Positions 1 through 64,000 of a DNA stretch of 64,000 nt are shown here, one piece after another. The notes beneath the pieces are model-generated. The model did no database searches, was not told where the DNA came from, and saw only the letters and a program-made list of their open reading frames with translations. How positions within the stretch are numbered: position 1 is the first letter of the stretch; each line of letters opens with the position of its first letter. The stretch comes from a virus. The stretch lies in IMG/VR virus record IMGVR_UViG_3300022744_000001, positions 194,022 to 258,021 of that record; one strand, given 5' to 3'. The translations under genes and the position numbers were made by a program.

Positions 1-1
1 T

Positions 2-304
2 TCCATCTGGGACGGGCACAACCGCTGCCTCCCCTGGGACGACACTCTCGAGTGGCTCGACCTGCTAGGGGTCACGTCCGTGCCGGTCATCTGGGACGGG
101 CTCTGGGACGCCAAGGCGCTCGAGGGGCTCTGGGACGAACAGTGGGACGAGTCGAAGGCCGAGGGCTACGTGGTGCGCCTGGCAGCCGGGTTCTCCTACG
201 CGGAGTTCCGCCGGTCAGTGGCCAAGTACGTGCGCAAGAACCACGTGCAGACCGATCAGCATTGGATGCAAGGGCCGGTCAAGAAGAACGGGCTCGCTCA
301 GTGA
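2..304 (+). CDS. RNA ligase-like nucleotidyltransferase, C-terminal fragment (truncated by window start)
   Basis: The ORF runs in from upstream of the window. Its tail carries EGYVVR followed by KYVRKNH, which match ligase motifs IV and V (EGxVxK ... KxxK), as in T4 Rnl2. Confidence 0.4.
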   Translation, partial: SIWDGHNRCLPWDDTLEWLDLLGVTSVPVIWDGLWDAKALEGLWDEQWDESKAEGYVVRLAAGFSYAEFRRSVAKYVRKNHVQTDQHWMQGPVKKNGLAQ

Positions 305-537
305 TTTGACGGGTGGCTCTCCCGTTCGATCGCGAAGTGATATTTCCGCGGGACGTCGTTCGAGCTGAGACCGTTTTGCCTCTGGCATACCGGGCACTGG
401 AACGTGAAGTACGTGGAGTTGTCCTCAGCGGCGCGCATGAGGAGGTCGGTGGTTTCGACTTCAAGCTCCGAAGTGCACTCCTCGCATTTCGTTCGAAGGA
501 CCCAATCCTTTGGGTCCACACGGTTCAAGATCTTCAT
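298..537 (-). CDS. small zinc-ribbon protein (CEEC...CPVC)
   Basis: This 79 aa ORF has two CxxC pairs and protein-like composition. The overlapping + frame ORFs look non-coding. Confidence 0.35.
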   Translation of the reverse strand: MKILNRVDPKDWVLRTKCEECTSELEVETTDLLMRAAEDNSTYFTFQCPVCQRQNGLSSNDVPRKYHFAIERESHPSNH

Positions 538-717
538 GATAGGCAGTTACACCGAACCGTTGGAACGTAAGGCAAAAATATGCCTTTTCGGATACTTACG
601 CGCTGCAAGACCTGAGAAAGCGGCCGAAACCTCATGAAGGTTGTTGCGAACCATTGGGGTTTCCTATTGAATTAGCCGTGCCCTCGGACTAGCTTGCGGG
701 GGTTTGCAGGAGGAGTG

Positions 718-1281
718 ATGGCTGCGCAAGAAGAAACCGAGACGAAAGCGGCGTTCATACGAAAAAACGCCCACCTGAAACCGCGAGAGATCATGGAAGC
801 CGCAAAGGCTGCTGGGGTAGACATCACCATCCAGCACGTCTACGCCACGCGAAGCATGGACAAGGCGCGGGCGGAGAAGAAGGCCGAGGAGAAGGCTGCC
901 AAACCCGCCAAGAAGCGGAAAGCGCCCACGGGCACCGTCAAGGAGTTCGTGCTCTCGTTGCCCAAGAAGCTCACGGTGACCGAGATCCAGGATAAGGCCA
1001 AGGCCGCGGGATTCAACGTCCCGAATCGTGCCTACGTGTACTCGATTCGCGGCTCGGCCAAAAAGGAGGCCGCCGCAGCCAAAGCCAAAACGGCCAAGGC
1101 CCCCACCAAGAAGCCCGGGACGGCTCTGGCAGTCGTTCCCAAGGCCCCGGCGAGGATTCTCAAGGCGGTTGAGGTCCAAGGCGAGGACGGTCAATCCATG
1201 GACATCATCTTGCGGGAGATGCTGAAAGTCGGCGCCCGTCATGTGATGGCCCATCTCAACAACGTCATGAGTCAGGTGTGA
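718..1281 (+). CDS. lysine/alanine-rich histone H1-like DNA-binding protein
   Basis: ATG at 718 follows an AGGAGTG RBS. The sequence has a long AKKxKA/AAKAKTAKAPTKK low-complexity basic region. Confidence 0.55.
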   Translation: MAAQEETETKAAFIRKNAHLKPREIMEAAKAAGVDITIQHVYATRSMDKARAEKKAEEKAAKPAKKRKAPTGTVKEFVLSLPKKLTVTEIQDKAKAAGFNVPNRAYVYSIRGSAKKEAAAAKAKTAKAPTKKPGTALAVVPKAPARILKAVEVQGEDGQSMDIILREMLKVGARHVMAHLNNVMSQV

Positions 1282-1289
1282 GGGGCGCT

Positions 1290-1913
1290 ATGTCATCGAA
1301 GAAGGTTCAACGACTACGATTACCAGCGACTGATCGGCTCGAGGGCTACCTGGCCCGCCTCCGGCAGTTGGCCGGGGAAGGCGAACGCAACCAGGTCTCC
1401 TTGATGGAGCTGCTCATGGAGCTGTTCGAGCACAAGGAGCTGTGGGAGCCGCGCTACACTGCTTGGGACGACCTCTTGAGGGAAGAGGGCTTCGCGACCG
1501 CTCACGCCTACGAGGGTTTCGTCAAGGCGTTCAACGAGCTGGGTCGGGAAGAGGTCTCCCGTCTTGGAGTGAAGGCATCCATCTCTCTGGTCCGCCTTCC
1601 CAAGGCCACCCGGGGCAAGGTGCACAACATGCTCAACCAGTGGCTGGAGACCCACCAGGTTCCGCCCACCTACCAGCGCGTTGCGACCTACGTCAAGCTC
1701 ACGGTCGGCAGTCTCAACAAGCCGAAGGGGCAGCGGAGCAAGGACGAACAGCTCGTCTCCCTCCGGGCCACCAAGCGTGATCTGTCGGCACAGAACCGGG
1801 CCCTGTCCGCGGCGAACGAGCGGCTCAAGCGGCACATCTGGAAGCTCAACGGCATGCTCAAGAAGGCCAAGATCGAGCCCCCGAAGATGCCTGACCTGGG
1901 CGTTGAGGCATGA
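1290..1913 (+). CDS. hypothetical protein
   Basis: ATG follows a GAGGGG RBS, and its stop overlaps the next start as ATGA. Charged coiled-coil-like C-terminus. Confidence 0.5.
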   Translation: MSSKKVQRLRLPATDRLEGYLARLRQLAGEGERNQVSLMELLMELFEHKELWEPRYTAWDDLLREEGFATAHAYEGFVKAFNELGREEVSRLGVKASISLVRLPKATRGKVHNMLNQWLETHQVPPTYQRVATYVKLTVGSLNKPKGQRSKDEQLVSLRATKRDLSAQNRALSAANERLKRHIWKLNGMLKKAKIEPPKMPDLGVEA

Positions 1914-2401
1914 GGGCCAAAGGTGAGCATCGTTCTGCGCTGCGAGGCATGAACCCCACCGAGGCGTTCCCCCGTCTCGAGGAGATCATGCGAGCCTACT
2001 TCAACTTGCGGCTCGAGGCGCTCGCCATTGGTATTCAAAGCCCCCTCGATTCCCTCCCCCAACTTCGGCGTTCCGACCGTCCCGCAGTCGCGAAATGGGC
2101 CGACGAGCTTCACTCGCAACTCGAGTGGCTCCGGGTCTGGTTCCCCCAGTGCACCTCGGCGCAGCTCGTCCACATCGCTGACCTCACGACCCGAGCCTTC
2201 AACCGAGAGTTGAACCTCGACCCCGAGGACCAGTTTGTGAAACTCATCATCCGCGACCTTGGGACGGTTCGGGCGCGCAACATCCTAACTCAGCTTGAAA
2301 CCCAAGGACTCAGCGCTCGAGTCGCCAAAGTGGCGCGACCAACCAAGCTGGCCGTGGTCAAGCAAGGTCGGGCGCTGATTCGACGATTGTCCCAGGGATA
2401 A
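1910..2401 (+). CDS. hypothetical protein
   Basis: ATGA overlap with the upstream gene. 163 aa ORF. Confidence 0.5.
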   Translation: MRAKGEHRSALRGMNPTEAFPRLEEIMRAYFNLRLEALAIGIQSPLDSLPQLRRSDRPAVAKWADELHSQLEWLRVWFPQCTSAQLVHIADLTTRAFNRELNLDPEDQFVKLIIRDLGTVRARNILTQLETQGLSARVAKVARPTKLAVVKQGRALIRRLSQG

Positions 2402-2577
2402 TCCGGCGCGTTTGAACAAAACGCAAGACCCTCAACTTTGACCCCTCGAGCACTGCTCTCCCCGGTGTAGAGCCCCTTCATAAGGGACCTGGCCCATCTT
2501 CTGCGCTGAAGGTGGACGGGCAACCCGGAACCCCCTCCGTTGCGCTAACGGGGGAATGTCGAAGGGAGATGCTCACC

Positions 2578-3486
2578 ATGAGCACGAACGGTACCAATTC
2601 CACAATTCCGTCCATCGAGTGCGAAGCCGCCGAAGAGGCCGCGAAGTTCATCGCACGAACCAACCCGCAATTGGCTCAGGACTTCATCGCCCACATGCGC
2701 AAGCGTGGGGATGAGCGACGGGCAGAGCACCGCGTACGAGCCGCCGGGGGTCGCATCCGCCAAGGCTACCTGCACTGGGCAGCCTGGATGGAGGACGCCG
2801 TGTCTGCTCCGCTTGCGGCACCCGCTCCGGTCATCGTGCTCAAGGACCCGGTGGAGCAGGCCATCTTCGGGGGTCGCCTCGCGATACAGCCCGATGATGA
2901 GGTGCACCTCGATGCCAGCACCATGGCGGAGATCGAGAAGCAGCAGGCCGAGGAGAAGGCCAAGCGTGAGGAGCGTCAGCGGTTCCTCTACACCCTCTCC
3001 AGCGAAGCGACCATGAAGCTCTCTTCGTTCGACTCCACCAAGGGTCTCAGCGAGATGGTGGGGGCCCCCGAGATCGTCGAGTTCGAGGGCAAAAAGGCCA
3101 TCTTCGTGTACTCGTACACGGCGCCTCGCTATGGTCGGAAGATTCGCCACGACTACCGGGCCAACGGCGTTCCCGTGACGACCAAGCACCCGGACATGGT
3201 CATGGGCGAGGATGGGCAGCGCCTTATCCGCTCGTTCGAGACCACCGATGGAGCCATCTTCTACGTCAAAGTGCTGGCGTACAAGGATGGCATGTACTTC
3301 CGGGGCTACTTCAACGTCGAGGGTAACAACTCCGACGAGGAAAAGCTCACGCGTTACTTCCAGATCATCAACGGCAAAATGACCACGATCACCGCGCTCG
3401 AGTATCAGCGTCTCGAGAACATGCGCAGTGCCGGTCTGGACCCGGCCGACCCCAAGTGGTCGAGCCAGCAACAGCCGTCCGCGTAA
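2578..3486 (+). CDS. hypothetical protein
   Basis: ATG follows GAAGGGAG. 302 aa, no recognisable motif. Confidence 0.5.
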   Translation: MSTNGTNSTIPSIECEAAEEAAKFIARTNPQLAQDFIAHMRKRGDERRAEHRVRAAGGRIRQGYLHWAAWMEDAVSAPLAAPAPVIVLKDPVEQAIFGGRLAIQPDDEVHLDASTMAEIEKQQAEEKAKREERQRFLYTLSSEATMKLSSFDSTKGLSEMVGAPEIVEFEGKKAIFVYSYTAPRYGRKIRHDYRANGVPVTTKHPDMVMGEDGQRLIRSFETTDGAIFYVKVLAYKDGMYFRGYFNVEGNNSDEEKLTRYFQIINGKMTTITALEYQRLENMRSAGLDPADPKWSSQQQPSA

Positions 3487-3604
3487 CCACCCGAATCGGC
3501 GAAAACCAGGCACGGCCGCGGTGTGGCGGCTGTGCTAGGGTCCGCCTTTTTCTACGTCCGCGCATGTCTCGAACGGTGTCAACGAGCAAAGGAACGAGGT
3601 TTTT

Positions 3605-5986
3605 ATGCTGAGGAACGCGATTAGCTACAAGGCTGGCAACGGGCTTTTCCTTGTGAAGGGTTTGGTTGCCCATGAGAAGGCTGAGGCCAAGCCCGCCGAG
3701 CCGCCGCCCACGAATTGGTTCTGGGTGGTCGATTGTTCCGGTTCGATGTGGGGCCAGATTGAGAAGGTCGCCGACCATCTCAAGAAGAAGCTCCCGAAGA
3801 TGGTGGGGCCCAAGGACACGGTCACGCTGGCGTGGTTCTCGGGACGTGGCCAGTGCGGCATCATCCTGGAAGCCGAGCCGGTGGCGACGCTGACCGACCT
3901 CAACAACGTCAACAAAGCGATCGACCGCTGGTTGCGCCCGCAGGGCTTGACGGGGTTCAAGGAGCCGCTCGAGCTGATTGCCAAGACGGCGGCGAAGGTC
4001 TCCAAGCCTGGCATGGCCAACGCGCTCGGGTTCATGAGCGACGGTTGTGACAACCAGTGGTCACGGGCCGAAGTGCTCAAGGCCATGGAAGCCGCCTCGG
4101 TCAACTTCCAGTCGATCGTGGTGGTCGAGTACGGCTACTACGCTGACCGCAATTTGCTGTCGTCCATGGCCGAGAAGGCCGGTGGTTCGCTCCTGTTCGC
4201 CGAGGACTTCGACCGCTGGCAGCCCCAGCTCGAGGCCGTGTTCAATCGCAAGCCCACGGGTGCCCCCAGGATCGAAGTAGGCGTGCCGGGGGACCCCATC
4301 AAGGGGTTCGTGTTCACGGTGAATGGTGACGAGCTGATCACGTACGCCGTCGAAGGCGACAAGGTGAAGATCCCGAAGGACACGAACGAGTTCTTCTACC
4401 TGTCCCCCTCGGTCATCGGGACGCTCGAATCCAACTTGACCGACGTTGCCAAGCAGAACACCCCGAGCCCAGCGCTCACGGCTGCGTACGCCGCGGTCTC
4501 CCTGTTCGCTGTACGCATGGAGTCGAACATCGTGCTCGACCTCCTGAAGTCTCTGGGCGACGTCCAGTACATCGAGCAGTTCTCGGGGTGCTTCGGCAAG
4601 CAGAAGTACAGCGAGTTCATGGAGGCGACGAAGGGAGCGGCGTTCGACCCCAAGCTCCGGCTCCTGAAGGGCTACGACCCGAACCGTGTGCCGCGCGAGG
4701 ACTCGTTCACGGTGCTCGAGCTGCTCCAGGTGCTCGCCTCCGACGACGACAACCGCGTGCTCATGGAGCACCCGAAGTTCAAGTACAGCCGCATCGGCCG
4801 GGGCCGCATCAACGCAGACTCCGTACTGACCGCCGAGGAGCAGGCGGAAGTCGAGAAGCTCACCCAGGAAATGACCGCGACTCGGGACGCCACGAAGCTC
4901 ACTGAGCTGTCGGCCAAGATCGCAGCCATCTCCGCGAACAAGAAGCCGCCGCTCAAGTTCGTGGCCAAGGAGGCTCCGGACGGCTACCCCGTGAACGCGC
5001 TCGTTTACAACGAGAAGCGCCCCAACATCTCGCTCCAAGTTACGAAGCCGGGAACCGTGGATATCTCGAGCCGCATCACGGACAAGGAGCGCGGCGTGGT
5101 CCCCGAGATCTTCCCGACCCAGCAGATCAAGAGCTACACGATCGTGAAGGACGGCCTGGTCAACGTTGAGGTCCTTCCCGTCAACATCGGCACGGACACG
5201 CTGCTGAAGCTCGACCAGGCCATCGTGGACGGCAAGGCCCCGAAGGAGCTGATCACGACCGACCCGGACGGGACCATCCTGCTCAACGTGAAGTGCCTGC
5301 CCGTCATCAACCGCCAGATGATCAAGGCGGCGAGTGCGAAGTCGTTGTTCGCGCTCGAATGGGAGTTGACCAAGGCTGGTGCCGCCCAGAAGGTCTACAA
5401 GGAGTATCGTGACCGTTTGGTGGGCAAGGAATCCTCCAAGGGGTTCAAGAGCACCTACAGCGAGGAAATCGTTGCCTGGCTGAACGAGCTTGGGTTCTCC
5501 GACAACGGGTTCAACCCGAGGGGTGTGCAGGCCGAGTCCACGGACGTCTACATGGGCAAGGAGATGAAGGTCTCCATCAAGAGCTTCTCCAGCTTGCCCA
5601 AGGTGGCGGACGTGCGGACCAAGATCGCCACGGCGGAGAAGGCCAAGACTGACCCCAAGACCAAGGCCCCCAAGTTCACGCCGTCCGAGACCCTCATGCT
5701 GCCCTACGTGGACGAGTGTGAAGCGTTCCTGGCCAGCGACGCCTACTTGAAGGCGGCGGACCAAGGGAAGGCGGCGGACGAGTTCTTCACGAAGGCCGCG
5801 CGCAAGTCCATCCAGGAGAATCGCAAGCTCATCAGCCAGAAGGCCAACCTCCTGTTCTCGGTCGTGGTGGGCCAGGTGTGGTTCACGGAGTTCGCCAGCT
5901 TGGATGAGAACACCCTCGACCTCAAGCTCGATGGGCAGGACCTCCACTGCACGGTCGAGATGAAGGAAATCGAGATCAAGATCTGA
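3605..5986 (+). CDS. von Willebrand factor A (vWA) domain protein, 793 aa
   Basis: N-terminal WFWVVDCSGSMWG matches the vWA MIDAS DxSxS motif. Strong RBS (AAAGGAACGAGG). Confidence 0.7.
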   Translation: MLRNAISYKAGNGLFLVKGLVAHEKAEAKPAEPPPTNWFWVVDCSGSMWGQIEKVADHLKKKLPKMVGPKDTVTLAWFSGRGQCGIILEAEPVATLTDLNNVNKAIDRWLRPQGLTGFKEPLELIAKTAAKVSKPGMANALGFMSDGCDNQWSRAEVLKAMEAASVNFQSIVVVEYGYYADRNLLSSMAEKAGGSLLFAEDFDRWQPQLEAVFNRKPTGAPRIEVGVPGDPIKGFVFTVNGDELITYAVEGDKVKIPKDTNEFFYLSPSVIGTLESNLTDVAKQNTPSPALTAAYAAVSLFAVRMESNIVLDLLKSLGDVQYIEQFSGCFGKQKYSEFMEATKGAAFDPKLRLLKGYDPNRVPREDSFTVLELLQVLASDDDNRVLMEHPKFKYSRIGRGRINADSVLTAEEQAEVEKLTQEMTATRDATKLTELSAKIAAISANKKPPLKFVAKEAPDGYPVNALVYNEKRPNISLQVTKPGTVDISSRITDKERGVVPEIFPTQQIKSYTIVKDGLVNVEVLPVNIGTDTLLKLDQAIVDGKAPKELITTDPDGTILLNVKCLPVINRQMIKAASAKSLFALEWELTKAGAAQKVYKEYRDRLVGKESSKGFKSTYSEEIVAWLNELGFSDNGFNPRGVQAESTDVYMGKEMKVSIKSFSSLPKVADVRTKIATAEKAKTDPKTKAPKFTPSETLMLPYVDECEAFLASDAYLKAADQGKAADEFFTKAARKSIQENRKLISQKANLLFSVVVGQVWFTEFASLDENTLDLKLDGQDLHCTVEMKEIEIKI

Positions 5987-5996
5987 AGGGCGGACC

Positions 5997-6221
5997 ATGG
6001 GGAAGAAGAGTTTTACGCAGCAGCCGGTGAAAACGAATAACGTGGCACTCTTGCAAGAAATGCAAGAAATGCAGGCATTTCTTGGGGAGAACCACCCTCG
6101 GCTGCAAGCCATGCGGAGGGCTTCCCGCACCCCATTGCAGGCCGCCGCAGCGGAGGCCAAAAAGAAACGCTCTCGAGCCAAGAACAAAGCAGCTCGAGCG
6201 GCACGGAAGAAATCTCGCTGA
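5997..6221 (+). CDS. small basic (K/R/A-rich) protein
   Basis: 74 aa, contains a QEMQEMQ tandem repeat and a basic tail. Followed by a strong terminator. Confidence 0.45.
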   Translation: MGKKSFTQQPVKTNNVALLQEMQEMQAFLGENHPRLQAMRRASRTPLQAAAAEAKKKRSRAKNKAARAARKKSR

Positions 6222-6239
6222 CTGGGGAAATGGGGGATG

Positions 6240-6278
6240 ATGCCCCGGGGCTCGAAAGGGCCTCGGGGCATTGTTTTT
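6240..6278 (+). terminator. Rho-independent terminator
   Basis: 12-bp GC stem ATGCCCCGGGGC/GCCTCGGGGCAT (one G·U), 8-nt loop, then TGTTTTT. Confidence 0.6.
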
Positions 6279-6326
6279 CCGGTAAATTCCTTATGCCTGC
6301 TATCCCGTAGGACCAAGGGGTAGAAC

Positions 6327-7316
6327 GTGGACACCATTCTCAAAATCGCAGGTCGAACCCAGAACGCGTATGAGATGCGTTACGCCCGTGTTCTTATGGC
6401 TATGTCCCTGGCTGAGGCCAAGGAACTGCTGGGTTTTGGGGCCAGCGAGAGCCCTTCCGAGAAAGATGTCATCAAGGCGTACCGCGCCAAGTCGCTGGCG
6501 AATCACCCGGACCGGGGCGGCACCCATGAGAGGATGCTTGAGGTCAACGTCGCCAGAGACATTCTTCTGGGGAAGGTGGACCCCAACAAGACCTCCCCCA
6601 TCAAAGAGGACCCCGAGGAAGCTGAGCGCCGCAAAGCCGAGATCCGAAAGCAGCTGAACATCGCCTCTGTGAAAACGCAGATGGAGAAGTCTCAGAAGAT
6701 GCTGTCCCGGGTTTTGAGCGACCTCGGCCTCTTCAACCAGTCTTGGAAACTGGATCTCAAAGAGTACCTGAACGAGGAGTACGCCGACATCATCGACCGC
6801 ATCCATGATGCGGCGGTGGAAGCGGAGAAGACCCCGAATACGACGAAGGTGGCAAAGCTGGCACAAGACCTCGCTTCAAGCGCCATGCGAGCTGCGAGCA
6901 AGTTTGGAAGCCTTCGGAAGGCGTTGAATCAACTGGTAGACGATCCCACGGTAGAGAAGGTGGCGGCGGTCTACAAAGACGCGAAGAAGTTCGCTACCAA
7001 CTTCCACTCGCTTCGTGCCGACTCTGGCAAACTCGTGACCCTCTTCAGGACCGACTCAGACGACCTCGTACCCATCGAATGGGACGACATCTACAGCAAA
7101 GCCCACCAGATGTTGATCCAGTTCGACAACGACTTCCAGAAGATCCCCGACACTGGCCTCAAAGCTCTGCAAGACCAGGTTGAGATGAGCGTGGACTCTG
7201 TGTCCGAAATGCTCCGGAACGAGTATGGGCTCAAGGGTTTCCCCGACTGGAAAACGTGGAGAATCCCCGGGGACTTCCTCGACGCCGTTGAGGCGATTGA
7301 ACGGGTCAAAGGTTAA
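6327..7316 (+). CDS. J-domain (DnaJ-like) co-chaperone protein
   Basis: KDVIKAYRAKSLANHPDRGG carries the HPD J-domain signature near the N-terminus. Confidence 0.7.
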   Translation: MDTILKIAGRTQNAYEMRYARVLMAMSLAEAKELLGFGASESPSEKDVIKAYRAKSLANHPDRGGTHERMLEVNVARDILLGKVDPNKTSPIKEDPEEAERRKAEIRKQLNIASVKTQMEKSQKMLSRVLSDLGLFNQSWKLDLKEYLNEEYADIIDRIHDAAVEAEKTPNTTKVAKLAQDLASSAMRAASKFGSLRKALNQLVDDPTVEKVAAVYKDAKKFATNFHSLRADSGKLVTLFRTDSDDLVPIEWDDIYSKAHQMLIQFDNDFQKIPDTGLKALQDQVEMSVDSVSEMLRNEYGLKGFPDWKTWRIPGDFLDAVEAIERVKG

Positions 7317-7555
7317 TCTGGGGTGAGTTCCCCTGTCAGCTCGAGCGACACAGTCAGATAAGCCTCTGCCCGGTAGCCCTTGTCACAGCTTCTGCAATAG
7401 AAGTAGACGTTGGTCTCGGAGTTGGCAGTGGGGTAGGAGAGGTGCTCACTCCCCATGTCACAGGTGAGGGGTTGCTTGCATTCGAGACAGGGCTTCTCGA
7501 ACTTCACCCCGGGCATGCGGAAACGCTTGCAATCAACTTCGAACTGAACTGGCAT
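7313..7555 (-). CDS. Cys-rich zinc-finger small protein
   Basis: 80 aa with several CxxC pairs (CLECKQ, CRSCDKG). Confidence 0.4.
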   Translation of the reverse strand: MPVQFEVDCKRFRMPGVKFEKPCLECKQPLTCDMGSEHLSYPTANSETNVYFYCRSCDKGYRAEAYLTVSLELTGELTPD

Positions 7556-7571
7556 CCACGGCTTACACCGG

Positions 7572-8063
7572 TTAGGTCAGGACGATCCACTCCCGCTCGG
7601 GGTCGCTGCCAAGGTAATCAGCGATTCGCAGGCCCTTGGCGTGCTCGAGGGTGAATACCTGGCCATGGTTTTTGGCGGCCCACAGGTCAGCAACCTCTCG
7701 GTTACTTGACCAGGGTTGGTAGCCTTTGGGTTGCTCGTGCGAGCCACGGAAAAGTGGAGGGGCTTTCTTGGCCTTATGCTTGAATTCCCAGGCCAGAGCA
7801 GCCGCTTGAGCGCGCATCATTTTGCCTGAGCCCGATGCAGGGACAGGGCGGCCGTCCCTCTCGTCCTCCATCGCAATGACCATGTCCGTGGGGGAACCCT
7901 TCCATGAGTGCATGGCCTTTATGACGAGCGCTCGATGGTCCTGCCTCCAGCGTGGGACATCTCCGGAGCGGTCCCATTCCCCTTTTGCTGGGGCGGTAGG
8001 ATCTGGCGCGTATTCCTCAGCGAGAAAGCGCCGTGCGACCCTTTGGACGATATCGGTCCCCAT
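7572..8063 (-). CDS. hypothetical protein
   Basis: 163 aa ORF with protein-like composition. Confidence 0.45.
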   Translation of the reverse strand: MGTDIVQRVARRFLAEEYAPDPTAPAKGEWDRSGDVPRWRQDHRALVIKAMHSWKGSPTDMVIAMEDERDGRPVPASGSGKMMRAQAAALAWEFKHKAKKAPPLFRGSHEQPKGYQPWSSNREVADLWAAKNHGQVFTLEHAKGLRIADYLGSDPEREWIVLT

Positions 8064-8172
8064 GCAACCTTCACCTCATAAGTAGAATGCAAACCCTTGG
8101 CACTTCGTACACGCGGGGCCCACTCCCGATAGGTCTCTTATGGGGCACCTTAGTTAGGACAACACAGGTGCC

Positions 8173-8589
8173 ATGGCAGAATTGTGGGAAACAGACGTCC
8201 GTGTATTTCTTACCCTCACGGGTTTAGCTCGGCGACACACGGAGCGCCTTGCAAGGGTAGTGGGTCAGGATTCCTTCGAAGATGCGCTTGCGCAAGCTCA
8301 GAAGCATTTCCCTGATCTCACGGAAGAGCAGCTGCTCGAGCTGGCCAAGCGGGTAGAGAAGCAGCGGAACGAGGCTATCTGCCAAATCGCGTTGCGGGTT
8401 CCGCCGCTTCGGAAGATCACCTCCCGGGAAGCCGCCCCTGCGGACCAGGTGCGTACCACGCTCGAGTGCGGGCACGAAAAGACCTTTCGAGCGAAGGACT
8501 TCCAGCGGATGACCCGGTGCAGAGAGTGCTTGAAAGTGGAGCGCACTACGGTAGCCAACAACTTCCGACCGGTGTCAAAAGGGGAGTGA
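8173..8589 (+). CDS. hypothetical protein
   Basis: 138 aa. C-terminal CGHEKTFRAKDFQRMTRCRECLK looks like a zinc ribbon. Confidence 0.45.
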   Translation: MAELWETDVRVFLTLTGLARRHTERLARVVGQDSFEDALAQAQKHFPDLTEEQLLELAKRVEKQRNEAICQIALRVPPLRKITSREAAPADQVRTTLECGHEKTFRAKDFQRMTRCRECLKVERTTVANNFRPVSKGE

Positions 8590-8867
8590 AGCTTACGCCA
8601 GAGGAAGTAGTTGAGCTGAGGGAGCTGCTCCCGCCCCATCTTCACCGGTGGATTGAGTACGTCCCCACGCCCGAGCCAGAGCCCGAACCCACCCTGGAGG
8701 AGCGCCGCGGGATGATTCGGGCCGAACGCCCTGTTCCACCGTCCCGTCCCGCCCCAGCCGTTGTGGGGCCCTCTGCGGGCCAGGAAAAGCGCAAAGCCGA
8801 GTTCCGGGGCCTCCCGCCGAAGCCCGTTTCGATTCTGGACTTGGCACTCGCTGACGAGGATGAGTGA
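8586..8867 (+). CDS. hypothetical proline-rich protein with acidic C-terminus
   Basis: GTG start in a GTGA overlap with the upstream stop. Ends ...VSILDLALADEDE. Confidence 0.35.
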   Translation: MKLTPEEVVELRELLPPHLHRWIEYVPTPEPEPEPTLEERRGMIRAERPVPPSRPAPAVVGPSAGQEKRKAEFRGLPPKPVSILDLALADEDE

Positions 8868-9112
8868 TGGAGTCATACAAAAAGCGGCTAATTGAAGCTG
8901 GCTGGATCGTGGACGACATGGGGCCCGTCTGGCGCGCGAAGAAGAACCGCGTTTCCATTGTTGCCAGCTTGGCCGGGATCCGCATTCACGGCGAGCGGGT
9001 GAAAAGTTGGACTCCACGTGAGGTTTTCGACCAAGGGCAACTCAATCTCCCCGAGAACATAGGGCCAGAGGGGTTAGAGCTTTGCCGACTTGTTGACGCG
9101 CCCAAGGTTTAG
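8864..9112 (+). CDS. hypothetical protein
   Basis: 82 aa, ATGA overlap. Confidence 0.4.
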   Translation: MMESYKKRLIEAGWIVDDMGPVWRAKKNRVSIVASLAGIRIHGERVKSWTPREVFDQGQLNLPENIGPEGLELCRLVDAPKV

Positions 9113-9131
9113 GAATACCACTTGCGGCCCC

Positions 9132-9341
9132 ATGCCCAGTTCCCCCAAGGAAGAGCACGAGAAAGCGCGCCGTGCAGCCCTTCACCTCGTAAAAATGAGA
9201 GGCAGCGCGACTATGCGGGCCCTCATGGAGAAGACGGGGCTGGCAGAGATCCTCGCCAAGAAAGCGCTCGAAGACCTCGTAAAGACCGGTGTCCTATTCA
9301 AGGTCGGTCGGACCTATCGGATGCGTGCGCCGACGAGGTGA
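9132..9341 (+). CDS. small winged-helix-like protein
   Basis: LHLVKMRGSATMRALMEKTGLAEILAKKALEDLVKTGVL resembles a wHTH recognition region. Confidence 0.35.
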   Translation: MPSSPKEEHEKARRAALHLVKMRGSATMRALMEKTGLAEILAKKALEDLVKTGVLFKVGRTYRMRAPTR

Positions 9342-9342
9342 T

Positions 9343-9780
9343 ATGCCATCAGTATTCAAGGACTGGGTGCTAGCCCTGCCTTTTCGCATGCAGAGCGTTT
9401 TGGCGTCAGGGCTACGAGGGTGTGACACGGCAAAGAAGGATGACCCCAGCAAGGATCTCGTTCGAGCGGTGCGTAGCTGCTCGATGCACGATGCCGACCC
9501 AAGTAACGGGTTCATGGACGGGGGCTACAGCGAGGGGGCATTCTACCGGTCCACGGTGATCAGGTTCGTACGAGACATGGACAGCTACCCGCTCCACTTC
9601 GTCTCGCACCTGAGTCAAGCCGCTGAGATCATCGCCTACAAACACCCGGACGAGCAGCTCCGGAAGCTTTGGGGGATGTTCTACCGGGACATTGCAAAGG
9701 CGCTGGACATGAACCCGGAGACCCCCGAACAGCTGGATGCGCGTCTCGGCTTCACCGAGGTTGAGAAGCAGCTCCAATAA
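9343..9780 (+). CDS. hypothetical protein
   Basis: ATG at 9343, in frame with the listed ORF. 145 aa. Confidence 0.45.
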   Translation: MPSVFKDWVLALPFRMQSVLASGLRGCDTAKKDDPSKDLVRAVRSCSMHDADPSNGFMDGGYSEGAFYRSTVIRFVRDMDSYPLHFVSHLSQAAEIIAYKHPDEQLRKLWGMFYRDIAKALDMNPETPEQLDARLGFTEVEKQLQ

Positions 9781-9901
9781 AATCGGGGGCAGGCCACTGG
9801 CGGCGACCTGCCCCCTCCGTGTTCGAGGAGTTGTGTCAGCAATCGGAACAAGAAACCGCAGCACACCGCCGGGCACTGTTACATGCACAGCGACGCGGGA
9901 T

Positions 9902-10738
9902 TCATTGCACGGCCGGAGTTGGCGCGCAAGTCAATTCCCACGGATACTGGGTTAGCGTGAATCCCGCTGCATTGCGGTGCCCGCCGCCGCCCATGGACTT
10001 GGCCAGAGCTGAGACGTCGAAGTCACCCTTTGAGCGAAGGCTATAGACGACTTTGCCATCTTCTCGTACGTGCCATCCCATGGCGAACAACTGCCCCTCG
10101 GCGAGTTCCCCCACGACCTCCGAGATGGCTGTGAAGGGGGCATTCACAATGGGTACCTCATGCCCAAGAAACTGAGTCTTGTAGGCGAGCCTCTTTGTGG
10201 ACTCGACGTAGTAGCGAAGCCACGCCATGCAGCCTGCACCACGAAGGGCTACTTGTTTGGGGCCCAGGTCATACGCTTCCTCGTACGCCTCGAATGTTTG
10301 CGGGAGCGATTGCAGGTAGGCGTTGACCTCTCTGCTGTTGGGTAACTGGAACTTCCAGAGGTCACGGTCTTCGGCGTACCTCACGAGCCAACACTCCTGG
10401 GTACCAAAGAAGTGCTCCCAGGTCAGAGTGGCGCCCGACTTGTCCATGTTGAACGTGATCTCGAGCTTGGGTACCTCGAGCCCTTGCAAATCGGCTTGAG
10501 CCGTCTTGTGGTGGTCAAGCAAAACGACACGGTTGGCCGCGTAGGCCATCGCCATCAACGTTTCGCGTGGGAAGGAGAAATCGACGATGTAGACGTCGCG
10601 ACCGGTGACATCGGGGGGAGCGTCACCGTATTGAACTGCTAGGTACTCCGCTTGGTCGCCAAGGGCTTTCCAAGCTGCCCAGGAAGAGGCCATTCCATCT
10701 GGGCATTTGGCATGATAGAGGACAAGAGCTTTCGTCAT
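9902..10738 (-). CDS. DHH/DHHA1 family phosphoesterase (NrnA-like nanoRNase/pAp phosphatase)
   Basis: It carries an N-terminal AKCPDG, the LLDHHK DHH motif, and a C-terminal GGGHRNAAGF DHHA1 motif. Confidence 0.7.
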   Translation of the reverse strand: MTKALVLYHAKCPDGMASSWAAWKALGDQAEYLAVQYGDAPPDVTGRDVYIVDFSFPRETLMAMAYAANRVVLLDHHKTAQADLQGLEVPKLEITFNMDKSGATLTWEHFFGTQECWLVRYAEDRDLWKFQLPNSREVNAYLQSLPQTFEAYEEAYDLGPKQVALRGAGCMAWLRYYVESTKRLAYKTQFLGHEVPIVNAPFTAISEVVGELAEGQLFAMGWHVREDGKVVYSLRSKGDFDVSALAKSMGGGGHRNAAGFTLTQYPWELTCAPTPAVQ

Positions 10739-10745
10739 GCCCTCC

Positions 10746-11219
10746 CTACACCAGGGGGTCTTCGTCCATGAGGTCGAAGCGGCTCTTCACTGGCTCAGCA
10801 GGGGGCGCCGCTGGAGTGGCAGCGGGTTGAGGATCAGGTTGCGGGGTCGGTTGGGTGGTCGTCACGCGCGCTTGAGCCCGACCATTGGGGCTTTCGGTCA
10901 CTGTGATTTCAGTGGTGTACGTGCTGAACCCGCCCGCACTGAACTCGCCACGCTCGATACGAGCGCGCTCCTGGTTGAGGCGTTGGATTTCCTCCCGGAC
11001 CGTTCGGAGAACACGGTTGGTAGAGGTCTCAAGATCCGGAGCCGCTTCAAGCGCCCTTTGAAGCTCTCTCTCAGCGGGGCTACGAACCGGCTCACTTTTC
11101 TTCAACGCTTTCGGCCGACGCTTCTCTTGCCACGGTTTGATCCACCCATGCCAAAGAGACATGGCGAACATCCCGAAAATCGAGCCGAGGGCTAGCGCTA
11201 AGCAGACTTGGGCGAGCAT
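10746..11219 (-). CDS. membrane-anchored proline-rich protein ending in SRFDLMDEDPLV
   Basis: N-terminal TM helix, Pro/Ala-rich linker, then the shared SRFDLM-acidic tail. Confidence 0.5.
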   Translation of the reverse strand: MLAQVCLALALGSIFGMFAMSLWHGWIKPWQEKRRPKALKKSEPVRSPAERELQRALEAAPDLETSTNRVLRTVREEIQRLNQERARIERGEFSAGGFSTYTTEITVTESPNGRAQARVTTTQPTPQPDPQPAATPAAPPAEPVKSRFDLMDEDPLV

Positions 11220-11222
11220 GCC

Positions 11223-11744
11223 CTATTTGACACCGTAGGTATCCTCCCAGAGCTTCCCGTCTCCCACGGATACGGTTTCTGCGTAGGCCGCTCGTTCGTG
11301 CTCGGCTCCGTAGTACATGGTCCTCTGACCGAACCCCCAACGGAAGCCCGCGGTCAGGTAGGAGATGAGCTGCCAGGACCCAGCGCTCCACCAGATGAAG
11401 AGGCCCGCAGCCCAGTGCCCGTGAAACACAAACACGTGGAGGGCTGCGATCAGGAAACCGATGAAGCAGTTGTCCTCGTACTGCCGGACATGCACGCCCT
11501 CATGCTGTTCGATCTGGCGAACGCCCCGGTGCTCCTTGTTGAAGATCACCGCGCTGCCCATGGTGGTTGAGTAGCGCCACCACGAACAGACCCAGTCCGA
11601 CCAAGTCGCGACAAGAACCCCGAAGGACTTCCATTCAGGGTTCTTGGCGAGCCGGAGCAGCACCATCAGATAGACGCCCGGGTAGCTCATGGTGAGCGCC
11701 CACGGAAGGCAGAACGGATAGAGGAGCCATCGGCTGGTTTTCAT
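11223..11744 (-). CDS. membrane protein with HExxH motif (putative membrane metallopeptidase-like)
   Basis: Two hydrophobic helices. EQHEGVHVRQYE contains HExxH, and a downstream Glu is present. Confidence 0.4.
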   Translation of the reverse strand: MKTSRWLLYPFCLPWALTMSYPGVYLMVLLRLAKNPEWKSFGVLVATWSDWVCSWWRYSTTMGSAVIFNKEHRGVRQIEQHEGVHVRQYEDNCFIGFLIAALHVFVFHGHWAAGLFIWWSAGSWQLISYLTAGFRWGFGQRTMYYGAEHERAAYAETVSVGDGKLWEDTYGVK

Positions 11745-11767
11745 ACCTCAGCCGATGCACAAGAGCC

Positions 11768-12019
11768 CTAGCTGAGGAGAGCCAGGGATTCCTGCACCGA
11801 GGCCAAGAGCTTGGCCTCCGAATCCAGGCACAGAGGCGGGACCACCCGCAACACGACGTGGCCTTCCGGCACCACCGGGTAGAGGTTCATGGTGGGCGTC
11901 AGGGACCAGTCGCGGATGGCCGATACCACGGCTTTCTCCCCGTCGAATACGACTTGGCGCCAGCCATCCATCGGGATTTCTTTGGAGTTTCGCTTGCTTT
12001 CAATAGTTGTCTGATTCAC
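11768..12019 (-). CDS. hypothetical protein
   Basis: 83 aa ORF. Confidence 0.35.
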   Translation of the reverse strand: MNQTTIESKRNSKEIPMDGWRQVVFDGEKAVVSAIRDWSLTPTMNLYPVVPEGHVVLRVVPPLCLDSEAKLLASVQESLALLS

Positions 12020-12114
12020 GTTGTTCCCCCATTCAGCTTTTTGCGCGGTTAGGTGTTACATAAGGCAATCACCCTCGCGTCAGCAGCTCTTACACCAGCA
12101 AGGGGAAAGTCAGG

Positions 12115-12939
12115 ATGAGCATTCGTAGCGGTTTAGAGCTTGGGTTTCCCTACTCCCTTTCGAGATACACAGATGTTCCAGCTGCAAAATGGGAGTGGTG
12201 GCAGGACCGGTTTGCTCGAGGGGTCATGGAGGGGATCCATCCTACAACGGGGGTGCCTGCGCGTTGGTCTCTTGACCCGGACGAAACGTTGGGGCTCATC
12301 TTCTGGACCCGCATGCCTGAAAACCTGCTTCGATCGGCCGCAAACTTGGCCTGCTATCGGGTCAAGGTGCACATGACGGTGACGGGCTGGGAGGAAGTCG
12401 AGCACGGTGCCCCGGGGCTTGAGGAAGGCGCTCAGTGGTTGCGGCGGGCCGTGGAAACCTTCGGGGCCGAGAATGTCACGTGGCGGTTCTCCCCAGTGCC
12501 GCTGGTGCCCGACGTCCAGGAACGCTTTGGGCGCATCCTCGAGACTGCGGCGGGGGTCGGGCTCAAATCGGTCTACCTCTCGTTCTTACAAGCCAACGAC
12601 AAGGTGCCCGAGACCCGCGATCATTGGGAGCAACGTGAGCTGCTTCGGGCCTTGGGCGAGCGTGCGGCCCAACAAGGGGTGCAGGTCCGACTTTGCCAGG
12701 AAGCCCGCAAGGACGATTCCGGGCAGGTGTGGCGGTCGGCTGTGTGCGCGCCCCCAGAGGACTGGCAGCGCAAGCCTAGCTCGGAGGGGTGCGGGTGCGT
12801 GCACATGGTTGACCCCTTCACGGTCAACGAAGCGTGCGTGTTTAGGTGCGCCTACTGCTATACCGCTAACTCTGCCTCGTACCCGCACAAGCGGAACACG
12901 ACCAAGCACACCCGGCTACCGGTGTTGAACGGGGGATGA
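12115..12939 (+). CDS. DUF1848-like protein with C-terminal CxxxCxxC cysteine cluster
   Basis: RBS AAGGGGAAAG. The C-terminus has CVFRCAYC, a CxxxCxxC radical-SAM-like triad, placed at the C-terminal end rather than the usual N-terminal position. Confidence 0.45.
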   Translation: MSIRSGLELGFPYSLSRYTDVPAAKWEWWQDRFARGVMEGIHPTTGVPARWSLDPDETLGLIFWTRMPENLLRSAANLACYRVKVHMTVTGWEEVEHGAPGLEEGAQWLRRAVETFGAENVTWRFSPVPLVPDVQERFGRILETAAGVGLKSVYLSFLQANDKVPETRDHWEQRELLRALGERAAQQGVQVRLCQEARKDDSGQVWRSAVCAPPEDWQRKPSSEGCGCVHMVDPFTVNEACVFRCAYCYTANSASYPHKRNTTKHTRLPVLNGG

Positions 12940-13217
12940 AATTCTCACCCTCTCCTGTTCTGACCCCAGAAGACCTGGGAGTTCGATTCGAAGAAGACTC
13001 CCCTGATCTTACCGAGGAAGAGGCCGCTGAAGCGGTAGACACCATCGGTCTGGCAGACTTCGCCACTCGGGTGAAGGCGTTCGCCGCAGAGGCTGGGTAC
13101 CCCGGTGTACTCAAGTACGAGCTGAGGCGGCGGGCGGGAATCCTTTTCTCCCGTGTCAGCTATACCGATGGGCCACAGCGGCTCTTTCGCGTGGAATGGC
13201 TAAGGAGACGGGCATGA
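12936..13217 (+). CDS. hypothetical acidic protein
   Basis: 93 aa, ATGA overlap. Confidence 0.4.
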   Translation: MKFSPSPVLTPEDLGVRFEEDSPDLTEEEAAEAVDTIGLADFATRVKAFAAEAGYPGVLKYELRRRAGILFSRVSYTDGPQRLFRVEWLRRRA

Positions 13218-13546
13218 GCGACCAGGACGACTGCAACAACCCTTGTGGAGGCCCCGGGCCGACGCTCTGTGACCTGTACACAGGGGGGCCCAACGAGTGG
13301 ATCGAGAGCGGCGTGTGCATGCTCGACAACCTGCGCAAGGACCAGGTCATCTACATCATCGAGCGCAACCCCAAAGCTCGAGACGACCTCAAGAAGGTGA
13401 CCTCGTGCCAGGAGTTGATTGACCTGGTGGACCAGGTGACGCTGCTCCCGGATGAGCGCCAGGACGACGCCCAACAATCGGCCTTCAACCGTGCGGACTG
13501 CCTGCCCCAGTACACGGTCTTTCGCGGCAACAACAACAATCACTGA
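13214..13546 (+). CDS. hypothetical protein
   Basis: ATG at 13214. 110 aa. Confidence 0.4.
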   Translation: MSDQDDCNNPCGGPGPTLCDLYTGGPNEWIESGVCMLDNLRKDQVIYIIERNPKARDDLKKVTSCQELIDLVDQVTLLPDERQDDAQQSAFNRADCLPQYTVFRGNNNNH

Positions 13547-13552
13547 GAAGCC

Positions 13553-13921
13553 ATGACCAGCAGCGCAAATCGACGCCTTCGCAAGATGCAAGGCAAAACC
13601 GTGCAAGTGAACGATTCCAGCTTCAACAAGATGCTTCCGCGCATCGGCGAGGCTTCCAAAACCGTGGGCAACCTGGCCGAGCAAATCCGGGAGGTCAACG
13701 AGAAGCTTGGCAGCCTCGGAGAACTGGTCAACCTCGTGCACACGATGCACGAGGGGCTCAAGGGGCTCGAGCGCGAACTCGCCTGCCAGCGCTACGTCTC
13801 GCTCCGGATGTTCCAGAACTCGACCAGCGCCCCCCTCGGAGACCCGTTGCTCGAGCCCTTCGAAGAACTCGAGCGCAAGTTCAGGGCTGAATTCGAAACT
13901 CTCAACCCGGTGGTGCTGTGA
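13553..13921 (+). CDS. hypothetical coiled-coil protein
   Basis: 122 aa. Confidence 0.45.
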   Translation: MTSSANRRLRKMQGKTVQVNDSSFNKMLPRIGEASKTVGNLAEQIREVNEKLGSLGELVNLVHTMHEGLKGLERELACQRYVSLRMFQNSTSAPLGDPLLEPFEELERKFRAEFETLNPVVL

Positions 13922-13924
13922 GCC

Positions 13925-14143
13925 ATGGCAACGAGAAAACACGACGAGAAGCCCTCGAAGACTCCAATCAACACTTCGGGGTGGAACCAGCTTCTATCCC
14001 AGGCAATCCGCCGGGCCGAAGTGAAAGGCGACCCCCGAGCCCAGGCGTTCAAGGAAGCCATGATCAAGGGGACCGCGGAGATCACCCTGCGTCGTCACAG
14101 CATCTTGTCCGAGACCGACATTCAGCGCGAATTCCCGGCTTGA
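13925..14143 (+). CDS. hypothetical protein
   Basis: 72 aa with protein-like composition. The overlapping longer frame is R/P/G-rich and looks spurious. Confidence 0.4.
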   Translation: MATRKHDEKPSKTPINTSGWNQLLSQAIRRAEVKGDPRAQAFKEAMIKGTAEITLRRHSILSETDIQREFPA

Positions 14144-14448
14144 GGGAAATCGACCCGTCCGAAGTGCTCCTCCAAGCCTTCTATGACGGGGACGCAAATG
14201 CTGCGTACGCCGCCGCGCATGACTTGAGCGCCGCTTACCGTGAAGCTCTACTCGAGGCGAGTCAACAGCGTTTCAGGGTGAATTTTGGGACGGATCGTTG
14301 CACCAACTGCACGGGGCTCCACGCGGGCCCCGATGTGGTAGCGACGTGCTACCAAATGCAACGCTGTGACTACTCGAATTTTAGGGCGGAGCAAACCGAC
14401 GCCAAAAAACAACGAATCGTCGGAAACCTGCTCAGAAACAAGCGGTAA
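14140..14448 (+). CDS. possible small Cys-containing protein (TTG start)
   Basis: The C-terminal half of ORF 13918..14448 looks protein-like (CTNCTG...C..C). A TTG start sits in a TTGA overlap. Confidence 0.25.
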   Translation: MREIDPSEVLLQAFYDGDANAAYAAAHDLSAAYREALLEASQQRFRVNFGTDRCTNCTGLHAGPDVVATCYQMQRCDYSNFRAEQTDAKKQRIVGNLLRNKR

Positions 14449-14582
14449 ATTCGCTTTTTCGTTGACATTGGATGGACGCGGCAACCGCCCCCAACCGATG
14501 ACGAATTTTCCCCGCGAGACACTTCCTCCGGTGTTTCACAGCAAACGGGCGCGCAAGTTGGGTTGAACACGACCGCAGCTTG

Positions 14583-14611
14583 TTGGCGCTCCGAAAAAGT
14601 AACTGTATATT
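14583..14611 (+). promoter_or_regulatory. sigma70-like promoter (TTGGCG-N17-TATATT)
   Basis: The -35/-10 pair sits about 45 bp upstream of the ATG at 14659, within a 200 bp non-coding stretch. Confidence 0.3.
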
Positions 14612-14658
14612 GCGGGGCCTTCCAACCCCGCGATTCAAGATGGCACAAGGGGACATCA

Positions 14659-15771
14659 ATGACTCTCGTCCAGCTCGGTAATGGCCCTCGCATTGACCGC
14701 TACAAGCGAAATCTCTCGGAAGTCCGGGCGCAAAAAGCTGAGCTTCAAAGCCGGTATGAACAGGCAATGGCTCTCCTCAACGAGGAAGAGCGGAGCCTCA
14801 TCGACCTGATCCAAAAGTCGCACCCCGTGGCGTTCGATGCAGACGTGTCGAATTCCAACCATGTGGTTGAGCCTGAACCGGTGGAACCCGAGCCGGAGCC
14901 CGAGGCCCCCAAGGGTCGCCTGCGCGTGGATGAAGTGACGGTCAAAGAGTCGATCGTCGTCCCCAAGGCCAAAGAGAGCGTTGCCCCGAAAGCCCTCGAG
15001 ACGAAGCCTTCGGAGCCCCCGAAGAAGGTGAAGGCTTCTGAGCCTCCGCCCGTGAAAAAGTCGGCCAAAGACAAAGCCAAAGACAAGGCCAAAGCACGTG
15101 AGGAGGAGCGCCGGAAAGGCAAAGAAGAACGTGACCTTAAGCTCCGGACGCCAAATCGCTTGCCAAACCTTGGGCAAGCGGCGGCACCGGCGCCGAAAAT
15201 CATTGAAACTGACGACGCTGAGGATGACGAGGAAGAGTCCGCCGAGGCCAAACCCACGAAGGGCAAGGTCCAGCTCAAGCGTCGCGCCAATGGTCCGTTG
15301 CCTCCAGGGGTGACGCTGGGACGTAACGGCCGACCCAAGCTGCTCGAGTCCCTCGTGTTCTTGCTCAAGCCCGGCCCCCTTCACCTGAATGACATCATGA
15401 AGGGGATGAAGGAGTGGCAGCTCGAGCCGAAGAGCAAGAACCCCCGCTCGTACGTTGGGTTTGAGCTGTCCAAGAACCCCAAGATGTTCCGGCCGGTGGG
15501 CAAGAAGCGTGGGGTTTGGCAGCTTGTCCCAGAGTTTCTTGCGTCGGTTGAGCTGACTGGCCTGACCTCGTTGCCCGAATCGGATCCCGAACCGGCTTCC
15601 ACCGTCGCGGAGACCGAGGAGGAAAACGAAGAGACCATGGCTTCGGATGTCAGTGCTTTGGATATCGAGAACATCCGAGCGATGCGCGCCGACGAAGCCT
15701 CGGTCAAGGTGAGTGACGAAGAAGCCCGTCGCGTGGTTGAAGAGATGACCGACACCTCCATTCAGGTGTAG
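14659..15771 (+). CDS. lysine/glutamate-rich low-complexity protein
   Basis: RBS AAGGGGA. Contains KDKAKDKAKA repeats and a P/E-rich region. Confidence 0.5.
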   Translation: MTLVQLGNGPRIDRYKRNLSEVRAQKAELQSRYEQAMALLNEEERSLIDLIQKSHPVAFDADVSNSNHVVEPEPVEPEPEPEAPKGRLRVDEVTVKESIVVPKAKESVAPKALETKPSEPPKKVKASEPPPVKKSAKDKAKDKAKAREEERRKGKEERDLKLRTPNRLPNLGQAAAPAPKIIETDDAEDDEEESAEAKPTKGKVQLKRRANGPLPPGVTLGRNGRPKLLESLVFLLKPGPLHLNDIMKGMKEWQLEPKSKNPRSYVGFELSKNPKMFRPVGKKRGVWQLVPEFLASVELTGLTSLPESDPEPASTVAETEEENEETMASDVSALDIENIRAMRADEASVKVSDEEARRVVEEMTDTSIQV

Positions 15772-15780
15772 CTCTAGGGC

Positions 15781-16284
15781 ATGGAACTCGGAGATCTAGT
15801 CCTCTACAAGCAGAGGCGGTGGCTGGTCGAGCGGCGGGACAAAATGACCCGCACGATGTTTCTCCGCTCCCGGAACAGGGACGTCGAAGAAATCCCGGAA
15901 AACCTCGACCTCTACGAGCCTGACACGGTCAAGGTGATCGCCAACCCAGGCAAGCAGTGGAAGGTGCTTGCGGCCCCGCTCAAGCCTGGGGCGGGCCCTT
16001 TTGTCCGGTTCGTTGTGCCTGCCATTCTGGGCAAACCCGAAGTCGAGTTGGAACCCTGGAAGGACTGGATCTCCAGCGACCCCTCTCGTGAGGGTGGGAG
16101 CATTTTCGTCCGCCCTGGGACCAAACTGAAGACCCACACAATCGTAATGCTCACGCACCAGAACGGGCACACGGTTCGGGTCAAGGTGCCGGGGAACTTC
16201 TCCACCACAGCCGCCAAGCAGAAAGCGGCCACGCCCCCGCCACCTCCCCCGAACCGTTTCGACCGCATGATGGACGACGACTAG
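15781..16284 (+). CDS. hypothetical protein ending PPPPPPNRFDRMMDDD
   Basis: 167 aa. Its C-terminal tail is a variant of the SRFDLM-acidic motif. Confidence 0.5.
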   Translation: MELGDLVLYKQRRWLVERRDKMTRTMFLRSRNRDVEEIPENLDLYEPDTVKVIANPGKQWKVLAAPLKPGAGPFVRFVVPAILGKPEVELEPWKDWISSDPSREGGSIFVRPGTKLKTHTIVMLTHQNGHTVRVKVPGNFSTTAAKQKAATPPPPPPNRFDRMMDDD

Positions 16285-16325
16285 GCCACCTATGGGGTCT
16301 CTTAGGTAGACCCTACCCAGATGAG

Positions 16326-16970
16326 ATGAACATGGCCAAACGTCGTCTACCCGTGCTTGTTGAGCACTCTGTTGGGCAGATCGAGACCCTCCGCGTCAGC
16401 AAAGCGACCCACTTCGATTCCGTGATTCGGGAAGAGGTGAAGAACGCTCGACTCGGTATCACCTGCTCTGCCGGTTGCGCCTCTTGTTGCTACCACCCAA
16501 TCGCCATTTCCATACTCGAGGCTGTACCCATCTACCGCTCTTTGGTGCGGCATGGGAAGTGGAACGCTGCGCTCAAGAAGCGCTTGAAAGATACGGGTAC
16601 CCAGCAACTCGGAATGGCCTACCAAGTCTGGTTGCTGGCGCTCATCCCCTGCCCGCTTCTTACCGAAGACAAACGGTGCTCAGCTTACGAGGAGAGGCCC
16701 TTCGTGTGCCGTACTCTCTACTCGGTAGGTGACCCGTATTTCTGCCACCCTCACCGATTAGGGTCCAACACTCAGCTGGTACCTCGTGATGGTACTTTGG
16801 CGGAGTTCCACGACGAGCAAGCCAAGATCCTTCACCATCATCATCTGAGGATCACCACCATTCCGATTGGGATGGCGCTTTTGCTCGCAGAACAACTTTG
16901 CCAAGGAACGCTCGAGCTGAACGATGTCGATGGAGAGGTGATGAAGGAATTCGAGGTGACCTATGGCTAA
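16326..16970 (+). CDS. YkgJ/UPF0153 family zinc- or iron-chelating (CxxCxxCC) protein
   Basis: CSAGCASCC matches the CxxCxxCC signature. A second Cys cluster follows (CPLL...CSAY...CRTL). Confidence 0.5.
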   Translation: MNMAKRRLPVLVEHSVGQIETLRVSKATHFDSVIREEVKNARLGITCSAGCASCCYHPIAISILEAVPIYRSLVRHGKWNAALKKRLKDTGTQQLGMAYQVWLLALIPCPLLTEDKRCSAYEERPFVCRTLYSVGDPYFCHPHRLGSNTQLVPRDGTLAEFHDEQAKILHHHHLRITTIPIGMALLLAEQLCQGTLELNDVDGEVMKEFEVTYG

Positions 16971-17268
16971 GCTCGAGTGCGCCATCTGCGGCCATGCCAA
17001 AGAAGCCGAGAAAATGCGGGTGTTCGAGACAACCGATGCGGAGCGAGCCCAGCTCAAACGCATGGGAGAAGCCGAGCCGAAGAAGCAATACGCCTACTGT
17101 CGGCAGTGCGTCACGATCATGTCCAACCCAGCTACGGCCACAAGCTACATGAAAGGGTTGGCTCAGCTCCGGGCCCAATCGCAGGGGGTAACCCCGGACG
17201 CCGCAGAAAAAGCCGCTTCGGAGTTCGCGAATAGGCTTCTGCAAAAAGGGGCCAAACCAACGGTGTAA
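16963..17268 (+). CDS. small zinc-ribbon protein
   Basis: CAICGH ... CRQC. Confidence 0.4.
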   Translation: MAKLECAICGHAKEAEKMRVFETTDAERAQLKRMGEAEPKKQYAYCRQCVTIMSNPATATSYMKGLAQLRAQSQGVTPDAAEKAASEFANRLLQKGAKPTV

Positions 17269-17277
17269 CCTGGCTGA

Positions 17278-17742
17278 ATGAACCCCACCCAAGACATGGT
17301 TGAGGCCCTCCGCGCCTCCATCCCCAACCTCAAGACACAGGCCCAGTTCACAGCGTTCATGTCCGCGTTTGACGCGCTCCGGTTCACCCTGGACGCGATT
17401 TACGCCGGGGACGAAGCTCGAGAAAAGCAAGGGCTGGAAACTCTCGACAAAGCGTTTGACGTGGCGCGCAAAGCCACGGACATCGGCAAGAAGCTCGAGG
17501 AGGTTCCCCCCGAACACCGGGGCCCAGCGTCCCAGCAGTTCACATCACCACCAGCGGAGCTTCAAGAGTACGACTTACAGAAGCGACTTCTGTTCGAACT
17601 CGAGCAGATTACTACCCTGGATGACCTCTCCACGTGGTATGAGCGCACGAAAGCCGACCGAGACAAGGTGGTTTCACAGAGTTTGCGCAACATTCTCCTG
17701 GACGAGGTGCGGAGCAAGCGCGCGAAACTGACCCAGCCCTGA
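17278..17742 (+). CDS. hypothetical protein
   Basis: 154 aa. Confidence 0.45.
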   Translation: MNPTQDMVEALRASIPNLKTQAQFTAFMSAFDALRFTLDAIYAGDEAREKQGLETLDKAFDVARKATDIGKKLEEVPPEHRGPASQQFTSPPAELQEYDLQKRLLFELEQITTLDDLSTWYERTKADRDKVVSQSLRNILLDEVRSKRAKLTQP

Positions 17743-17911
17743 GTGGCATACCCTCCCACGTTAGACTATATGCACCGCGTCATTTCTCCTACCCCGCGTC
17801 AAAAGTCGTTGCGGGGGGAGACTCGACGGTGTCTATTGCACTAATACCAGGTCTATCATAGCTCAGAATTAGTGCGGTTTTCTGGGTTGTTTCGTAGATG
17901 TGGCACGTTGG

Positions 17912-17934
17912 TCACCCTCAGAAGTTGAGGGTGA
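17912..17934 (+). promoter_or_regulatory. perfect 9-bp inverted repeat hairpin/operator (TCACCCTCA-gaagt-TGAGGGTGA)
   Basis: It lies in the intergenic region just upstream of a purine-rich RBS and the 17963 ATG. Confidence 0.3.
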
Positions 17935-17962
17935 TTACGTAGGGGATTAGGTGGGGGACAAC

Positions 17963-18166
17963 ATGACGGTCGAAGAAACGATTCGCATGCTGATGAAGAT
18001 GCCTCCCAAGGCTGACTTCGCATGCCTTCTAGGGTGTGGTCGCAAATTCGTGGCCGCAGACCTGGACCCCGAGAAGATCCAGATCGTGCATCGAGAGCGT
18101 GGGTCAAATCAGGTGGTCGCCGACGCCACCGAGACCAGCGAGCCCGTCGTCGCCATCGTCCTCTGA
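17963..18166 (+). CDS. hypothetical small protein
   Basis: ATG follows TAGGGGATTAGGTGGGGGA. 67 aa. Confidence 0.3.
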   Translation: MTVEETIRMLMKMPPKADFACLLGCGRKFVAADLDPEKIQIVHRERGSNQVVADATETSEPVVAIVL

Positions 18167-18520
18167 ATCAAAATCCCAACCCCGCTCGTCCTCCCCGAGA
18201 TACCCGGGATGCCTGCCGTCATGCACCTCCCTGTGGCATCGACAGCAGAGCAGCACGCACTTGTCGAGTTCAGCCCGAATCGCCTCGAACGAGGTCATTC
18301 GGTCCGAGATGTTAAACTCCTTGCCGAGTGACTCCGTGTGGTGAAAGTCGAGCGCCGCTGCACATTCGCTGTAGCCGCAGATTCGACAAGCCCCGCCTTT
18401 GTACGCGATAGCCTGGTCCCGAAGCTCCTTTCGTCGCTTCGCTGCCTTCTGTCTGCGGTCCCAACGCTTCTCCCAATCGGTCACCCAAAGGCAATTCGAT
18501 AAAAAGATTTTTCCTCTCAT
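18104..18520 (-). CDS. HNH endonuclease
   Basis: CRICGY...LDFHHTESL...CCRCHREVH matches the HNH zinc-finger nuclease motif. Confidence 0.75.
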   Translation of the reverse strand: MRGKIFLSNCLWVTDWEKRWDRRQKAAKRRKELRDQAIAYKGGACRICGYSECAAALDFHHTESLGKEFNISDRMTSFEAIRAELDKCVLLCCRCHREVHDGRHPGYLGEDERGWDFDSEDDGDDGLAGLGGVGDHLI

Positions 18521-18564
18521 TTTAGGTACTTGGTCGGTGTCGTAACACCCAACCGAGGTACCTT

Positions 18565-19500
18565 GTGACGGCGAAGAAACTGGACTATGAGGCGCTCAAG
18601 TCAACCATCAAGAAGGCGCCAAAAAAGGCCACAAAGAAGGCCAAAAGCGAACCCCCGGCCGAGCCAGCAGCACAGCCGTTCCTCAAGTGGGCAGGTGGAA
18701 AGCGGAAGTTGCTCAACCGCATCCTCCCCAAGGTACCGGCGAGCATTGACACGTACTACGAGCCATTCCTTGGAGGCGGTGCGGTCTTTTTCGCGCTCGT
18801 AGCTCGAGGGGTCAAGTTCAAGCGGGCCGTGCTCAACGACCTGAACACGGACCTCATGGAGACCTACCAGGTCATCCAATCAGAAGCCGTCCACGACCTC
18901 ATCGCACTGCTCCAGACGTACCAACACAGTCGGGAGTTCTACAACCATTTGCGCATGATCGTACCCAAGACGGTCAACTCCAAAATCGTTCGAGCGGCTC
19001 GATTCATCTACCTCAACAAGACCGGGTTCAACGGGCTCTACCGGGTTAACAAAAAGGGCGAGTTCAATGTGCCCTTCGGCAAGTACAAAGACCCGACCAT
19101 TTGCGACCAGGAGGGCCTCCTACGGGCGCACAAGGTGCTTCAAGGGGTCGAGCTAGTCTCGATGGATTTCGACGCTTGCCTCGCCCCCGCAGGGCCCCAG
19201 GACTTCGTTTACTTCGACCCGCCCTACCTCCCCATCAGCGAGACGAGCAGCTTCACAGCGTACACGTCTGGTGGGTTCCCCATCACCGAGCACCGACGAC
19301 TGGCTGAAACGTTCTTCTCCCTGGGCGAGAGAGGCACCAAGGTGGTCCTCTCCAACTCCATCGCCACCGCTGTCCGAAAGCTCTACACGCGGGAACCCGC
19401 GGTCGTTGAAGAGGTAGAAGCCCCCAGGTCTATCAACTCCAAGGGGGATAAACGAGGAAACGTTGGGGAACTGCTAGTTTCCATCGGGGTTAGCAGTTGA
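18565..19500 (+). CDS. dam: DNA adenine methyltransferase (Dam family, N6-adenine)
   Basis: It carries FLKWAGGKRKLL, YYEPFLGGGAVFF (motif I) and DPPY (motif IV). A lysine-rich N-terminal extension precedes them. Confidence 0.85.
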   Translation: MTAKKLDYEALKSTIKKAPKKATKKAKSEPPAEPAAQPFLKWAGGKRKLLNRILPKVPASIDTYYEPFLGGGAVFFALVARGVKFKRAVLNDLNTDLMETYQVIQSEAVHDLIALLQTYQHSREFYNHLRMIVPKTVNSKIVRAARFIYLNKTGFNGLYRVNKKGEFNVPFGKYKDPTICDQEGLLRAHKVLQGVELVSMDFDACLAPAGPQDFVYFDPPYLPISETSSFTAYTSGGFPITEHRRLAETFFSLGERGTKVVLSNSIATAVRKLYTREPAVVEEVEAPRSINSKGDKRGNVGELLVSIGVSS

Positions 19501-19533
19501 ACTACTGGGTTTCTGCATGCCATACTCCCAGGC

Positions 19534-20061
19534 ATGAAGAAGCCCGCAGGGAAACCAAAGCGCGAAGTGGTGGACCATCACCGCGACGTTGACCCCAAAT
19601 CCTTCGAGGGGAAGACGGTCAAGCGGGTGGACGCGCACGCGGTCAACATCATCAAGTTCGAGTTCACGGACGGCACGAAGACCTCGCTCGAGACCGAAGC
19701 TGTGGGTCATGGGCTCATCGGCATCGTCCAGTGCGATGAGTGCGCGGACCTATGCTCCCCCGACGGCATTCCTTGGGTCACGGACCGCCCCACGGTCCCC
19801 GGGGCATACTGGGTAACTCAGAAGCTACCCAAGGGAGAGATCGTCGATTGCGTGCGGTTTGTGCAACATGATGGCGGCCTCTTCACAATGAAGGGGTACG
19901 GCGTCGCCTGCTTCACGAAATTCGCGGGCCCCCTGGCCACCCCCGCTGGGCTCGAGGAGCCTTCCGAGCCCGAGCCCCAGGAGAAGCGGGATTTGTCCGA
20001 CCTCAAGCGCCTCTGGCCGCCGGGGCGGCCCAAGACCAAGCGCGCCACGAAGCGGAAGTGA
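19534..20061 (+). CDS. hypothetical protein
   Basis: 175 aa, basic C-terminus. Confidence 0.45.
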   Translation: MKKPAGKPKREVVDHHRDVDPKSFEGKTVKRVDAHAVNIIKFEFTDGTKTSLETEAVGHGLIGIVQCDECADLCSPDGIPWVTDRPTVPGAYWVTQKLPKGEIVDCVRFVQHDGGLFTMKGYGVACFTKFAGPLATPAGLEEPSEPEPQEKRDLSDLKRLWPPGRPKTKRATKRK

Positions 20062-20693
20062 GTTTAGATTCGGACCCCCTCGCGCGTTACCAAGCCATGA
20101 AGTACCCCAGACCGTACAAGCCTGAGCCAGTGCCCTACCCGGAGTTTGCCCCCTACTTCAAAGGGCACGCGCTCAAATTCCGCCGCGGCCTCAGCGGCAA
20201 CTGGGTCGAGAACGACGTCGTGTTCATCGGGGACGGGTCGTACGCTTTTGGGGGCCCCGAAGATGAGACCCCGCTTCATCGCAGCATGCTGGCTCACGAG
20301 ATGGCCCATTTCGTGGAGATCGACCAGCGCCGGTGCGGGAGCTACGGCTGGGGGCTCAAGGTCCACGAAGTAACCGTCCTCGGGCAAAAGTACGCAGAGC
20401 CGCGGACTCGGCAGTGTGCGGAGCGGGAAGGCCGCGTTCTGGCCTACCAATTCAACCTGCTCGAGCATCTTGGGCTGCTCCATGAGGAAACCGCCCTCAA
20501 CGCAGTGAAAGCCGTGGTGAATTTCACCCCCGACTGGATCCACATTCCTCGCCGAAGTGACCCTGGCCGCATCCAATGGCTATTGCGTCTCGTCGAGAAG
20601 AACCGCAAAACCTACACTTTCGAGCGTTTCAACGAGGAATGGTGGCGCCGGAGCGAAGTGCTGAAAGCCCGTCAGCAAAGGAAAGCGTCATGA
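20058..20693 (+). CDS. HExxH-motif protein (putative zinc metallopeptidase-like)
   Basis: SMLAHEMAHFVEID. Confidence 0.45.
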   Translation: MSLDSDPLARYQAMKYPRPYKPEPVPYPEFAPYFKGHALKFRRGLSGNWVENDVVFIGDGSYAFGGPEDETPLHRSMLAHEMAHFVEIDQRRCGSYGWGLKVHEVTVLGQKYAEPRTRQCAEREGRVLAYQFNLLEHLGLLHEETALNAVKAVVNFTPDWIHIPRRSDPGRIQWLLRLVEKNRKTYTFERFNEEWWRRSEVLKARQQRKAS

Positions 20694-21211
20694 CCCCCAA
20701 AGCCCCACGCCTCACCGCTCTGGCCAAGGCCATCAACGAAAAGGTCCCTGGAGTGGTAGCCCGCGTCCAGGAAGCCTATGTGAACACGGATCGGAAGATC
20801 CCCGGGTCCCGGCTGCGCTCGCCTGGCAAGGGGCGGCACGGGAACCGGCTCTTCGTCTGGGACTCCGACAGCGTGGTGGTGATCGACCACAACAGCGCCG
20901 AAACCTACCGAACCAACGCCGAAGCCGCCGAGCAGGTCGAGAAGCTCTGGGGCCGGATCTGGGAGCCCGGGGCCACCCTCGATCCCAAGATCCTGGAGTT
21001 CCAGAAGAAGCTACGCACAAGCCTCCACACTCGAGGGTTCGCGCGTAACAACGACTACAGTTTTAGCTGGAATTCCGACGACGGTTACCTTCAGGTGCAG
21101 CTGTATCTCTCCCACTTCCACATCCAAGGACGGGTAGGAGAGACAAGGGTAAACAAGACCTACCGCTACAACCGAATCAGCGTGAAACTACAAGGAGTTG
21201 CAGGGCTATGA
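20690..21211 (+). CDS. hypothetical protein
   Basis: ATGA overlap. 173 aa. Confidence 0.45.
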   Translation: MTPKAPRLTALAKAINEKVPGVVARVQEAYVNTDRKIPGSRLRSPGKGRHGNRLFVWDSDSVVVIDHNSAETYRTNAEAAEQVEKLWGRIWEPGATLDPKILEFQKKLRTSLHTRGFARNNDYSFSWNSDDGYLQVQLYLSHFHIQGRVGETRVNKTYRYNRISVKLQGVAGL

Positions 21212-21420
21212 AACACAGTGATTTCACGCTTGGTTTGGTGTTCATGATGTCCGGTCGCCGTTGGCGGTGCACGGACGTCGGGACGCGCATCATCGCGGCG
21301 ATCTGCCTTGAGGGCTACGAGGACACCTCGTGGTTCAACGGGCCTCCCTACGCCGTCGATGAGGTTGTGATTGACGAGGACGACTTCCCCGCGTGCGAGC
21401 CTGTGGAACAGATCGGATGA
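21208..21420 (+). CDS. hypothetical protein
   Basis: 70 aa. Confidence 0.35.
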   Translation: MKHSDFTLGLVFMMSGRRWRCTDVGTRIIAAICLEGYEDTSWFNGPPYAVDEVVIDEDDFPACEPVEQIG

Positions 21421-21522
21421 GGCTGCCCCCCCCAAGGAGCAGCACTCGGCCGACTTCACTGCCTACATTTTTCAACTACCTTGCAAACGCAAGGACGTTA
21501 GCATAGCAGATTCGAGGCCCTG

Positions 21523-22107
21523 ATGGAACCCCCTGTCACATACCACCCGAAGTTCGTCGCGGATCCCGACCTCGCTCTCAAGACGCTCCAGAACGAACTG
21601 GAGTGGGAGCGAAGGTCGGATGCGCCTCGGTCGGAATACTACTGCAACGACTTCCAGAAGCCCTATGTCTACGGCCGCGGTAATGGTCGAAGGACGTACA
21701 TGCCTCGCCCCTACCACCCGGTGGTGATGCAGATCCGGAGCCAGCTGGAGACGCTCTTGACCCATTGGTTCGAGGTCTGCTTCCTGAACCGCTACCTCGA
21801 CCAGAGCGACCACCTGGGCTGGCACGCGGACGACTCCCCGGAGATGGACGACCTGCGGCCCATTGCCGTCGTGTCCTTGGGCGTCGAGCGCGAGATCTGG
21901 TTCCGCCCGAAGGTGGCCCCTCTGCCTGACGGGGTCGTGTCGCTCGCGGACGTCCAGAAGCTCAAGCTCGAGCACGGAAGCCTCTGCGTCATGGCGCCGG
22001 GCATGCAGGACGCCTGGGAGCACCGAATCCCCAAAGCCTCGTTCAAGTGCGGCGAGCGCATCAGCTTGACCTTCCGCGGCTACGTTGAGCCCCCGGTGCT
22101 GCCATGA
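21523..22107 (+). CDS. alkB: AlkB-like 2OG-Fe(II) dioxygenase (alkylation repair)
   Basis: LGWHADDSPEMDDLRPIAVVSLG...ISLTFRGY aligns with the E. coli AlkB HxD...H core and the RxNLTFR motif. Confidence 0.75.
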   Translation: MEPPVTYHPKFVADPDLALKTLQNELEWERRSDAPRSEYYCNDFQKPYVYGRGNGRRTYMPRPYHPVVMQIRSQLETLLTHWFEVCFLNRYLDQSDHLGWHADDSPEMDDLRPIAVVSLGVEREIWFRPKVAPLPDGVVSLADVQKLKLEHGSLCVMAPGMQDAWEHRIPKASFKCGERISLTFRGYVEPPVLP

Positions 22108-22541
22108 ACAAGACCGACAAGAAAAGCCTTTGGGACCAAGCCCACGCCCTCCTGGACGCCACTGAGGATGATGACCGGGACAAGCTCGACCGGCTCATCC
22201 ACGAGCGCAACCGAGAGAAAAACCAGGAGTTGCCCCACCCCACGTGCTGCACACGCGGCGGTAGGTACATCTTCTGCGTCCTGCAAAACTCGGATGAACC
22301 CCCGAGATGGGAGCACAAGTTCCGCTCCACGTTCGACCCGAAGCAGTCGGGGGACGAGTTCCTCGAAATTGAGTTCTGCCCGTTCTGCGGCACAAAGCTG
22401 CCCGAGCTGCGCAAGAAGGCGGAGCCCCCGCCACACGTCTTCGACCTGGAAGATGAATACCAGTGCTCAGGGTGCGGAGGACGGCACCTGTGCATCTGCT
22501 CGTACCCCGAATCGGCCTGGGAAATCGTACCCAAGGAGTGA
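22104..22541 (+). CDS. Cys-rich zinc-binding protein
   Basis: CPFCG ... CSGCGGRHLCIC. Confidence 0.45.
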   Translation: MNKTDKKSLWDQAHALLDATEDDDRDKLDRLIHERNREKNQELPHPTCCTRGGRYIFCVLQNSDEPPRWEHKFRSTFDPKQSGDEFLEIEFCPFCGTKLPELRKKAEPPPHVFDLEDEYQCSGCGGRHLCICSYPESAWEIVPKE

Positions 22542-22544
22542 GCC

Positions 22545-22967
22545 ATGCTATTGAGGAACGAAGACGGCACGTACACTGCGGACGCGAGAGATGTCATCGT
22601 CATTCTCTTCCGACCCGACACGAAACGCTACCACGTGGCCTTCTACGAGTGGCACCCCCTCCCCGGAGAGCTGAGCCGAGAGAAGCCTCTCGAGATCCTG
22701 CGCTTGAAGTCCAAGATGCACCACACGCTGGGAGCCGAAACCCGCGAAGAAGCGCTCAAGCAGCTCACAGACATGCGCTTGAAGCTCAAAATCGAAGACC
22801 GAAACGTGAACCAGGCTCACGTCTACCCCTGGGACGGCGAGCAGGGGCACGTCTGGTTTGTGCGCCCTTGGGACGATTGCGCATTCCAGGACATCAACCC
22901 CGGAGAGCTGCACGTCGAGGCCCGGTGTAGCTCGGAGCATGCACCAGAAAGTCCTCGACTACATTAA
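22545..22967 (+). CDS. hypothetical protein
   Basis: 140 aa. Confidence 0.45.
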   Translation: MLLRNEDGTYTADARDVIVILFRPDTKRYHVAFYEWHPLPGELSREKPLEILRLKSKMHHTLGAETREEALKQLTDMRLKLKIEDRNVNQAHVYPWDGEQGHVWFVRPWDDCAFQDINPGELHVEARCSSEHAPESPRLH

Positions 22968-23886
22968 AGAGCTGACCAAGCGGGACTCCAAAACCCTGAG
23001 CCAGAAAGGCTTGAAGGGTGCTGAGGAGCTTGGAGAGCTGGCAAAGCTCATCCTCCCGTTCGAGAACGCCGCGGCGACCACGCACCGGTTCGTGACCCGC
23101 ATGAGGCTTCTGGAAGAGGCCGTGGACACCATCACGGTCATGCTGTCCATCGCTTACGAGCTGGGATTCTCCGATGACGAGATCGGCCAGATGATGGACC
23201 GGAAGACCACGAAGTGGGCAAACCGGCTCGCTCGAGAGGGCCGAATCAAATACCCGATCCCCTACGAAATCCATGTGACCGTCGCGGCCAGCCAGTCCGT
23301 AGAGACAGAGGAGGAGGTAAAACTGTTCAAGGGCTTCTGCGACGTTCTCGGGGTCAAGCCCATCCTCCTCGACCTGCACACGCGCGGCGGCCCCATCAAA
23401 GACCTCATGACATCCAGCGTCTTTCGTGGGGACAACAAGGGGGCCCTCGCGGAGGTCAAGCGCATCTCCGAACAGCTCACGAACTGCGGGTACAAGGTTC
23501 TGCGGGAGAAGATCGAGACCATCCCGTGGCACCCGGCCGCGCCCTCCAAGGAGGACGAAACCCCCACGATGCCCCCCGGCTGCTACTTCGAATGCCACCT
23601 CAACGTGGTGTGCACGGAGGACCGCCGCAAAGCACTGGAGATGCACGCCAACACGCACGGGGCCAAGATGAGCCGCAACGTGTTCAAGAAGATCTCCGGC
23701 GAGACCTTCACCATCATGGTGACATACCGCTCCTACGATGCTATTTACGAGGATTTCAGCGAGAAAGTTGAGAAGTTGAAAGCCAGTCTCGCAAAGTATG
23801 GCTTCGAATTCGAAAAGGAAATCGTGGAGTTCTCGCTTTACGACACGCGGGTGAGCCACGACGCCAAGTGGATGTTGGAGGGATGA
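22939..23886 (+). CDS. MazG-like nucleotide pyrophosphohydrolase domain protein with C-terminal extension
   Basis: The N-terminal all-alpha EELGELAKLIL...EEAVDTITVMLSIAYELG pattern matches the MazG family. The C-terminal 200 aa is unassigned. Confidence 0.5.
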   Translation: MHQKVLDYIKELTKRDSKTLSQKGLKGAEELGELAKLILPFENAAATTHRFVTRMRLLEEAVDTITVMLSIAYELGFSDDEIGQMMDRKTTKWANRLAREGRIKYPIPYEIHVTVAASQSVETEEEVKLFKGFCDVLGVKPILLDLHTRGGPIKDLMTSSVFRGDNKGALAEVKRISEQLTNCGYKVLREKIETIPWHPAAPSKEDETPTMPPGCYFECHLNVVCTEDRRKALEMHANTHGAKMSRNVFKKISGETFTIMVTYRSYDAIYEDFSEKVEKLKASLAKYGFEFEKEIVEFSLYDTRVSHDAKWMLEG

Positions 23887-24080
23887 TGTCAAAGCACTAC
23901 TTGCAACCGCCTCGTCGTTTCCCCCACCCTCCGAGCTGGATTGCTGTGTTTCTGTTCGCGGCGGCGTGGAACGCGCTCGTAGAGCAGAGCTGGTGGGGTG
24001 CGCTCTTCTGCCTGGCCCTGGCCTTGATCCCCATGTCCAAGATTCTGGGCGCCATTGACCGGCGCATTTTTCCAAGGTGA
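23883..24080 (+). CDS. small membrane protein
   Basis: ATGA overlap. One hydrophobic helix. Confidence 0.3.
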   Translation: MMSKHYLQPPRRFPHPPSWIAVFLFAAAWNALVEQSWWGALFCLALALIPMSKILGAIDRRIFPR

Positions 24081-24649
24081 AGTCAATGGAAGTTGTCAGT
24101 TTGTGTGAGGCGTTGGCCAAGCGGTGGATGAAGGGGCAGCGGCCGACCGTAAGCGGCCACCGGGAGGCATGGCGGCACCCGGAGGACGCGGTCCGGATTC
24201 TCGACTCCTGGCCGGTCCCCGTCAACACATGGAACCCCAACTACCTCCCGTACCTCAAGAGCGTCCTGTGGCTTCACGACGTCATCGAGGATGGTGAGCA
24301 CGAGGAGGGTCGGCCGATCACGGACCAAGACCTGCTCTCCGCGGGCATCCCGCACAACATCACCCGGGACGTCGTTCACATGAGCAAGCGCCCGTCTGAG
24401 AACAAGGACGCTTTCCTGACCCGTCTTTTCAAGGAAGGGTCCTGGGTCGCCAAGCTCTGCAAGTGCATAGACCGCAACTGCAACCTTCACGACGGCATCG
24501 CAGTGTTCAAAGACGACCGCTGGGCCCGGTACGTGGTCGAGACTGAACGGCACATCCTTCCCTTCGCCGACGCCAACTGCCCGTGGTTTGCAGCAGAGAT
24601 GCGCATTGTCATCGCTGCTAGACCCTTACAAGCGGAGAAAACGACATGA
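24077..24649 (+). CDS. HD-domain phosphohydrolase, SpoT/Mesh1-type small alarmone hydrolase-like
   Basis: LWLHDVIEDG matches HDxxED, and AKLCKCIDRNCNLHD resembles the RelA/SpoT KLADRLHNMR motif. Confidence 0.55.
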   Translation: MKSMEVVSLCEALAKRWMKGQRPTVSGHREAWRHPEDAVRILDSWPVPVNTWNPNYLPYLKSVLWLHDVIEDGEHEEGRPITDQDLLSAGIPHNITRDVVHMSKRPSENKDAFLTRLFKEGSWVAKLCKCIDRNCNLHDGIAVFKDDRWARYVVETERHILPFADANCPWFAAEMRIVIAARPLQAEKTT

Positions 24650-24793
24650 TTACCCTAGCTGCTCTATTGGCCATACTCGAGGGCAAGGTACACGACGTCC
24701 TGGATTGGATCAGCGATCTCATCCTTTCGTTCTGGCCCGAAGCTGGAGTGGCTGTCGAGATCAACCAGGAGCTGTAGCTGGTGTAGGGAGGGC

Positions 24794-26020
24794 ATGGCAT
24801 ATGACCTGATCTGGAAAGCAGACGAAGCCCTCCCAAAACCCCAACCCGTTGCTGTCTGTGCGCGCGAACCTCTCCCCGATCGCACACGAAAAAGCATCTT
24901 CCTCGCAGGCCCGACGCCGCGAGACCAGAACACGCCGAGCTGGCGGCCCGAAGCTCTCCGCATCTTGGACAAGCTTGGGTATGACGGCTACGTCTTCATT
25001 CCCGAGGACCGTTCAGGTACCTTCTCCGGCGACTACACGGCACAGGTGGAGTGGGAGACGGCCGCGCTGAACGTGGCCGACATCATCGTCTTCTGGGTAC
25101 CTCGCGACATGAAGACCATGCCTGCCTTGACCACGAATGTCGAGTTCGGCATCTGGATGGATTCCGGCAAAGTCGTTTTGGGGGCGCCGGATTCAGCCGT
25201 GAAAAACACCTACCTCAAGTGGTGGGCGAGCAACCTGAAGGTACCTTTCTCCAACAGTCTCGAGACCACGCTGCAAGCGGCCATCGACGCCATTGGAGAC
25301 GGGGCTTCCCGCTGGGGTGGCGAAGCGCAAGTGCCGCTCCACATCTGGAAGCACCCGACCTTCCAAGGCTGGCTGCGAGCCCAGAAGGGGGCGGGCAACC
25401 GCCTCGATGGGGCCAAGGTCCTCTGGAGCTTCCGCGTAGGTCCAGAGCGCAAGAAGACGTTCGCTTGGGCCCTCCACGTGAACGTCTACGTGGCCTCCGA
25501 GGATCGAAACAAGACCAACGAGTTCGTGTTCGGTCGAGTCGATATCGCCTCTGTGGTCCTCTACCACCGAGACGACACGCACATGGACAAGGAGACCGAC
25601 GTGGACGTCATCCTGGTGCGTGAGTTCCGCTCCCCCGCACGTACGTCAGACGGGTTCATCGTCGAGCTGCCTGCGGGCAGCATCGAGAAGCTCGACCCCA
25701 AATCGGCCGCGCTGAAGGAGCTGGAGGAGGAGACCGGGGTCAAACTCGACCCGAACCGCCTTCGCCTGGTAGGTACCAAACAGGTGGCGGGTACCCTCTC
25801 TGCTCACACTTCGGTCGTTTACGCCGCCGCGATCGAATATGAGGAGTACGAAGAAATTCTCCGAACCATGGGAAAAGTCCGAGGGGTCGCTGAGGATACC
25901 GAGCGCACCACAATCACGGTAGACCGCCTCGACCATCTGCTCAGCGGAGCGAATGGTACCGAGGTAGATTGGGCGACCTTGGGGATGATCAGTGCCGCAG
26001 TTCTGACCCACAGTGATTGA
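24794..26020 (+). CDS. nucleoside 2-deoxyribosyltransferase-like domain fused to Nudix hydrolase
   Basis: The N-terminal half reads IFLAGP...TNVEFGIW, matching the NDT/SLOG fold. The C-terminal half carries the Nudix box ELPAGSIEKLDPKSAALKELEEETGV. Confidence 0.65.
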   Translation: MAYDLIWKADEALPKPQPVAVCAREPLPDRTRKSIFLAGPTPRDQNTPSWRPEALRILDKLGYDGYVFIPEDRSGTFSGDYTAQVEWETAALNVADIIVFWVPRDMKTMPALTTNVEFGIWMDSGKVVLGAPDSAVKNTYLKWWASNLKVPFSNSLETTLQAAIDAIGDGASRWGGEAQVPLHIWKHPTFQGWLRAQKGAGNRLDGAKVLWSFRVGPERKKTFAWALHVNVYVASEDRNKTNEFVFGRVDIASVVLYHRDDTHMDKETDVDVILVREFRSPARTSDGFIVELPAGSIEKLDPKSAALKELEEETGVKLDPNRLRLVGTKQVAGTLSAHTSVVYAAAIEYEEYEEILRTMGKVRGVAEDTERTTITVDRLDHLLSGANGTEVDWATLGMISAAVLTHSD

Positions 26021-26041
26021 GGACTGGTGTAGTACCCAGGC

Positions 26042-26905
26042 ATGAACGTCTATGGAATCTCAGGGCTGAAGGGTCACGGGAAAGACTCTCTTGCAAAAGC
26101 CATTCAAGGCGAGAGCGGGGACTTTCGTATCACTCACTTCGCGTTCGAGTTGAAGCGCCTCGGTGGGGTCATTTTCGGCCTCACCGATGCTCAGATGCAC
26201 GATCAGCTGTTGAAGGAGTTACCTCTCCCTGAGCCCGTCCACATGGACGAGTTTCTCCCGGCGATGCGCGAGCAGACGGGGCTGGACATTCAACCCGCGG
26301 AGAAGGTTGCCAACACCCCTCGAGAGGTTTTGCAGTACCTGGGTACCGAGTACGTTCGTCGAGCCAGACAGTCTTACTGGGTCGATTGCGTGCTCAAGGA
26401 AATCATGGACGTGGGGGACTTCTTCCTCGTCCCTGACACTCGGTACCCGAACGAGGCCGACGCGCTCCGGTCCATCGGAGGCAAGGTCATCAAGGTCAAG
26501 CGCATCGACATCCCTGAGCACACGGACGGGCACTCGAGCGAGACCGAGATGGCGAAGATCGACCCGGACCTGCTCCTGGGCACGGTTACCGGCGGGTTCG
26601 GGCTCCAATCCAAAGTGGCCGCGTTGATTGCTCGGGGCCAGTTCGAGGAGGCCAAGAAGTACGACTACCGCCGAATCGAACGAGCTTTGGCGGAGTTCAG
26701 GGCCGGTGGCACAACCCGGGACGTGGCCCATACGCTCGAGCTGCACCTGGTGGACGCAGAATTCGTTCTCGATTACTACAAAATCAACTGCAAACGGTGT
26801 CTTGGGTATCGACGGTTCATTGACGGCGAGCTAGACCGAGGCCAAGTTGGCTTCGAAATCATGTCCTGTCAGGACTGCAAGGTGATTGACCCACGGCTTT
26901 CATGA
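26042..26905 (+). CDS. deoxynucleoside monophosphate kinase (T4 gp1-like) with C-terminal zinc ribbon
   Basis: ISGLKGHGKDSLAKAI matches the T4 dNMP kinase LSGVKRSGKDTTADFI. C-terminal CKRC...CQDC. Confidence 0.6.
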   Translation: MNVYGISGLKGHGKDSLAKAIQGESGDFRITHFAFELKRLGGVIFGLTDAQMHDQLLKELPLPEPVHMDEFLPAMREQTGLDIQPAEKVANTPREVLQYLGTEYVRRARQSYWVDCVLKEIMDVGDFFLVPDTRYPNEADALRSIGGKVIKVKRIDIPEHTDGHSSETEMAKIDPDLLLGTVTGGFGLQSKVAALIARGQFEEAKKYDYRRIERALAEFRAGGTTRDVAHTLELHLVDAEFVLDYYKINCKRCLGYRRFIDGELDRGQVGFEIMSCQDCKVIDPRLS

Positions 26906-27159
26906 GGCTGTCCATGAGCGATCTCTACCGAGAAATCTGCAAGTGCGGGGCCCCAACGGTGCCCACCGACTACAACGTAGCGGGCACTGAGGTACAGATC
27001 GCTCTACTCTGCCAAACCTGCCAAGAAGAGGCCGAGTGGGAACACCTAGCCCTTCGGGCGGAGTTCAACCAGCTCCTCGAGCAGGGCGTTCACCGGGCTA
27101 TGGCCAACCGCATCATGATTGTCCGTATGGAGCATCGTCGAGCAAGTCAAACCGGCTGA
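26902..27159 (+). CDS. small Cys-rich protein
   Basis: CKCG...CQTCQ. Confidence 0.4.
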   Translation: MRLSMSDLYREICKCGAPTVPTDYNVAGTEVQIALLCQTCQEEAEWEHLALRAEFNQLLEQGVHRAMANRIMIVRMEHRRASQTG

Positions 27160-27349
27160 GAAGCCGGGGTTTGTGCTCGCACTCGAGATAGCGACATACG
27201 CAGTTGTCCCGGCAATGGCAAGTCTCGGGGTCCGAGCCGTCATGTACACATGACGCAAGCCCCAACTTCCGTAGACCGTGCTCGAAATACGCCTTGGCCG
27301 CAGCCATGCGAGCAGCGCGTTGCAACTCTCTCAGACGTACAACGAGCAT
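27113..27349 (-). CDS. small Cys-rich protein ending LLSRFDLLDDAPYGQS
   Basis: CHCRDNCVCRYLECEH, followed by the shared SRFDL tail. Confidence 0.45.
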   Translation of the reverse strand: MLVVRLRELQRAARMAAAKAYFEHGLRKLGLASCVHDGSDPETCHCRDNCVCRYLECEHKPRLLSRFDLLDDAPYGQS

Positions 27350-27360
27350 GCTGCATGCTC

Positions 27361-28128
27361 CTATCCGATGAGGTCGAACCTACTCAAGACTTTCGTATCA
27401 GAAGTTTCTTCCTTCGTGCCAAAGGCATGCTGGAGGAGCGGTTTGAAAGTGCGCTCCACGTAGTCATTCGAATCAGCACGAATCTTGGCGAAATGGCACA
27501 CGGGGCAACCTGCAAACATGGAATTGGCAGAGATGTGGTCGTGCTCCGTGTTGAAACTGATCTGCGGGCCATCCGAAGTGCGGGTAATGGCGATGAAATT
27601 GCGATTGTACATCCAGTAGTAATGCCTAGTGGCCGAACTTAGGGTCACTCCGAATCGTTGCACCAGCTCAAGGATCTTCGCGACGGAAGCGTTTGGGTTG
27701 GCCTCGAGCACGAGAATGAAAGCCATGATGACCAAAGAGCTGAGGTTGAGATTGCTCCCAAGGTTCAATGGGTTGCTATCCCCGCGGTCCTTGCACTCTT
27801 CGACGTGGCAGTAGCAAGCGGGGGAGCACCGGCACATGATGGGGTACTCGCCCTCGTGGACACAGTTCTTCTCGGCTCGGTTGTGTGCCCGTTGTCGTTC
27901 GAGGTAGCGGGTTAGATGTGTGACGGCGAGGCCCTCGAACCAGTTAGGCTTCAAGACTTCCTTCTCCAAGGCCGTCCTCGCCGCTCGGAGGTGGGACACA
28001 ACGGAGGGTGTCCCCTCGTGTTGGGTTTCCAACTCCCGAAGCGTAGCCAGGGTTCTCTGCAACAAGTCGTCGGATCTCGGCAAGTTCTCGGGCATGTTCG
28101 TCAAGCCTCTCCAGAATTTGCTGTACAC
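27361..28128 (-). CDS. Cys-rich protein ending VLSRFDLIG
   Basis: CRCSPACYCHVEECKD. Its C-terminus carries the SRFDL motif. The start overlaps DUF1003 and is uncertain. Confidence 0.45.
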   Translation of the reverse strand: MYSKFWRGLTNMPENLPRSDDLLQRTLATLRELETQHEGTPSVVSHLRAARTALEKEVLKPNWFEGLAVTHLTRYLERQRAHNRAEKNCVHEGEYPIMCRCSPACYCHVEECKDRGDSNPLNLGSNLNLSSLVIMAFILVLEANPNASVAKILELVQRFGVTLSSATRHYYWMYNRNFIAITRTSDGPQISFNTEHDHISANSMFAGCPVCHFAKIRADSNDYVERTFKPLLQHAFGTKEETSDTKVLSRFDLIG

Positions 28129-28549
28129 CGCGACTGGTGAGGCGGTTGATCTCGTAATCCAAGTTGGCGTCGATACGGTCGATGGCGTTCTGCCTGTTCT
28201 GGCTCATCATGATGATCGGCGCGGTGTACGCGGCCTGCAAGCTCATGACGAGGTTCATGAGGATGAACGGGTAGGGGTCCCACGGGTGGGTGAGGTGGAT
28301 GTTCGCCGCGACCCAGCTCACGACGATGACCGTCTGAACGAGAATGAACGACCATGAGCCGACCGTTCTCGCGACTCGGTCGGCTGCGATGTCCTTGAGG
28401 GTTACTGGGCGCCGGATTTCGTCGATTACGGACGGTTTTTGATTCACGGTCGCCCTCCCCCAACTACATGATTCTCGCAATCTCGAAATGCATCCCGTCG
28501 AGACGCCCTCGATAGTGCCCACCCCAAAAGAAGCCCAGCTGGTTTGCAA
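27944..28549 (-). CDS. DUF1003 family membrane protein
   Basis: PFILMNLVMSLQAAYTAPIIMMSQNRQ is typical of DUF1003. The true start is probably an internal GTG near 28447, which removes the overlap with the endolysin. Confidence 0.55.
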   Translation of the reverse strand: MQTSWASFGVGTIEGVSTGCISRLRESCSWGRATVNQKPSVIDEIRRPVTLKDIAADRVARTVGSWSFILVQTVIVVSWVAANIHLTHPWDPYPFILMNLVMSLQAAYTAPIIMMSQNRQNAIDRIDANLDYEINRLTSRGVQQILERLDEHARELAEIRRLVAENPGYASGVGNPTRGDTLRCVPPPSGEDGLGEGSLEA

Positions 28550-29246
28550 TCGGGACCAGCTTGCGCACTGACCCCGTAGCCCCTACCAACGGGGGCTCAG
28601 CTCCGATGGGGTTCCATTTGGCGTTCAGGTCGAAAGCACTACCGTGGCTGTGGGCGGAGAGGGTCGTTGTGCTGCCCCGGACGAACCGAGCCGCGTAGGT
28701 GCCGTCAAAAGACAGGATGAGGTCGAGGAGCTTGGCCCTCTCCCATTCCCGGAAGAGCAGCTGGAGACGTGGCGCGGCCCGCTTGTGGAACCTGACCTTG
28801 CAGTTGACAGGAGCCCCTTTGATGCCACGAAGCTGGGGGATCTCGATTTCGACCAGGTTCTGGTGCACCCAGTCATCGAGGATCTCGATGCGCTCCATGT
28901 TGCCATCAATGGGCGCGGGTTTGAACTTGAACCGGCCGAACAGCTGCTCCCGCATCGCTTGCGTCGGGGAGATCAGGTCCGAACGAGGCGGCCAGCCTGG
29001 TCCAAACTCAGCATCATCTCGAACGTCGAGGTATCCTCGCTCGATGGCTTTGGCGTAGGTCAAGCGACCCACTTCCCCATCGGGCGGATGAAGCCCTACA
29101 GCGTTTTGAAACGCCTCCGTGGCCGCTTTGGTCTTTGGGCCAAAGCTACCCTCAACGAGAGACCCGGAGTAGAAACCCTGGCCGAGCAAGAAGTTCTGCC
29201 AGCGTTGAACGTCCGGGCCGATGGAACCGAACCGCAGGACTTGCAT
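28464..29246 (-). CDS. endolysin: peptidoglycan-binding domain + peptidase M15 (L-Ala-D-Glu/VanY-like)
   Basis: N-terminal GPDVQRWQNFLLGQGFY...GPKTKAATEAFQ is PG_binding_1. C-terminal SAHSHGSAFDLN...GMHFE carries the M15 zinc ligands. Confidence 0.8.
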   Translation of the reverse strand: MQVLRFGSIGPDVQRWQNFLLGQGFYSGSLVEGSFGPKTKAATEAFQNAVGLHPPDGEVGRLTYAKAIERGYLDVRDDAEFGPGWPPRSDLISPTQAMREQLFGRFKFKPAPIDGNMERIEILDDWVHQNLVEIEIPQLRGIKGAPVNCKVRFHKRAAPRLQLLFREWERAKLLDLILSFDGTYAARFVRGSTTTLSAHSHGSAFDLNAKWNPIGAEPPLVGATGSVRKLVPIANQLGFFWGGHYRGRLDGMHFEIARIM

Positions 29247-29269
29247 ACAAGAGCCTGCGCGAAAGTAGA

Positions 29270-30070
29270 CTACTCGTTAGGTTCACTACCCTTCGGAGTT
29301 TCCGCTTCAGAGGCGGGAACCTCGGGAATGATCGGGAGCGGAACATCACTTGGGGGCGGGATTTCGATGCTGGGGTCCCCAGGCATGACCGGCTGCCTCT
29401 CCGCTGCTTCTTGCCTTTGAGCTTTTTCCTGCTCACGTAGGTAGTCCATCAGTTCCACAATGGAGTTGAACGACATCCCGTTGTCGGGCGGGAAGGATGA
29501 CCGCGTTGCGGGCTCGGGAGCCTCCTTGGTGGGTTCTGGCCGACGCTCCTTGTGTGCCATCCGATGAGGTCGCACAGCCTTCTCCAAAGGCTCGTCATAC
29601 TCCAGCAAAGCACGGGGTTTACCGCCCACCATCTCGTAATGCTCGGAATATAGCGGCTTGAAGTCGCCATAAAAGATCGCTGTCACAAGCTTTTCGCTGT
29701 CACCAGTATACGGCGGCGGATTGCGGTCAATGCGCTTGGGTTTCCACCCGTAAGGGATTTCGATAGGGTCCAGGTTCCCCTTGGGCTTGAGCCATCCGAT
29801 CTTCACCGCATGGTCGAGATACGGATTGGTTTTTGGTATGACCGTGATTTCTTGTCCCACCTTGATGAAGTGGTGACTGATGGCGTTCGGAGTCGGGCAG
29901 TAAAAGCTCTTCTTTGCAACGTAGAGGTTATCCGGCTCCGGTGTTTGTGCTGGAGGCAGACTGCGACGAGCGAAGCCGCGATTATTCCAAGCCTTGCGTG
30001 CTCGCATGAAGCCGTAGACAGCCAAAGCGGATAGCGTCACGCCGATGATGGTCTCGATCATAGAGCACAT
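29270..30070 (-). CDS. membrane-anchored protein adjacent to endolysin (possible lysis accessory)
   Basis: N-terminal TM helix. The C-terminus is Pro/Glu-rich. Confidence 0.45.
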   Translation of the reverse strand: MCSMIETIIGVTLSALAVYGFMRARKAWNNRGFARRSLPPAQTPEPDNLYVAKKSFYCPTPNAISHHFIKVGQEITVIPKTNPYLDHAVKIGWLKPKGNLDPIEIPYGWKPKRIDRNPPPYTGDSEKLVTAIFYGDFKPLYSEHYEMVGGKPRALLEYDEPLEKAVRPHRMAHKERRPEPTKEAPEPATRSSFPPDNGMSFNSIVELMDYLREQEKAQRQEAAERQPVMPGDPSIEIPPPSDVPLPIIPEVPASEAETPKGSEPNE

Positions 30071-30132
30071 CTACACCGATCCTCACCGCTACCAAAAAAC
30101 TGGTTAAGGCACTCATACCCCGGTGTACTGAG

Positions 30133-30173
30133 GACCATGGTCATCGTGACCATGGTTATCGGAACCATGGTCC
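30133..30173 (+). promoter_or_regulatory. three tandem 15-bp units each containing the palindrome (G)ACCATGGT(C); candidate operator array
   Basis: ACCATGGT occurs at 30134, 30149 and 30164 with exact 15-bp spacing, directly upstream of the NAD-operon regulator. Confidence 0.4.
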
Positions 30174-30943
30174 TCAACACCAGGGTAGTCATGTATCGTT
30201 ACAAATATCCGCGACCGTCGGTTGCTGTGGATCTCGTCACCTTTGGGTACGACGCGACCCAGGCAGAGATCAGTGTCCTACTCATCAAGCGCAAGCACGA
30301 TCCCTTCGAAGGGAAATGGGCCTTGCCTGGGGGGTTTGTCGAGGTTGGAACCGAGGACGATTTCTCGGGGTCAAAGCCTTCGAACTACGGGGAGTCGCTC
30401 GAGGACGCTGCGCGTCGTGAGCTGAAGGAGGAGACTGGGGCGGAGCCCGAGTACATCGAACAGCTCGGGACGTTCGGGGACCCCAATCGTGATCCTCGCG
30501 GGCGAGTCATCTCGGTCGCCTACCTCAGCCTCGTGCGCTCCAAGGACCTCACTGTCAAAGCCAGCTCGGATGCAGCCGAGGCGGTGTGGTGGCCTTTGAA
30601 GTCTGCCCTTCGCCAGAAGTTCGCCTTCGACCACAACACCATCCTGAATCAGGCCGTAACTCGACTTCACTCAAAGGTTCGGTACGCGCCAATCGGGTTC
30701 AACCTTCTCCCGCAGAAGTTCACCTTGCACGAGCTGCAAGAACTCTACGAGGCGCTTCTCTTGCGCCAGCTCGATAAGAGCAACTTCCGAAGGAAAGTGC
30801 TCTCCGTGGGGATTCTGGCCGAGGCCGGTCAACGCGTCCACGGGAAGCAAACCGTCCAACTCTACCGATTCGACAAGCGCGCCTACGACAAGGTCAGCGC
30901 TGCTGGCTTCAATTTCGAACCCAAGTTCGTGAAGGGGAAATGA
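30137..30943 (+). CDS. Nudix hydrolase domain + C-terminal winged-helix (NrtR-like ADP-ribose-responsive regulator)
   Basis: Nudix box GGFVEVGTEDDFSGSKPSNYGESLEDAARRELKEETG. C-terminal FTLHELQELYEALL...DKSNFRRKVL resembles the NrtR wHTH. The real start is probably the ATG at 30191. Confidence 0.6.
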   Translation: MVIVTMVIGTMVLNTRVVMYRYKYPRPSVAVDLVTFGYDATQAEISVLLIKRKHDPFEGKWALPGGFVEVGTEDDFSGSKPSNYGESLEDAARRELKEETGAEPEYIEQLGTFGDPNRDPRGRVISVAYLSLVRSKDLTVKASSDAAEAVWWPLKSALRQKFAFDHNTILNQAVTRLHSKVRYAPIGFNLLPQKFTLHELQELYEALLLRQLDKSNFRRKVLSVGILAEAGQRVHGKQTVQLYRFDKRAYDKVSAAGFNFEPKFVKGK

Positions 30944-32355
30944 TCATGCTTCGACCCAACCTCGCACTCAACACCGACTCCTACAAGCTCTCGCACCCGT
31001 GGCAATACCCTGACGGGCTCGAGTACATGCAGTCCTATTTCGAAAGCCGTGGTGGCCTCTTCGGAAAGACCATGAGCCTTGGCTACCAGGGGTTGGCCAA
31101 GACCAACCTGCTCGACCCGGTCACCAAGGACGACGTGGAGGAAGCCAAGGAGGTCGCGGAGGCCCATGGCGAACCTTTCGAGTACGGCGGCTGGATGCGC
31201 ATTGTGGACAAGTTCGAGGGCAAGCCCCCCATCCGCATCTTGGCCGTGCCCGAAGGTACTATGGTCCCGACGCACAACTTGCTGATGCGGGTGGAGTCCA
31301 TGGACAAGGAAACGGCGTGGCTCCCCGGGCACGTCGAGTCCATGTTGGTCCGCCTTTGGTACCCGCAGACGGTCGCGACTCTCTCGCACTACATCAAGCG
31401 GGACATTCTCGAGGCCCTGATCAAGTCGTCCAACGACCCCTGGGGGGAGATCCTCTTCAAGCTGCATGACTTCGGGGCTCGAGGGTGCAGCTCGCTCGAG
31501 ACGGCGGGTATCGGCGGTATGGCGCACCTGGTCAATTTCCAGGGCACCGACACCATCGAGGCTCTTCGCTACGTCCGGAAATACTACGGCGAGTCGATGG
31601 CGGGGTTCTCCATCCCCGCGGCGGAGCACTCGACCATCACGAGCTGGGGCCGGGAGAACGAACTCCTCGCCTACCGGAACATGGTCAAGCAGTTCGCGAA
31701 GCCCGGCAAGTTCGTGGCGTGTGTCTCGGACAGCTACGACATCTACAACGCGGTTCGTCTCTGGGGCAGTGAACTCCGCGAAGAGGTCAAGGCCAGCGGC
31801 GGCACCCTGGTCATTCGTCCTGACTCCGGCATCCCCGTCGAGGTGGTCATGAAGTGCCTCCGCATCCTGGAAGACCAGGTGGGCATGACCAAGAACATGA
31901 AGGGGTACAAGGTCCTCCCGTCCTACTTCCGCCTGATCCAGGGTGACGGGGTCAACCGCGACTCCATCCGCGAAATCCTCGCCGAGATGCTCGCGAACGG
32001 CTACTCGGCGAGCAACATCGCCTTCGGCATGGGTGGCGGCCTCCTGCAACAGGTCAACCGCGACACCCAGAAGTACGCCTACAAGTGCTCGCAGGTCATC
32101 ATCAACGGGCAGCCCCGTCGCGTCTTCAAAGACCCGGTCACGGACCAGGGCAAGAAGTCGAAGGCAGGCAACTTGGACATCGTGTTCGAGAACGGGCAGT
32201 TCAAGACCATCGAACTCGAGCCCGGCACCTCTCTCAGCCGCAACACGGCACTCAAGCCCATCTACGAAATGGGCAAACTCTTGGTAGATGAAAAGTTCTC
32301 CGACGTGCGGAAGCGTGCTGACAGCGACCTCGTCGAAGGCTACGGAAGGGCATGA
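30940..32355 (+). CDS. nadV: nicotinamide phosphoribosyltransferase (NadV/Nampt)
   Basis: LALNTDSYKLSHPWQYPDG...YFESRGG matches the NAMPT N-terminus. 471 aa, ATGA-coupled to its neighbours. Confidence 0.85.
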   Translation: MIMLRPNLALNTDSYKLSHPWQYPDGLEYMQSYFESRGGLFGKTMSLGYQGLAKTNLLDPVTKDDVEEAKEVAEAHGEPFEYGGWMRIVDKFEGKPPIRILAVPEGTMVPTHNLLMRVESMDKETAWLPGHVESMLVRLWYPQTVATLSHYIKRDILEALIKSSNDPWGEILFKLHDFGARGCSSLETAGIGGMAHLVNFQGTDTIEALRYVRKYYGESMAGFSIPAAEHSTITSWGRENELLAYRNMVKQFAKPGKFVACVSDSYDIYNAVRLWGSELREEVKASGGTLVIRPDSGIPVEVVMKCLRILEDQVGMTKNMKGYKVLPSYFRLIQGDGVNRDSIREILAEMLANGYSASNIAFGMGGGLLQQVNRDTQKYAYKCSQVIINGQPRRVFKDPVTDQGKKSKAGNLDIVFENGQFKTIELEPGTSLSRNTALKPIYEMGKLLVDEKFSDVRKRADSDLVEGYGRA

Positions 32356-33449
32356 CCATGATCACGAATCAACCAGCTGCTGTTTTGCTCAACCACGCGC
32401 CGTTGCGGGTTGCCATCGCGGCTTCGGGGGCCGGAGCAGGACTCCAGAAAACCCTCTGGGACGTTCCCGGCATCTCCGCGGTCTTGGTCGAGGCTTCCTT
32501 CCCCTATGCGATGGAGGCGACTGACCAGTTCCTGCGGTTCAAGCCTGACCGGTATTGCTCGGCTTGCACTGCCGTCGAGATGGCCATGGAGTGCTACTAC
32601 CGGGCATTCCAGTACAACGGCCCCCGGGCCATCGGGGTTGGGCTCAGTGCCTCGGTGGCATCCCTAAAAGCCCACCGGGGCGAGCACCGGGTCTTTGCGG
32701 CGTCCTTCTCGGACAAGGGGTGCCGGGTCTACGAACGAGTGCTGGAGAAGACCAACGAACCGGCAACCCTCGCTCGTGTGCTTGACGGGGCGGTGGCCGA
32801 CGCCATGGGCCTTCTGGCGCTCCTGGAGGCCGTAGGAGCGGCGATGGACAACGCCCCCGAGGCAACCGACTATGACGGGGCGGCCCTCGCTCACGAGGCG
32901 TTCTGGGCCCGTCCTGTGTTCACCAAGACCGGGCAGCGGGTGACCGAGGCTGAGGCCGAGGTGGAAGCGATCTTCCCCGGGGCCTTCAACCCGCCCCATC
33001 ACGGGCACTTTGGGATGGCCCACAACTTCCAAGGGTATACTCGGATCAGCCCCACCTTTCATGTCACGGCGGAGACGCCCCACAAGCCCCCGCTTTCCGT
33101 GGCAGAGATGCTGCAACGAGCCAAGATGCTTGAGGGGCACCACCGGATGTTCACCCGGAACGACCCCCTGTACGTGGACAAGGCGGCCAAGTTCCCCGGG
33201 CGTCCGATCCTCGTCGGGTCGGATGCGCTCGAGCGCCTGCTCGACCCCAAGTGGGGGCCAACCCCAGAAGAGCTGGGCTCCACATTCGAGGAGCATGGGA
33301 CGGTTTTCTACGTCCCTGAAACCCGGGTCGTGAACGGCCGCGAAGTGAAGCTCGAGGACCTGACCCTACCCAAAGGCTTGAGGGTGATTCGACTCCCTGG
33401 CCGTTGGGATGTCAGCTCCTCCGAGCTTCGCGCTACTTCCGCCGCTTAG
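32352..33449 (+). CDS. CinA-C/PncC-like domain fused to nicotinamide/nicotinate mononucleotide adenylyltransferase (NMNAT)
   Basis: The C-terminal GAFNPPHHGH...VSSSELRA matches NadD motifs. The N-terminal LWDVPGISAVLVEASFPYAME...ACTAVEMAMEC...GVGLSASVAS aligns with the CinA C-terminal (NMN deamidase) fold, but the ESCTGG motif is replaced by ASGAGAG. Confidence 0.65.
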   Translation: MTMITNQPAAVLLNHAPLRVAIAASGAGAGLQKTLWDVPGISAVLVEASFPYAMEATDQFLRFKPDRYCSACTAVEMAMECYYRAFQYNGPRAIGVGLSASVASLKAHRGEHRVFAASFSDKGCRVYERVLEKTNEPATLARVLDGAVADAMGLLALLEAVGAAMDNAPEATDYDGAALAHEAFWARPVFTKTGQRVTEAEAEVEAIFPGAFNPPHHGHFGMAHNFQGYTRISPTFHVTAETPHKPPLSVAEMLQRAKMLEGHHRMFTRNDPLYVDKAAKFPGRPILVGSDALERLLDPKWGPTPEELGSTFEEHGTVFYVPETRVVNGREVKLEDLTLPKGLRVIRLPGRWDVSSSELRATSAA

Positions 33450-33768
33450 ACTTGCCAGAGGGCGGCGGAACCGTTTCCTTGGCCGGGGGCTCCTCCTCGA
33501 GCTTGGCAACAGGCTCAGGCGTTTCTACCGCCAAAGGAACGCTCTCAACGACCGGAGCTTCGTCGTTGAGAGCGGGTTTTGGGGCCTCTTGGGCGATCAG
33601 CTTCTTGACCACAAGCTCAGGCTTCGGCGTCATTTTGCGAAGCTCGAGCACCTCTGTGATCAGATCCACCAGGTGCGTCTCAGCGTGAGCCAGGTGCATT
33701 CCGGCAATTTGGCAACGAAATGCCCTGGCTTTCAGATCGATCAGTTCCTGGTCTGTCAGTCGAGCCAT
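33433..33768 (-). CDS. hypothetical protein
   Basis: 111 aa with a P/E/K-rich tail. Confidence 0.4.
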   Translation of the reverse strand: MARLTDQELIDLKARAFRCQIAGMHLAHAETHLVDLITEVLELRKMTPKPELVVKKLIAQEAPKPALNDEAPVVESVPLAVETPEPVAKLEEEPPAKETVPPPSGKSKRRK

Positions 33769-33807
33769 GTCTTCCCTCTTTTTACTGGGGTGGCTCGATA
33801 AGTAGAA

Positions 33808-34353
33808 TCAGGAACGAGTCGCGGGCTCCTCATAGAAGATGTTTCGCGTTAGCCCACAGTTGACCGGCTGTAGCTTTACCTTGGGTCGGTCCATGGCGCC
33901 GCCCCAGTGCTTTGCGCGCGGACAAGGATCAGGAATATCCCCTGCGGCCCATCGTTCAACCAGTTCACGTACCGCAGCCCAGTGCTTTGCGAAGGGCTTG
34001 TAGGCGTCGCTGGTGGGGTCCCCCCAAGGCAGCGTTTGAATGAACTGGGTACGCTCGGTTTTCGTCTTCAATGGGCTCGCGTATTTCGCGACCAACTCAG
34101 AAAATGTCGTCTTGCCAGGCTTCCTCGTCTCTATCGAGTTGAATCGCTTGGCCAACACCCAAGCGATCGCTCTGTGGTCAGGTTCATGCCAATCAGCTTC
34201 GCCCACCATGGCTCGGGCAAGCGTCAGCTTGGCTTCGTCATCGAGCTGTTCAGCTGGTAGCGGTACGTGCCTCTTTCGTTCCGCATGCGCCGGAGCAACG
34301 CGGAAACAAGGAACGAAGAAAAGCACGGCTAGAATTACAAAAAACTGTCGCAT
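33808..34353 (-). CDS. SleB-like cell wall hydrolase with signal peptide
   Basis: N-terminal signal peptide MRQFFVILAVLFFVPCFRVAPAHA. LTLARAMVGEADWHEPDHRAIAWVLAKR matches the Hydrolase_2/SleB motif. Confidence 0.6.
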   Translation of the reverse strand: MRQFFVILAVLFFVPCFRVAPAHAERKRHVPLPAEQLDDEAKLTLARAMVGEADWHEPDHRAIAWVLAKRFNSIETRKPGKTTFSELVAKYASPLKTKTERTQFIQTLPWGDPTSDAYKPFAKHWAAVRELVERWAAGDIPDPCPRAKHWGGAMDRPKVKLQPVNCGLTRNIFYEEPATRS

Positions 34354-34647
34354 TTACTATGAGCCTCCCTTTCATGTGAGGTCAACGGGTTGCGTTCTTT
34401 TGGAACTGCTTCGTTGAATTTGTCCTGTGTTCACCTCTACTTGGAGTTTTCCGTCAGCGGTGTAAGCGAATCTAGGTTTGTAAGGACATTACCGACGAGT
34501 GGAACACCGTCAACCCGAATAGCTCACGTGGCTATAGGGTCTGAGCTTCAATAGGTTATGAAATGTAGGTGTCCCTCCCGGGCCTCTACTTACCCCGGAA
34601 CGGGGGAGTTCCGAGGTCAAATAGTTCGAGGGGAGGGATGACGAGCG

Positions 34648-35133
34648 ATGCCGGTGTATGCCGTCCCGATGAACCGGTCCGACGTGCATCGCATTTTTCT
34701 TGGCCACCAAACGGAGGTAAGCCGTTACCAGGCCGAGGTTTACAAGACCCCCAGAATCCGAGCGATCAGCGCGAGCGGGGAGAACCCTGAGAAGGCTCAA
34801 ACGGCCCTCATCCTCGCCCTAGCGCAAGCCTTCGACTTGCCCACCAGGTCATTCCACCTGGTCTACGTGTTCACTCCAGAACAGCATCTCGAGTGGTTCT
34901 ATGCCCAGGCGGTAGAGCTAGGAAAGAAGCTCACGGAGAAGCTACGCGCCCAGACAAATTCTGCTAACAAGGATCTGACCAAGGCCGTTCTCAGGCTACT
35001 GCAAAAATGGCTAGGGAATGTCCGCCCGGTGACCCCTCCAGCATGGACCCCCATGGCCTCAAATCGCTGGGCGGCCTACGGCTACACGGCGAGCGACCCA
35101 GTCCCAGGCTGGGTGAAAAATGCCCTGGGTTGA
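34648..35133 (+). CDS. hypothetical protein
   Basis: RBS GAGGGGAGGGA. 161 aa. Confidence 0.45.
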   Translation: MPVYAVPMNRSDVHRIFLGHQTEVSRYQAEVYKTPRIRAISASGENPEKAQTALILALAQAFDLPTRSFHLVYVFTPEQHLEWFYAQAVELGKKLTEKLRAQTNSANKDLTKAVLRLLQKWLGNVRPVTPPAWTPMASNRWAAYGYTASDPVPGWVKNALG

Positions 35134-35205
35134 GTCGCAAGCCGTCGTCCCGGTGTAGGGTACATTACCTAAGCCAAAAGCTGTGGACTTTCGCAATATT
35201 AGGGG

Positions 35206-35772
35206 ATGGGGTTGGAACCGGAGATCGACATCGACGCTTACTGGAGTGACTTGCGGTCACCGCAAGATCCCACCCTTGAGAGGGTTCTGACTTGGGTACC
35301 CACGGAGCAACCTTTGCTGGACGTGAATTCCCTTTCAGGGGTGCTCCCAGCTTTGCGCCAGAGGGGTGACTCCCTCGTTTGGACTCTCGGGCAACACCAA
35401 GCTCTGCTACAGGATGTGGTCGGGGCTCTTTTGCGAAAACTACCCCCGCGAGCCTGGTCGTTCACCAACATGCCCTCTGACGTAGGGTCTTACCCCAAGC
35501 TCTACCAGTATGTCATGGAGGTCAAGTTCTGCCTGGTAGAGGGTTTGCCTTCTGCACTCGAACAAGCTCGGGGGGTCCTGGAGACCCACCTGCAAGAGAA
35601 CCTGCGGGAGGCCCTCGTTTTCTATCAATGGTGTCACGCCAATGAGCACGTCCCTCGGGCGATTCTCGTATTCGACGCCTGGAACCATGCGTCGGCAAAT
35701 GAGCATGCAGATGTGACAAGCATCCTCACCTATGCTGGCCCCGCCATAGGGGTACTCCGAGGGAACTCATGA
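35206..35772 (+). CDS. hypothetical protein
   Basis: 188 aa. Confidence 0.45.
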   Translation: MGLEPEIDIDAYWSDLRSPQDPTLERVLTWVPTEQPLLDVNSLSGVLPALRQRGDSLVWTLGQHQALLQDVVGALLRKLPPRAWSFTNMPSDVGSYPKLYQYVMEVKFCLVEGLPSALEQARGVLETHLQENLREALVFYQWCHANEHVPRAILVFDAWNHASANEHADVTSILTYAGPAIGVLRGNS

Positions 35773-36110
35773 GCCGCCACGCATTTGCAGACGTCCTGAA
35801 GGAGGCGCGGATTGCCAGAGGTCTCAGTCTGCGGGCTTTCGCTTCCGAGATCGGGTACTCCGCCCCTTACATCCACGACGTGGAGAGCGGCCGTCGCAAC
35901 CCTCTTTCCGACGATGTTCTGCCGAAAGTGGCCGAGGTCTTGCGAATCAGCCTGACCGACTTACGCAGAGCCGCCGCCACAAGTCGTCATGGGGGATTCC
36001 TGCTTCCGCTGGCATCCGAACGTCATGACAACGTGGCGGCTATCCTGGCCCGCAGGTGGAAGAAGCTCGAGCCGGAGCAGCTGGAAGCCGTCCTCGAAGC
36101 TATCAGTTGA
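35769..36110 (+). CDS. XRE-family HTH transcriptional regulator
   Basis: ARGLSLRAFASEIGYSAPYIHDVESGRRNP is a classic HTH_XRE. Confidence 0.7.
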   Translation: MSRHAFADVLKEARIARGLSLRAFASEIGYSAPYIHDVESGRRNPLSDDVLPKVAEVLRISLTDLRRAAATSRHGGFLLPLASERHDNVAAILARRWKKLEPEQLEAVLEAIS

Positions 36111-36744
36111 GGCCGGTGGGAGGGGCACTCGAACCCGGGCCTTGGTCCTGGCCGGGAATGCGCCGAATGCCCATGATCATCATCCTCCCCGCTGCCTCGT
36201 GCTGGGAGTGGCTGTCCACCTGCAAAACGACATTGACCACGGTGCGACCCAGCCGCATCCAGGCTTGCTCGAGCGCCTTAACCCCCTCGTTGACGTCGTG
36301 GACCAATGAGTGCATCTCCTCGGAGATTTCGCAGTTCGAATCGTGCAGCAGCTCCACAAACAAGGACGCGATATCGATCAACAGGTCGTGTCGCTCCTCG
36401 GGGGAAGCCCCGCTGAACTTGCGCACGCTTTCGAGCAGGTCCGGGGACGTGAACAGGTCGTCCTTGTGGATGCGCCCACAAGCCCCGCATACCTCACTGG
36501 GAGGGGCCCCTTTACTCCGCCAGATGCTGGCCGCAGATGTCACCACCTCCGAAACGGTCTCCTCCCCACGACGGGAGACAACCACTGTGACGACGGGGGC
36601 CCAACCAGTTTTGGACTGCGCGAGCTTGATGTCCTTGATCGTGCCCTCAATCCGCAATCCGCCCGCATCTGTTTCTACTTCTGCCCCAATCGCGAGATCT
36701 TGTTCTGCCATGTTTTCTCCGTGACAATCGTACACCGGAATCAA
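36103..36744 (-). CDS. hypothetical protein
   Basis: 213 aa. Confidence 0.4.
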   Translation of the reverse strand: MIPVYDCHGENMAEQDLAIGAEVETDAGGLRIEGTIKDIKLAQSKTGWAPVVTVVVSRRGEETVSEVVTSAASIWRSKGAPPSEVCGACGRIHKDDLFTSPDLLESVRKFSGASPEERHDLLIDIASLFVELLHDSNCEISEEMHSLVHDVNEGVKALEQAWMRLGRTVVNVVLQVDSHSQHEAAGRMMIMGIRRIPGQDQGPGSSAPPTGLN

Positions 36745-37445
36745 CGGCGTCTCGTTTTCTTGCGCTTCGACGTTTCCGCTTCCCTTGCGGCCGTGACCAG
36801 ACGAGCTTGGTCTTGACGAGCTTGGTCTTGCTCTTCCGCCTCTTTGGCCGCGACGATGGCGGCCCGGTTCATGTGAGCGCGGTCCATCGCCTCGTCGCCC
36901 GTGATTCGCTCATAGGGGACCTTGTTGTCCCGAAGAGCCCGGACACGTTCGATCTCGTCCTCCGAATGAACCGTTCCGCCCGCGTTCAAGTCGATGTACC
37001 AGGAGTACACGTCGTTGATCGTCTTGAGTTCGTTCACGTGCCACCGGAAGCGGCACTGCATGATGTCGAACCCGTCCGTGTACTCCCGATGGTAGTGGCC
37101 GAACGCTTTGATCTCGTTGCTCAGGTAGCCAATGACTGCATCAATACGCTGCTTGCCGTCCACGAGCACGTACCAGCACTTTGGGTCGTTTTTGTCCACG
37201 AACCCCTGCCACGTGGGGCAGTTCGTGTAGATGTCCTTGCCCGACTTGCCGCCGCTCAGGATGTACTCGACGAACCGAGTTTTCTGCGCCTCTGTCCAGA
37301 CGTTCCCTCGCTGGAAGTTGGGGTTGACGTCCAGGCCGTAGTCCATCACCTGGCTGTAGTAGTATTTCGCAAGGTAGTTCCACCCCACGTCAACGGCGTA
37401 CAGCCCGGCACTGGGGGTCATCTGGGGGATATCACGATAGCGCAT
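36741..37445 (-). CDS. DUF262 (ParB-like nuclease domain, DGQQR motif) protein
   Basis: NFQRGNVWTEAQKTRFVEYIL...LVDGKQRIDAV. A 15-bp tandem repeat (QDQAR x2) sits in the C-terminal coding region. Confidence 0.6.
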   Translation of the reverse strand: MRYRDIPQMTPSAGLYAVDVGWNYLAKYYYSQVMDYGLDVNPNFQRGNVWTEAQKTRFVEYILSGGKSGKDIYTNCPTWQGFVDKNDPKCWYVLVDGKQRIDAVIGYLSNEIKAFGHYHREYTDGFDIMQCRFRWHVNELKTINDVYSWYIDLNAGGTVHSEDEIERVRALRDNKVPYERITGDEAMDRAHMNRAAIVAAKEAEEQDQARQDQARLVTAAREAETSKRKKTRRR

Positions 37446-37484
37446 GGGTTCTCCTGAGAGAGTAACGCGCCTGCTCTCGAGAAC

Positions 37485-37985
37485 CTATACCGCTTTGAAG
37501 CTCTGCGCCTTCTTTTGAAGGGCTTCGGCCACAATCGGGTGGACATAATAGCTCACGTCCGCGCCCCAGCTCGCCAGCTCTTTGACGTTCGTGGAACTCA
37601 CGAACGACTGTTCCGGTTGGGTCATCAGGAAGATCGTGTCGATGCTCGGGCAAAGCTGGCGGTTCACATGCGCGATCCCCATCTCAGCCTCAAAGTCGGC
37701 GATGGCGCGCAGCCCACGAATGATGGTTTTGGCCCCTACCTGCTTGCAGAAGTCCACAAGAAGGCCGCGGAAAGGCATCACCGTGACCTTGGGGATTTTC
37801 TCGGCCACAAAAACCTGGGTGATGAGTCGAACGCGCTCCTCTTCGTCGAAGAACGGCTTTTTCTTGGAATTCATCAGAACCCCGATCACCAACTCGTCCG
37901 CGATCTCAAGACCTCGCGTAGCGATGTTGAAGTGTCCGTTGGTGAACGGGTCGAAACTGCCTGCGTAAGCCGCGATCTTCGTCAT
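37485..37985 (-). CDS. coaD: phosphopantetheine adenylyltransferase (CoaD/PPAT)
   Basis: AYAGSFDPFTNGHFNI, IRGLRAIADFEAEMGIAHVNR and IFLMTQPEQSFVSSTNVKE align closely with E. coli CoaD along its whole length. Confidence 0.85.
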   Translation of the reverse strand: MTKIAAYAGSFDPFTNGHFNIATRGLEIADELVIGVLMNSKKKPFFDEEERVRLITQVFVAEKIPKVTVMPFRGLLVDFCKQVGAKTIIRGLRAIADFEAEMGIAHVNRQLCPSIDTIFLMTQPEQSFVSSTNVKELASWGADVSYYVHPIVAEALQKKAQSFKAV

Positions 37986-37996
37986 GGGCGAGCCCC

Positions 37997-38236
37997 TTAG
38001 TTTGGGAGTCTCCCCTTCATACCCCGGCCCTTGGGAGTGGCAAGCTCTCGCCGGAGGTCTTCCTTGATCATTTCCAGCTGCTGAGGTGTGGGCTCAGCGC
38101 CGCCGACCCTGATTTTCACTGTGCCTTCGTGCCCGGTGGGCTCCACATCCACCAGATAGGGGGCCACACGCCAAAGGCGAGCGATGCGCTTGCGAAATGC
38201 CTCGAGCTTTGGGTTCACAGCAAATGCTCCGTACAC
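37997..38236 (-). CDS. hypothetical protein
   Basis: 79 aa. Confidence 0.35.
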   Translation of the reverse strand: MYGAFAVNPKLEAFRKRIARLWRVAPYLVDVEPTGHEGTVKIRVGGAEPTPQQLEMIKEDLRRELATPKGRGMKGRLPN

Positions 38237-38305
38237 GAATCCTCCAGTGAGGCATTAAGCCTCTCACAAGGAGAACGCGCGAGCCCACCGAAATCTATAC
38301 CGGGT

Positions 38306-38743
38306 TCAGCGTTTCCACCGCAGAGACTTGGGTTTATCGCTGGGCGCCGGTTTGGGGGGTTCGGGCACCTTGGGTGGCGGCACGATCTCGACCCGCTTTG
38401 GCAGCTTCTTGGGCTTTGGTCGCTTCTTGGGGCGAGGGAGGCGGGGAGGGGCGGGGAGGTAGTCGTCCCCCGGCTCTGGCGTGCGCCTGGGCTTGCCGTT
38501 GGTCCGGCGCTCCGGCTCCTGGGGCAGCTCAACGTACTTGTCCCGGTTCTTCCGGAACTCCTCCGGGTCTTTGTAGACGATCTCACCGGTCTCCTTGTTC
38601 TTGACCTTCACGGTCTTGCGCTTGCCACGGGCGAATCTCTCCATGACTCGGAGAGCCAACTCGAGGTCCCCTGCGGGCAACCGAACAAGATGTGCGAGAA
38701 CATCCACCACTAGGGTTGAGCCGACAAAACGATCAGCGCCCAC
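38306..38743 (-). CDS. hypothetical protein with basic P/K-rich tail
   Basis: 145 aa. Confidence 0.4.
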   Translation of the reverse strand: MGADRFVGSTLVVDVLAHLVRLPAGDLELALRVMERFARGKRKTVKVKNKETGEIVYKDPEEFRKNRDKYVELPQEPERRTNGKPRRTPEPGDDYLPAPPRLPRPKKRPKPKKLPKRVEIVPPPKVPEPPKPAPSDKPKSLRWKR

Positions 38744-39038
38744 CCGGGTACATGCGTTTCCAGGCGTCCCACTCGACGTTCACCTGAAATCGGCCGAGCT
38801 TCTCGTTCCAGAAGAATGCAGGGTGAGTGACGCGGGCCCCGAGCTTGTTCACGCTCTCCTCCGCCAAAACCCGATTGGCCTGCTCGAGGTCCAACGCGGT
38901 CAGGTCGATACGACCCGTCGAGGCATCCACCTCAACCACCTGGAACCACGCGCTCTCGGTCGTCTCCCAACCCGCCTTCGTAGGGTCCGGGGTCGTTTTC
39001 GAGTACGAGAATTTCTGACCAATCTTCGGCAGTTGCAT
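38733..39038 (-). CDS. hypothetical protein
   Basis: 101 aa. Confidence 0.4.
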   Translation of the reverse strand: MQLPKIGQKFSYSKTTPDPTKAGWETTESAWFQVVEVDASTGRIDLTALDLEQANRVLAEESVNKLGARVTHPAFFWNEKLGRFQVNVEWDAWKRMYPGGR

Positions 39039-39046
39039 GACCGTAC

Positions 39047-39427
39047 CTACACCGCTTTACGCAGGACCAGCACCTTCTGGCCGCCCCGGTCTTCGATCAT
39101 GGCTTCGACTTTGAACGCCTGTTTACAGAACTCCCCGATGAGGTTGAGCTTCTGCCCAAAGGTGGTCTCAAAGATGCAGCCGAATTTCTCGCCGATGTAC
39201 GCCGCATTGAACTCCTGAGCGAGCGGCTCCCCCACATGCGTGTTGGCCTCGGTGAAGTCCTGCCCATTGGCCATGGCTCTCTCGCACAACTGAATGTATT
39301 CGTTCATGAATCCAGCGAACTCGATGAACGCGTGGTTCCCGATGCGAGTGGCTCCCGTGTAGAAGCCGCTCGAGAGCTGCCTCATACCCGCAATCATCCT
39401 TTGAAGTTCCGCCTTTTCGTAGATCAT
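39047..39427 (-). CDS. hypothetical protein
   Basis: 126 aa. Confidence 0.4.
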   Translation of the reverse strand: MIYEKAELQRMIAGMRQLSSGFYTGATRIGNHAFIEFAGFMNEYIQLCERAMANGQDFTEANTHVGEPLAQEFNAAYIGEKFGCIFETTFGQKLNLIGEFCKQAFKVEAMIEDRGGQKVLVLRKAV

Positions 39428-39504
39428 TCCCCGTTTTTACGTGGGTTCCTGACCAGGCGCAAGGCCCACGGTGTCAGAGGGGTTGTACGGAAAGGGACTG
39501 CAAC

Positions 39505-40062
39505 ATGAGCTTCATTGGCATCAAAGTGCCTCACGAGGTCGGTCGTTTGCTTCACACCATAGAGGTACCGGGCGAAAAGGTACCTCTCCACGAGTTCCAC
39601 GTGACCCTCCTCTACCTGGGCAAAGAAGTGCCCATTGAAACCTTGGGCAAGGCCATCGTGGCCGCGGCCGAAGTCGCGGAGTCGTACCGCCCCTTCCGTT
39701 GCACGCTCACGCAAACCAGCTCTTTCCCCAAAGGCGATGACGGGGTACCCATCATCTGTCCTGTGGACAGCCCCGAACTCCACGAACTCAATACGCAGCT
39801 CAAAGCAGCTTTTGACGCGGCGGGAGTGGACTACTCGAAAAAGTTCCCCGACTACAAACCGCACGTGACGTTGGCCTACTCCGACGAGGTCACAGCGGAC
39901 ACGCTGTTCGGACCACTCGAGTGGTCCGCCTACGAGATGGTGCTCTGGGGCGGGGACGCGGGGGATGAGCGTCTTGCCACCAACTTCCCATTTGCCTTGC
40001 CCACGACGGTAGCCACGAACCAGCAGCTCGTACGCCTCGCCATGGCGATGAAGAAGAGCTAG
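39505..40062 (+). CDS. 2H phosphoesterase superfamily protein (LigT-like)
   Basis: Two H-x-T-x motifs are present: FHVTLLYLG and PHVTLAYS. 185 aa. Confidence 0.65.
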   Translation: MSFIGIKVPHEVGRLLHTIEVPGEKVPLHEFHVTLLYLGKEVPIETLGKAIVAAAEVAESYRPFRCTLTQTSSFPKGDDGVPIICPVDSPELHELNTQLKAAFDAAGVDYSKKFPDYKPHVTLAYSDEVTADTLFGPLEWSAYEMVLWGGDAGDERLATNFPFALPTTVATNQQLVRLAMAMKKS

Positions 40063-40526
40063 CTGGCTTCCGCTTCAGGCTCAGCCGTGGGCGGGACAAA
40101 CGGGCCCACAATCGCCTCGCACTCCGCTGCGAACTTGGCCGCCTTTTCGGCATCTGCGATCCTGTATGTCGCCGGGTATTCGACCACCATGTCGAGGATG
40201 CCCTCGGAGGCCAGGTACTCTTTGCTGAAGATGCGGATGGACGACGCTGCGTACTGGGTAGCTTCCGCCAGCTCCTTCACGGTCATCGGAGCCGAAGACT
40301 GCTCAAGCACCCGAATCACCCCAAGTGACACTGTGTAAAAAGCCTTGTGGTCTTTCGGGTTGTAGGACTTCTCCACCGTCGCTTCTTGCCCTTTATCCTG
40401 GGTGTGCGAGCTTGTGTCGAAGGAGGGCTGAAACTCGGCCGGGCTTTCAGAACCCCGAAAAATACGGGCGGAAAGGCCGGTCAAGGTTTTGCCAATGGCG
40501 TTTCTGACGAGGTTTCTGAACGACAT
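40059..40526 (-). CDS. hypothetical protein (possible winged helix)
   Basis: 155 aa. Confidence 0.4.
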   Translation of the reverse strand: MSFRNLVRNAIGKTLTGLSARIFRGSESPAEFQPSFDTSSHTQDKGQEATVEKSYNPKDHKAFYTVSLGVIRVLEQSSAPMTVKELAEATQYAASSIRIFSKEYLASEGILDMVVEYPATYRIADAEKAAKFAAECEAIVGPFVPPTAEPEAEAS

Positions 40527-40891
40527 AGTATTGACTTATACACCAGATTTAACGATTCCCTTTCAGTCGAGGAGGATGGTCTTGAGTATCCTCAGACGGC
40601 TTTGCCAGGCAGCTCGAACAATCTCCCCTAACGCTTATGTGAAATTCACGGCAAAAACAGGAACCAACGGCGAAGAACTTTGGAGTGGAACCATTGGGGT
40701 TGGCGACGCAATCATCACCGAACACACAGGGAGCCTTGAGGAAGTCATCGACCAGCTTTCTTACAAGCTCACGAGGCTATCGACCGCGGTCATTGACCGA
40801 CTGTCTCGGGTAACCCCCGTACCCGGAGCCTTAAAAAACAACGGCCAGGATCAGCAAGATCCTGGCCGTGAAGGGGAGCCTTGACTCGAGG

Positions 40892-42322
40892 TCAATCCTC
40901 GTCGTCTTCGTCCTCATCTTCGTCGTCGTCTTCATCCTCGTCTTCGTCGTCGTCCTCTTCGTCGTCCGAGTTATCCTCGTCGTCGTAGTCGTTGCCTTCG
41001 TCCTCGTCGCCCTCTTCGTCGGCGTCCTCGTCGCCTTCGGCTTCCTCTTCCTTGTCCTCCTCGATTTCGTTGTACTTGAAGAAATCGTAGACCTGGGAAA
41101 GGGTCATGGGCTGATTGAACTCGGCTTCGTCGCCCTCGGAGAGGCGGGCGTAAACTTCCTGCGCCCTCTCCACGCTCAGCGGTCCGATGTAAACCTGCTT
41201 CGACAAACGACCCGTGCGAAGCAGCGCGTCGTCGATCTCCTGCATCTTGGCGTTTGTGGTGCAGATGATACGAAGGTTCAAGGCGCTACCCAAGATACCA
41301 TCGCTTGCATTGAGTAGGGCGGAGATGGCTGCCAGGTTGGCCTCATCGTTGTCCACCACTGGGCCCACCGTTTTGAGAAGTGCGTTTTGCGCATCGATGA
41401 GGATGGTCGCCACTTCAGGGGTCAACATTTGCTTGGCAAGAAGGCCGCCGATGAGGTCGAACAGCTTCTGGAACTCCTTGACCAACGAGGATTCCTTTTT
41501 GCGAGGAACCAGCGCTCGGTCGGCATCCTCGATGAGAAGCACGATGGGCTTTTCGACCCCAATCATGCTGCGAGCACGGATGAGGGTAGGTACGAGGTTC
41601 GGACCGGCCAAGTGCTCGACCATGCCCGCCGGGATCAGAACGAACACGGCGTCGTAGACCTCGTGCAAGAGGCCCCGGATGAAGAACGTTTTGCCGGTGC
41701 CCGGTTCGCCCTGAATGATGACCAAACGGCCGATGGGGGTGGCGCGTTGCAGGTCGTCCACGATGAAGTCGAAAGCATCGACCACATCGGCTTCGTAGTT
41801 GTCACGCTCGATGGGAACGCCCGCAAGGCCCACTTCACCGATCTCGATGCCGTTGGCCCCCTGGGCAAGGGAGTAGATGGGCTGGCGAACGAACTCGGGC
41901 AACAGATGGTCCCCGAGACGCTTGTTGACGTCCTCGAACGTCTTCCGGTTCGTGGAGACCACGCGGATGTCGTATTTGTTATCCAGACCGGTGTGGATTT
42001 TGACGGCGCCCTCTGGCCAGAAAAGCCAGGTTTCACTCGTGCCACGCCCGAAGATGGGCACATCTGCGAACGGAGAGCGGGCTCCCGTGATAGATGCGAT
42101 GGCCTCGAAGAGCTTCTCCTGCCCCTGCTCGTCGGACTCCTCGATCAGCACTCCACGGCACCCACCCGAGAACACGGTGAGGTTGTTTGCGACAGCATGG
42201 TCAACGAGCATCGTCGCCGCAGGCCCATACTCCTCCAGCACCAGTTTCCCTGGAGCCCACCAATCCAACTTGGGAGGCTCTTTCGGCGGCTCGCGTCGGC
42301 TCTTGTCGTTCTTGGTTGCCAT
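40892..42322 (-). CDS. classic AAA-family ATPase with poly-acidic C-terminal tail
   Basis: Walker A IIQGEPGTGKTF, Walker B VLLIEDAD, sensor-1 CTTN and SRH ALLRTGRL are all present. About 70 C-terminal residues are almost entirely D/E. Start taken at MATKNDK (42322). Confidence 0.7.
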   Translation of the reverse strand: MATKNDKSRREPPKEPPKLDWWAPGKLVLEEYGPAATMLVDHAVANNLTVFSGGCRGVLIEESDEQGQEKLFEAIASITGARSPFADVPIFGRGTSETWLFWPEGAVKIHTGLDNKYDIRVVSTNRKTFEDVNKRLGDHLLPEFVRQPIYSLAQGANGIEIGEVGLAGVPIERDNYEADVVDAFDFIVDDLQRATPIGRLVIIQGEPGTGKTFFIRGLLHEVYDAVFVLIPAGMVEHLAGPNLVPTLIRARSMIGVEKPIVLLIEDADRALVPRKKESSLVKEFQKLFDLIGGLLAKQMLTPEVATILIDAQNALLKTVGPVVDNDEANLAAISALLNASDGILGSALNLRIICTTNAKMQEIDDALLRTGRLSKQVYIGPLSVERAQEVYARLSEGDEAEFNQPMTLSQVYDFFKYNEIEEDKEEEAEGDEDADEEGDEDEGNDYDDEDNSDDEEDDDEDEDEDDDEDEDEDDED

Positions 42323-42504
42323 GATTTTCTCTTCTTTTCGTCTCCGGAGGCGTCGAGCCTCCCGCCTTCCCGTACACCAATCACATGCTGAACTTGGGCT
42401 TTTGCCCGCATTCGCCTCAAAAAAGCCACGAAACGGCAGCGGAGCCGGTAGGTTTGCGCTGGGAAATCCCCGAGCTGAGCTAAACCGCCCTTGGCTAAGT
42501 TGAG

Positions 42505-42735
42505 CTATTTGCTGGGTTTCGGTTCTGAATTTGGGAAAATGGAAGCAATGAGGCAGCCCAAGTGATAGGGCACTTCCCGGTCTTCCTCTTTGGTGGCCGC
42601 CGCGAAGGGCAGAACTACGCCCCGGTCTCCATGGCGTATCGGTTCTTGGCACGCAAAACAGGGTTTTGACGGGGTGGACACTTGCTGCCCGGTTTCACAC
42701 ACCCCTGCCTTCCACGGCGGCCCGAACCACTTCAT
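42505..42735 (-). CDS. possible small Cys/His protein in long divergent intergenic region
   Basis: 76 aa ORF (CFACQ...HLGC). Weak support. Confidence 0.2.
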   Translation of the reverse strand: MKWFGPPWKAGVCETGQQVSTPSKPCFACQEPIRHGDRGVVLPFAAATKEEDREVPYHLGCLIASIFPNSEPKPSK

Positions 42736-42788
42736 TCAGTCCCCTTCGTCTAGTTTTCGCTACTTACACCGCTGTTGCTGGTGTAGTC

Positions 42789-43211
42789 ATGCCGCGAGGG
42801 AAATACATGACAGATGTGAACAAAGCAGCGAGTGATACCCTGAAAGCAGCAAAGACTTTGGCCATGAAGCATTTCGAGGGGGCCACTTTCGAAGGGAATG
42901 AGGCTCGCCCGGTGATCGTAGGGATTGCCATACTCCTGGCCCTGCTCTCCAGGGGCGAGAAGCGCCGCAAGAAGAAAACCACGGACCTGCAAAGCCCCAA
43001 ACCCCCCGCCCCGGCGCCCAAGCGTCTGGACCCGGTCGAGGAGGCTCGGAAGAACCCTCGAACCCCAAGGCTGCCCCTCTCGGCCATCGGCACGGGGAGG
43101 CCCGCCCCGGCGGCTTCTCAGCCTGCCAAACCGAAGCCCAAGAAGTCGCCCCCCAAGGCGGCGGTTCAACCCAGGTCGGCTCGCCCCCGCAAGCGCGCTA
43201 CTTCCCGTTGA
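42789..43211 (+). CDS. membrane protein with basic P/K-rich tail
   Basis: ATG at 42789. The TM helix IVGIAILLALL is followed by KRRKKK. Confidence 0.4.
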   Translation: MPRGKYMTDVNKAASDTLKAAKTLAMKHFEGATFEGNEARPVIVGIAILLALLSRGEKRRKKKTTDLQSPKPPAPAPKRLDPVEEARKNPRTPRLPLSAIGTGRPAPAASQPAKPKPKKSPPKAAVQPRSARPRKRATSR

Positions 43212-43488
43212 TCGCAACGAACCACGCACCCTGAATCTTCTCGGTGAGGTCTTCCCATCTGGGCATGGGGAGACCCGCGTAGTTCTTCCAGCCGACGTAG
43301 TTCCCGTAGCGCTTGTACGCGGCGATCGTCTGCTCGGTTTTCATCTGCTGGATCACGTCGGGGTCCACCGTGATGCCTTGTTTGGACATCACCTGAAGGA
43401 CCCCCTCCGCTTGGACCACCATCTCCAGGTGTCGCCGAGTTTCGGCAGGCAGCTGCTTGATGCCCTCGAGTATCTCTTCATCAGTCAC
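43198..43488 (-). CDS. hypothetical protein
   Basis: 96 aa. Confidence 0.4.
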   Translation of the reverse strand: MTDEEILEGIKQLPAETRRHLEMVVQAEGVLQVMSKQGITVDPDVIQQMKTEQTIAAYKRYGNYVGWKNYAGLPMPRWEDLTEKIQGAWFVAINGK

Positions 43489-43774
43489 GTTCTATCTCCT
43501 CTGGCTCTGAAACCACCACTTCGCAGTCGAGGAAGAACGTTGACCCCTTCTGGGCAGGGTTCCAACCCATGCGTTGCCCTTCCTGGATCAAGTCAATCAC
43601 CGACCGCCTGGACACGAAAAAACCCCGGGGGAGTCGAGCCTGAAGGCTTCGTCCCACCGGGGGTAGGTTTGATTGCACCGTGACCAGTTGCTCAAGCTCC
43701 CCGTCGTCGTCCTTGGCTTTCACCGTTTTGACCGAGTAGCGAAACTGGTTCTTCCCCACCGCAACCAATGACAT
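43481..43774 (-). CDS. hypothetical protein
   Basis: 97 aa. Confidence 0.4.
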   Translation of the reverse strand: MSLVAVGKNQFRYSVKTVKAKDDDGELEQLVTVQSNLPPVGRSLQARLPRGFFVSRRSVIDLIQEGQRMGWNPAQKGSTFFLDCEVVVSEPEEIERD

Positions 43775-43804
43775 CTTAGTCCCCCTTGCTCAGAGGGATT
43801 ACAC

Positions 43805-46042
43805 CTACTCAGCGGCTTCGGCGAAGTTCCCCGGACCAACAAGACCAACCAAGTGCTGACGCGCGACCCGGTACGTGTTCTTCGCGGTCTGGATCTCGGC
43901 CCGAATGGCCGCGCTCTCGAGGTTGCGATCAATGGTGTTGATGAGGTCGTCGGGGGTGATTTCAATGCCGTTCTCCCGCAACATGCGCTCGAGCTTGGCC
44001 TGACGCTCGAGCGAGAACTTGGAGCGGTCAAACTTCGTCCCCTCCTCCTGCAAGAACTTCACGACCTCTTGAGCCTTCTCTGGCCTGCGGTTCACGAAGT
44101 TGCGCATGTTCTTGCGCCAGAGGTCGTCGGCCATCTTGCGCACGGTGTCGCCCACGGCCCCCTCGAGTTTGGTTGAAGCATCGGTCCATGCCACGTCCGA
44201 GAAATTCGGGGACAGGGGCAAGTACGACAAGGAGCGGCGGAGCAGCTTCACACGGTCCACATGAGCCAGCTCGCCCACCAGAAGGACCTTGGCGAAGCGG
44301 CGGATGATGGGCATGGACATGCGCTCGGGATGGTTCGTCGCGCCCCACACGGAGATACCCGAGTAGGAGAGCACGCCGTCCATGAGAATCTGGAACTCGG
44401 TTGTGAGGTTCGTACCCCCGAACGCTTCGTGTCCCTGATTGCCGTTGAGCACCGTGTCGATCTCGTCGATGGAGATGAACGCTTGGCGCTCGGTCTCCTT
44501 GTGGAGCTGCAAGGCAGCCTCGAACAGGCGCTTGGGGTTCTTCTCGGCCTCACCCTTCCAGCAGGTGAGGAAGTCGGAGCCCTGGGCGAAGATGGTGAGC
44601 GCATTCCTCTCGCTGCTGATGGCTCGGAGAGCCTCGGTCTTGCCACACCCCATGGGGCCGACCAAGAGCACGTTGCTCTTGTCGGTCTTGCCGCTCGGGC
44701 TCGTGGCCCGGAAAAGGTCGGCGTACATGGACGAGTCCTTCGCCTGCTCGACCATCTCCCGAACTTCGTCGAAGCCCGACCCCACCAGGTCCCCGAGCGA
44801 GACCTTGGGCTTGAGGCCCGGGATGACCTCGAGCGCTCCAGGGGCCTCCCCCAGGAAGGAGTTGCCCGCCCCCACCTTGCACACGTAGAACGAGTTCTCG
44901 TCCCGGTGGATCTTGTACCACTGGGCCTTGCGTGCGAGCACGAACTTCACGATTTCCTGCCCGCTCTTCTCAGTGAGGAGTAGGCCCGAGATGGTCGAAA
45001 TCGTCTCGTTGCGGAAGTCGATCTCCATCTGCTCTTCGGGACTCTTGAGGCCAACCTTGTCCCTCTCCCGAACGTTGCGGGGGTCAAGCTCGCTGACCGA
45101 ACGGAGAGCCTCTTTGAACTCCGACTCATTCATGAGGCGGCGCGGGGGCTTGCCTCCAGTCACGCGGCGGATCTTCTCGGCCGCCGTGTGAATCTTGGCC
45201 TCGATTTTCTCCGCCCCTTCCCACATGGAGGTGAGGTTTTCGGAAAGGAAGTCGATGATTTCCCCGGGCTCCTTCACGAACCCGCCGAAGAGGCCACCAC
45301 AGAGGGCGTCGGCCAGGATCGTGGCCTTGCGCTGGGTGTAAACGCTGATCTCGTCCGGCTTCTTGCCGTCCTGGATTTCACCATGCGCGTCCGCGTTCTC
45401 GTAGATGGAGATGGCCAGGTCCGTACGAACGGGGTCACCGTGAATTTTGATGCCTTCCACGCTGTGCCGGTGTCGAAGCATCTTGTGGTACATCTCGAGG
45501 TGGAAAACCACGCCTCGAGCAATAGACACCACCAGGTTTTGCAGGACAGCGGCGTTCTCAACCCCTTCCACGAAGCGCTGCAAAGGCTCCTGGTTCATCT
45601 GCACCAGAAGCACGAACGCTTGCAGCTCCTCTCGGGTCGTCGGGGGTTTGACGTCGCCGAAGAGCATGAGGTTCATGGGTTGAATCGCATGCACCGTGTC
45701 GCGGAGCGCGTGAAATCCGTTCTGAATTGCCCGGGAGATGCTGAGGATGAGCGCCACGAAGTTGCCTGCGCCCATCGTGTGCTTGAACTGCTGAAACCAG
45801 TCCTCTTGCTGGTTCATGTCGAAGGGGTTCTTCGTTCTGAGCGAGTTCTTGGCCTCTGCGACCATCGCGCTGTAGGTGTCCCCGATCTCCTCGACGCGCT
45901 CATCGAATTCTTCGCACAACTTGTCGAGGAAAGCCCCGGTTTCACGAAGGCCGTCGTAGTCGAAGTCCAACACCAGGCCCACGAGATCCGTGAACTGGGC
46001 CGGAGTGATAGATACTTTGGAAACCATTTTGTCGATGTACAT
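43805..46042 (-). CDS. large classic AAA-family ATPase with about 480 aa unique N-terminal region
   Basis: Walker A VLLVGPMGCGKTE, Walker B FISIDEIDTV and sensor-1 GATNHPERM are present. Start uncertain: the track's extreme end (46075) would be TTG; the first in-frame ATG is at 46042, with another at 46027. Confidence 0.65.
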   Translation of the reverse strand: MYIDKMVSKVSITPAQFTDLVGLVLDFDYDGLRETGAFLDKLCEEFDERVEEIGDTYSAMVAEAKNSLRTKNPFDMNQQEDWFQQFKHTMGAGNFVALILSISRAIQNGFHALRDTVHAIQPMNLMLFGDVKPPTTREELQAFVLLVQMNQEPLQRFVEGVENAAVLQNLVVSIARGVVFHLEMYHKMLRHRHSVEGIKIHGDPVRTDLAISIYENADAHGEIQDGKKPDEISVYTQRKATILADALCGGLFGGFVKEPGEIIDFLSENLTSMWEGAEKIEAKIHTAAEKIRRVTGGKPPRRLMNESEFKEALRSVSELDPRNVRERDKVGLKSPEEQMEIDFRNETISTISGLLLTEKSGQEIVKFVLARKAQWYKIHRDENSFYVCKVGAGNSFLGEAPGALEVIPGLKPKVSLGDLVGSGFDEVREMVEQAKDSSMYADLFRATSPSGKTDKSNVLLVGPMGCGKTEALRAISSERNALTIFAQGSDFLTCWKGEAEKNPKRLFEAALQLHKETERQAFISIDEIDTVLNGNQGHEAFGGTNLTTEFQILMDGVLSYSGISVWGATNHPERMSMPIIRRFAKVLLVGELAHVDRVKLLRRSLSYLPLSPNFSDVAWTDASTKLEGAVGDTVRKMADDLWRKNMRNFVNRRPEKAQEVVKFLQEEGTKFDRSKFSLERQAKLERMLRENGIEITPDDLINTIDRNLESAAIRAEIQTAKNTYRVARQHLVGLVGPGNFAEAAE

Positions 46043-46074
46043 GGCCAACCAGTACACCGGCAGGTGTAAAGGCA

Positions 46075-47295
46075 ATGCACATGGACCAGTTTGTTCGGCG
46101 AAAATTAACCGAGCTGAAACCCCACCCTAAGAACGACGCATTCTTCCATGACCTGCGCCTATCCCCTAAATACCCGCTTGTACGGGAACAGGTTTGCAGT
46201 GGCGAGATCCAAAACCCGCTCACTGTCCTGTCGGACGGCACGGTTGTATCGGGCCACCTTCACTATCTAGCCGCTCTTGAGCTTGAGGTAGAGGAAGCTC
46301 CCATTCAGCTTTACGAGGGGAACTGGAACGAGGTGCACGAGCTGGAGTTCTTGCTCCAAGCGAACGCCCAACTCGGGTACCTGGGGTTCGAACAGATAGC
46401 GATCGCGTACTCTCTCCTTTTGGGAGGGGCGATTGAGAAGCCCAAGGACGCCAGCAAAGGCGGGCGGCCGAAGAAGGGGGCTGCCCCATCTCCGGAACGG
46501 CGACAAAGCACCAAAGAGCGGGTAGCGCGGCTCCTGGGGGTTTCTGCGAAAACCGCAGAGCACTTGCACCTGATCTACCTGACGCCCGGGGTCCCTGCGG
46601 ACATTCACGACGCTGTTGAAAACCGAATGGTCCCCATCGCCCTCGCGGCGGATGCGGTGCAGTTCAGCATCCATGAGGCCCTTCGACGCAACCCTCACAC
46701 GAAATTCGTCGTGGTGGACCCGATTGACGTGCGTACGTACATCGAGACGCCCCCAAACAAACGACGCACGAAAATGGTGGACCTGCTCAAGGGCAAGCGT
46801 CCCCGCCCCCTCCCTCCCGTCATGCTCGAGGGGAAAGAAGTTGCTGACTACCACAAGCGGGTCTTTTCTTCGGTCCCGCCCCCCTTCCATCCAAAGCAGA
46901 GCGTGCAGAGCATGATTCGAGACGGGGTCCACTGGGATGATCTCGAGGTGCCAGACAACGACATCCCGCTTCACGAGGCCATTGGGCGCATTCGGGCTCG
47001 ACTCAGCAAGGCTTTCGAGGCCCCCGTCCTGGTACACGAGGACAAGGTCGAGGAGGCCCTAAACTCGCTCCTTTTGGAAGTTGCGCGGCTCATGAAGTCG
47101 CACCACGGCAAGGAAGTCTCGGTCCGCATCGGGAGCGCTCCAGTAGCCCCCAAACCGCGCCCCAAAGCCACCGTGAAACCCAAGGCAGAGTCAAAGCCCC
47201 CTTCGAAGCCCCCGGCCCCCACCGTCTTCGCTACCGAGGTCGAGTTCATCGTCTCCTTGCTCGGGCTGGAGACCGTCCAGGCACTAGGGCGCTAG
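46075..47295 (+). CDS. ParB N-terminal-domain-like protein
   Basis: LKPHPKNDAFFHDL...LTVLSDGTVVSGHLHYLAA resembles the ParB/Srx fold with its GxxR-type motif. Confidence 0.5.
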   Translation: MHMDQFVRRKLTELKPHPKNDAFFHDLRLSPKYPLVREQVCSGEIQNPLTVLSDGTVVSGHLHYLAALELEVEEAPIQLYEGNWNEVHELEFLLQANAQLGYLGFEQIAIAYSLLLGGAIEKPKDASKGGRPKKGAAPSPERRQSTKERVARLLGVSAKTAEHLHLIYLTPGVPADIHDAVENRMVPIALAADAVQFSIHEALRRNPHTKFVVVDPIDVRTYIETPPNKRRTKMVDLLKGKRPRPLPPVMLEGKEVADYHKRVFSSVPPPFHPKQSVQSMIRDGVHWDDLEVPDNDIPLHEAIGRIRARLSKAFEAPVLVHEDKVEEALNSLLLEVARLMKSHHGKEVSVRIGSAPVAPKPRPKATVKPKAESKPPSKPPAPTVFATEVEFIVSLLGLETVQALGR

Positions 47296-47718
47296 AAGCT
47301 TGTTCACGCGGCCCACGATACCGTAGCGGAGCCCCTCCACGACGGTATGAGACTGCCCCCGCAAAACCTCCTGGCAGCTGGGGCAGGTCCAGGGATACGT
47401 CGGGAACCCCTTGCCCCACTCCAAGAAGTCCACCACCTTGGCCCGGCACCGGTGATAGATCGTCAGCCGAAGCTCGAGGACTTCGTCCCCATGCAAGGCC
47501 ACGAGAAACGCCAACCCCGCCCCTCGTGAGATCCGACAGTGAGCCACCAGCTCATCCAAGGAGATTTGCGACCCGACGCGTTTGCCTTGGAAAAAGCGGG
47601 AAATCAACCCCCACTGGTCAGTTGAAATGTTGGTTAGTCTGGAGCGGTCGAAGTGATACGTGCTCACAGATGAATGATTCGTTTCGGAAGTGTGAACTTT
47701 TTTGCTATCGGGCACCAT
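47284..47718 (-). CDS. hypothetical protein
   Basis: 144 aa. Confidence 0.4.
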   Translation of the reverse strand: MVPDSKKVHTSETNHSSVSTYHFDRSRLTNISTDQWGLISRFFQGKRVGSQISLDELVAHCRISRGAGLAFLVALHGDEVLELRLTIYHRCRAKVVDFLEWGKGFPTYPWTCPSCQEVLRGQSHTVVEGLRYGIVGRVNKLLAP

Positions 47719-47776
47719 AAACGCTCCGCTTCATGGTGTATCCCCTTAGAACGTTAGCTGTTTTTGTGGGGAATCG

Positions 47777-48391
47777 GTGCATACGAGATTGCCAGTTGAA
47801 ATGGGGATGCGCTTCAAGGAAGCGGGGGTTGAGTACATCGTGTGCTGTGTGCTCAACGACCGATCCCTACTCAGCATCCCAAAAGAGATGGTGGATAAGG
47901 TCCAGGTTGAAGCTGGGGTCGAGGATATCCTGTGGCCGCTCGGGGCCTATGTCATCTTTCAGCCAAACGGCGTGACTCTCGCCCTTTTCGGAACCATCCA
48001 AGGGGAACGGGTCCACCGGGGAGGGATCTTCGATCCAACGGACATGGGCCAAGCGGTCTCGAGCATGTGGCAGGCGCTTCGTGACACGCCAAACGAGACC
48101 CTTCAAGAGAATCTCAAGCAGCTCGTACACGAGACGTTCGTGGTGAGGGAGGTTTTCAAAGAAATCACGCCCGAAGCTCTGGACTATTTCCAGGGCCAGT
48201 ATGTCCAGCTTGCGTCGGACGTCCTCAACGTTTCCCCGAAGCGGGTGCGAGCGCGGCTCTACTTCATCGAGACCGGCCATATCACCCCCGAGCTATACTT
48301 GGACAATGTCCTTTTGAACTCGGATGATGACAGGTTCAAGGTCGTGACGAACCACTTCGAAAACTACCTGTCCACTGCCAAACCCAACTAG
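47777..48391 (+). CDS. hypothetical protein
   Basis: 204 aa. Confidence 0.45.
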   Translation: MHTRLPVEMGMRFKEAGVEYIVCCVLNDRSLLSIPKEMVDKVQVEAGVEDILWPLGAYVIFQPNGVTLALFGTIQGERVHRGGIFDPTDMGQAVSSMWQALRDTPNETLQENLKQLVHETFVVREVFKEITPEALDYFQGQYVQLASDVLNVSPKRVRARLYFIETGHITPELYLDNVLLNSDDDRFKVVTNHFENYLSTAKPN

Positions 48392-48402
48392 GAGCGCCCC
48401 CA

Positions 48403-48663
48403 ATGCCATCAGGCCACTACACGAGTCTTTCCGCCCGCGGGCCGATGGGGGATTTGCTGTGGTACACGGCCGATGGCACTTGGAGCGCCGACCCGGCAGA
48501 CAAGTACATCTTCAACCAGACACAGTTTGCGAACCATACGGCGATTCAAAACCTGCCCGCTGGGTATCACACGACGGTCAACTTTGAGAACGTCCCGCTG
48601 CCTCCTCCGCCGCAGGACTCGGACCCTGGGTGCTGGACCCCAGTGGTGCCGGACGACTGTTAG
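48403..48663 (+). CDS. hypothetical protein
   Basis: 86 aa. Confidence 0.3.
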   Translation: MPSGHYTSLSARGPMGDLLWYTADGTWSADPADKYIFNQTQFANHTAIQNLPAGYHTTVNFENVPLPPPPQDSDPGCWTPVVPDDC

Positions 48664-49297
48664 CGCGGATCAACTCTGCCACCGTGGATGGTTGCGGCTC
48701 CTCTCGGTAAATAGACTGCATGAACGTCAACTCGTAAAAAGGGTTGAACCGATGGTATGCAGCATAGCTCGAGACCTCCAAGCTGAGGTAAACGGGCCAG
48801 CGGTCTTCCTTCGTGAGGGCATGCCAAACCTTCGCCCTCCGAGCCCATTCTAGGTCTGAAATGCGCTCCGGTTTGTCGGTCTGATTCTGGTAGTGGTACT
48901 CGGAAAGGCGGGGGTCTTCGTCGAGGAAGTCCAGCACATTGCGCATCATCGAGCTACAGTACGGAATCAGGTAGAGATGTTTTCCGTACTCGCGGAACGT
49001 CAAAGACACATCGAAGTCAAAAAAGCTTCTCTCCATCGAGACCGAAGCCTTCTTGTACCCCTCGCGGAAAAGCTTTTCCACAACGAATGCTCGAGCCCGC
49101 TTATCGTGGCCTTTATAGAGGGTCAGGGCTTCCTGGTACTCCTCCGAGTCTAAGCGTAGGCCCTGCATGAACTCGACGAAGAGCTTGTGCACTCGCTCTT
49201 TGACCTGTTCGGCGCCGAGCCGGTAGGTGTCCGCGGTGAACTTCCAGAGGTCGCGTTTGCGATTGAGGCGGTAGGCACGCCAAACCTTAAGCGACAT
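48578..49297 (-). CDS. hypothetical protein
   Basis: 239 aa. Confidence 0.45.
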   Translation of the reverse strand: MSLKVWRAYRLNRKRDLWKFTADTYRLGAEQVKERVHKLFVEFMQGLRLDSEEYQEALTLYKGHDKRARAFVVEKLFREGYKKASVSMERSFFDFDVSLTFREYGKHLYLIPYCSSMMRNVLDFLDEDPRLSEYHYQNQTDKPERISDLEWARRAKVWHALTKEDRWPVYLSLEVSSYAAYHRFNPFYELTFMQSIYREEPQPSTVAELIRANSRPAPLGSSTQGPSPAAEEAAGRSQS

Positions 49298-49562
49298 TGT
49301 CTTCCTTCATCTCTTCAACACTGTAAATCCCAGCGACCCAAAGAGCACCCTGGATGAACCCGAGCCAACGCATGGTTTTATCCCAGCGTTCGGGGCCGAA
49401 CGTGAGCATCTCATCGATCATCCACACTAGGTGATCGAAGGTATCTGTGCTTGGAGTGTCACGAGCGAAGAGATTGGGGCAGCGCTTGGGGGTGGCACCC
49501 TCTCCCTCAGTCAATCGGGCTCGGTACTTGAGCAGTACATTGCGAACTTGATCCTGGGTCAT
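49287..49562 (-). CDS. hypothetical protein
   Basis: 91 aa. Confidence 0.4.
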   Translation of the reverse strand: MTQDQVRNVLLKYRARLTEGEGATPKRCPNLFARDTPSTDTFDHLVWMIDEMLTFGPERWDKTMRWLGFIQGALWVAGIYSVEEMKEDNVA

Positions 49563-49918
49563 AGACGGCTCCTCACGACGTTGACGATGGCGCTGGCGAC
49601 TCGTTTGGCGTTGTCATCTTCCCCGGTGAGGTCGCCAAGGAGCATGGCCACCGCGGTCTCAGTGCTCACGGGCAGAGCGCGCAGAACTCCAGCGTCGATG
49701 CTCTCCCGCATCATCCCGAGCGCGATGGAACTCGCGTCATGCCCAAAGATGCCTTCGCAAAGGGCATTCATGTGAGCCCAGCTCGAGACGTCTGGCCGAG
49801 GCGGCGGGATGGTTGTCGGACGGGCCGGGGGAGGGGTACTGCGACGCACGGAAGGCCGCTTTTTCGGTTGCTCGCTCATTGCATCGTCTACACCGCTGGT
49901 GTCATACACACATGGCAA
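49559..49918 (-). CDS. hypothetical protein
   Basis: 119 aa. Confidence 0.4.
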   Translation of the reverse strand: MPCVYDTSGVDDAMSEQPKKRPSVRRSTPPPARPTTIPPPRPDVSSWAHMNALCEGIFGHDASSIALGMMRESIDAGVLRALPVSTETAVAMLLGDLTGEDDNAKRVASAIVNVVRSRL

Positions 49919-50892
49919 TCGAAAAGGCTTTCGTTCGTTTCAACGGCGACGGGCAACCCGTTTCAGAAGCGAGCTACTCCCTTTGCGTGGGGCTCAAGGC
50001 CCAAGGGATTGTCCCGTTCACGAAATTCGAACAACTCCTCGGCCATCTAACCCCCGAAACTCTTGTCCATGGGTGGGTCGGGGACGTGCGCCGTGCTGTT
50101 GATAAGCTCGGGTTCCCCAAACCATCGCTCGACTCCATGCCCGTTGATGCTGAGCTGCTCGGCCGGAAGATGTGGCGCACCACGTTGAAGGAGGTACGGA
50201 ACAACGCCAACTCCTGGCCCGTCTTCATCAAGCCCGAGGCCCACAAGATCTTCACGGGGTACGTCATCCGGGATTTCGCGGGCCTCATTGAGACCTCTGA
50301 CCTCCCAGACGACCTGCCCATCGTGGCGCAAACACCGGTGGAGTTTGTCTCGGAGTACCGATGCTTCATGCATTGGGACAAGCCTATGGGCATCCGCCAG
50401 TACAAAGGGGACTGCACCGTTTTCCCTGACGTGAAGGTGCTTGCCCAAATCACGGCTCGGCTCCTACGCACGCAAACCCTGCCTTGCGCCTACACGATTG
50501 ACCTCGGAGTCCTGGCGAGCGGGGAAACCGTCGTGGTTGAACTCAACGATGGGTTCTCCATGGGCGGCTACGGTCTTGCCTGGCCCCTGTACCTGAACAT
50601 GGTCACGGACCGATGGGTGGAGCTTACGACGCCTCGAGCCGTTTGGGGGAACCACCTCGTAGACCTCTACCTACGCGACCGGATCACCTACAACCAGTTC
50701 CAGATCCGTTTCCTGGACGCGGCCCATGCGGTTCACGAGCAGGAAACCCGAACGCTCGACGAAAAGCGATTGAGCCATGCGCATCTGATCTGGTGCGAGT
50801 ACACCTCATTCGACCCGGCTGATGAGTCCTGGTTCCGAGGGCAACTCACCAGACGTCTCGAGCTGAACCCCACATCCCTTTGGATGCCATGA
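49912..50892 (+). CDS. ATP-grasp fold-like protein
   Basis: VFIKPEAHKIF, EYRCF and VVVELNDGFSMGGYG are consistent with the ATP-grasp nucleotide-binding core. Confidence 0.45.
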   Translation: MAIEKAFVRFNGDGQPVSEASYSLCVGLKAQGIVPFTKFEQLLGHLTPETLVHGWVGDVRRAVDKLGFPKPSLDSMPVDAELLGRKMWRTTLKEVRNNANSWPVFIKPEAHKIFTGYVIRDFAGLIETSDLPDDLPIVAQTPVEFVSEYRCFMHWDKPMGIRQYKGDCTVFPDVKVLAQITARLLRTQTLPCAYTIDLGVLASGETVVVELNDGFSMGGYGLAWPLYLNMVTDRWVELTTPRAVWGNHLVDLYLRDRITYNQFQIRFLDAAHAVHEQETRTLDEKRLSHAHLIWCEYTSFDPADESWFRGQLTRRLELNPTSLWMP

Positions 50893-51263
50893 AACTGCAC
50901 CACGGCGTTCGATTCCTCGACCTCAGCGTCGGAGCCCTCTGGGAACTCCGCACGAGAAACGCAAACCGCCTCTGGGTGTGTCGAGCGATCCGACCCGCTT
51001 GTATCGTGGCAGAGTGCCCTCAACAGCTCTTCAAGGAATTCGCCGAGGAAGAGATCCTCGAGCACATCCTCTTGGACCCCTTCAAACCGGAATCCACGAA
51101 CGTTCAGGACTTGAAGATCGAGCTGGCCCACCTGATTGACGAGGCTGTCAAGCGGCTACCCTTGAGCCAACAACGGGAGGTCTACGCGTCTCTCGCCCAA
51201 GTAACCAAGGCTCGACACGAAGTGGTCTGCTTGCGGCTTGGGGTCAACCCCGAGCAATCTTGA
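50880..51263 (+). CDS. hypothetical protein
   Basis: 127 aa. Confidence 0.4.
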   Translation: MDAMKLHHGVRFLDLSVGALWELRTRNANRLWVCRAIRPACIVAECPQQLFKEFAEEEILEHILLDPFKPESTNVQDLKIELAHLIDEAVKRLPLSQQREVYASLAQVTKARHEVVCLRLGVNPEQS

Positions 51264-51507
51264 GGTAGACAACGCGCTCGCCTTCGTGCGGCCAGCGTGC
51301 ATTGCTCTCAGCGCCGCTCAGTGACAGAATGATGCCGTCAGAAAGCAGTGGGATGGTGGATTCCACCTGGAACATCGCCTCAGTCCCCTGAATGACGAAG
51401 ATGTCCCCTTCCTGGAGGGGATCGTCCAGCTCGTCATACTCCACCCATAGGAGTGGAATTTCGACGCGAATCACATACATCGGTTCAAGTATAGCATGGG
51501 GAGACAC
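51244..51507 (-). CDS. hypothetical protein
   Basis: 87 aa. Confidence 0.35.
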   Translation of the reverse strand: MSPHAILEPMYVIRVEIPLLWVEYDELDDPLQEGDIFVIQGTEAMFQVESTIPLLSDGIILSLSGAESNARWPHEGERVVYLKIARG

Positions 51508-51801
51508 CCATGCCCCTCAATGGTACCTGAACCCAAAAGGATTGTTGAGGCCGCAGGCTTTCCCAAAGTCAAGATATTTGACGCGCTCTGATTTCAGATT
51601 TCGGAGCAGTCAATTCTGGCATGGGTCTTGGTAGGGAGCTGACTTGTTGGGCGCGCGAACCCCCATGAGGGCTCTGTTGCAAAAGCTCCTCGATACGGTC
51701 CGTGGTGGCCTTCCCCAAACGACGCTTCTTCTTGGCTCGACGACGGGTGGTTTGACTCTGCATACGGAAACTCCGGGTAAACCTGAACGGTTGATAACCC
51801 C

Positions 51802-52014
51802 TTGCTACCCCACCATAATTGTGGAGGGATGCCTGTGGAAGAAGACGTTCAAAACATCACAGGGACTGTCGTGGATGTCAGGGGCCCCTGCCATGACGGC
51901 TCATACGAGCTTGACCTCGAAACTGCTTCGGGGGAGATCGTGACCGTCGCGATTTCAGCCGAGCAGTACGTTGAACTGACCGGGGACAGCGTACCCGCCA
52001 GCGCTCTCAGCTGA
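51802..52014 (+). CDS. hypothetical small protein
   Basis: 70 aa. Confidence 0.3.
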   Translation: MLPHHNCGGMPVEEDVQNITGTVVDVRGPCHDGSYELDLETASGEIVTVAISAEQYVELTGDSVPASALS

Positions 52015-52139
52015 CCTAGTACACCGCCGCTGAGTTTCAACCCGGGTTTAGTCGAGCCCGCTGCACTTCGCGCGCAAATTTCATAGACAACTACCAACCC
52101 CCTTGCTACGGTTCCTAGCAATTAGCTGGGAGTCGGTAC

Positions 52140-52685
52140 ATGCGTGGCGCGCAGTTGATCAGCGGAGCAGAAGCAGCGGCGGTTCTGGGCATCACCTTCG
52201 TTCGTTTCAAGGTGGCCATTTACCGAGGTCTCGGAAGGGACCACAGCCGAAAGCCAACCGGCCGAGAGCCTCGACCGGTCTCCGGGGGCTGGTCGTCTCG
52301 CGCCGCCATGTACAAGGCGTCGGACATTCGCCGCATGCACACCGAGTACAATTTCCGGACCTCCCGCAATTTCGAGCCCGATTACAACTGGCTCAAGGTC
52401 TACCCGATGGCGGAATACCGCCCCGCATCCTTGAAGGCCAAGGAACCCCTTCTGAAGCCGGTGGCCCCGACCCCCATCTCCGCGGCTCGGAGCGGCAAGC
52501 CCCAGAAGCCAGTGCTCGTGGAGGCTGCCCCGGCGCCCAAGGCCGCCCGTGCGAAGGCAGCCAAGCCCAAGGCCGCCACCCGCAAGGCCCCGCCCCCAAA
52601 GCCCGCCAAGAAGGCTCCCGCGGCCAAGGCGTTCAAGATGGTCGAGATCCGGCCGGAACCGTTCAGCATTCTCAGCCTGATTTGA
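52140..52685 (+). CDS. HTH + histone H1-like K/A/P-rich tail DNA-binding protein
   Basis: N-terminal ISGAEAAAVLGITFVRFK looks like a helix-turn-helix. The C-terminus is AKPKAATRKAPPPKPAKKAPAAKA. Confidence 0.55.
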   Translation: MRGAQLISGAEAAAVLGITFVRFKVAIYRGLGRDHSRKPTGREPRPVSGGWSSRAAMYKASDIRRMHTEYNFRTSRNFEPDYNWLKVYPMAEYRPASLKAKEPLLKPVAPTPISAARSGKPQKPVLVEAAPAPKAARAKAAKPKAATRKAPPPKPAKKAPAAKAFKMVEIRPEPFSILSLI

Positions 52686-52729
52686 GTTCCCGTGCCCGTC
52701 ACCCCGGAGAACCCCGGTGTTGTTAGGGC

Positions 52730-53143
52730 ATGCAGAAGCGCTACTACCTTCAAGCCCTCCATGTGCAATCTGTGTGCATTGAGGTTCTCGCCCACTCGAG
52801 CGCTGAGGCCCTTCAAAAAGGCGCGAAGTTGACCCCTCTTGACTGGCACCTGGTCAAGAACGATGTGGGAGTGATCTCGGGGATCAAAATCATCCCCTCC
52901 ATAGACCCGGAGCTGAGAACCCTCGAAACCTTGCCCCAAGATGGCAAAGTCTATGCCGTTTTTCCAAAAAACCTGGATCGAACACACGTCGTAATACACG
53001 ATGCACAACGAGGTTTGGTCTCAGCTTGCAGCATGAGTATTCAGGTTTCCATTGACGCCCTGGTGCCTGCGAGTCAGATCCCGGTTGCACAGCGATGTAA
53101 GCGGCCCGCCTGCCTGAAACGGTGGCCCGCCGCCCCGGTGTAA
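52730..53143 (+). CDS. hypothetical protein
   Basis: 137 aa. Confidence 0.4.
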   Translation: MQKRYYLQALHVQSVCIEVLAHSSAEALQKGAKLTPLDWHLVKNDVGVISGIKIIPSIDPELRTLETLPQDGKVYAVFPKNLDRTHVVIHDAQRGLVSACSMSIQVSIDALVPASQIPVAQRCKRPACLKRWPAAPV

Positions 53144-53151
53144 GCGGGTGG

Positions 53152-53721
53152 ATGGACTACAAAGCACTGGTTGAAGAGTCGTACGCAATCGCCAAAAGCA
53201 AGGGCTGGTGGGAGAAGCCACGTACCATCGCCGCACTCACCCTGCTCATGCAATCGGAGATCATCGAGGCGCTCGAGGACTACCGAGCTGGCCGAGGGGT
53301 CACCGAGATCTGGTACATGCGCTCTTTCCACGATGAGGGCGGGGTTAAATACGAGGTTGTCCAGCCTGTCCCCGAACCGACCGACAAGCCCTGTGGCGTT
53401 CCCATCGAGCTGGCGGACGCGGTGATCCGAATCGCGGACTTCGTGGGTCATTACGGGGTCGGTCTGCACAAGGTCGCCCACGAAGGACCCTCGGACTTTG
53501 AGCAAGGGCTGGCGGAGGCCAACCTGCACTTCGCCCGGGCTTACGAGTACCATCGCGACAATGGCACGGTGGACCAGAACGTGGGCTCCCTGATGGACCA
53601 GGCCATGGCCGCCATCGTGGCCGTCTGCGAGACGAACGGCATCAACCTCGAGAAGGCCATCGAGATCAAGCGGAACTTCAACACCACGAGATCCCATCGC
53701 CATGGCGGAAAAGTCATCTGA
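53152..53721 (+). CDS. MazG-like nucleotide pyrophosphohydrolase
   Basis: ATG at 53152. LMQSEIIEALEDYRAG...ELADAVIRIADFVGHYGV follows the all-alpha MazG pattern. Confidence 0.55.
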   Translation: MDYKALVEESYAIAKSKGWWEKPRTIAALTLLMQSEIIEALEDYRAGRGVTEIWYMRSFHDEGGVKYEVVQPVPEPTDKPCGVPIELADAVIRIADFVGHYGVGLHKVAHEGPSDFEQGLAEANLHFARAYEYHRDNGTVDQNVGSLMDQAMAAIVAVCETNGINLEKAIEIKRNFNTTRSHRHGGKVI

Positions 53722-54118
53722 GGCTGAGGTACCTATGAGTTTAATACTGCAACCAGGCAAATGTGCAAACATTCACTTTGTCATGAGAGCAGACGAGGGG
53801 CCATACTTCGTCTCTTTTGAGGGTGATTTCTCCGGGGTAAAACAGGAGGCGTTCTGGCCTTGTACTCGCGTCATGCACTCTTACGATTTTCCTTGGGAAA
53901 TCACTAAACCGCTCCACTTGGAGCCTGGGGCGGACATTCTTCTTCGCGTTCGCAACAAGTCCACGGTTCCTCAGCCAGTACCAAAGGTTGAGTTGAGGGT
54001 GAGCGGGGTGGTCATGGAGGTGTTTGTGCCCACTTCTTTGGGGGGTAGTGCCGCACCCTCCCCAGTTGTTAGGAGCACAGAACAACTGCTCCCAAGTTGC
54101 CGAGTCGAACTGCTCTAA
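53702..54118 (+). CDS. hypothetical protein
   Basis: 138 aa. Confidence 0.35.
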   Translation: MAEKSSEAEVPMSLILQPGKCANIHFVMRADEGPYFVSFEGDFSGVKQEAFWPCTRVMHSYDFPWEITKPLHLEPGADILLRVRNKSTVPQPVPKVELRVSGVVMEVFVPTSLGGSAAPSPVVRSTEQLLPSCRVELL

Positions 54119-54142
54119 TGTGTTGATGAGAGCGGCTACGGT

Positions 54143-54922
54143 ATGGCCACTCTCTGCGCATGCGGTTGCGGCACCGAAGTCTCTCCTGGGAAGACCTACC
54201 GAAAAGCCCACCAGTTTCGGAAGCCAAAACTCCCTGTTGAACCCGTCCCATGTCTATGCGGGTGCGGAGAGTTCACCACAATCTACCGAGGAAAGCCAAA
54301 GCGGTTTGTAGCTGGCCACCAAGCAAAAGGGGCCAACAACAGCCGGTTTGGCGCCAAGGCGTCTGAGGAAACTCGAGCCAAGATTTCCTCAGCCAACCAG
54401 AAAGCCTACCAAGAAGGGCGGCTTGCGAAGACAACCCCAGGGTGGAAGCACTCCTCGGAATCCCGACAGAGAATGTCCGAGAGCCACGCAAAGAATCTTC
54501 GGGTAGGCCCCAAAAATCCGTTCTTCGGCAGAAGGCACAGTGAAGAAACCAAAGCCCAAATCGCTGCAACGAAGGCCAGGATGTTTGTGCTGCCCACAGC
54601 GCCAGAGCGCATGGTTCACGAGGAGCTGCACCGTCTGGGAGTGCCCTTTCTAACCGAGCATCCGATCGGTGTCTACAAAGTGGATGTTTTCCTGCCTTCC
54701 TACAACCTCGTGTTGTTTGTAGATGGGTGCTACTGGCATGCCTGCCCTACTCATCATCCGACTCGCAAACGCCCTGGGTCGGACAACTCACGTGGCCCTT
54801 ACTTCCGCGCTGGTGGCTACAACATCGAGTTCTTGTGGGAGCACGAGATTCTGGAGGACGTGTGTCAAGCCGTGAGAAATACCTTGAAGAACTATCCAGC
54901 GGTCGATACACGCATGTTGTAG
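54143..54922 (+). CDS. Vsr/DUF559-type endonuclease with N-terminal Cys clusters and NUMOD-like repeats (homing endonuclease-like)
   Basis: The C-terminal VYKVDVFLPSYNLVLFVDGCYWHACP matches the Vsr-fold catalytic core. The N-terminus has CACGCG/CLCGCG clusters and repeated S-E-S/E-T-K-A-Q-I motifs. Confidence 0.55.
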   Translation: MATLCACGCGTEVSPGKTYRKAHQFRKPKLPVEPVPCLCGCGEFTTIYRGKPKRFVAGHQAKGANNSRFGAKASEETRAKISSANQKAYQEGRLAKTTPGWKHSSESRQRMSESHAKNLRVGPKNPFFGRRHSEETKAQIAATKARMFVLPTAPERMVHEELHRLGVPFLTEHPIGVYKVDVFLPSYNLVLFVDGCYWHACPTHHPTRKRPGSDNSRGPYFRAGGYNIEFLWEHEILEDVCQAVRNTLKNYPAVDTRML

Positions 54923-55518
54923 GCGCTGATGAATGTGGATTTGGGAGCTGGGCGGGCCCCCTCGTGGTCTGCGCCGCGGCCGTGCCCGTTACCTGGGTGC
55001 CCCCTCGCGGGCTCAACGACTCCAAGAAGCTCCGACCGGCCAAGCGGAACGAGATCTTCGACCTGCACCGCGACAGGGTGCCGTACAAGGCCACCCTGGC
55101 CCAGTCCTCGGAAATCGACCGGGATGGGGTCATCCAGGCGCTCAAGCGCTGCTACCGAGAGTCGCTCCAGGCCCTGCTCGAGAAGTTCCCCCAGTCCCTT
55201 GTGGTGCTCGACGGCGAGGTCAAGCTCCCCGAACTCGAGCACCTCAACTTCCCCAAGGCCGATGGTATCGTCCCCGCGGTCATGGTGGCGTCCGTGTTCG
55301 GCAAGGTCATCCACGACCGCTACATGGTCGAGCTGGCCAAGAAGTATCCCGGCTACGGCTTCGGCCAACACATGGGGTACGGCACGCCGGAGCACCAGGA
55401 GGCCATCGCCAAACTGGGGCTCTGCCCCATCCACCGGCGGAGCTACATCGGTGGGGAGCGACTCAAGACCGCCGAGCAGATTCGAGCCGCCGAGGACCCC
55501 GGCCTGGCCGTGGACTAG
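54862..55518 (+). CDS. rnhB: ribonuclease HII
   Basis: VVGADECGFGSWAGPLVV matches GxDExGRGxxxGP, and GLNDSKKL and HRRSY are also present. The only start candidate is a GTG at 54862, inside the 3' end of the upstream endonuclease gene. Confidence 0.7.
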   Translation: MSSREKYLEELSSGRYTHVVGADECGFGSWAGPLVVCAAAVPVTWVPPRGLNDSKKLRPAKRNEIFDLHRDRVPYKATLAQSSEIDRDGVIQALKRCYRESLQALLEKFPQSLVVLDGEVKLPELEHLNFPKADGIVPAVMVASVFGKVIHDRYMVELAKKYPGYGFGQHMGYGTPEHQEAIAKLGLCPIHRRSYIGGERLKTAEQIRAAEDPGLAVD

Positions 55519-55717
55519 GGTGTCGTTGCGCTTCCGAGCCCGTAAGGGTCGTCTCGCAACGACACCATCAGGTGATTTTGCTTGCGAGACGCCCTATCCA
55601 TGGCCTCGAGCCGAGGCCAGTCATACTCTGGGGGCGGGACGTTCTCCCGAACCCACTGGATGAGTGCGGCCCGACTCTCCCGGAGCTTCGTGCAGGGCTC
55701 GCATGGGCAAACCCAGG

Positions 55718-56335
55718 TCATACGTGCGTCGGGGTATCGGACATGCGGTAGAGGGCTTTCTGGGCCACCTGAAGGCAGCGCTCAAACCCCTCGAGTGCAT
55801 TGAACCGGTTTCGACCCTCGGCCGAATGCACCTGCACCTCGAACCCTGACGCGCGAACCGCCCCATCGAGCATCAGGTTGTCATGCATGTCGAAGTCTTC
55901 GACGAACAGGCCGTCGTCGTCTACGATGTCCCCGCCTTGGTTCTTGCTCGGGAAAGGGCCCAGGAGCCGACGCATGCGCTCGTTGTAGAGCAAGGCCGTT
56001 GCCGTGTACCCAAGCACCGGCTTGTGGAGCGCTCGAGCAAACCCCATCTCGTACGCCGTGCCCACATCCATGCTGGGTCCGCGGAACGGGGTCATGTTCG
56101 CGATCAACAGGCTGCACGAACGAATCAGCTGCTCGTTGGCCGCGCTGATGTTGCAGGCGATTTGGAGCTTGCTGCCCGTCATGTCCGCACCGGAATCAAG
56201 AGGGTAGGCCCCCTCGAACCAATACTTCTCGCACAGGGCCTTTTTGGCAATTCCAAGCTCAACAGCGTTCTCGAGGAACACTTCGGGCCCGGCCAGGTAC
56301 ACACGCAATTTGGCATAACTAACAGTGACAGCCAT
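55718..56335 (-). CDS. nucleoside 2-deoxyribosyltransferase family protein
   Basis: VYLAGPEVF...DVGTAYEMGFARAL matches the NDT family signature. Confidence 0.75.
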   Translation of the reverse strand: MAVTVSYAKLRVYLAGPEVFLENAVELGIAKKALCEKYWFEGAYPLDSGADMTGSKLQIACNISAANEQLIRSCSLLIANMTPFRGPSMDVGTAYEMGFARALHKPVLGYTATALLYNERMRRLLGPFPSKNQGGDIVDDDGLFVEDFDMHDNLMLDGAVRASGFEVQVHSAEGRNRFNALEGFERCLQVAQKALYRMSDTPTHV

Positions 56336-56343
56336 GCGTGCGT

Positions 56344-56601
56344 TTACACCGGATTTCTGAGATACTCGTCCATCCGAAGTGTCTCATGAACCAAACTGTA
56401 GGGCGGGTTCACGTGCCCACACTGGCATCGAGGGGCGATGAGCCCCCGGAGCTTCGTCCCCCGCACCACGAAGGGGACCGTGGTGAACAGCTCAGTTCCG
56501 CATCGGTAGCAAGGTGCACTTGCTATTTCAATGCCATAGCGTTTGGACCACTTCAGGTGGTCCACGCCATACGCAAGTATGAAACGGTCTCGGTCGAACA
56601 T
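56344..56601 (-). CDS. small Cys-containing protein
   Basis: CYRCG...CQCGH. Confidence 0.35.
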   Translation of the reverse strand: MFDRDRFILAYGVDHLKWSKRYGIEIASAPCYRCGTELFTTVPFVVRGTKLRGLIAPRCQCGHVNPPYSLVHETLRMDEYLRNPV

Positions 56602-57441
56602 TCAGTCCATCGCGCAGAAGTCGTGGTACTCGATGTCGTTCGCGTCCATGGCCTTGAGGATTTCCTGGAACTTCATGCCCTCAAGCTTGGTCTGGTTGTC
56701 CTGCACCCAGCGGTAGAAGGTCGGGATCGATTTCTTGCCGCCCTTGATGGCAGGGATGCAGACAGGCAGGTTGTTCTTGTCCACCTTGTCGCGGATGGAG
56801 AAGGTCTGCATGGTGGCTTCGATTTCGACGTATTTGCCGCTGATCTTGACGGGCTTCACACCCGCGGGCATGACGTCGATACCACGCTTTTCGCCATCGC
56901 GAAGATCGATGCCGCGGACCCAGTTACCGGCGTTCTCGAAATCGTCCACGATGTCCTTGAGCCCGGCTTCCATCTGGCTCAGAGACACGTTCTTCTTGGC
57001 CAGGTCAACCACATCGAATGCGATCGAATCAAGGAGAGCGTCCCCTTTGATGTTCCCGTAGGAGAGGTTGAAGTATTTGCACTTCTTGCCGCGCTTGCCC
57101 GCGTTCTCCAGGTGCACGATGGAGATGCTGTCGAAAAAGCGATGGATGCGCCACTTGTCGGTTTCGGTCCCCGTCCCCATCTGAAGGGCGTGCATGTGCC
57201 GGGAAGCGACCCGGTTTGCCATTTCGCTAGGAACAGAGCTTTGTGCCGCAACCCGAAGTGCAATGTCATCCATGGCGTTCTTCCCCTTGAAGTATTCCGA
57301 GGTCTCTTTTTTACAGTGCTCAGAGCCCGGGTTCTTGTGTTTGCAGTAGATCGACCAAGCGGTTGCCCAAGCCTGAGAATCCGAGTAGCTGGGGTTGTCC
57401 TTTTTGACCTTCTTGAAGTAGTCGTCTACTGGGCTGGGCAT
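56602..57441 (-). CDS. hypothetical protein
   Basis: 279 aa, lysine-rich. Confidence 0.45.
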   Translation of the reverse strand: MPSPVDDYFKKVKKDNPSYSDSQAWATAWSIYCKHKNPGSEHCKKETSEYFKGKNAMDDIALRVAAQSSVPSEMANRVASRHMHALQMGTGTETDKWRIHRFFDSISIVHLENAGKRGKKCKYFNLSYGNIKGDALLDSIAFDVVDLAKKNVSLSQMEAGLKDIVDDFENAGNWVRGIDLRDGEKRGIDVMPAGVKPVKISGKYVEIEATMQTFSIRDKVDKNNLPVCIPAIKGGKKSIPTFYRWVQDNQTKLEGMKFQEILKAMDANDIEYHDFCAMD

Positions 57442-58406
57442 CAGTCGTCCCCGCGAGCCGGGCGGTCCTTGACGCTGAGGATCTTGAAGCGACGGTCGTT
57501 TTTCATGGCTTCGGCCGCCTTGTTCTGGGCGGAAATCTCGTAGATGGTCTCGCCATCTTTCTCAAGACCCCCAACGCCACCGTACTCCTCAGCAGCACGC
57601 CAAAGGTCTTGACCCGCGAATTCGTCCGAGGCCACTGCCTGGATGATGACCGGCTTGTAGTCCTTGGGGTCTTCCTTGCGACCCTTGCCGCCACGAAGGA
57701 GGGACTCGAGCGAGTGCTTAAGCCCGGAATCCATGTGGTTGCCGTAATACTTGAGATGCGTTCGGGTACCCTTATCGAGAAGGTCAGCGGCGATCCACCG
57801 CTCCATCGTCTTCTCGCCACCCGTGAAAGGGTACGCCTTGTACTTGACCCGCTCGTCCCCAACCGAGGTCAGAATGACCATCTGAGGGCTGGTGCTGGCC
57901 CCAAGCCAGTACGCAGCACCCTCTTGCAGGGTCAGCTTGGACCCCCCAGGAGCCATAAGGCCACCGGGGCCGAGCACGCCGCGGGAGATGGCGACGTGAT
58001 TCGAGGCAACACGATGGATCAGCTCGAGGTCACTCGCGGTCTTGGCGGCCCCACTCCACTCCACAAACTTGTTCACGATCTGGCGTTCCACACCAGAGAC
58101 CAAGGGGAAGAAGAGGTCCACCCCGTTTTTACGGGGGCGGCTGAACTGAACCGACAGCGTGTCCAACCCTGCATTGACTCCGAAGCTCGTGAACAACCCA
58201 CGATGTTTCACGTTGCCCAGCGCCTGCTGCACCCTGGGGTGAGACGAGAAACTCGCCATGAGCTTCGAAATCCTCTGCGCCATTTGGCTAGTGGAACCCA
58301 CGATGATTTTGGGCTCCACCCCATCGACCTCTTTGACCTTCTTGGCGATGGCTTTGACTACGTCTTCAACGATGGCGGCGGCGGATGCAGGAGTAAGGTC
58401 GGGCAT
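57441..58406 (-). CDS. hypothetical protein adjacent to ClpX
   Basis: Start taken at MPDLTP (58406). 322 aa. Confidence 0.45.
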   Translation of the reverse strand: MPDLTPASAAAIVEDVVKAIAKKVKEVDGVEPKIIVGSTSQMAQRISKLMASFSSHPRVQQALGNVKHRGLFTSFGVNAGLDTLSVQFSRPRKNGVDLFFPLVSGVERQIVNKFVEWSGAAKTASDLELIHRVASNHVAISRGVLGPGGLMAPGGSKLTLQEGAAYWLGASTSPQMVILTSVGDERVKYKAYPFTGGEKTMERWIAADLLDKGTRTHLKYYGNHMDSGLKHSLESLLRGGKGRKEDPKDYKPVIIQAVASDEFAGQDLWRAAEEYGGVGGLEKDGETIYEISAQNKAAEAMKNDRRFKILSVKDRPARGDD

Positions 58407-58452
58407 GCGGGTGGGCTCCTTATTCAATGCTAGCCCGCCAACAAACAGACTA

Positions 58453-59733
58453 TCACCCAAAGCTGGCTTGTTTCGTCTTCCGCGGGGTGAGGACCGCAGC
58501 ACCTTTCCCCATCACTACGTCCTCGGTGATGAGCACAGAGCCCACCGTTTCATCCCCAGGGATATCGAAGGACACGTCTCGAATCGTATCCTCGAGAATA
58601 GAGCGCAAGGCTCGAGCACCCGTGGGCCGCTGTTTGGCCAACCGAGCGATTGCCCTCAGTGCATCATCAGTGAACTGCAAATCCACCGTGTCGATCGAGA
58701 AGAGGGCCTTCGCCTGCTTCAAAATGCTGTGCTTGGGCTCGACCAAGACCCGAACGATATCCTCTTCGCTAAGCTCGGTCGTCGTGGTGAGAACGGGCAA
58801 ACGACCCGCAAGTTCAGGAATCAACCCGAACTCAATGATGTCGTCCTCACACGCGGATAGGTACGAGTGGGACAGGTCAAACCGCTCCTTGGTCGAAGCC
58901 CCAAACCCAATCCCCGCCCCCTTGTTGAGGCGTCGTTCAATGAGGGGCTCAATACCGGCAAAGCTCCCAGCACAGATGAACAGGATGTTGGCCGTATCGA
59001 CCATGTCCGTGACCGACGCCTGGGAGGCACTGCGACCCTGTCTCGGCACCGGCACCTTGGTGCCCTCGAACAACTTGAGCAGCGCTTGCTGTACCCCTTC
59101 ACCGGAGACGTCCCGGAACCCAGCCGATGTCTTCCCGCTCTTCCTGGCAATCTTGTCGATCTCGTCGATGTAGATGATGCCCCACTCGGCCTTCTGAACG
59201 TCGCCGTTGGCCTCCTGGACAAGCCCTTGAAGGAGGGTTTCGACGTCGTCCCCGACGTAACCAGCTTGCGTGAGACGGGTCGCGTCCCCGATGAACAACG
59301 GCACCTTGAGCATGCGAGCAATGCTGCGCGCCAGATGGGTTTTGCCAGTGCCCGTCGGCCCGAGAAGCAGGATATTCGACTTCTCGATCTCAACGTCCTC
59401 ATAGCGGCCGTTCATCTTCGTCATCCACTTGCCGTTGGCTCGACGGCGTTTGTAGTGGTTGTGGATGGCGATGGCGAGATCACGCTTGGCTTTGTCTTGG
59501 CCCACCACGTAATCGTCCAGGTAGGCTTTGATCTGTCGGGGCGTCCGAAGGGTCTCCTCCTCGGTTTTACCCTCGATGGTGCGCTTGTTCGACGCGAACA
59601 CCTCCATGGAGGTTTCGACGCAGCGCTTGCAGATGGCCACTGGATCGTTGGAATCTTCCTCGATTTTCGAGGTGATCAGGGACGTGACTTCGTTTCGAGG
59701 GCGGCCACAAAACCAGCACTTAGTGGGGTCCAT
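58453..59733 (-). CDS. clpX: ClpX ATP-dependent protease ATPase subunit
   Basis: N-terminal C4 zinc-binding domain CWFCG...CKRC. Walker [19 protein letters not shown]. ClpX-like over its whole length. Confidence 0.85.
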
Positions 59734-59756
59734 ATCGAGCTTACACCGCCCCTGGC

Positions 59757-60065
59757 TTAGAAATCCCAGTCGGGATCGCGTGGTTTTTCGAACATGGATG
59801 GCAAAGCGGCCAAGTGTTTGTTATGCCGCGTCCAGGTCCCACGTACGACTTGACGTCGTTGCTTGGGCTCGGTGTGCCAACTCTTGACCTTGGCCATGAC
59901 ATGGGTCGAAGCCATGGCAGACCAAACATCACTGACCCTGATTTGCGCAGAGACAGCGAGGAGGGCAGCAGCCAGCATGAGGAGTGCGGCTTTGCGGAGT
60001 GAAGAAGACGGCCCCAGAGGGGAGAGAAGCTGAACCGGCTGGCTCGCATTCCCCAGTGCCGTCAT
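59757..60065 (-). CDS. small secreted/membrane protein
   Basis: Signal-peptide-like [15 protein letters not shown]. Confidence 0.3.
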
Positions 60066-60114
60066 GGCACAAACCCAAACCCTAGAACGAGCATGAACAA
60101 CTCACCTCCCGGGG

Positions 60115-60894
60115 TTACAACTCCCCGTAAACGATGCAGTCAGCGTTCCAGACCAGGCCGTCGCATTGAACCGACCCGTCTTTTCGAATAACGCAGGCGC
60201 CACCCTCACCGAAGTTGTTGCAGGTCTCTTGGCCGTATCGATTCGACACGATGAGCGCTGCTTTGTTGTCCTCAACGAAATCCATCCATGAAACGGCGGG
60301 GAACCCACCGTCACCCCAGTTCGCGCTGAGGCACACGACGTCGGCGTCCCCGGGACCGTAGAAGTCGGTCCACTTGTCGTTGGCCTTGTCTCGGACGTCC
60401 CGGCAGATGAGCAAACCGAGACGAATCCCCAGATCAGGGCATTCGATGATGGGAGGGTTGCTCCGGCCTGCCTTGGACCACAGGAAATCGTTGCCCCACC
60501 GGTTGATCTTGCGGTAGGTGGCGAACTCCCCGATGGGGGACATATAGACCTGGCTGTTGTAGAGCGCGTCCTGACCCACCGCCTGCTCGACCATACCCCA
60601 TACCAGGTGCACGTTCAGGCTCGAGGCCAACGCTTTCATGACCTGCATGGTCGGCGCCGGATGCTTCGGCGGGATCATCGTCGTGTTGAAAAGGAAGGCA
60701 TCCGGAGTGATGAACTCCGCCTCTCCTTGAGCCTCTGGCTGCGACATGAACGAGTACCCGGTCGTCGCAAGCTCAGGCATGACAATGAGCCGCGCGCCAT
60801 TCTCCGCCGCCTCGGTAGTCATTTTGACGAGGCGACGAAGGTTTTCACGCTTGTCGCGATACACAGGGCAGGTTTGGAGAGCAGCAACCTTCAC
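60115..60894 (-). CDS. carbon-nitrogen hydrolase (nitrilase superfamily)
   Basis: MKVAALQTCPVYRDKRENL...IVMPELATTGY is the CN-hydrolase N-terminal E-K-C pattern. 259 aa. Confidence 0.7.
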   Translation of the reverse strand: MKVAALQTCPVYRDKRENLRRLVKMTTEAAENGARLIVMPELATTGYSFMSQPEAQGEAEFITPDAFLFNTTMIPPKHPAPTMQVMKALASSLNVHLVWGMVEQAVGQDALYNSQVYMSPIGEFATYRKINRWGNDFLWSKAGRSNPPIIECPDLGIRLGLLICRDVRDKANDKWTDFYGPGDADVVCLSANWGDGGFPAVSWMDFVEDNKAALIVSNRYGQETCNNFGEGGACVIRKDGSVQCDGLVWNADCIVYGEL

Positions 60895-60933
60895 AACTAG
60901 AACCTCACATAGAAAGGTTATGCTCTCCGCAAA

Positions 60934-61122
60934 TCACCGCTTTTTGTCACGTAGCCGAGAGACCGACCCTCGGCCGCCTTCGGTGGTGTGCACGAAATCC
61001 CGTCGGTCGCTGGTCCCGCAAACCCCACAGGAATCCGACCCGTGTTTGCACAGGGTACCGTGCACTCCTACTTTGTTGCTGGGCGCGGGGGTATTCATAT
61101 CGTACCAATCAATTTCGCTCAT
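60934..61122 (-). CDS. small Cys-rich protein
   Basis: Internal ATG start avoids overlap with its neighbour. CKHGSDSCGVCG. Confidence 0.25.
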   Translation of the reverse strand: MSEIDWYDMNTPAPSNKVGVHGTLCKHGSDSCGVCGTSDRRDFVHTTEGGRGSVSRLRDKKR

Positions 61123-61130
61123 GGTGCACC

Positions 61131-61493
61131 TCAATCCGGAGCCTGAAACTGACGTTCCCAGTATTGGGCCCCTGGCCCCCTGTAGGTCAGCGAGGTTGCG
61201 GGGACCGCCAGCATGATGGTCGCGGAGCACACGCCTTTGCGCTCACGCATGCGGGCTACAAAACCCCCGCTCTCGGTCCCAACGACCGCTCGGCCATCCT
61301 CAAAGAGGCGGTCAAGAAGCTGGGTGACACCATCCTCCTTGACTCGAAAGCGAAGGAACTTCGTCGCCCCAAGGGTGAAACGGTTCAGGACGTCGATCTT
61401 CGGGAACTTGAGCCCCAGTGTCTGCGCCGTGCGAAGGATCTTCTCGGTCAGCACATGGTCGGGCTCTCGAACCTCAACAGCGAAGTAGTTCAT
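61131..61493 (-). CDS. hypothetical protein
   Basis: 120 aa. ATGA-coupled to the DHFR gene. Confidence 0.4.
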   Translation of the reverse strand: MNYFAVEVREPDHVLTEKILRTAQTLGLKFPKIDVLNRFTLGATKFLRFRVKEDGVTQLLDRLFEDGRAVVGTESGGFVARMRERKGVCSATIMLAVPATSLTYRGPGAQYWERQFQAPD

Positions 61494-62023
61494 GGCCGCA
61501 CGTACCTCCGGTGAAGGAGGGTAGGGTCCTCCGCGTTGACCTCTTCGGAAACGAGCTTGAACCCGGGCATGCCGTCGAGGAACGGCTTGAAAACGGTTCT
61601 GGACTCCGCAAGCTCACTCAACGTGGTGGGCCCGAAATCTTCGTAGCTCTTGATGGCCGCCTCGTTGGCGTCAAGAATCACTGTGAGGTCAAACTCTTGG
61701 ATGTGAGGGAGTGCAAGCTCATAGACGTCAGAGCCCCCCGCGATCCACACCGGGGCACCAAACGTCTCAGCCATCTTCAACGCTGCCTCGATGGAGTCAC
61801 ACGTGTTGACCCCTTCTTGTGGGGTTCGACTGATCACGATGGTCTCCCGGCCAGGAAGCTTGCGCCGCCCAATGGACCACCATGTTTTGCGACCCATGAT
61901 CAGGGTGCCGCCCATGGTCTGAGCCTTGAACCTTTTGAGGTCCTGGCTTTTCTTCCAGGGGATACCGCCCTTCGCACCAATGATCCCATCGGGCGAAACC
62001 GCCACTATCGCTCGCACTTCCAT
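61490..62023 (-). CDS. folA: dihydrofolate reductase
   Basis: IVAVSPDGIIGAKGGIPWKKSQDLKRFK...LIMGRKTWWSIGRRKLPGRETIVISR aligns with the E. coli FolA N-terminal half. Confidence 0.85.
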   Translation of the reverse strand: MEVRAIVAVSPDGIIGAKGGIPWKKSQDLKRFKAQTMGGTLIMGRKTWWSIGRRKLPGRETIVISRTPQEGVNTCDSIEAALKMAETFGAPVWIAGGSDVYELALPHIQEFDLTVILDANEAAIKSYEDFGPTTLSELAESRTVFKPFLDGMPGFKLVSEEVNAEDPTLLHRRYVRP

Positions 62024-62084
62024 GTCAACTCCATCTGCCCCGTAAAGGCGGCAACGCCTGTAGTTGACACCGGAGCCCAGGCAG

Positions 62085-63041
62085 TTACACAGCGACTTTG
62101 AAGTCGATCTTCGGGTGCGGTTCGTACCCCTCGAGCACGAAGAGGCTCATGATCTCTTCCGTGGTGACCGACGGGTCCAGGAGCGCTTCCACGTCGGTCA
62201 AGCTCTTGATCCGGTCAGAGATGGTCAGCTTGGGCAGCGACTTGGGCTCTCGAGAAATCTGCTCCCGAAGTCCCGGGATGTGGTCGTACTCGGCCTTGTC
62301 CCCATCGGGCTTGGCCGTGTAGATGTGGGCGTCGATGAGGGTGTGGCCGAAGATGCCAGGCTCGATGCCCGAGAAGCGGCTGAACAGGTGGAGCAGGAGC
62401 GCGTAGCTGGCCAGGTTGTAGGGCACCCCCAAGGCCACGTCGCACGAGCGCTGGGTCAGGTGCAGGCAGAGCCGTTGGCCATAGACGTCGGGAACCACCG
62501 TCGAGTGATACCGCTCCTTGACCTCGTTCTGCACGTTCAGGACAAACATGGCGTGGCAAGGGGGCAACTTGGCGACCTGAGCGTCACCGGGGGCCCAGGC
62601 AGAAACGACCATGCGACGCGAAAGCGGATTGCGCTGGAGTTCCCCTACGACCCAGCCAATCTGGTCGTTGTAGGGGCCGTCCAGGTTCACCTGGATGCCA
62701 CCCGACCGGTAGTTGATGACGCCCTCACGGTGCACCGGGAACTTGCGCCATGCCGGGCCGTAGCAGTTGGCCACGCGACCATCCTCGAGATACCAGGGCT
62801 TCCAAAACCCGCAGTTGTGGCGCTCAAGGAAGTCCGCCTTGTCCGAGCCGGAGAGAAACCAGAGAAGCTCGATGACGATGTTCTTCCAGCTCACCGTCTT
62901 CGTAGTGAGCAGCGGGAAACCCTCACGCAAATCGTGCTCGTAGTAGTAACCGAACGTCGAGATGGTATCGACCCCCGTTCGATTCTCTTTGCGGGTACCG
63001 TTCTGAAGTACGTGTTTCACCAAATCTGTGTACTGTTGCAT
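62085..63041 (-). CDS. thyA: thymidylate synthase (ThyA)
   Basis: RTGVDTISTFG, GFPLLTTK, ELLWFLSG and PCHAMFVLNV (catalytic Cys) are all present. Confidence 0.85.
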   Translation of the reverse strand: MQQYTDLVKHVLQNGTRKENRTGVDTISTFGYYYEHDLREGFPLLTTKTVSWKNIVIELLWFLSGSDKADFLERHNCGFWKPWYLEDGRVANCYGPAWRKFPVHREGVINYRSGGIQVNLDGPYNDQIGWVVGELQRNPLSRRMVVSAWAPGDAQVAKLPPCHAMFVLNVQNEVKERYHSTVVPDVYGQRLCLHLTQRSCDVALGVPYNLASYALLLHLFSRFSGIEPGIFGHTLIDAHIYTAKPDGDKAEYDHIPGLREQISREPKSLPKLTISDRIKSLTDVEALLDPSVTTEEIMSLFVLEGYEPHPKIDFKVAV

Positions 63042-63042
63042 C

Positions 63043-63651
63043 TCAGAATCCTTCTTCCATGAGGTCGAAACGGCTTTTGATAGGACCCACGGGTTCGGCC
63101 GAGGGCCATGAGAGTTGAACCAAAGTGCCTGGGAGAACGCTGGAGGACGTCTTGTTTTTCACAACAAGGACAGTCTCTTCATCAAGGGCCTTGAGCGTGA
63201 AGTAACTCGAGTACGCCACGATTTTTGGTAACGCGTTTCGTCGTTGGAACCCGAGAACCACGGTTTTTCGCTCGGCACGGCACCGGTCAATGAGGGCCTG
63301 GGAATTTCGAGCAAAGCTCAAAAGACCATAGTCGTTGCGTGTGAAGGACACGGGGTCAATGACAATGACAGGGGCTCGCATTTTGAGAGCCATGAGAAAG
63401 CCCTCAAGCGCATCCTCTACTTCGATCGTCGGCACATTCGTGGGCCGGACCCCTTTGTCACAATCCACGAACACAGCGGCGTTCGAGTCAGCGATGGAAA
63501 CCAAGAGTTTCCGCCGCGCCTCGAGCGGCTCCTCACTGTAGACGCAAGAAACCACCCCAGTGGGAAGCCCCTCGAGTTGGGCGTCAACACACGGCATCCC
63601 CGTCGAGATTTGCATGCTACTTTGACACCGGTCAGAATAAATCGTCGTCAA
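63043..63651 (-). CDS. RecA/KaiC-like fold protein lacking a canonical P-loop, ending SRFDLMEEGF
   Basis: GMPCVDAQLEGLPTGVVSCVYSEEPLE resembles the RecA/RadA/KaiC N-terminal region, but the Walker A GxxGxGKT motif is absent. The C-terminus carries the shared tail. Confidence 0.4.
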   Translation of the reverse strand: MTTIYSDRCQSSMQISTGMPCVDAQLEGLPTGVVSCVYSEEPLEARRKLLVSIADSNAAVFVDCDKGVRPTNVPTIEVEDALEGFLMALKMRAPVIVIDPVSFTRNDYGLLSFARNSQALIDRCRAERKTVVLGFQRRNALPKIVAYSSYFTLKALDEETVLVVKNKTSSSVLPGTLVQLSWPSAEPVGPIKSRFDLMEEGF

Positions 63652-63988
63652 ACATCAGGTCGAATCGACTTCGTGGCGCTTTTTTCTCACGAGAAAACGG
63701 CCGAGCGGAATACCCACTTTCGTTCATGACCATCTCATAGTCCTGGCCATCAACCCGAAAGACCCGAGCGAAGTCGTAGTCTTCATCCTCGTCCTCGGAA
63801 GGTTCGTTGAACTTGAACTGGTACTCCGTGATGGGCGGGCCTCGCTCCGGGGCTTTGAACGGCCCCTCCCCACCGACCACAATCGCTGCGTTCTGCACTA
63901 GCAGGATACCAAGGTCGTCGAGTTTGAAAGTAGGCTCTGGGGCGTCGATGATCACTATGGGAGAAGCTCTCCCATGCAACATGCGCAA
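63632..63988 (-). CDS. hypothetical protein ending SRFDLMFDDDLF
   Basis: 118 aa. Carries the shared C-terminal tail. Confidence 0.4.
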   Translation of the reverse strand: MRMLHGRASPIVIIDAPEPTFKLDDLGILLVQNAAIVVGGEGPFKAPERGPPITEYQFKFNEPSEDEDEDYDFARVFRVDGQDYEMVMNESGYSARPFSREKKAPRSRFDLMFDDDLF

Positions 63989-64000
63989 AAGCCGGTCTAG

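Follow-up and report, generated by a model that had tools for sequence, protein, structure and literature searches.

A candidate array of four overlapping NrtR-type operators at the head of a large-phage NAD operon

The NAD operon and its genomic context

The window considered here, a 64,000-nucleotide stretch of viral DNA, contains a three-gene NAD operon that is headed by the gene for an NrtR-like protein and continues with a Nampt (NadV) gene and a third gene of composite architecture (Table 1). The start of the Nampt gene overlaps the stop codon of nrtR, and the linkage of these two genes recurs both in syntenic relatives and in relatives from IMG/VR. As a single sequence gene 3 stays below the Pfam cut-offs; its homologues carry PF01467 and PF02464, and a profile of the family matches NadD in the PDB (1.8e-8 over ~56 residues). 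The AF2 model (pLDDT 92) combines a CinA/PncC-like N-terminal half with a nucleotidyltransferase C-terminal half, and Foldseek retrieves CinA (8.5e-7) and PPAT (4e-3). Judging from these profiles and the model, gene 3 probably provides the Nmnat step. The gene on the other side of nrtR is divergent, heads a cassette with the genes for an endolysin (PG_binding_1 and Peptidase_M15_4) and a DUF1003 protein, and bounds a 120-bp regulatory region between the two divergent genes, within which the repeat array described below is located.

The surroundings point to a phage. Neighbouring genes encode a deoxynucleotide monophosphate kinase, an Acb1-like phosphoesterase, a GmrSD_N protein, an AlkB-like protein and the endolysin, the strong PHROG matches include phrog_2426 (595 bits) and phrog_4339 (316 bits), the source contig extends up to 448 kb, and the nrtR-Nampt relatives reside on IMG/VR contigs of 128-512 kb. 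That the source is a large phage is well supported, although the window alone falls short of proof because no structural hallmark gene was found within it.

Several further genes of the window are worth recording. The Acb1-like gene (39505-40062, plus strand), whose product matches the Pfam Acb1 and 2H phosphoesterase families, is located ~6 kb from the NAD operon; Acb1 is an anti-CBASS enzyme, and this may therefore be a second counter-defence gene. A 166-aa protein encoded on the minus strand (37485-37985) matches the CoaD (phosphopantetheine adenylyltransferase) equivalog at 179 bits, well above the cut-off, and a CoaD-like coenzyme A pathway gene is unusual for a phage. Positions 24794-26905 (plus strand) encode a 408-aa fusion of a nucleoside 2-deoxyribosyltransferase-like and a NUDIX domain, followed by the deoxynucleotide monophosphate kinase, and both adjoin the lysis genes in all syntenic relatives. 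Just 3' of the NAD operon lie an HTH_3/HTH_31 regulator (35769-36110, plus strand) and the GmrSD_N protein (36741-37445, minus strand), which are both kept in the syntenic locus L003. A ClpX-like ATPase with a zinc finger (58453-59733) and two more large AAA+ proteins (40892-42652 and 43805-46075), all on the minus strand, are encoded in one 20-kb stretch.

Table 1. Genes and candidate regulatory elements of the NAD operon region (positions in the window)
Feature	Position	Strand	Description
Divergent gene	29270..30070	-	266 aa; hydrophobic N-terminus; no Pfam match
Conserved 5' block	30093..30129	+	A-tract, TGGTTAAG, ~15 nt, CGGTGTACT; columns invariant across six loci
Candidate operator O1	30120..30140		CCGGTGTACTGAGGACCATGG; GT-N7-AC core 30125-30135; dyad 30130
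Candidate operator O2	30135..30155		CCATGGT-CATCGTG-ACCATGG; dyad 30145; 7+7 arms perfectly complementary
Candidate operator O3	30150..30170		CCATGGT-TATCGGA-ACCATGG; dyad 30160; 7+7 arms perfectly complementary
Candidate operator O4	30165..30185		CCATGGT-CCTCAAC-ACCAGGG; dyad 30175; TGGT-N7-ACCA match
nrtR-like gene	30191..30943	+	250 aa; Nudix domain and NrtR winged helix
Nampt (NadV)	30940..32355	+	PF18127 and PF04095; NF006629 at 585 bits vs 405-bit cut-off
Gene 3	32352..33449	+	365 aa; N-terminal CinA/PncC-like fold, C-terminal NadD-like adenylyltransferase

The NrtR-like protein and its start codon

A first-pass annotation of this DNA had likened the first gene product to NrtR, and the domain searches agree. 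A Nudix domain (PF00293, 75.2 bits, residues 25-152) is followed by an NrtR winged helix (PF21906, NrtR_WHD, 69.4 bits, residues 169-227), and the PDB yields full-length matches to BtAraR (5bs6, 1e-36), which is the best, and to SoNrtR (3gz5, 8e-33). The Nudix box E-x7-REUxEExGU is intact, and it is invariant in the clade. The protein also aligns over its full length with NF050029, the 'ADPR responsive transcriptional repressor NtrR', at 172.3 bits (E 1.2e-50), which does not reach the equivalog cut-off of 400; by its sequence it is a relative of this family, not the equivalog itself.

The public gene call (P0001) places the start at 30137, the first ATG within the array, and arrives at a protein of 268 aa. 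The three ATGs in the array that the first-pass annotation had pointed out (30137, 30152 and 30167) are all in frame with this call, and its preference for the ATG at 30191, 18 bp past the array, agrees with the comparative evidence: homologues measure 240-257 aa and their alignment begins at M-x-Y-x-Y-P-R-P, and in L003 an in-frame TGA precedes the ATG by two codons. Position 30191 is therefore the real start and the repeats are, as a consequence, non-coding. On the same homologue evidence the public call is 18 codons too long.

A palindromic repeat array with a 15-bp period

The sequence from 30120 to 30190 reads ccggtgtactgagGACCATGGTCATCGTGACCATGGTTATCGGAACCATGGTCCTCAACACCAGGGTAGTC and is followed by the ATG at 30191. 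Read directly, the octamer ACCATGGT occupies 30134-30141, 30149-30156 and 30164-30171 at a spacing of exactly 15 bp, which confirms the unit positions 30134, 30149 and 30164 given earlier. The accompanying description of a triplicated 10-bp palindrome holds for the three octamers and for their spacing, whereas the full 10 bp (GACCATGGTC) is present in unit 1 only, units 2 and 3 being GACCATGGTT and AACCATGGTC. A degenerate fourth unit, ACCAGGGT at 30179-30186, is in register with the 15-bp period. Repeat finding delineates three direct 23-nt copies (100, 87 and 78% identity) and a perfect 13-nt inverted repeat, TGAGGACCATGGT / ACCATGGTCCTCA at 30129-30141 / 30164-30176, and the array as a whole is symmetric about 30152.5. 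The three octamers of the array are the only copies in the 64-kb window, where 0.65 are expected by chance, and a count of three was reached in two of 100 shuffles. Restriction-site avoidance was considered and rejected, since CCATGG is over-represented in the window (37 copies vs 19 expected). The window also encodes a D12-class N6-adenine DNA methyltransferase (18565-19500, plus strand, 201 bits); if its target were CATG, the operator junctions of this phage would be methylated.

Operator register

Rodionov et al. (2008, PMC2330246) defined the operators of NrtR as palindromes of 21 bp that share a conserved GT-N7-AC core and are found either over the promoter or on the stretch from the promoter to the start codon. 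Four sites at 30120-30185 match this published definition, and the array consists of four overlapping 21-bp palindromes that are candidate NrtR-type operators (O1 to O4, Table 1). They follow the form nnnTGGT-nnTSAnn-ACCAnnn; from dyad to dyad the distance is 15 bp, neighbours overlap by 6 bp, and the ACCA half-site of an operator is directly followed by the TGGT half-site of its neighbour, each junction being ACCATGGT. All three occurrences of TGGT-N7-ACCA in the window fall in the array. With a weight matrix derived from 14 sites in relatives, those of the window being excluded, the four sites take ranks 1-4 among the positions of the 64 kb (O4, 21.3 bits; O1, 20.6; O2, 16.8; O3, 15.6). The fifth-ranked position reaches 13.8 bits, which is within the range of shuffled copies (their best scores average 13.6 and never exceed 17.4 bits), and no further strong operator was found in the window outside 30120-30185. 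O4, the best-scoring site, ends 5 bp before the start codon. The second-best score, that of O1, is partly due to shared ancestry with the first sites of the relatives; the left half of O1 has the ancestral GTGT form, and six clade loci have the block CGGTGTAcT without any change.

These six syntenic loci (the window, L003, L005, L006, L008 and L010), in which the flanking genes are the same, encode NrtR proteins that are 60-67% identical, and each of them has two to four GT-N7-AC sites directly 5' of the nrtR ATG. The sites recur with a period of 15 bp in the window, L003, L005 and L010 and of 20 bp in L006 and L008. Conserved across the six loci is GGT-N7-ACC with T-S-A at the centre of the spacer, whereas the dinucleotide at the junction varies among the relatives (CA, TA, TT, CG, AC, CT), usually with loss of symmetry; the junction positions carry ~0.3 bit of information, compared with 1.2-1.3 bit for the T and A in the middle of N7. 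The conservation of GGT, ACC and T-S-A, together with the variable junction bases, places the dyads between the palindromes of the first-pass annotation and makes the sites four in number, not three. Its binding unit, the ACCATGGT palindrome, is accordingly not supported, while its broader proposal of an operator array for a dimeric HTH protein is very probably correct; the homologous operons in which it suggested looking for such arrays do carry comparable ones. In L010 the three-site array (1606-1652) forms a 47-bp near-perfect palindrome, GGTGTACTCAGGACTATAGT-CATCAAC-ACCATAGTCCTGAGTACACC, an array-level symmetry that exceeds the need of separate operators.

The tight packing is a local peculiarity. 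Distant nrtR-Nampt loci from IMG/VR jumbo contigs and metagenomes (NrtR 46-58% identical) have two tAGTGT-N7-ACACTa sites at -37/-38 and -14, 23-24 bp apart, and among the Bacteroidota homologues there are many with just one site, at -15 to -21. In a survey of ~150 loci the overlapping 15-bp spacing was confined to the phage clade of the window, the relatives outside it having either a spacing of 21-24 bp or a single site; the window thus does not match the canonical tandem layout, in which non-overlapping 21-bp sites follow each other at ~24 bp from centre to centre. The closest bacterial NrtRs belong to Myxococcota and Planctomycota MAGs, where nrtR is mostly found inside operons and no GGT-N7-ACC was found directly upstream of it. 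An alignment-based scan recovered the nrtR-Nampt relatives in IMG/VR; the scan with a single protein as query had found none, and a scan of IMG/VR for three GGT-N7-ACC at 15-bp spacing returned 59 loci, all of which were tandem repeats in coding sequence and none of which was close to nrtR or Nampt.

Recognition helix and half-site co-variation

The structure of BtAraR bound to DNA offers a template for the recognition of such sites. Its helix D178-K179-R180-N181-F-R183-K184 reads GTGT-N7-ACAC, with D178, N181 and K184 contacting the GT/AC core, K179 contacting the outer G, and R180 intercalating at the T|G step (PMC4666351). The corresponding helix of the window protein is D195 K196 S197 N198 F R200 R201. 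Four of the contact positions (D195, K196, N198 and R201) are kept, and the position of R180 is taken by S197, as it is by a serine throughout the window's clade. We scored ~60 loci with a recognisable site by the residue at this position: with Arg, 131 of 136 half-sites are G[T/C]GT, and with Ser, 20 of 22 are nGGT, a co-variation behind which there are few independent lineages, given that most of the Ser/Gly types cluster in one viral subclade of the neighbour-joining tree. The two Ser exceptions are the ancestral-looking O1 left halves of the window and L003. The same contrast is seen between sister loci, L098 having Arg and GTGT and L104 having Ser and nGGT. Because Arg goes with G[T/C]GT and Ser with nGGT, it is very probably the cognate NrtR-like protein that reads the candidate sites, and the pattern indicates a change of DNA specificity in this phage lineage.

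The promoter region

As the upstream gene is divergent, the promoter of the operon must fall within 30071-30190, and the conserved 5' block (Table 1) is the only candidate promoter region. A sigma-70 scan found no promoter in this region of the window, nor 5' of nrtR in L173, L174 and L203; in some relatives a TTGACx can be seen by eye just 5' of the distal site, without an acceptable -10 element. A search for AAAAANTNGTTAA as a phage promoter motif found no recurrence. The exact 10-mer of O1, CGGTGTACTG, recurs once (46050-46059, minus strand), 10 nt 5' of an ATG. At the other end of the intergenic region TACACC (30072-30077; GGTGTA on the minus strand) precedes the ATG of the divergent gene by 10 nt, without variation among the six clade loci. 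TACACC and the recurrence of CGGTGTACTG could represent a phage promoter or initiation element, or be due to chance.

Alternative readings of the array

We consider it likely that the array represents four tandem overlapping operators of the NrtR-type repressor that is encoded immediately downstream. A protein might also bind the same DNA in the register of the first-pass annotation, each 8-10-bp ACCATGGT receiving one dimer and the three dimers being centred on 30137.5, 30152.5 and 30167.5, in a manner comparable to the MetJ met-boxes, which are arrays of short palindromic boxes. The octamer is indeed a perfect palindrome three times over and the array is symmetric about the middle copy, but the mostly non-palindromic junctions of the relatives and their low information content speak against this register, and so does the geometry of the family: the recognition helices of NrtR proteins are ~11 bp apart (27-mer positions 7-10 and 18-21), so that an NrtR-family dimer cannot read a 4+4 palindrome. 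We regard such a register as very unlikely. There is an equally slim chance that the sites serve another regulator, either a host NrtR or the HTH_3/HTH_31 protein of the window, instead of the adjacent phage NrtR. The GTGT left half of O1, the ancestral form used by Arg-type NrtRs, would suit a host protein, and the phage NrtR is not yet present at infection; the co-variation described above nevertheless ties the sites to the helix of the adjacent protein, and the sites accompany nrtR in genomes of very different kinds.

Other explanations look for the function of the repeats in RNA or protein. The nested palindromes may form a long hairpin in the 5'-UTR that controls the translation of the operon or the stability of its mRNA, a role that would be compatible with DNA binding and is not exclusive of it. 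For the segment 30118-30200 the predicted folding energy is -39.8 kcal/mol (z = -4.7), which none of the shuffled sequences equals, and the near-perfect palindrome of L010 points in the same direction. Strong RNA folding is, however, expected of any tandem palindromic operator array; the predicted fold leaves the GGGUAGUCAUG ribosome-binding region and the start codon unpaired, the consensus fold of the six loci retains a single-operator hairpin only (covariation term -0.58), relatives with sites 20-24 bp apart are without the long hairpin, and the 5' arm may be untranscribed, which together make an RNA role unlikely. It is more improbable still, to the point that we give it almost no credence, that the repeats encode MVIVT-MVIGT-MVLNT as an N-terminal extension of the 268-aa protein of the public gene call. 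The reading frame is open from 30137, 15 bp correspond to five codons, and a GGT...ACC periodicity of 15 bp usually marked a coding repeat in the IMG/VR scan; yet the homologues, with their lengths and their common first methionine, and the stop codon of L003 contradict such an extension, and the number of repeats varies among relatives that share the same protein N-terminus.

Proposed mechanism and geometry

With the array taken as four operators of the adjacent repressor, repressor dimers would coat ~30120-30185, the promoter-proximal half of the 120-bp gap, up to the ribosome-binding site, and the bound dimers would silence nrtR, Nampt and the CinA-like/adenylyltransferase gene, a case of negative autoregulation. 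If the characterised NrtR proteins are a guide, the DNA would be released once ADP-ribose or a close derivative binds to the Nudix domain; release of NrtR from DNA by ADP-ribose has been published for the Synechocystis and Shewanella proteins (PMC2330246). Genes for NARP2-like rebuilding of NAD+ would in this way be switched on while NAD+ is being cleaved, for instance by host NADase defence effectors. Since the Nudix catalytic box is intact, the NrtR-like protein may also hydrolyse its own inducer and thereby reset the switch; activity goes together with an intact box in NuhA, though this does not hold for the two tested NrtRs. Release by ADP-ribose and a role in counter-defence are plausible by this analogy, with the qualification that BtAraR, the best relative in the PDB, senses arabinose and that belonging to the family does not by itself establish ADPR as the effector.

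The 15-bp period poses a geometric question. Counted from the dyad, BtAraR contacts bases ±4 to ±7 in the major groove and, with its wing, ±8, ±9 and ±12 in the minor groove (PMC4666351). For the next dimer, 15 bp further on, this would put the wing at +3, +6 and +7 and the helix at +8 to +11. The two neighbours would then be ~154 degrees apart, on nearly opposite faces of the DNA, and the recognition helix of one and the wing of the other would lie in opposite grooves of the same base pairs. Occupancy would then be either fully interdigitated or alternating, with O1+O3 or O2+O4 filled at a distance of 30 bp. Judging from the BtAraR contacts, full interdigitated occupancy is conceivable; as BtAraR covers 25 bp and known tandem sites are ~24 bp apart, four dimers at 15-bp intervals may clash.

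A rationale for a sensor comes from the costs of NARP2, which is reported to consume PRPP, to overproduce NAD+ even without a defence system, to be toxic when cloned in E. coli and to have been unregulated in the tested phage (bioRxiv 10.1101/2024.02.11.579819). A more far-reaching scenario, which we put forward as speculative and rather doubtful, would make the jumbo-phage NrtR an ADP-ribose-sensing and possibly ADP-ribose-hydrolysing repressor at the centre of an inducible, damage-sensing counter-defence. Its re-tuning from Arg/GTGT to Ser/nGGT could insulate it from host NrtR regulons, the four interdigitated operators at 15 bp could yield a steep, cooperative switch, and induction would occur only once a host NADase defence (TIR, SIR2 or SEFIR effectors) cleaves NAD+.

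Relation to known systems

Neither NrtR operators nor NAD salvage by phages is new in itself. Bacterial examples of the former include nadM-nadV and nadE in Synechocystis and the tandem sites of prs-nadV in Shewanella oneidensis (PMC2330246). The phage locus is akin to these in its Nudix and winged-helix regulator and in its 21-bp GT-N7-AC palindromes, which in bacteria may also be in tandem and are located at the promoter of NAD salvage genes, nadV among them, or just 3' of it. It departs from them in being carried by a large phage, in the nGGT half-site vs GTGT and in the 6-bp overlap of four sites, and the window protein has an intact Nudix catalytic box, unlike the two tested NrtRs, which are inactive. 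BtAraR, the arabinose repressor of Bacteroides thetaiotaomicron, shares with the window protein the helix pattern D-K-x-N-F-R-K. The tandem 21-bp sites to which BtAraR binds precede an operon of which the BtAraR gene is part, an arrangement that the candidate sites of the window would share; the BtAraR sites are 3 bp apart (24-bp period) and a dimer covers 25 bp (PMC4666351), compared with the 15-bp period of the window. BtAraR moreover has the intercalating Arg180, reads GTGT, responds to L-arabinose and has a degenerate Nudix box, where the window protein has Ser and an intact box and its candidate sites have nGGT.

On the phage side the operon is reminiscent of NARP2 in Vibrio phage KVP40, with a phage Nampt gene next to an adenylyltransferase gene and a presumed function in rebuilding NAD+ after depletion. 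No regulator has been described for NARP2, whereas the operon of the window is headed by a predicted repressor gene with candidate operators, and its adenylyltransferase is fused to a CinA/PncC-like domain, not to a Nudix domain of the NadM type. Among cultured phages only Bacillus phage G encodes a full-length relative of the regulator, the NrtR-like gp273 (NC_023719, 'MutT/NUDIX hydrolase'), with 35% identity over residues 5-227. The cluster that gp273 heads (NC_023719 200123-206236) also encodes a PncA-like gp275 (isochorismatase), a PncB-like gp277, a KptA-like gp280 and a NadD-like gp281, and represents, unlike the window, a nicotinate (PncA/PncB) route; the recognition helix of gp273 is E-R-P-N-F, and no GT-N7-AC array is evident in the AT-rich region 5' of its gene. 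In full-text literature searches we found no account of an NrtR that is encoded by a phage and controls NAD genes or salvage of that phage. In a broad survey of viral NAD-ADPr systems, the Nudix domains of phages are mostly placed in NudE-like and NadM-like clades. The phage context, the overlapping four-site array with its 15-bp period and the Ser/nGGT specificity appear to be new.

Implications

The locus can be regarded as a natural experiment in the co-evolution of a repressor and its operators, in which Arg has given way to Ser together with the replacement of GTGT by nGGT. The overlapping 15-bp packing is unusual for a winged-helix dimer, considering that a relative covers 25 bp. With Bacillus phage G, a comparable gene cluster is available in a phage that can be cultured. 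The reconstitution of NAD+ by phages is a recently recognised escape from NAD+-depleting immunity. If the phage repressor senses ADP-ribose, the direct product of NADases, this would explain how large phages can afford such a costly pathway, and, if true, it would be a clear case of a virus that senses the damage done by immunity and not the immune proteins themselves.

Follow-up and report, generated by a model that had tools for sequence, protein, structure and literature searches.

A NadD/NMNAT-type adenylyltransferase fused to a CinA/PncC-like domain in an nrtR–NAMPT operon of a phage

The last gene of a three-gene operon in the window, by which we mean the whole stretch of 64,000 nucleotides (64 kb) analysed here, encodes a two-domain protein, and the evidence supports its identification as a NadD/NMNAT-type adenylyltransferase fused to a domain of the CinA-C/PncC fold. 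The fusion is real and is widespread in bacteria and big phages. We consider it rather probable that the protein is the adenylyltransferase of a NARP2-like pathway that reconstitutes NAD+, with an N-terminal domain that would bind a mononucleotide and would not be a canonical deamidase. The phage is a very large one, and the window itself is phage DNA: it has a 793-aa ORF common to 493 phage records, densely packed small ORFs, an endolysin and a dNMP kinase. A 2H/Acb1-like phosphoesterase is encoded about 6 kb downstream of the fusion gene. The genes of the operon overlap and run in the order NrtR-like regulator, NAMPT, fusion protein; the last is an ATG-to-stop ORF, and its start overlaps the NAMPT stop in the ATGA at 32352-32355. 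The features are as follows.

30133..30172, no strand assigned: candidate operon operator, three palindromic 10-bp units GACCATGGTC, GACCATGGTT and AACCATGGTC at 15-bp spacing, directly upstream of the probable nrtR start
30137..30943, + strand: NrtR-like regulator, Nudix domain plus NrtR winged helix (Pfam, NCBIfam)
30940..32355, + strand: NAMPT/NadV, nicotinamide phosphoribosyltransferase (NCBIfam, Pfam, PHROG)
32352..33449, + strand: fusion protein, two domains, 365 aa (ORF translation, homologue alignment, domain matches)
32352..32846, + strand: N-terminal CinA/PncC-fold domain, about aa 1-165
32421..32441, + strand: A24-S25-G26-A27-G28-A29-G30, equivalent of PncC block P-I, AESCTGG (alignment register)
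32502..32522, + strand: P51-Y52-A-M-E-A-T57, equivalent of PncC block P-III, YxNxxK (alignment)
32673..32690, + strand: H108-R109-G110-E111-H112-R113, family-specific motif HRG[DE]HR at the PncC block P-VII loop/strand (conservation)
32847..32963, + strand: linker and N-terminal extension of the transferase domain, aa 166-204 (alignment)
32964..33449, + strand: C-terminal NadD/NMNAT-type nucleotidyltransferase domain, aa 205-365 plus stop
32994..33008, + strand: P215-H216-H217-G218-H219, (T/H)xGH ATP-binding motif (conservation)
33414..33431, + strand: S355-S356-S357-E-L-R360, SxxxxR (ISSTxxR) motif (conservation)

The NAMPT of the window scores 585 bits against NCBIfam NF006629, whose cut-off is 405, matches PHROG 448 at E 4.5e-147, and contains the Pfam domains NAMPT_N and NAPRTase. 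The regulator matches Pfam NUDIX (7.6e-21) and NrtR_WHD (3.4e-19), as well as the NCBIfam model for the ADPR-responsive repressor NtrR (E 1.2e-50), where its 172 bits stay below the 400-bit cut-off. Its translation probably begins at the ATG at 30191; the alignment of its homologues begins at about residue 13-20 of the ORF. Allowing at most one mismatch, the window has eight occurrences of the palindromic unit where 2.5 would be expected, and the three occurrences clustered at 30133..30172 are, judging by their sequence, a candidate operator for the operon. At homologous loci, palindromes of the type GTGTA-N5-TACAC lie upstream of nrtR; such a box is absent upstream of the operon in the window, where three ACCATGGT-centred units are found instead. 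It has been reported that NrtR comes off DNA upon ADP-ribose (PMC2330246). That 2008 paper also names nrtX and nrtY without defining them there, and we found no link between these and the fusion gene.

In structural comparison, the best matches of the N-terminal domain are by far PncC and CinA, and not an unrelated fold. Together with the domain matches, this bears out the fusion that the sequence-only reading had proposed from the letters of the window. By sequence alone the relationship to PncC is not established, since a profile of the domain reaches 2a9s in the PDB at E 0.12 over half of the domain, and hhalign against E. coli PncC gives a probability of 8.9% over 61 columns; it is the structural comparison that establishes it. 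In Pfam PF02464 the fusion protein scores 20.9 bits (E 2.9e-4, profile positions 11-82 only), short of the gathering threshold of 23.5 bits, which two other members of the family, P0244 (27.4) and P0123 (29.9), exceed. When these two were compared with the PDB by phmmer, the matches were to Nudix or there were none, and CinA was not among them. P0244 is a triple fusion of Nudix, CinA-like and transferase domains, an arrangement that parallels the NadM-Nudix enzymes. The block-by-block alignment to CinA-C on which the earlier proposal was built also holds. ASGAGAG is present at aa 24-30, and LWDVPGISAVL (35-45), PYAMEATDQF (51-60), ACTAVEMAMEC (71-81) and GVGLSASVAS (95-104) are the PncC blocks P-II, P-III, P-IV/V and P-VI (as in PMC3855486).

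The architecture, which had seemed unfamiliar, is not unusual. At E<=1e-30 the N-domain profile already matches 252 clusters or more, and at E<=1e-10 it finds 1651 (50% identity); some members bear the IMG label 'NaMN adenylyltransferase/NMN deamidase PncC'. The order nrtR, NAMPT, fusion gene recurs in bacteria, on a contig of 2.7 Mb and in a MAG of the Polyangiaceae. Among 26 distinct loci, many of them from jumbo phages, NAMPT lies within 6 kb upstream of the fusion gene in 17 and is missing in nine. The fusion is no isolated case, as the operon recurs on bacterial chromosome-size contigs and NAMPT is near upstream at these 17 loci. Nudix and NADAR genes are also carried at the loci of relatives. 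A scan of genome contigs with the short pattern GAFNPPHxGH, which picks up mostly ordinary NadD genes, confirmed at least 11 loci. Neither Pfam nor NCBIfam nor PHROGs has a model dedicated to the family, and no description of a CinA-like/NMNAT fusion was found in the literature searched.

The transferase motifs of the C-terminal domain are intact: in the 118 homologous fusion sequences over which residue conservation was counted, H216, H219, S355, S356 and R360 are each present in 118/118. Similarity to solved NadD/NMNAT structures is seen in fold and profile; the score in Pfam PF01467, 20.7, falls short of the 21-bit cut-off, and those for all NCBIfam NadD equivalogs are far under their cut-offs. 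The best matches of the domain, in sequence and in structure, are NadD proteins, hhalign against the NaMN-preferring E. coli NadD gives P 95.0, and the NadD-like PPHK motif is carried. The SYTxDT segment of NadD becomes [LFM][YF][LIV][DE]KA in the family, and position 276, beside the pyridine-site Tyr, is D or E in 114/118. Against a sequence that we take to be yeast Pof1 (YCL047C), hhalign gives P 95.6 and E 1.2e-8 over 160 columns. The motifs FNPPHxxH, [FY][IL]DK, G.D...R..D.K[WY] and SS[ST]E[IL]R are presumably common to both proteins. The length and residues of this sequence agree with the description of Pof1 (258 aa, H43, R227), an NMN-specific NMNAT for which NMN is the sole mononucleotide used (PMC13191266). 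As to a preference of the fusion protein for NMN or NaMN, there are hints at the level of motifs only, [YF][LIV][DE]K at the pyridine site as in Pof1 versus PPHK as in NadD.

Fold, motifs, conservation and operon linkage are observed; from them we infer, as follows, which substrates are used, which way the flux runs, how the operon is regulated and what the N-terminal domain does. The nrtR-NAMPT/nadV-fusion operon would be a bacterial nicotinamide salvage operon acquired by jumbo and huge phages. NAMPT would convert nicotinamide and PRPP to NMN, and the C-terminal domain, with its intact PHxGH and SSxxxR motifs, would make NAD+ from a mononucleotide and ATP. The NAD+ pool would be rebuilt during infection, which would matter most once host NADase defences release nicotinamide and ADP-ribose, and the regulator probably couples expression to ADP-ribose. 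An anti-defence role is suggested by analogy. The N-terminal domain may be a module binding NMN or another pyridine nucleotide, which captures or hands over substrate, dimerises or regulates the enzyme; putative channelling of NMN to the transferase is a reasonable proposal. Several points count against this NARP2-like reading, namely that the C-terminal domain is as near to NadD as to Pof1, that NAMPT is missing at the nine loci mentioned above, that the usual NrtR box is missing and that the N-terminal domain looks active-site-like.

The sequence-only reading had held that the ESCTGG segment, as the catalytic motif, is replaced. This is half right: the serine is probably kept, and it is the catalytic lysine that has clearly gone. 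In the block equivalent to YxNxxK, T57 is aligned to the catalytic lysine, K63 of 2a9s (AtCinA) and K61 of E. coli PncC; position 57 is T in 76, L in 16, Q in 14, M in four and S in three of the 118 sequences, and K in none. In AtCinA, both K63A and S31A abolish activity (PMC5384747). The canonical Ser/Lys deamidase machinery is incomplete, which supports that part of the earlier proposal. Lacking the general-base lysine, the domain in all likelihood does not act as a canonical NMN deamidase. Of the 118 sequences, 107 have T at position 25 in the P-I loop, 10 have S and one has A, the family consensus being A-T-G-A-G-A-G. In the ungapped register (HMM alignment to 2a9s; MAFFT with E. coli PncC), S25 stands at the position of the catalytic serine, S31 in AtCinA and S29 in E. 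coli PncC, whereas by hhalign and in the 6mr3 alignment an Ala or Gly occupies it. The catalytic-Ser position is probably still Ser/Thr (117/118), in a register that varies between aligners. Other residues of the pocket are kept: G40/S42, Y52, T/S99 and R142 correspond to PncC G46/S48, Y58, T105 and R145 (PMC5384747). G40, Y52 and R142 are found in 118/118 and S42 in 117/118; Y52 is aligned to Y58 of 2a9s and Y56 of E. coli PncC, and R142 is equated with R145 by where it lies, namely where the last helix begins. PncC E30, C32, T33 and N60 are, like the lysine, replaced.

The N-terminal domain is as conserved as its partner. Mean identity is 46.3% in the N-terminal and 45.8% in the catalytic domain, columns conserved at 90% or more number 36 and 28, respectively, and the linker (aa 166-204) has a mean pairwise identity of 26% versus 46% in both domains, P188 and R196 being nearly invariant. 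In the P-I loop, the glycines G26 (118/118), G28 and G30 (117/118 each) are conserved. The motif HRG[DE]HR is formed by H108, H112 and R113 (111/118 each), R109 (110/118) and G110 (118/118), and downstream of it lie K133 (110/118) and R142. New family invariants, absent from the PncC pattern, are Q32, W36, H108, H112 and K133, and also R109 and R113. This conservation and the polar cluster of T/S25, H108, H112, K133 and R142 look active-site-like more than like a passive binding or scaffold module. It is possible, though we propose it tentatively, that the CinA-like domain is no relic and that the PncC pocket has become the basis of a new functional module, either a Lys-independent amidohydrolase/hydrolase (Thr/Ser25 with His108, His112 or Lys133) or a sensor of NMN, NAD or ADP-ribose gating the adenylyltransferase.

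A bifunctional NMN deamidase/NaMN adenylyltransferase, which would turn NMN into NaMN and NaAD and leave host NadE to complete NAD+, we regard as unlikely. It would amount to the NadV-PncC-NadD route in one protein, with Thr/Ser25 as the nucleophile and H108, H112 or K133 as the base in place of Lys63. Such a protein is suggested by the hydroxyl residue at the catalytic-Ser position in the ungapped register, by the retained Y52, G40/S42, T/S99 and R142 with the invariant His, His and Lys as alternative bases, by a C-terminal domain with the NadD-type PPHK and NadD as best matches, and by selection on the N-terminal domain as strong as on the C-terminal one. In addition, the separate-gene form of the route adjoins NAMPT at one locus (L008), where NAMPT, PncC and NadE form a canonical cluster and NadD is close by. 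However, K63A alone kills AtCinA (PMC5384747) and Lys is never found at that position, four further PncC residues are replaced too, and the Ser register is ambiguous, with two alignments giving Ala/Gly. NadE lies beside the fusion gene in 0/26 loci, and neither NadE nor a canonical PncC is found anywhere in the 64-kb window or adjoining any of the fusion loci examined. The acidic residue at 276 would be expected to disfavour a carboxylate substrate.

We are doubtful that the domain is another NAD/ADP-ribose enzyme, whose substrate might be ADP-ribose, NAD(P), nicotinamide riboside or PPi and whose chemistry might be that of a hydrolase, phosphatase, pyrophosphatase or kinase. Such an enzyme would feed the NAMPT and NMNAT reactions or draw them forward, as Nudix does in NadM-Nudix or the kinase in NadR. 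The GxGxG loop (G26, G28, G30) at the strand-1/helix-1 junction and the invariant cluster H108, R109, H112, R113, K133, R142, D145 and D150 are typical of phosphate/pyrophosphate sites, the conservation equals that of the catalytic domain, and known bacterial and phage NMNATs are often fused to a second pathway enzyme, as in NadM-Nudix and NadR (PMC9503650, PMC13464706). Yet the domain has no sequence or structural match to such enzymes, PncC/CinA being the best by far, and the proposal is purely inferential, as the gene neighbourhood implies no specific reaction. That the domain acts as a sponge, or as a sensor, for an immune nucleotide derived from NAD (e.g., Thoeris gcADPR or His-ADPR), making the NMNAT fusion a dedicated anti-defence protein, is highly improbable and, as a primary function, rejected: the circumstantial points for it (phage context, the downstream 2H/Acb1-like phosphoesterase, a nucleotide pocket with altered residues) meet with a constant partner, NAMPT, in a housekeeping-type salvage operon found also on bacterial chromosome-size contigs, with no similarity to known sponges, no match of the protein in PHROGs and one close match only among viral structures, and the binding of such a nucleotide, which had been suggested from the sequence, is unsupported.

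Antiphage defence by NAD+ depletion is widespread, and the phage pathways NARP1, 2 and 3 are a current topic. To these the locus adds a distinct enzyme for the step from NMN to NAD+, a NadD/Pof1-like transferase with a conserved PncC-derived domain, which is common to bacterial nrtR-nadV operons and many jumbo/huge phages and is accompanied by an ADP-ribose-type regulator. Because the family is large and has neither a model nor a paper that we could find, modest biochemistry would make thousands of genes annotatable. If the N-terminal domain is indeed a new module, bacteria and jumbo phages would have a hitherto unrecognised third kind of NMNAT with a partner domain, beside NadM-Nudix and NadR, and the phage operon would be turned on by ADP-ribose from NADase immunity. 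At stake is what a CinA fold without the Ser/Lys dyad does, as binder, regulator or new catalyst.

Compared with PncC/CinA-C proteins (PF02464; AtCinA 2A9S, E. coli PncC, TtCinA 4CT8), the family lacks the catalytic Lys in 118/118 and has A-T/S-G-A-G-A-G for AESCTGG; the fusion partner in CinA is a MocF/COG1058 domain and here it is a nucleotidyltransferase. From NadD and eukaryotic-type NMNATs the protein is very divergent, and it has the added N-terminal CinA-like domain and its place in a nadV operon. Pof1 is a single domain without the CinA-like domain and without PPHK, whereas the fusion protein has both. In published NrtR regulons (nrtR-prs-nadV, nadM-nadV), a Nudix plus winged-helix regulator heads the nadV operon, as in the window; there nadV is paired with prs or nadM and not with a fusion of this type (PMC2330246), and here the ACCATGGT-centred units replace the usual box. 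A NARP1 reading of the locus was rejected, there being no adjacent Adps/Prs-like gene. NARP2 (Nampt plus Nmnat) counteracts NAD+-depleting defences (bioRxiv 10.1101/2024.02.11.579819). As in NARP2, e.g., NadV/NatV of Vibrio phage KVP40, a phage NAMPT adjoins an adenylyltransferase gene, and the predicted net reaction, nicotinamide + PRPP + ATP to NAD+, is the same, but the fusion protein is not homologous to the NadM-Nudix enzyme of KVP40. With NadR and NARP3, in which NMNAT is joined to nicotinamide riboside kinase, it shares the fusion of an adenylyltransferase to a second domain for a pyridine-nucleotide precursor.

The best-supported account of the 365-aa fusion protein is that it performs the adenylyltransferase step after NAMPT in a nicotinamide-salvage operon. 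Its ORF runs from ATG to stop at 32352..33449 (+) of the window, the ATG overlapping the NAMPT stop codon, and the translation contains all the peptide strings quoted in the sequence-only reading. The two genes on its 5′ side, on the same strand and with overlapping stop and start codons, encode an NrtR-like protein (NUDIX, 7.6e-21; NrtR_WHD, 3.4e-19) and a NAMPT (585 bits on NF006629). Taken alone, the fusion protein gives two sub-threshold Pfam matches, to CinA over aa 12-78 (E 2.9e-4, 20.9 bits; cut-off 23.5) and to CTP_transf_like over aa 207-262 (E 5e-4, 20.7 bits; cut-off 21). Its only NCBIfam matches, to NadD and CinA, are weak, and there are zero matches in PHROGs.

Among 5.8 billion proteins searched, 153 matched, nearly all of them full-length (330-420 aa) and 36-70% identical; IMG labels on a few of them read "NMN deamidase PncC" or "NaMN adenylyltransferase/NMN deamidase PncC". 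When an N-domain-only profile (alignment A2) was used in an exhaustive search, with clusters at 50% identity, 2572 clusters were found at E<=1e-3, 1651 at E<=1e-10 and 252 at E<=1e-30, and almost all of the best 150 share the two-domain architecture. Given these homologue and cluster counts, the fusion is a large, stable family and no accident of the window's genome. BFVD holds one phage relative (TM-score 0.89). The metagenomic protein P0244 (523 aa) is a triple fusion, with an extra N-terminal Nudix domain before the CinA-like and nucleotidyltransferase domains; its CinA match (27.4 bits, profile positions 7-153 of 155) is over the Pfam cut-off.

In the transferase domain, PHxGH (H216, H219) and SSxxxR (S355, S356, R360) are invariant in the family, and PPHK is common to this domain and NadD. 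The SYTxDT segment of NadD has become [LFM][YF][LIV][DE]KA, which, together with FNPPH, is similar to yeast Pof1, an NMN-specific enzyme (hhalign P 95.6). The Pof1 sequence used agrees with PMC13191266 in its length, H43 and R227. The likeness to Pof1 is offered as a lead only.

PncC is defined by the blocks P-I (AESCTGG), P-II (phosphate-binding G/S), P-III (YxNxxK), P-VI ([ST]G[IV]AGP), P-VII (KPVGTV) and P-VIII (RxxVR) (PMC3855486), and the AtCinA substitutions S31A, K63A, Y58A and R145A are each inactive (PMC5384747). P-II and P-III of the fusion protein align unambiguously by every method used: G40 and S42 correspond to AtCinA G46 and S48, Y52 corresponds to Y58, and T57 occupies the position of the catalytic Lys63. 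Y52, G40 and R142 are found in all of 118 homologues and S42 in 117; the Lys63 column is filled by T, L, Q, M or S, and K does not occur there (0/118). The P-I loop can be aligned in two registers, an ungapped one with S25 at the catalytic-Ser position (HMM alignment to 2a9s; MAFFT with E. coli PncC) and a gapped one with Ala or Gly there (hhalign; 6mr3 alignment). Position 25 is Thr in 107/118 and Ser in 10/118, and a G-x-G-x-G loop replaces E30, C32 and T33 of AtCinA. The "replaced catalytic motif" of the sequence-only reading is thus only partly accurate: these three residues are replaced and the lysine is lost, but a hydroxyl residue may well have been kept at the catalytic-Ser position. 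The family has also gained the invariant residues Q32, W36, H108, R109, H112, R113 and K133. The N domain is not decaying, and its sequence is constrained to the same degree as that of the transferase domain: mean pairwise identity is 46.3% vs 45.8% (26% in the linker), and columns at least 90% conserved number 36 vs 28.

Because the general base is missing family-wide, we favour a non-deamidating role for the N domain, in mononucleotide binding, dimerisation or regulation. Two catalytic alternatives stay alive, since the new polar cluster is strongly conserved: a different catalytic activity, or a rebuilt deamidase that would feed an NaMN-specific transferase, against which the loss of the base throughout the family weighs. 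The proposal that the domain binds an immune NAD-derived nucleotide, as a sponge, has no support, since the fusion is a regular member of salvage operons in bacteria. The protein would gain in interest if the domain turned out to sense ADP-ribose or NAD, or to be a new kind of catalyst.

The order NrtR, NAMPT, fusion is identical on a 2.7-Mb bacterial contig and recurs in a Polyangiaceae MAG, where NADAR completes the operon. In that MAG (L002/L003, 1264-3757), the operon is preceded, in divergent orientation, by SIR2, an ADP-ribosylglycohydrolase gene and another NrtR-like gene, which together make up an NAD-consuming, ADP-ribose-processing neighbourhood. NAMPT is found within 6 kb upstream of a full-length fusion in 17 of 26 distinct loci; in five of the nine others the gene directly upstream encodes a small Nudix protein. 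Of the 19 IMG/VR loci whose fusion is full-length, 12 come from contigs of 116-513 kb. NadE and canonical PncC are absent from the window and from beside any fusion locus. The classical separate-gene arrangement, a comparator for the deamidase route, occurs at an unrelated locus of an Alphaproteobacteria MAG (L008), where genes for NAMPT, a NadE-like protein and a canonical PncC, 33% identical to its E. coli counterpart, share a strand and NadD is close by.

In a related large-phage clade (L024, L026, L028, L033, L039, L040), three genes that the window's phage lacks are inserted between NAMPT and the fusion; they encode a ~325-aa protein without Pfam match, a protein-kinase-like protein (~370 aa) and an adenylosuccinate-synthetase-like protein (~450 aa; PF00709, E 6.7e-57). 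L039 also has NADAR downstream. A distant homologue of full length, sharing 28% identity, comes from an uncultured Pseudomonadales MAG (L005, 4953-6017); it keeps T-G-G-G and P-Y and has RKRRGKDQ where the family has HRGDHR. Its neighbourhood is housekeeping (NamZ, isocitrate/isopropylmalate dehydrogenase, prolyl oligopeptidase), and NAMPT was not found nearby.

A GTGTA-N5-TACAC-type box is present upstream of nrtR in homologous loci. Upstream of the window's nrtR this usual box is absent, and three ACCATGGT-centred palindromes instead directly precede the ATG at 30191, the probable start; the ORF as listed starts at 30137, inside the array:

30133-30172, three palindromic units, GACCATGGTC, GACCATGGTT and AACCATGGTC, at 15-bp spacing within a longer imperfect palindrome

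Since NrtR proteins are released from DNA by ADP-ribose binding (PMC2330246), the operon could be induced by ADP-ribose, the very product of NADase defences.

The window is phage DNA: a 793-aa ORF has homologues in 493 phage records, there are PHROG matches, and small unannotated ORFs are dense in the region. A protein identical to the fusion is encoded on a contig of 448 kb. Nearby genes are:

24794-26020 (+), 408-aa protein, nucleoside 2-deoxyribosyltransferase-like with a weak Nudix domain
26042-26905 (+), dNMP kinase (DNMK), directly after the preceding gene
28464-29246 (-), PG_binding_1 and Peptidase_M15_4 protein, probable endolysin
33808-34353 (-), 181-aa protein, N-terminus hydrophobic, no family match, immediately downstream of the fusion gene
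36741-37445 (-), 234-aa protein, GmrSD_N domain (DUF262-type)
37485-37985 (-), phosphopantetheine adenylyltransferase (CoaD), full length, TIGR01510 179 bits vs cut-off 103
39505-40062 (+), 2H phosphoesterase, Pfam Acb1 and 2_5_RNA_ligase2, PHROG "RNA ligase" E 3.5e-12

The first two are nucleotide-metabolism cargo 5′ of the NAD operon, and through CoaD the region also carries a gene for coenzyme A biosynthesis. The GmrSD_N gene family also neighbours the fusion locus in the related contig L040. The 2H phosphoesterase (TIGR02258 46.9 bits, under cut-off) could either repair RNA or, like Acb1, degrade the cyclic nucleotides that serve as immune signals.

Literature searches found no paper describing a CinA-like/transferase fusion, and Pfam, NCBIfam and PHROGs hold no model for the family; both domains are already picked up by automated annotation. 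In a survey of viral NAD+ systems, the phage adenylyltransferases are NadM and NadR only (PMC9503650). In the phage, NAMPT and the fusion protein would together constitute an NAD+ reconstitution pathway of the NARP2 type (bioRxiv 10.1101/2024.02.11.579819), with an enzyme different from the NadM-Nudix of Vibrio phage KVP40, which the triple fusion P0244 recalls.

Follow-up and report, generated by a model that had tools for sequence, protein, structure and literature searches.

We analysed a 64 kb stretch of viral DNA (64,000 nucleotides, hereafter the window) in which a huge phage of ~448 kb would carry accessory genes. One of its genes, coaD, encodes an authentic-looking phosphopantetheine adenylyltransferase (PPAT) that, judged from its sequence, is probably active and would make dephospho-CoA. 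We put at roughly 0.6 the probability that coaD is an auxiliary PPAT gene that sustains CoA synthesis and lies in a cofactor and counter-defence island of the phage, and that the DUF262 gene beside it is independent of this function. PPAT converts 4'-phosphopantetheine and ATP to dephospho-CoA and PPi, the regulated and penultimate step of CoA synthesis. CoA feedback-inhibits the enzyme, at which the E. coli pathway has a secondary control point, and CoaE carries out the next and last step.

The coaD locus and its phage setting

The genes of the locus and its surroundings are as follows.

30137-33449 (+), NARP2-like NAD+ salvage module, ~4 kb from coaD (Pfam), containing the next three genes
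30137-30943 (+), NrtR-like Nudix protein with wHTH (Pfam NUDIX and NrtR_WHD)
30940-32355 (+), NAMPT (Pfam NAPRTase, 193 bits, and NAMPT_N)
32352-33449 (+), NMNAT-like protein, 365 aa (weak CinA and CTP_transf_like matches)
35769-36110 (+), XRE-type HTH regulator (Pfam HTH_31/HTH_3), a member of the syntenic block
36103-36744 (-), ORF without assigned function, downstream of the DUF262 gene and co-oriented with it, conserved in related huge phages
36741-37445 (-), stand-alone DUF262 / ParB-Srx-fold NTPase-like protein, 234 aa (Pfam GmrSD_N)
37485-37985 (-), coaD, PPAT, 166 aa (TIGR01510, matches to solved PPATs, catalytic motifs, PHROG 29208)
37997-38236, 38306-38743, 38733-39038 and 39047-39427 (all -), four small ORFs upstream of coaD (spacing, collinearity)
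39505-40062 (+), 2H-phosphoesterase, LigT/Acb1-like, divergent from the coaD block (Pfam)

The coaD and DUF262 ORFs lie on the minus strand exactly where the initial annotation had placed them, and their coding signal is real. Each is preceded by a Shine-Dalgarno-like sequence, and GC3 is 0.76 in coaD and 0.80 in the DUF262 gene, a GC3-rich codon pattern as in real genes in DNA of 59% GC. The two genes are separated by 39 nt without an intervening terminator-like site. Judged purely by strand and spacing, the small ORFs at 37997-39427, coaD and the DUF262 gene probably form one transcription unit. No promoter was detected in a sigma-70 scan of the locus, and terminator-like sites there were no more frequent than in shuffled sequences, with none on the minus strand across 37997-39427. 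The four small ORFs are collinear in three related huge-phage lineages (L006, L010 and L012), in which the HTH regulator is also present, and only the ORF at 39047-39427 matches a PHROG (37280, unknown function). For the ORF at 36103-36744 the gene caller puts the start at an ATG near 36711, giving 202 aa; it has counterparts in L006 and L012 at 29-37% identity, and Pfam and PHROG searches returned no match. In the window, the 365-aa protein is weakly assigned as NMNAT, and its L006 orthologue likewise has just a weak CTP_transf_like match. The divergent 2H-phosphoesterase scored 56.9 bits against Pfam 2_5_RNA_ligase2, 39.4 against LigT_PEase and 35.4 against Acb1 (cut-off 27), making its product a candidate counter-defence protein that would degrade cyclic nucleotides. 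This gene is kept beside the coaD block in related phages and is present in 6 of the 80 viral CoaD loci surveyed below.

Host DNA, whether chromosomal or a misassembled fragment in which coaD is simply a host gene, would fit a 64 kb window in which no virion structural gene was found, and several PPAT-bearing 'phage' records are evidently host DNA (short Listeria, Salmonella and E. coli 'phage' contigs; Microcystis phage MaAM05). However, several samples independently yielded the same 448 kb contig bearing an identical CoaD protein, and gene order in the region matches that of IMG/VR viral contigs of 407-470 kb. The window carries phage-specific families (PHROG 2426 at 595 bits; Ackermannviridae homologues) and, by tRNA check and Pfam, no tRNA or housekeeping genes, and the closest cellular PPATs are at best ~50% identical to its CoaD. 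We therefore give a host origin next to no credence and take the DNA to be that of a phage. Megablast of a 15 kb segment spanning the locus produced no match in the phage collection, and by sequence comparison the source phage is without a close sequenced relative.

CoaD orthologues in collinear contigs of 75-470 kb show 45-56% identity, keep every motif and group together in a neighbour-joining tree, a crude one (BLOSUM distances, no support values) that was taken only as consistent with a phage clade. The persistence of motif-keeping orthologues at this divergence in collinear contigs, together with their clustering, indicates long purifying selection inside phages. The gene would have been acquired long ago and then inherited vertically within a clade of huge phages, in which it sits in a conserved block with the NAMPT/NMNAT/Nudix NAD+ salvage module and the Acb1/LigT-like phosphoesterase.

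The CoaD protein and related viral enzymes

CoaD was matched by the NCBIfam coaD equivalog TIGR01510 at 179 bits (cut-off 103.3, E=6e-53), over residues 4-159 of 166 and model positions 1-154 of 155, and by Pfam CTP_transf_like at 79 bits. It aligned end to end with 34 solved PPAT sequences (best E=1e-41) and is equal in length and fold family to bacterial PPATs such as those of E. coli (1B6T) and S. aureus (3F3M). All of the bacterial motifs are present, namely T/HxGH, SxxSS(S/T), K42 and R88/R91 in E. coli numbering. The N-terminal signature GxFDPxT/HxGH reads G9-S-F-D-P-F-T-N-G-H18, in which G9, S10, F11, D12, P13, T15, G17 and H18 were invariant in an alignment of 20 sequences (A2), as were K42, R90/R93, D97, E101 and S130-S131. 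We take the ATP and phosphopantetheine ligands of E. coli PPAT to be K42, R88, R91, D95, E99, N106 and S128-S129, with T10 and H18 in the signature. In the alignment with the E. coli sequence, all of the window equivalents were found to be conserved (K42, R90, R93, D97, E101, N108 and S130-S131), and the lone difference at the sites compared was Y98, which is A in the window protein. The residues presumed to contact 4'-phosphopantetheine (K42, L73/M74 and N106) are also kept, with L73/M74 as LL. The earlier description of the protein as very close to authentic PPAT is therefore upheld by its score, its full-length match to solved PPATs and its intact catalytic motifs. It departs from the bacterial enzymes in its huge-phage origin and in its sequence, the cellular homologues found showing just 43-52% identity to it. 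It is also a solo gene: searches of the 64 kb window for a CoaE-like ORF (tblastn, CoaE HMM) and for further members of the CoA pathway found none.

That this enzyme had not been reported as a phage gene, as was initially supposed, proved incorrect. PPAT is annotated in Caulobacter Bertelyvirus C1/C2/J4/RB23/BL47, in the Brevundimonas vB_BpoS jumbo phages and in Myxococcus phage Mx1, and is present also in Lak megaphages and the 735 kb phage LR756501. A protein family of this kind exists as PHROG 29208, which CoaD matches, and a published study places coaD and coaE, together with NAMPT, nadM and nadR, among the abundant auxiliary metabolic genes of viromes (PMC11097641). The window coaD is a well-supported further case of an auxiliary metabolic gene carried by many jumbo and huge phages, already annotated and published. 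In Caulobacter phage C1 the PPAT gene likewise lies ~4 kb from NAMPT and NMNAT and next to an HTH gene, but the annotated phage PPATs are only 32-36% identical to the window CoaD and fall on separate branches of the crude tree. The PPAT of the 'jumbo phage' PhiMa05/MaAM05 (PMC8093824) is a dubious precedent and was rejected because its gene lies among rplA, rplK, nusG, secE and tRNA-Trp. In the literature we found no experimental work on the activity, expression or metabolites of any phage PPAT.

The initial annotation had proposed a database survey of coaD homologues and their neighbours. We surveyed the neighbourhoods of 80 IMG/VR loci carrying CoaD, which fall into 62 lineages, or 63 when the window is counted. 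Single-sequence CoaD and DUF262 scans of IMG/VR gave nothing and only alignment-based queries succeeded. CoaE was fused to CoaD in 11 loci and lay within ~1 kb of it in 13, amounting to 24/80 loci and 21/63 lineages, and was confirmed by Pfam PF01121 on representative loci; the same pairing is seen in LR756501. This frequency makes the next enzyme of CoA synthesis the natural partner of viral CoaD and means that the salvage half of that synthesis is encoded in full by many huge phages. The most recurrent neighbours after CoaE were NAD-salvage genes, found within 8 kb in 12/80 loci and 10/62 lineages (11/63 with the window). The viral fusions and pairs (L046, L057, L059, L061, L093 and others) are functionally like the eukaryotic bifunctional CoA synthase (PPAT+DPCK), and share with the window CoaD the PPAT domain and presumably also a role in the last CoA steps. 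In contrast, the window CoaD is a single-domain PPAT and its clade is without the fused or adjacent CoaE of LR756501 and many IMG/VR contigs.

The DUF262 protein and its adjacency to coaD

The only domain detected in the DUF262 protein was Pfam GmrSD_N (PF03235; 37.1 bits, cut-off 33.2, E=4.5e-9, residues 39-153). The protein tested positive for the ParB/Srx fold, with a domain of about residues 1-175, and around the motifs its family profile gives weak matches to 9JFL and 7P9K, two DUF262 structures. The motif had been given as DGQQR, but the actual sequence at residues 95-100 is V-D-G-K-Q-R (D96-G-K-Q-R100). Position 98, the first Q of the GmrSD-type motif, is K in 34 of the 35 sequences in the family alignment and R in the other (P0172), and the rest of DGKQR is invariant. 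Box II, GxxRxxA, is present as G97-K-Q-R100-I-D-A103, with G97, R100 and A103 invariant in the family alignment (A1). The protein shares the ParB/Srx fold and the motifs FQR..W and N.GG, and probably DG(K/Q)QR with K for the first Q, with GmrSD, BrxU, SspE and DndI, enzymes of type IV restriction and DNA-modification sensing that carry an N-terminal DUF262. However, it is less than half their size, and a long charged helix (a single helix at residues 195-233 in the model) and a basic tail, KRKKTRRR, replace their C-terminal DUF1524/HNH nuclease, which was not detected by Pfam. PADLOC matches to NsnA and PD-T4-2_A are confined to the N-terminal part of each. Given the missing DUF1524/HNH domain, the single C-terminal helix and these partial matches, the protein is not a GmrSD enzyme. 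Its earlier label as a nuclease-domain protein should accordingly be dropped, as DUF262 is the NTPase/ParB-like half of GmrSD, but its description as a solo ParB-like NTPase domain holds.

The ParB-family CTPase clamps (ParB, Noc, KorB and PadC) differ from the window protein, for which no dimerisation domain and, by Pfam, no HTH DNA-binding domain was detected, the model consisting of the N-domain and one helix. No parS or partner ATPase was evident for it, and sequence similarity to the clamps is negligible. The DUF262 protein is an independent, stand-alone ParB/Srx-fold protein that probably binds nucleotide triphosphate, and its basic C-terminal tail suggests that it is DNA-associated. The family is widespread in phages and prophages without a conserved partner, none being found across 57 loci. 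The DUF262 papers found in the literature concern GmrSD-type defence enzymes and not solo phage DUF262 proteins.

A functional link between coaD and the DUF262 gene, as implied by the initial annotation, could mean, for example, that the DUF262 protein regulates the CoA branch or phosphorylates small molecules in it, or that it receives a ligand made by PPAT. The 39-nt gap without a terminator and the probable co-transcription are in keeping with such a pair, as is the gene order in related phages, since L006 keeps the adjacency and L012 nearly so, making 3/4 related huge-phage lineages including the window. In L010, however, a 3.5 kb insertion parts coaD from the DUF262 gene, and L008 and L009 have DUF262 with no CoaD within 8 kb. 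Across the survey a member of the DUF262 family occurred within 8 kb of CoaD in just 1/80 loci, that of a close relative, which argues that the adjacency reflects lineage synteny and not a functional pair. In sequenced phages coaD and DUF262 are mostly in different genomes and lie ~37 kb apart in the Brevundimonas phages; many DUF262-bearing phages and prophages gave no CoaD match in searches of phage records, and CoaD was no recurrent neighbour in bacterial loci. The conserved motifs are also those of DNA-associated DUF262/ParB NTPases. We consider a functional pair most improbable; co-transcription is probably due only to lineage-specific gene order, and the neighbouring DUF262 gene would be unrelated cargo. 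As a CoA-pathway kinase partnering PPAT, the DUF262 protein was rejected on this distribution and the lack of a conserved neighbour.

Role of the phage CoaD

As an auxiliary metabolic gene, coaD would keep or raise flux to CoA during a long and demanding infection, with CoaE, either the host's own or one that the phage encodes beyond the window, performing the final phosphorylation. The initial annotation had suggested that CoA is rebuilt in parallel with NAD+. Of this, CoA synthesis within a cofactor island is supported by the lineage counts for CoaE (21/63) and NAD-salvage genes (11/63), but an answer to host depletion of CoA would be speculative. Under that proposal PPAT, with CoaE in other phages, would restore CoA from 4'-phosphopantetheine once a host immune effector or toxin had cleaved CoA or dephospho-CoA, in the manner of NARP for NAD+. 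NARP2 (NAMPT + NMNAT) is a phage cofactor-rebuilding pathway, and coaD lies ~4 kb from a NARP2-like module and near the Acb1/LigT-like gene. NAD-salvage genes near CoaD in 11/63 lineages compare with NARP2 in ~1.1% of phage genomes, an estimate that ignores phage size and relatedness, and PPAT with CoaE covers precisely the salvage half of CoA synthesis, whose starting compound arises from CoA breakdown. Against this, the literature searched contained no CoA-depleting anti-phage system, the NARP papers do not mention CoA, and co-location in the accessory islands of huge phages is a weak indication of shared purpose. PPAT also stands outside NARP2 and acts on a different cofactor, and any counter-defence role of it would be putative. 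We consider CoA rebuilding as counter-defence unlikely, and the broader analogy, in which phage PPAT, alone here and with CoaE in many huge phages, would be a 'CoA reconstitution pathway' comparable to NARP1-3, is if anything more doubtful. If true, bacteria would have an immune effector or toxin, still to be discovered, through which CoA or dephospho-CoA is depleted in infected cells, and the recurrent placement of CoaD beside NAD+ salvage and Acb1-like genes would mark a general island countering cofactor depletion.

Two further roles were considered. PPAT could use RNA with a 5'-triphosphate and a starting A as the adenylyl donor to 4'-phosphopantetheine, producing dpCoA-capped phage or host transcripts of altered stability or recognition. 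The phage enzyme keeps the active site of E. coli PPAT, which, according to a review (PMC11253889, citing Sapkota et al. 2024), caps pppA-RNA in vitro and model RNAs in vivo; the same review states that normal ATP levels inhibit the reaction. In addition, CoaE fused or adjacent in one third of viral CoaD lineages points to free CoA and not dpCoA as the product, and RNA-specific genes are absent from the locus save for the unrelated LigT-like gene, leaving capping quite improbable. Alternatively, CoaD could have drifted to another substrate, such as NMN or another phosphorylated acceptor, and serve the nearby NAD+ pathway. CoaD and NMNAT are members of one nucleotidyltransferase superfamily, the NAD module is close by, and NMNAT models gave weak matches of 16-26 bits to CoaD. 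However, every NMNAT model fell far below its own cut-off as compared to 179 bits for the PPAT equivalog, the presumed 4'-phosphopantetheine contacts are conserved, and an NMNAT-like gene is already among those of the phage. Substrate drift is thus very improbable, and an auxiliary PPAT sustaining CoA synthesis is the reading we prefer.

Two further observations run counter to the auxiliary reading. The phage of this clade supplies only one CoA step, as judged from the 64 kb window, and the position of coaD among likely counter-defence genes fits a defence role equally.

Identity and phage setting of coaD

Two adjacent open reading frames were found on the minus strand at exactly the coordinates of the initial annotation:

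37485-37985, minus strand: coaD, 166 aa, phosphopantetheine adenylyltransferase (PPAT)
36741-37445, minus strand: DUF262 gene, 234 aa, adjoining coaD

Window GC is 59% and long spurious ORFs are frequent at such GC. Both ORFs showed the codon pattern expected of real genes, rich in GC3 and poor in GC2, and were preceded by a purine-rich ribosome-binding site, and the 39-nt gap between them held no terminator-like hairpin. The CoaD protein scored 179 bits against the NCBIfam coaD equivalog TIGR01510 (curated cut-off 103.3) and 34 solved PPAT sequences aligned with it end to end (best E=1e-41), bearing out its description as a match to authentic PPAT. NMNAT models gave only 16-26 bits, far under their cut-offs. 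Motifs were checked using an alignment of CoaD with three huge-phage orthologues (45-56% identity) and E. coli PPAT (43%). In the E. coli numbering of this alignment CoaD retained GSFDPxTxGH (T10/H18 equivalents), the K42 equivalent, RGLR (R88/R91), D95, E99 and N106, along with the S-S of the C-terminal SxxSS(S/T) motif. The same positions were invariant in a 20-sequence alignment including other phage and bacterial PPATs. Nothing in the sequence supports an inactive enzyme. The window coaD is an intact PPAT gene that huge phages have kept for a long time.

The identical PPAT protein was present on a contig of 448,224 bp, which had been assembled independently from several samples. Gene for gene, the window region was collinear with three contigs (75, 407 and 470 kb), the second of them an IMG/VR viral genome. 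Its cargo is of a kind usual in large phages (Dam methylase, dNMP kinase, ThyA, DHFR, nucleoside deoxyribosyltransferases, RNase HII, ClpX, AAA ATPases, an R2K ATP-grasp protein, a peptidoglycan hydrolase and many ORFans). One window protein, of 793 aa, scored 595 bits against PHROG 2426, a family confined to phages, and about 500 records of Ackermannviridae and Rhizobium phages contained a homologue. The window carried no tRNAs, and no housekeeping genes were detected among the roughly 70 ORFs scanned. We therefore do not read the region as host chromosome.

The closest cellular homologues of CoaD were about 50% identical, so the gene was not captured recently from a host. A crude neighbor-joining tree, which carries no support values, grouped CoaD with its orthologues from the related huge-phage loci L006 and L010, placed that of a third such locus, L012, and several large-contig proteins (e.g. 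P0079, 404 kb) near this group, and put the Caulobacter and Brevundimonas phage PPATs on a separate branch. These sequence relationships fit an old acquisition that would have been under purifying selection in the huge-phage clade, with probable independent acquisitions elsewhere.

PPAT had been thought unreported as a phage gene, which proved wrong. A tblastn survey of 50,697 phage records recovered PPATs annotated in seven Caulobacter Bertelyvirus genomes and seven Brevundimonas jumbo phages, and further PPATs in 15 Lak megaphage records, the 735 kb uncultured phage LR756501 and Myxococcus phage Mx1. The CoaD protein matched PHROG 29208, and in a virome study coaD and coaE appear, as do NAMPT, nadM and nadR, among the viral auxiliary metabolic genes of highest abundance (PMC11097641). 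Phage PPAT as such is not new, and the window coaD is a further member of a known set and of modest interest. Several other "phage" PPAT matches were evidently host DNA, on short contigs of Listeria, Salmonella and E. coli. A PPAT has also been published for the Microcystis "jumbo phage" PhiMa05/MaAM05 (PMC8093824). This gene lies among rplA, rplK, nusG, secE, tRNA-Trp, trxB and ilvD (L015; MW495066.1, 1-12471), a part of the record that looks bacterial-chromosomal, and was therefore not counted as precedent. No paper with biochemical characterisation of a phage PPAT was found in the literature searched.

Neighbours of viral CoaD and the probable end product

An alignment-based scan of IMG/VR identified at least 107 viral contigs with CoaD, of which 80, many of them 200-550 kb, were fetched with 8 kb flanks and all flanking ORFs were clustered. 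The commonest neighbour was CoaE (dephospho-CoA kinase, the enzyme of the following and last step to CoA), in 24 of the 80 loci and 21 of 63 dereplicated lineages. CoaE was fused to CoaD in 11 loci (L046, L048, L057, L059, L061, L066, L068, L070, L078, L079 and L093), as single polypeptides of 349-389 aa with CoaD at about 8000 in the fetched loci, and lay within about 1 kb (up to ~1.1 kb) in 13 more. Pfam PF01121 confirmed CoaE on seven representatives, and in LR756501 CoaE is directly downstream of CoaD. The fused, bifunctional "CoA synthase" arrangement is recurrent in large viral contigs. No CoaE was found in the window or in the available sequence of its closest relatives.

NAD-salvage genes were the second-commonest neighbours: 10 lineages had an NrtR-like Nudix, 7 had NAMPT and 5 had an NMNAT-like protein. 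At least one of the three occurred in 11 of the 63 lineages, and six lineages combined CoaE with NAD genes. Caulobacter phage C1 has annotated NAMPT and NMNAT 4 kb from PPAT. About 1.1% of phage genomes are reported to encode NARP2, the phage NAMPT and NMNAT pathway that rebuilds NAD+ (bioRxiv 10.1101/2024.02.11.579819). The enrichment near CoaD, uncorrected for phage size or phylogeny, is only suggestive. In the window, the conserved block holding coaD also contains an Acb1/LigT-like phosphoesterase and an HTH regulator, and a NARP2-like NAD module lies 4 kb off.

The phage PPAT would supply dephospho-CoA at the feedback-regulated step, and this supply would sustain CoA during infection. Because CoaD-CoaE fusions are widespread, we argue that viral PPATs usually have CoA as their end product, and not dephospho-CoA (dpCoA) or dpCoA-capped RNA. 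The stronger proposal, in which the phage rebuilds CoA in answer to its depletion by a host response, agrees with the genomic neighbourhood; no CoA-depleting host defence was described in the literature searched, and we consider this explanation improbable.

The DUF262 protein and its adjacency to coaD

coaD and the DUF262 gene were adjacent in the window and in L006 (41-nt gap), separated by a 49-codon ORF in L012, and 3.5 kb apart in L010 with an SNF2 helicase between them. A 392 kb phage (L008/L009) carried the DUF262 gene with no CoaD within 8 kb. The DUF262 family occurred near viral CoaD in only one of the 80 loci, the L010 genome itself. Among sequenced phages the two co-occurred only in Brevundimonas jumbo phages, about 37 kb apart; DUF262 was found without PPAT in Sinorhizobium, Ralstonia, Vibrio and LR745208 phages, and PPAT without DUF262 in Lak, Caulobacter C1-type and Mx1 phages. 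The adjacency is therefore a gene order conserved in one clade and not a functional module. Overall, the observation in the initial annotation was confirmed and its interpretation was supported in part: the phage PPAT stood, but the novelty of such a gene and the link to DUF262 did not.

The 234-aa protein scored 37.1 bits against Pfam GmrSD_N/DUF262 (gathering threshold 33.2). Its motif is VDGKQR and not DGQQR as previously given, and the label of nuclease-domain protein was misplaced: in GmrSD enzymes DUF262 makes up the NTPase/ParB-like half, and the protein lacks the DUF1524/HNH domain. More than 200 homologues (45-61% identity, ~230 aa) were found, many on 200-470 kb contigs. F44-Q-R..W50, V95-D-G-x-Q-R100..A103 and N154-x-G-G-T-x-H160 were invariant in 35 aligned sequences, with position 98 being K in 34 and R in one. 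The ParB box II pattern GxxRxxA (CTP-binding) fits G97-K-Q-R-I-D-A103. Classical DUF262 proteins have T/S after the motif (DGQQRLT[T/S]), whereas the alanine of G-K-Q-R-I-D-A is invariant in this family. A confident AlphaFold model (pLDDT 92) has a ParB/Srx core followed by a long helix (195-233) ending in a basic tail.

Matches to defence proteins were N-terminal and partial only, and neither a nuclease domain nor an HTH was detected; it therefore does not count as a GmrSD enzyme or as a canonical ParB. Our best guess is a stand-alone nucleotide-binding switch, and the basic tail suggests that it may act on DNA. Alternatively, it could interfere with host DUF262 enzymes. No conserved neighbour was found across 57 loci. 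The ~170-aa core family was also detected in bacterial genomes (at least 91 contigs), where the position of some copies next to P22 NinX, MazF or IS605-type genes suggests that they lie in prophages or mobile elements. In Pseudomonas chromosomes (L145, L146, L172; about 6000-7100) a solo homologue is directly upstream of a P22 NinX-family gene and was therefore placed in a lambdoid prophage "nin"-type accessory region. Other notable genes lie near the DUF262 gene in the related huge phages: L008/L009 carry ribosomal-protein-L12-domain and PEP-utilising-enzyme genes (7522-10390), L010 an AcrVA2-like gene (12844-13908), and L012 NADAR and adenylosuccinate synthetase genes (2742-3311 and 13867-15204).

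Other genes of the window

9902-10738, minus strand: DHH/DHHA1 phosphoesterase, accessory enzyme
12115-12939, plus strand: DUF1848, accessory enzyme
21523-22107, plus strand: AlkB-like 2OG-Fe(II) oxygenase, accessory enzyme
24794-26020, plus strand: nucleoside 2-deoxyribosyltransferase-like and NUDIX fusion, 408 aa
30137-33449, plus strand: NARP2-like NAD+ salvage module, NAMPT and a 365-aa protein (weak CinA and cytidylyltransferase matches)
39505-40062, plus strand: 2H-phosphoesterase (Pfam 2_5_RNA_ligase2, LigT_PEase and Acb1, anti-CBASS; 35.4 bits, cut-off 27)
40892-42652, minus strand: large AAA+ ATPase, C-terminal tail of ~60 residues almost all Asp/Glu
43805-46075, minus strand: large AAA+ ATPase resembling the IetA defence ATPase (PADLOC, E=1e-10)
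49813-50892, plus strand: R2K-clade ATP-grasp protein, accessory enzyme
60115-60894, minus strand: carbon-nitrogen hydrolase, accessory enzyme

The 2H-phosphoesterase was kept beside the coaD block in related huge phages, was also seen in 6 of the 80 viral CoaD loci, and is a candidate enzyme for degrading cyclic-nucleotide signals. In the NAD+ module NAMPT is preceded by an NrtR-like Nudix and winged-helix protein, suggesting that the phage may also carry the module's regulator or an ADP-ribose pyrophosphatase. A 50%-identical homologue of the deoxyribosyltransferase-NUDIX fusion was found in a 485 kb uncultured phage (L003; LR745208.1, 20001-23257), where the solo DUF262 gene has two tandem paralogues about 1 kb away.
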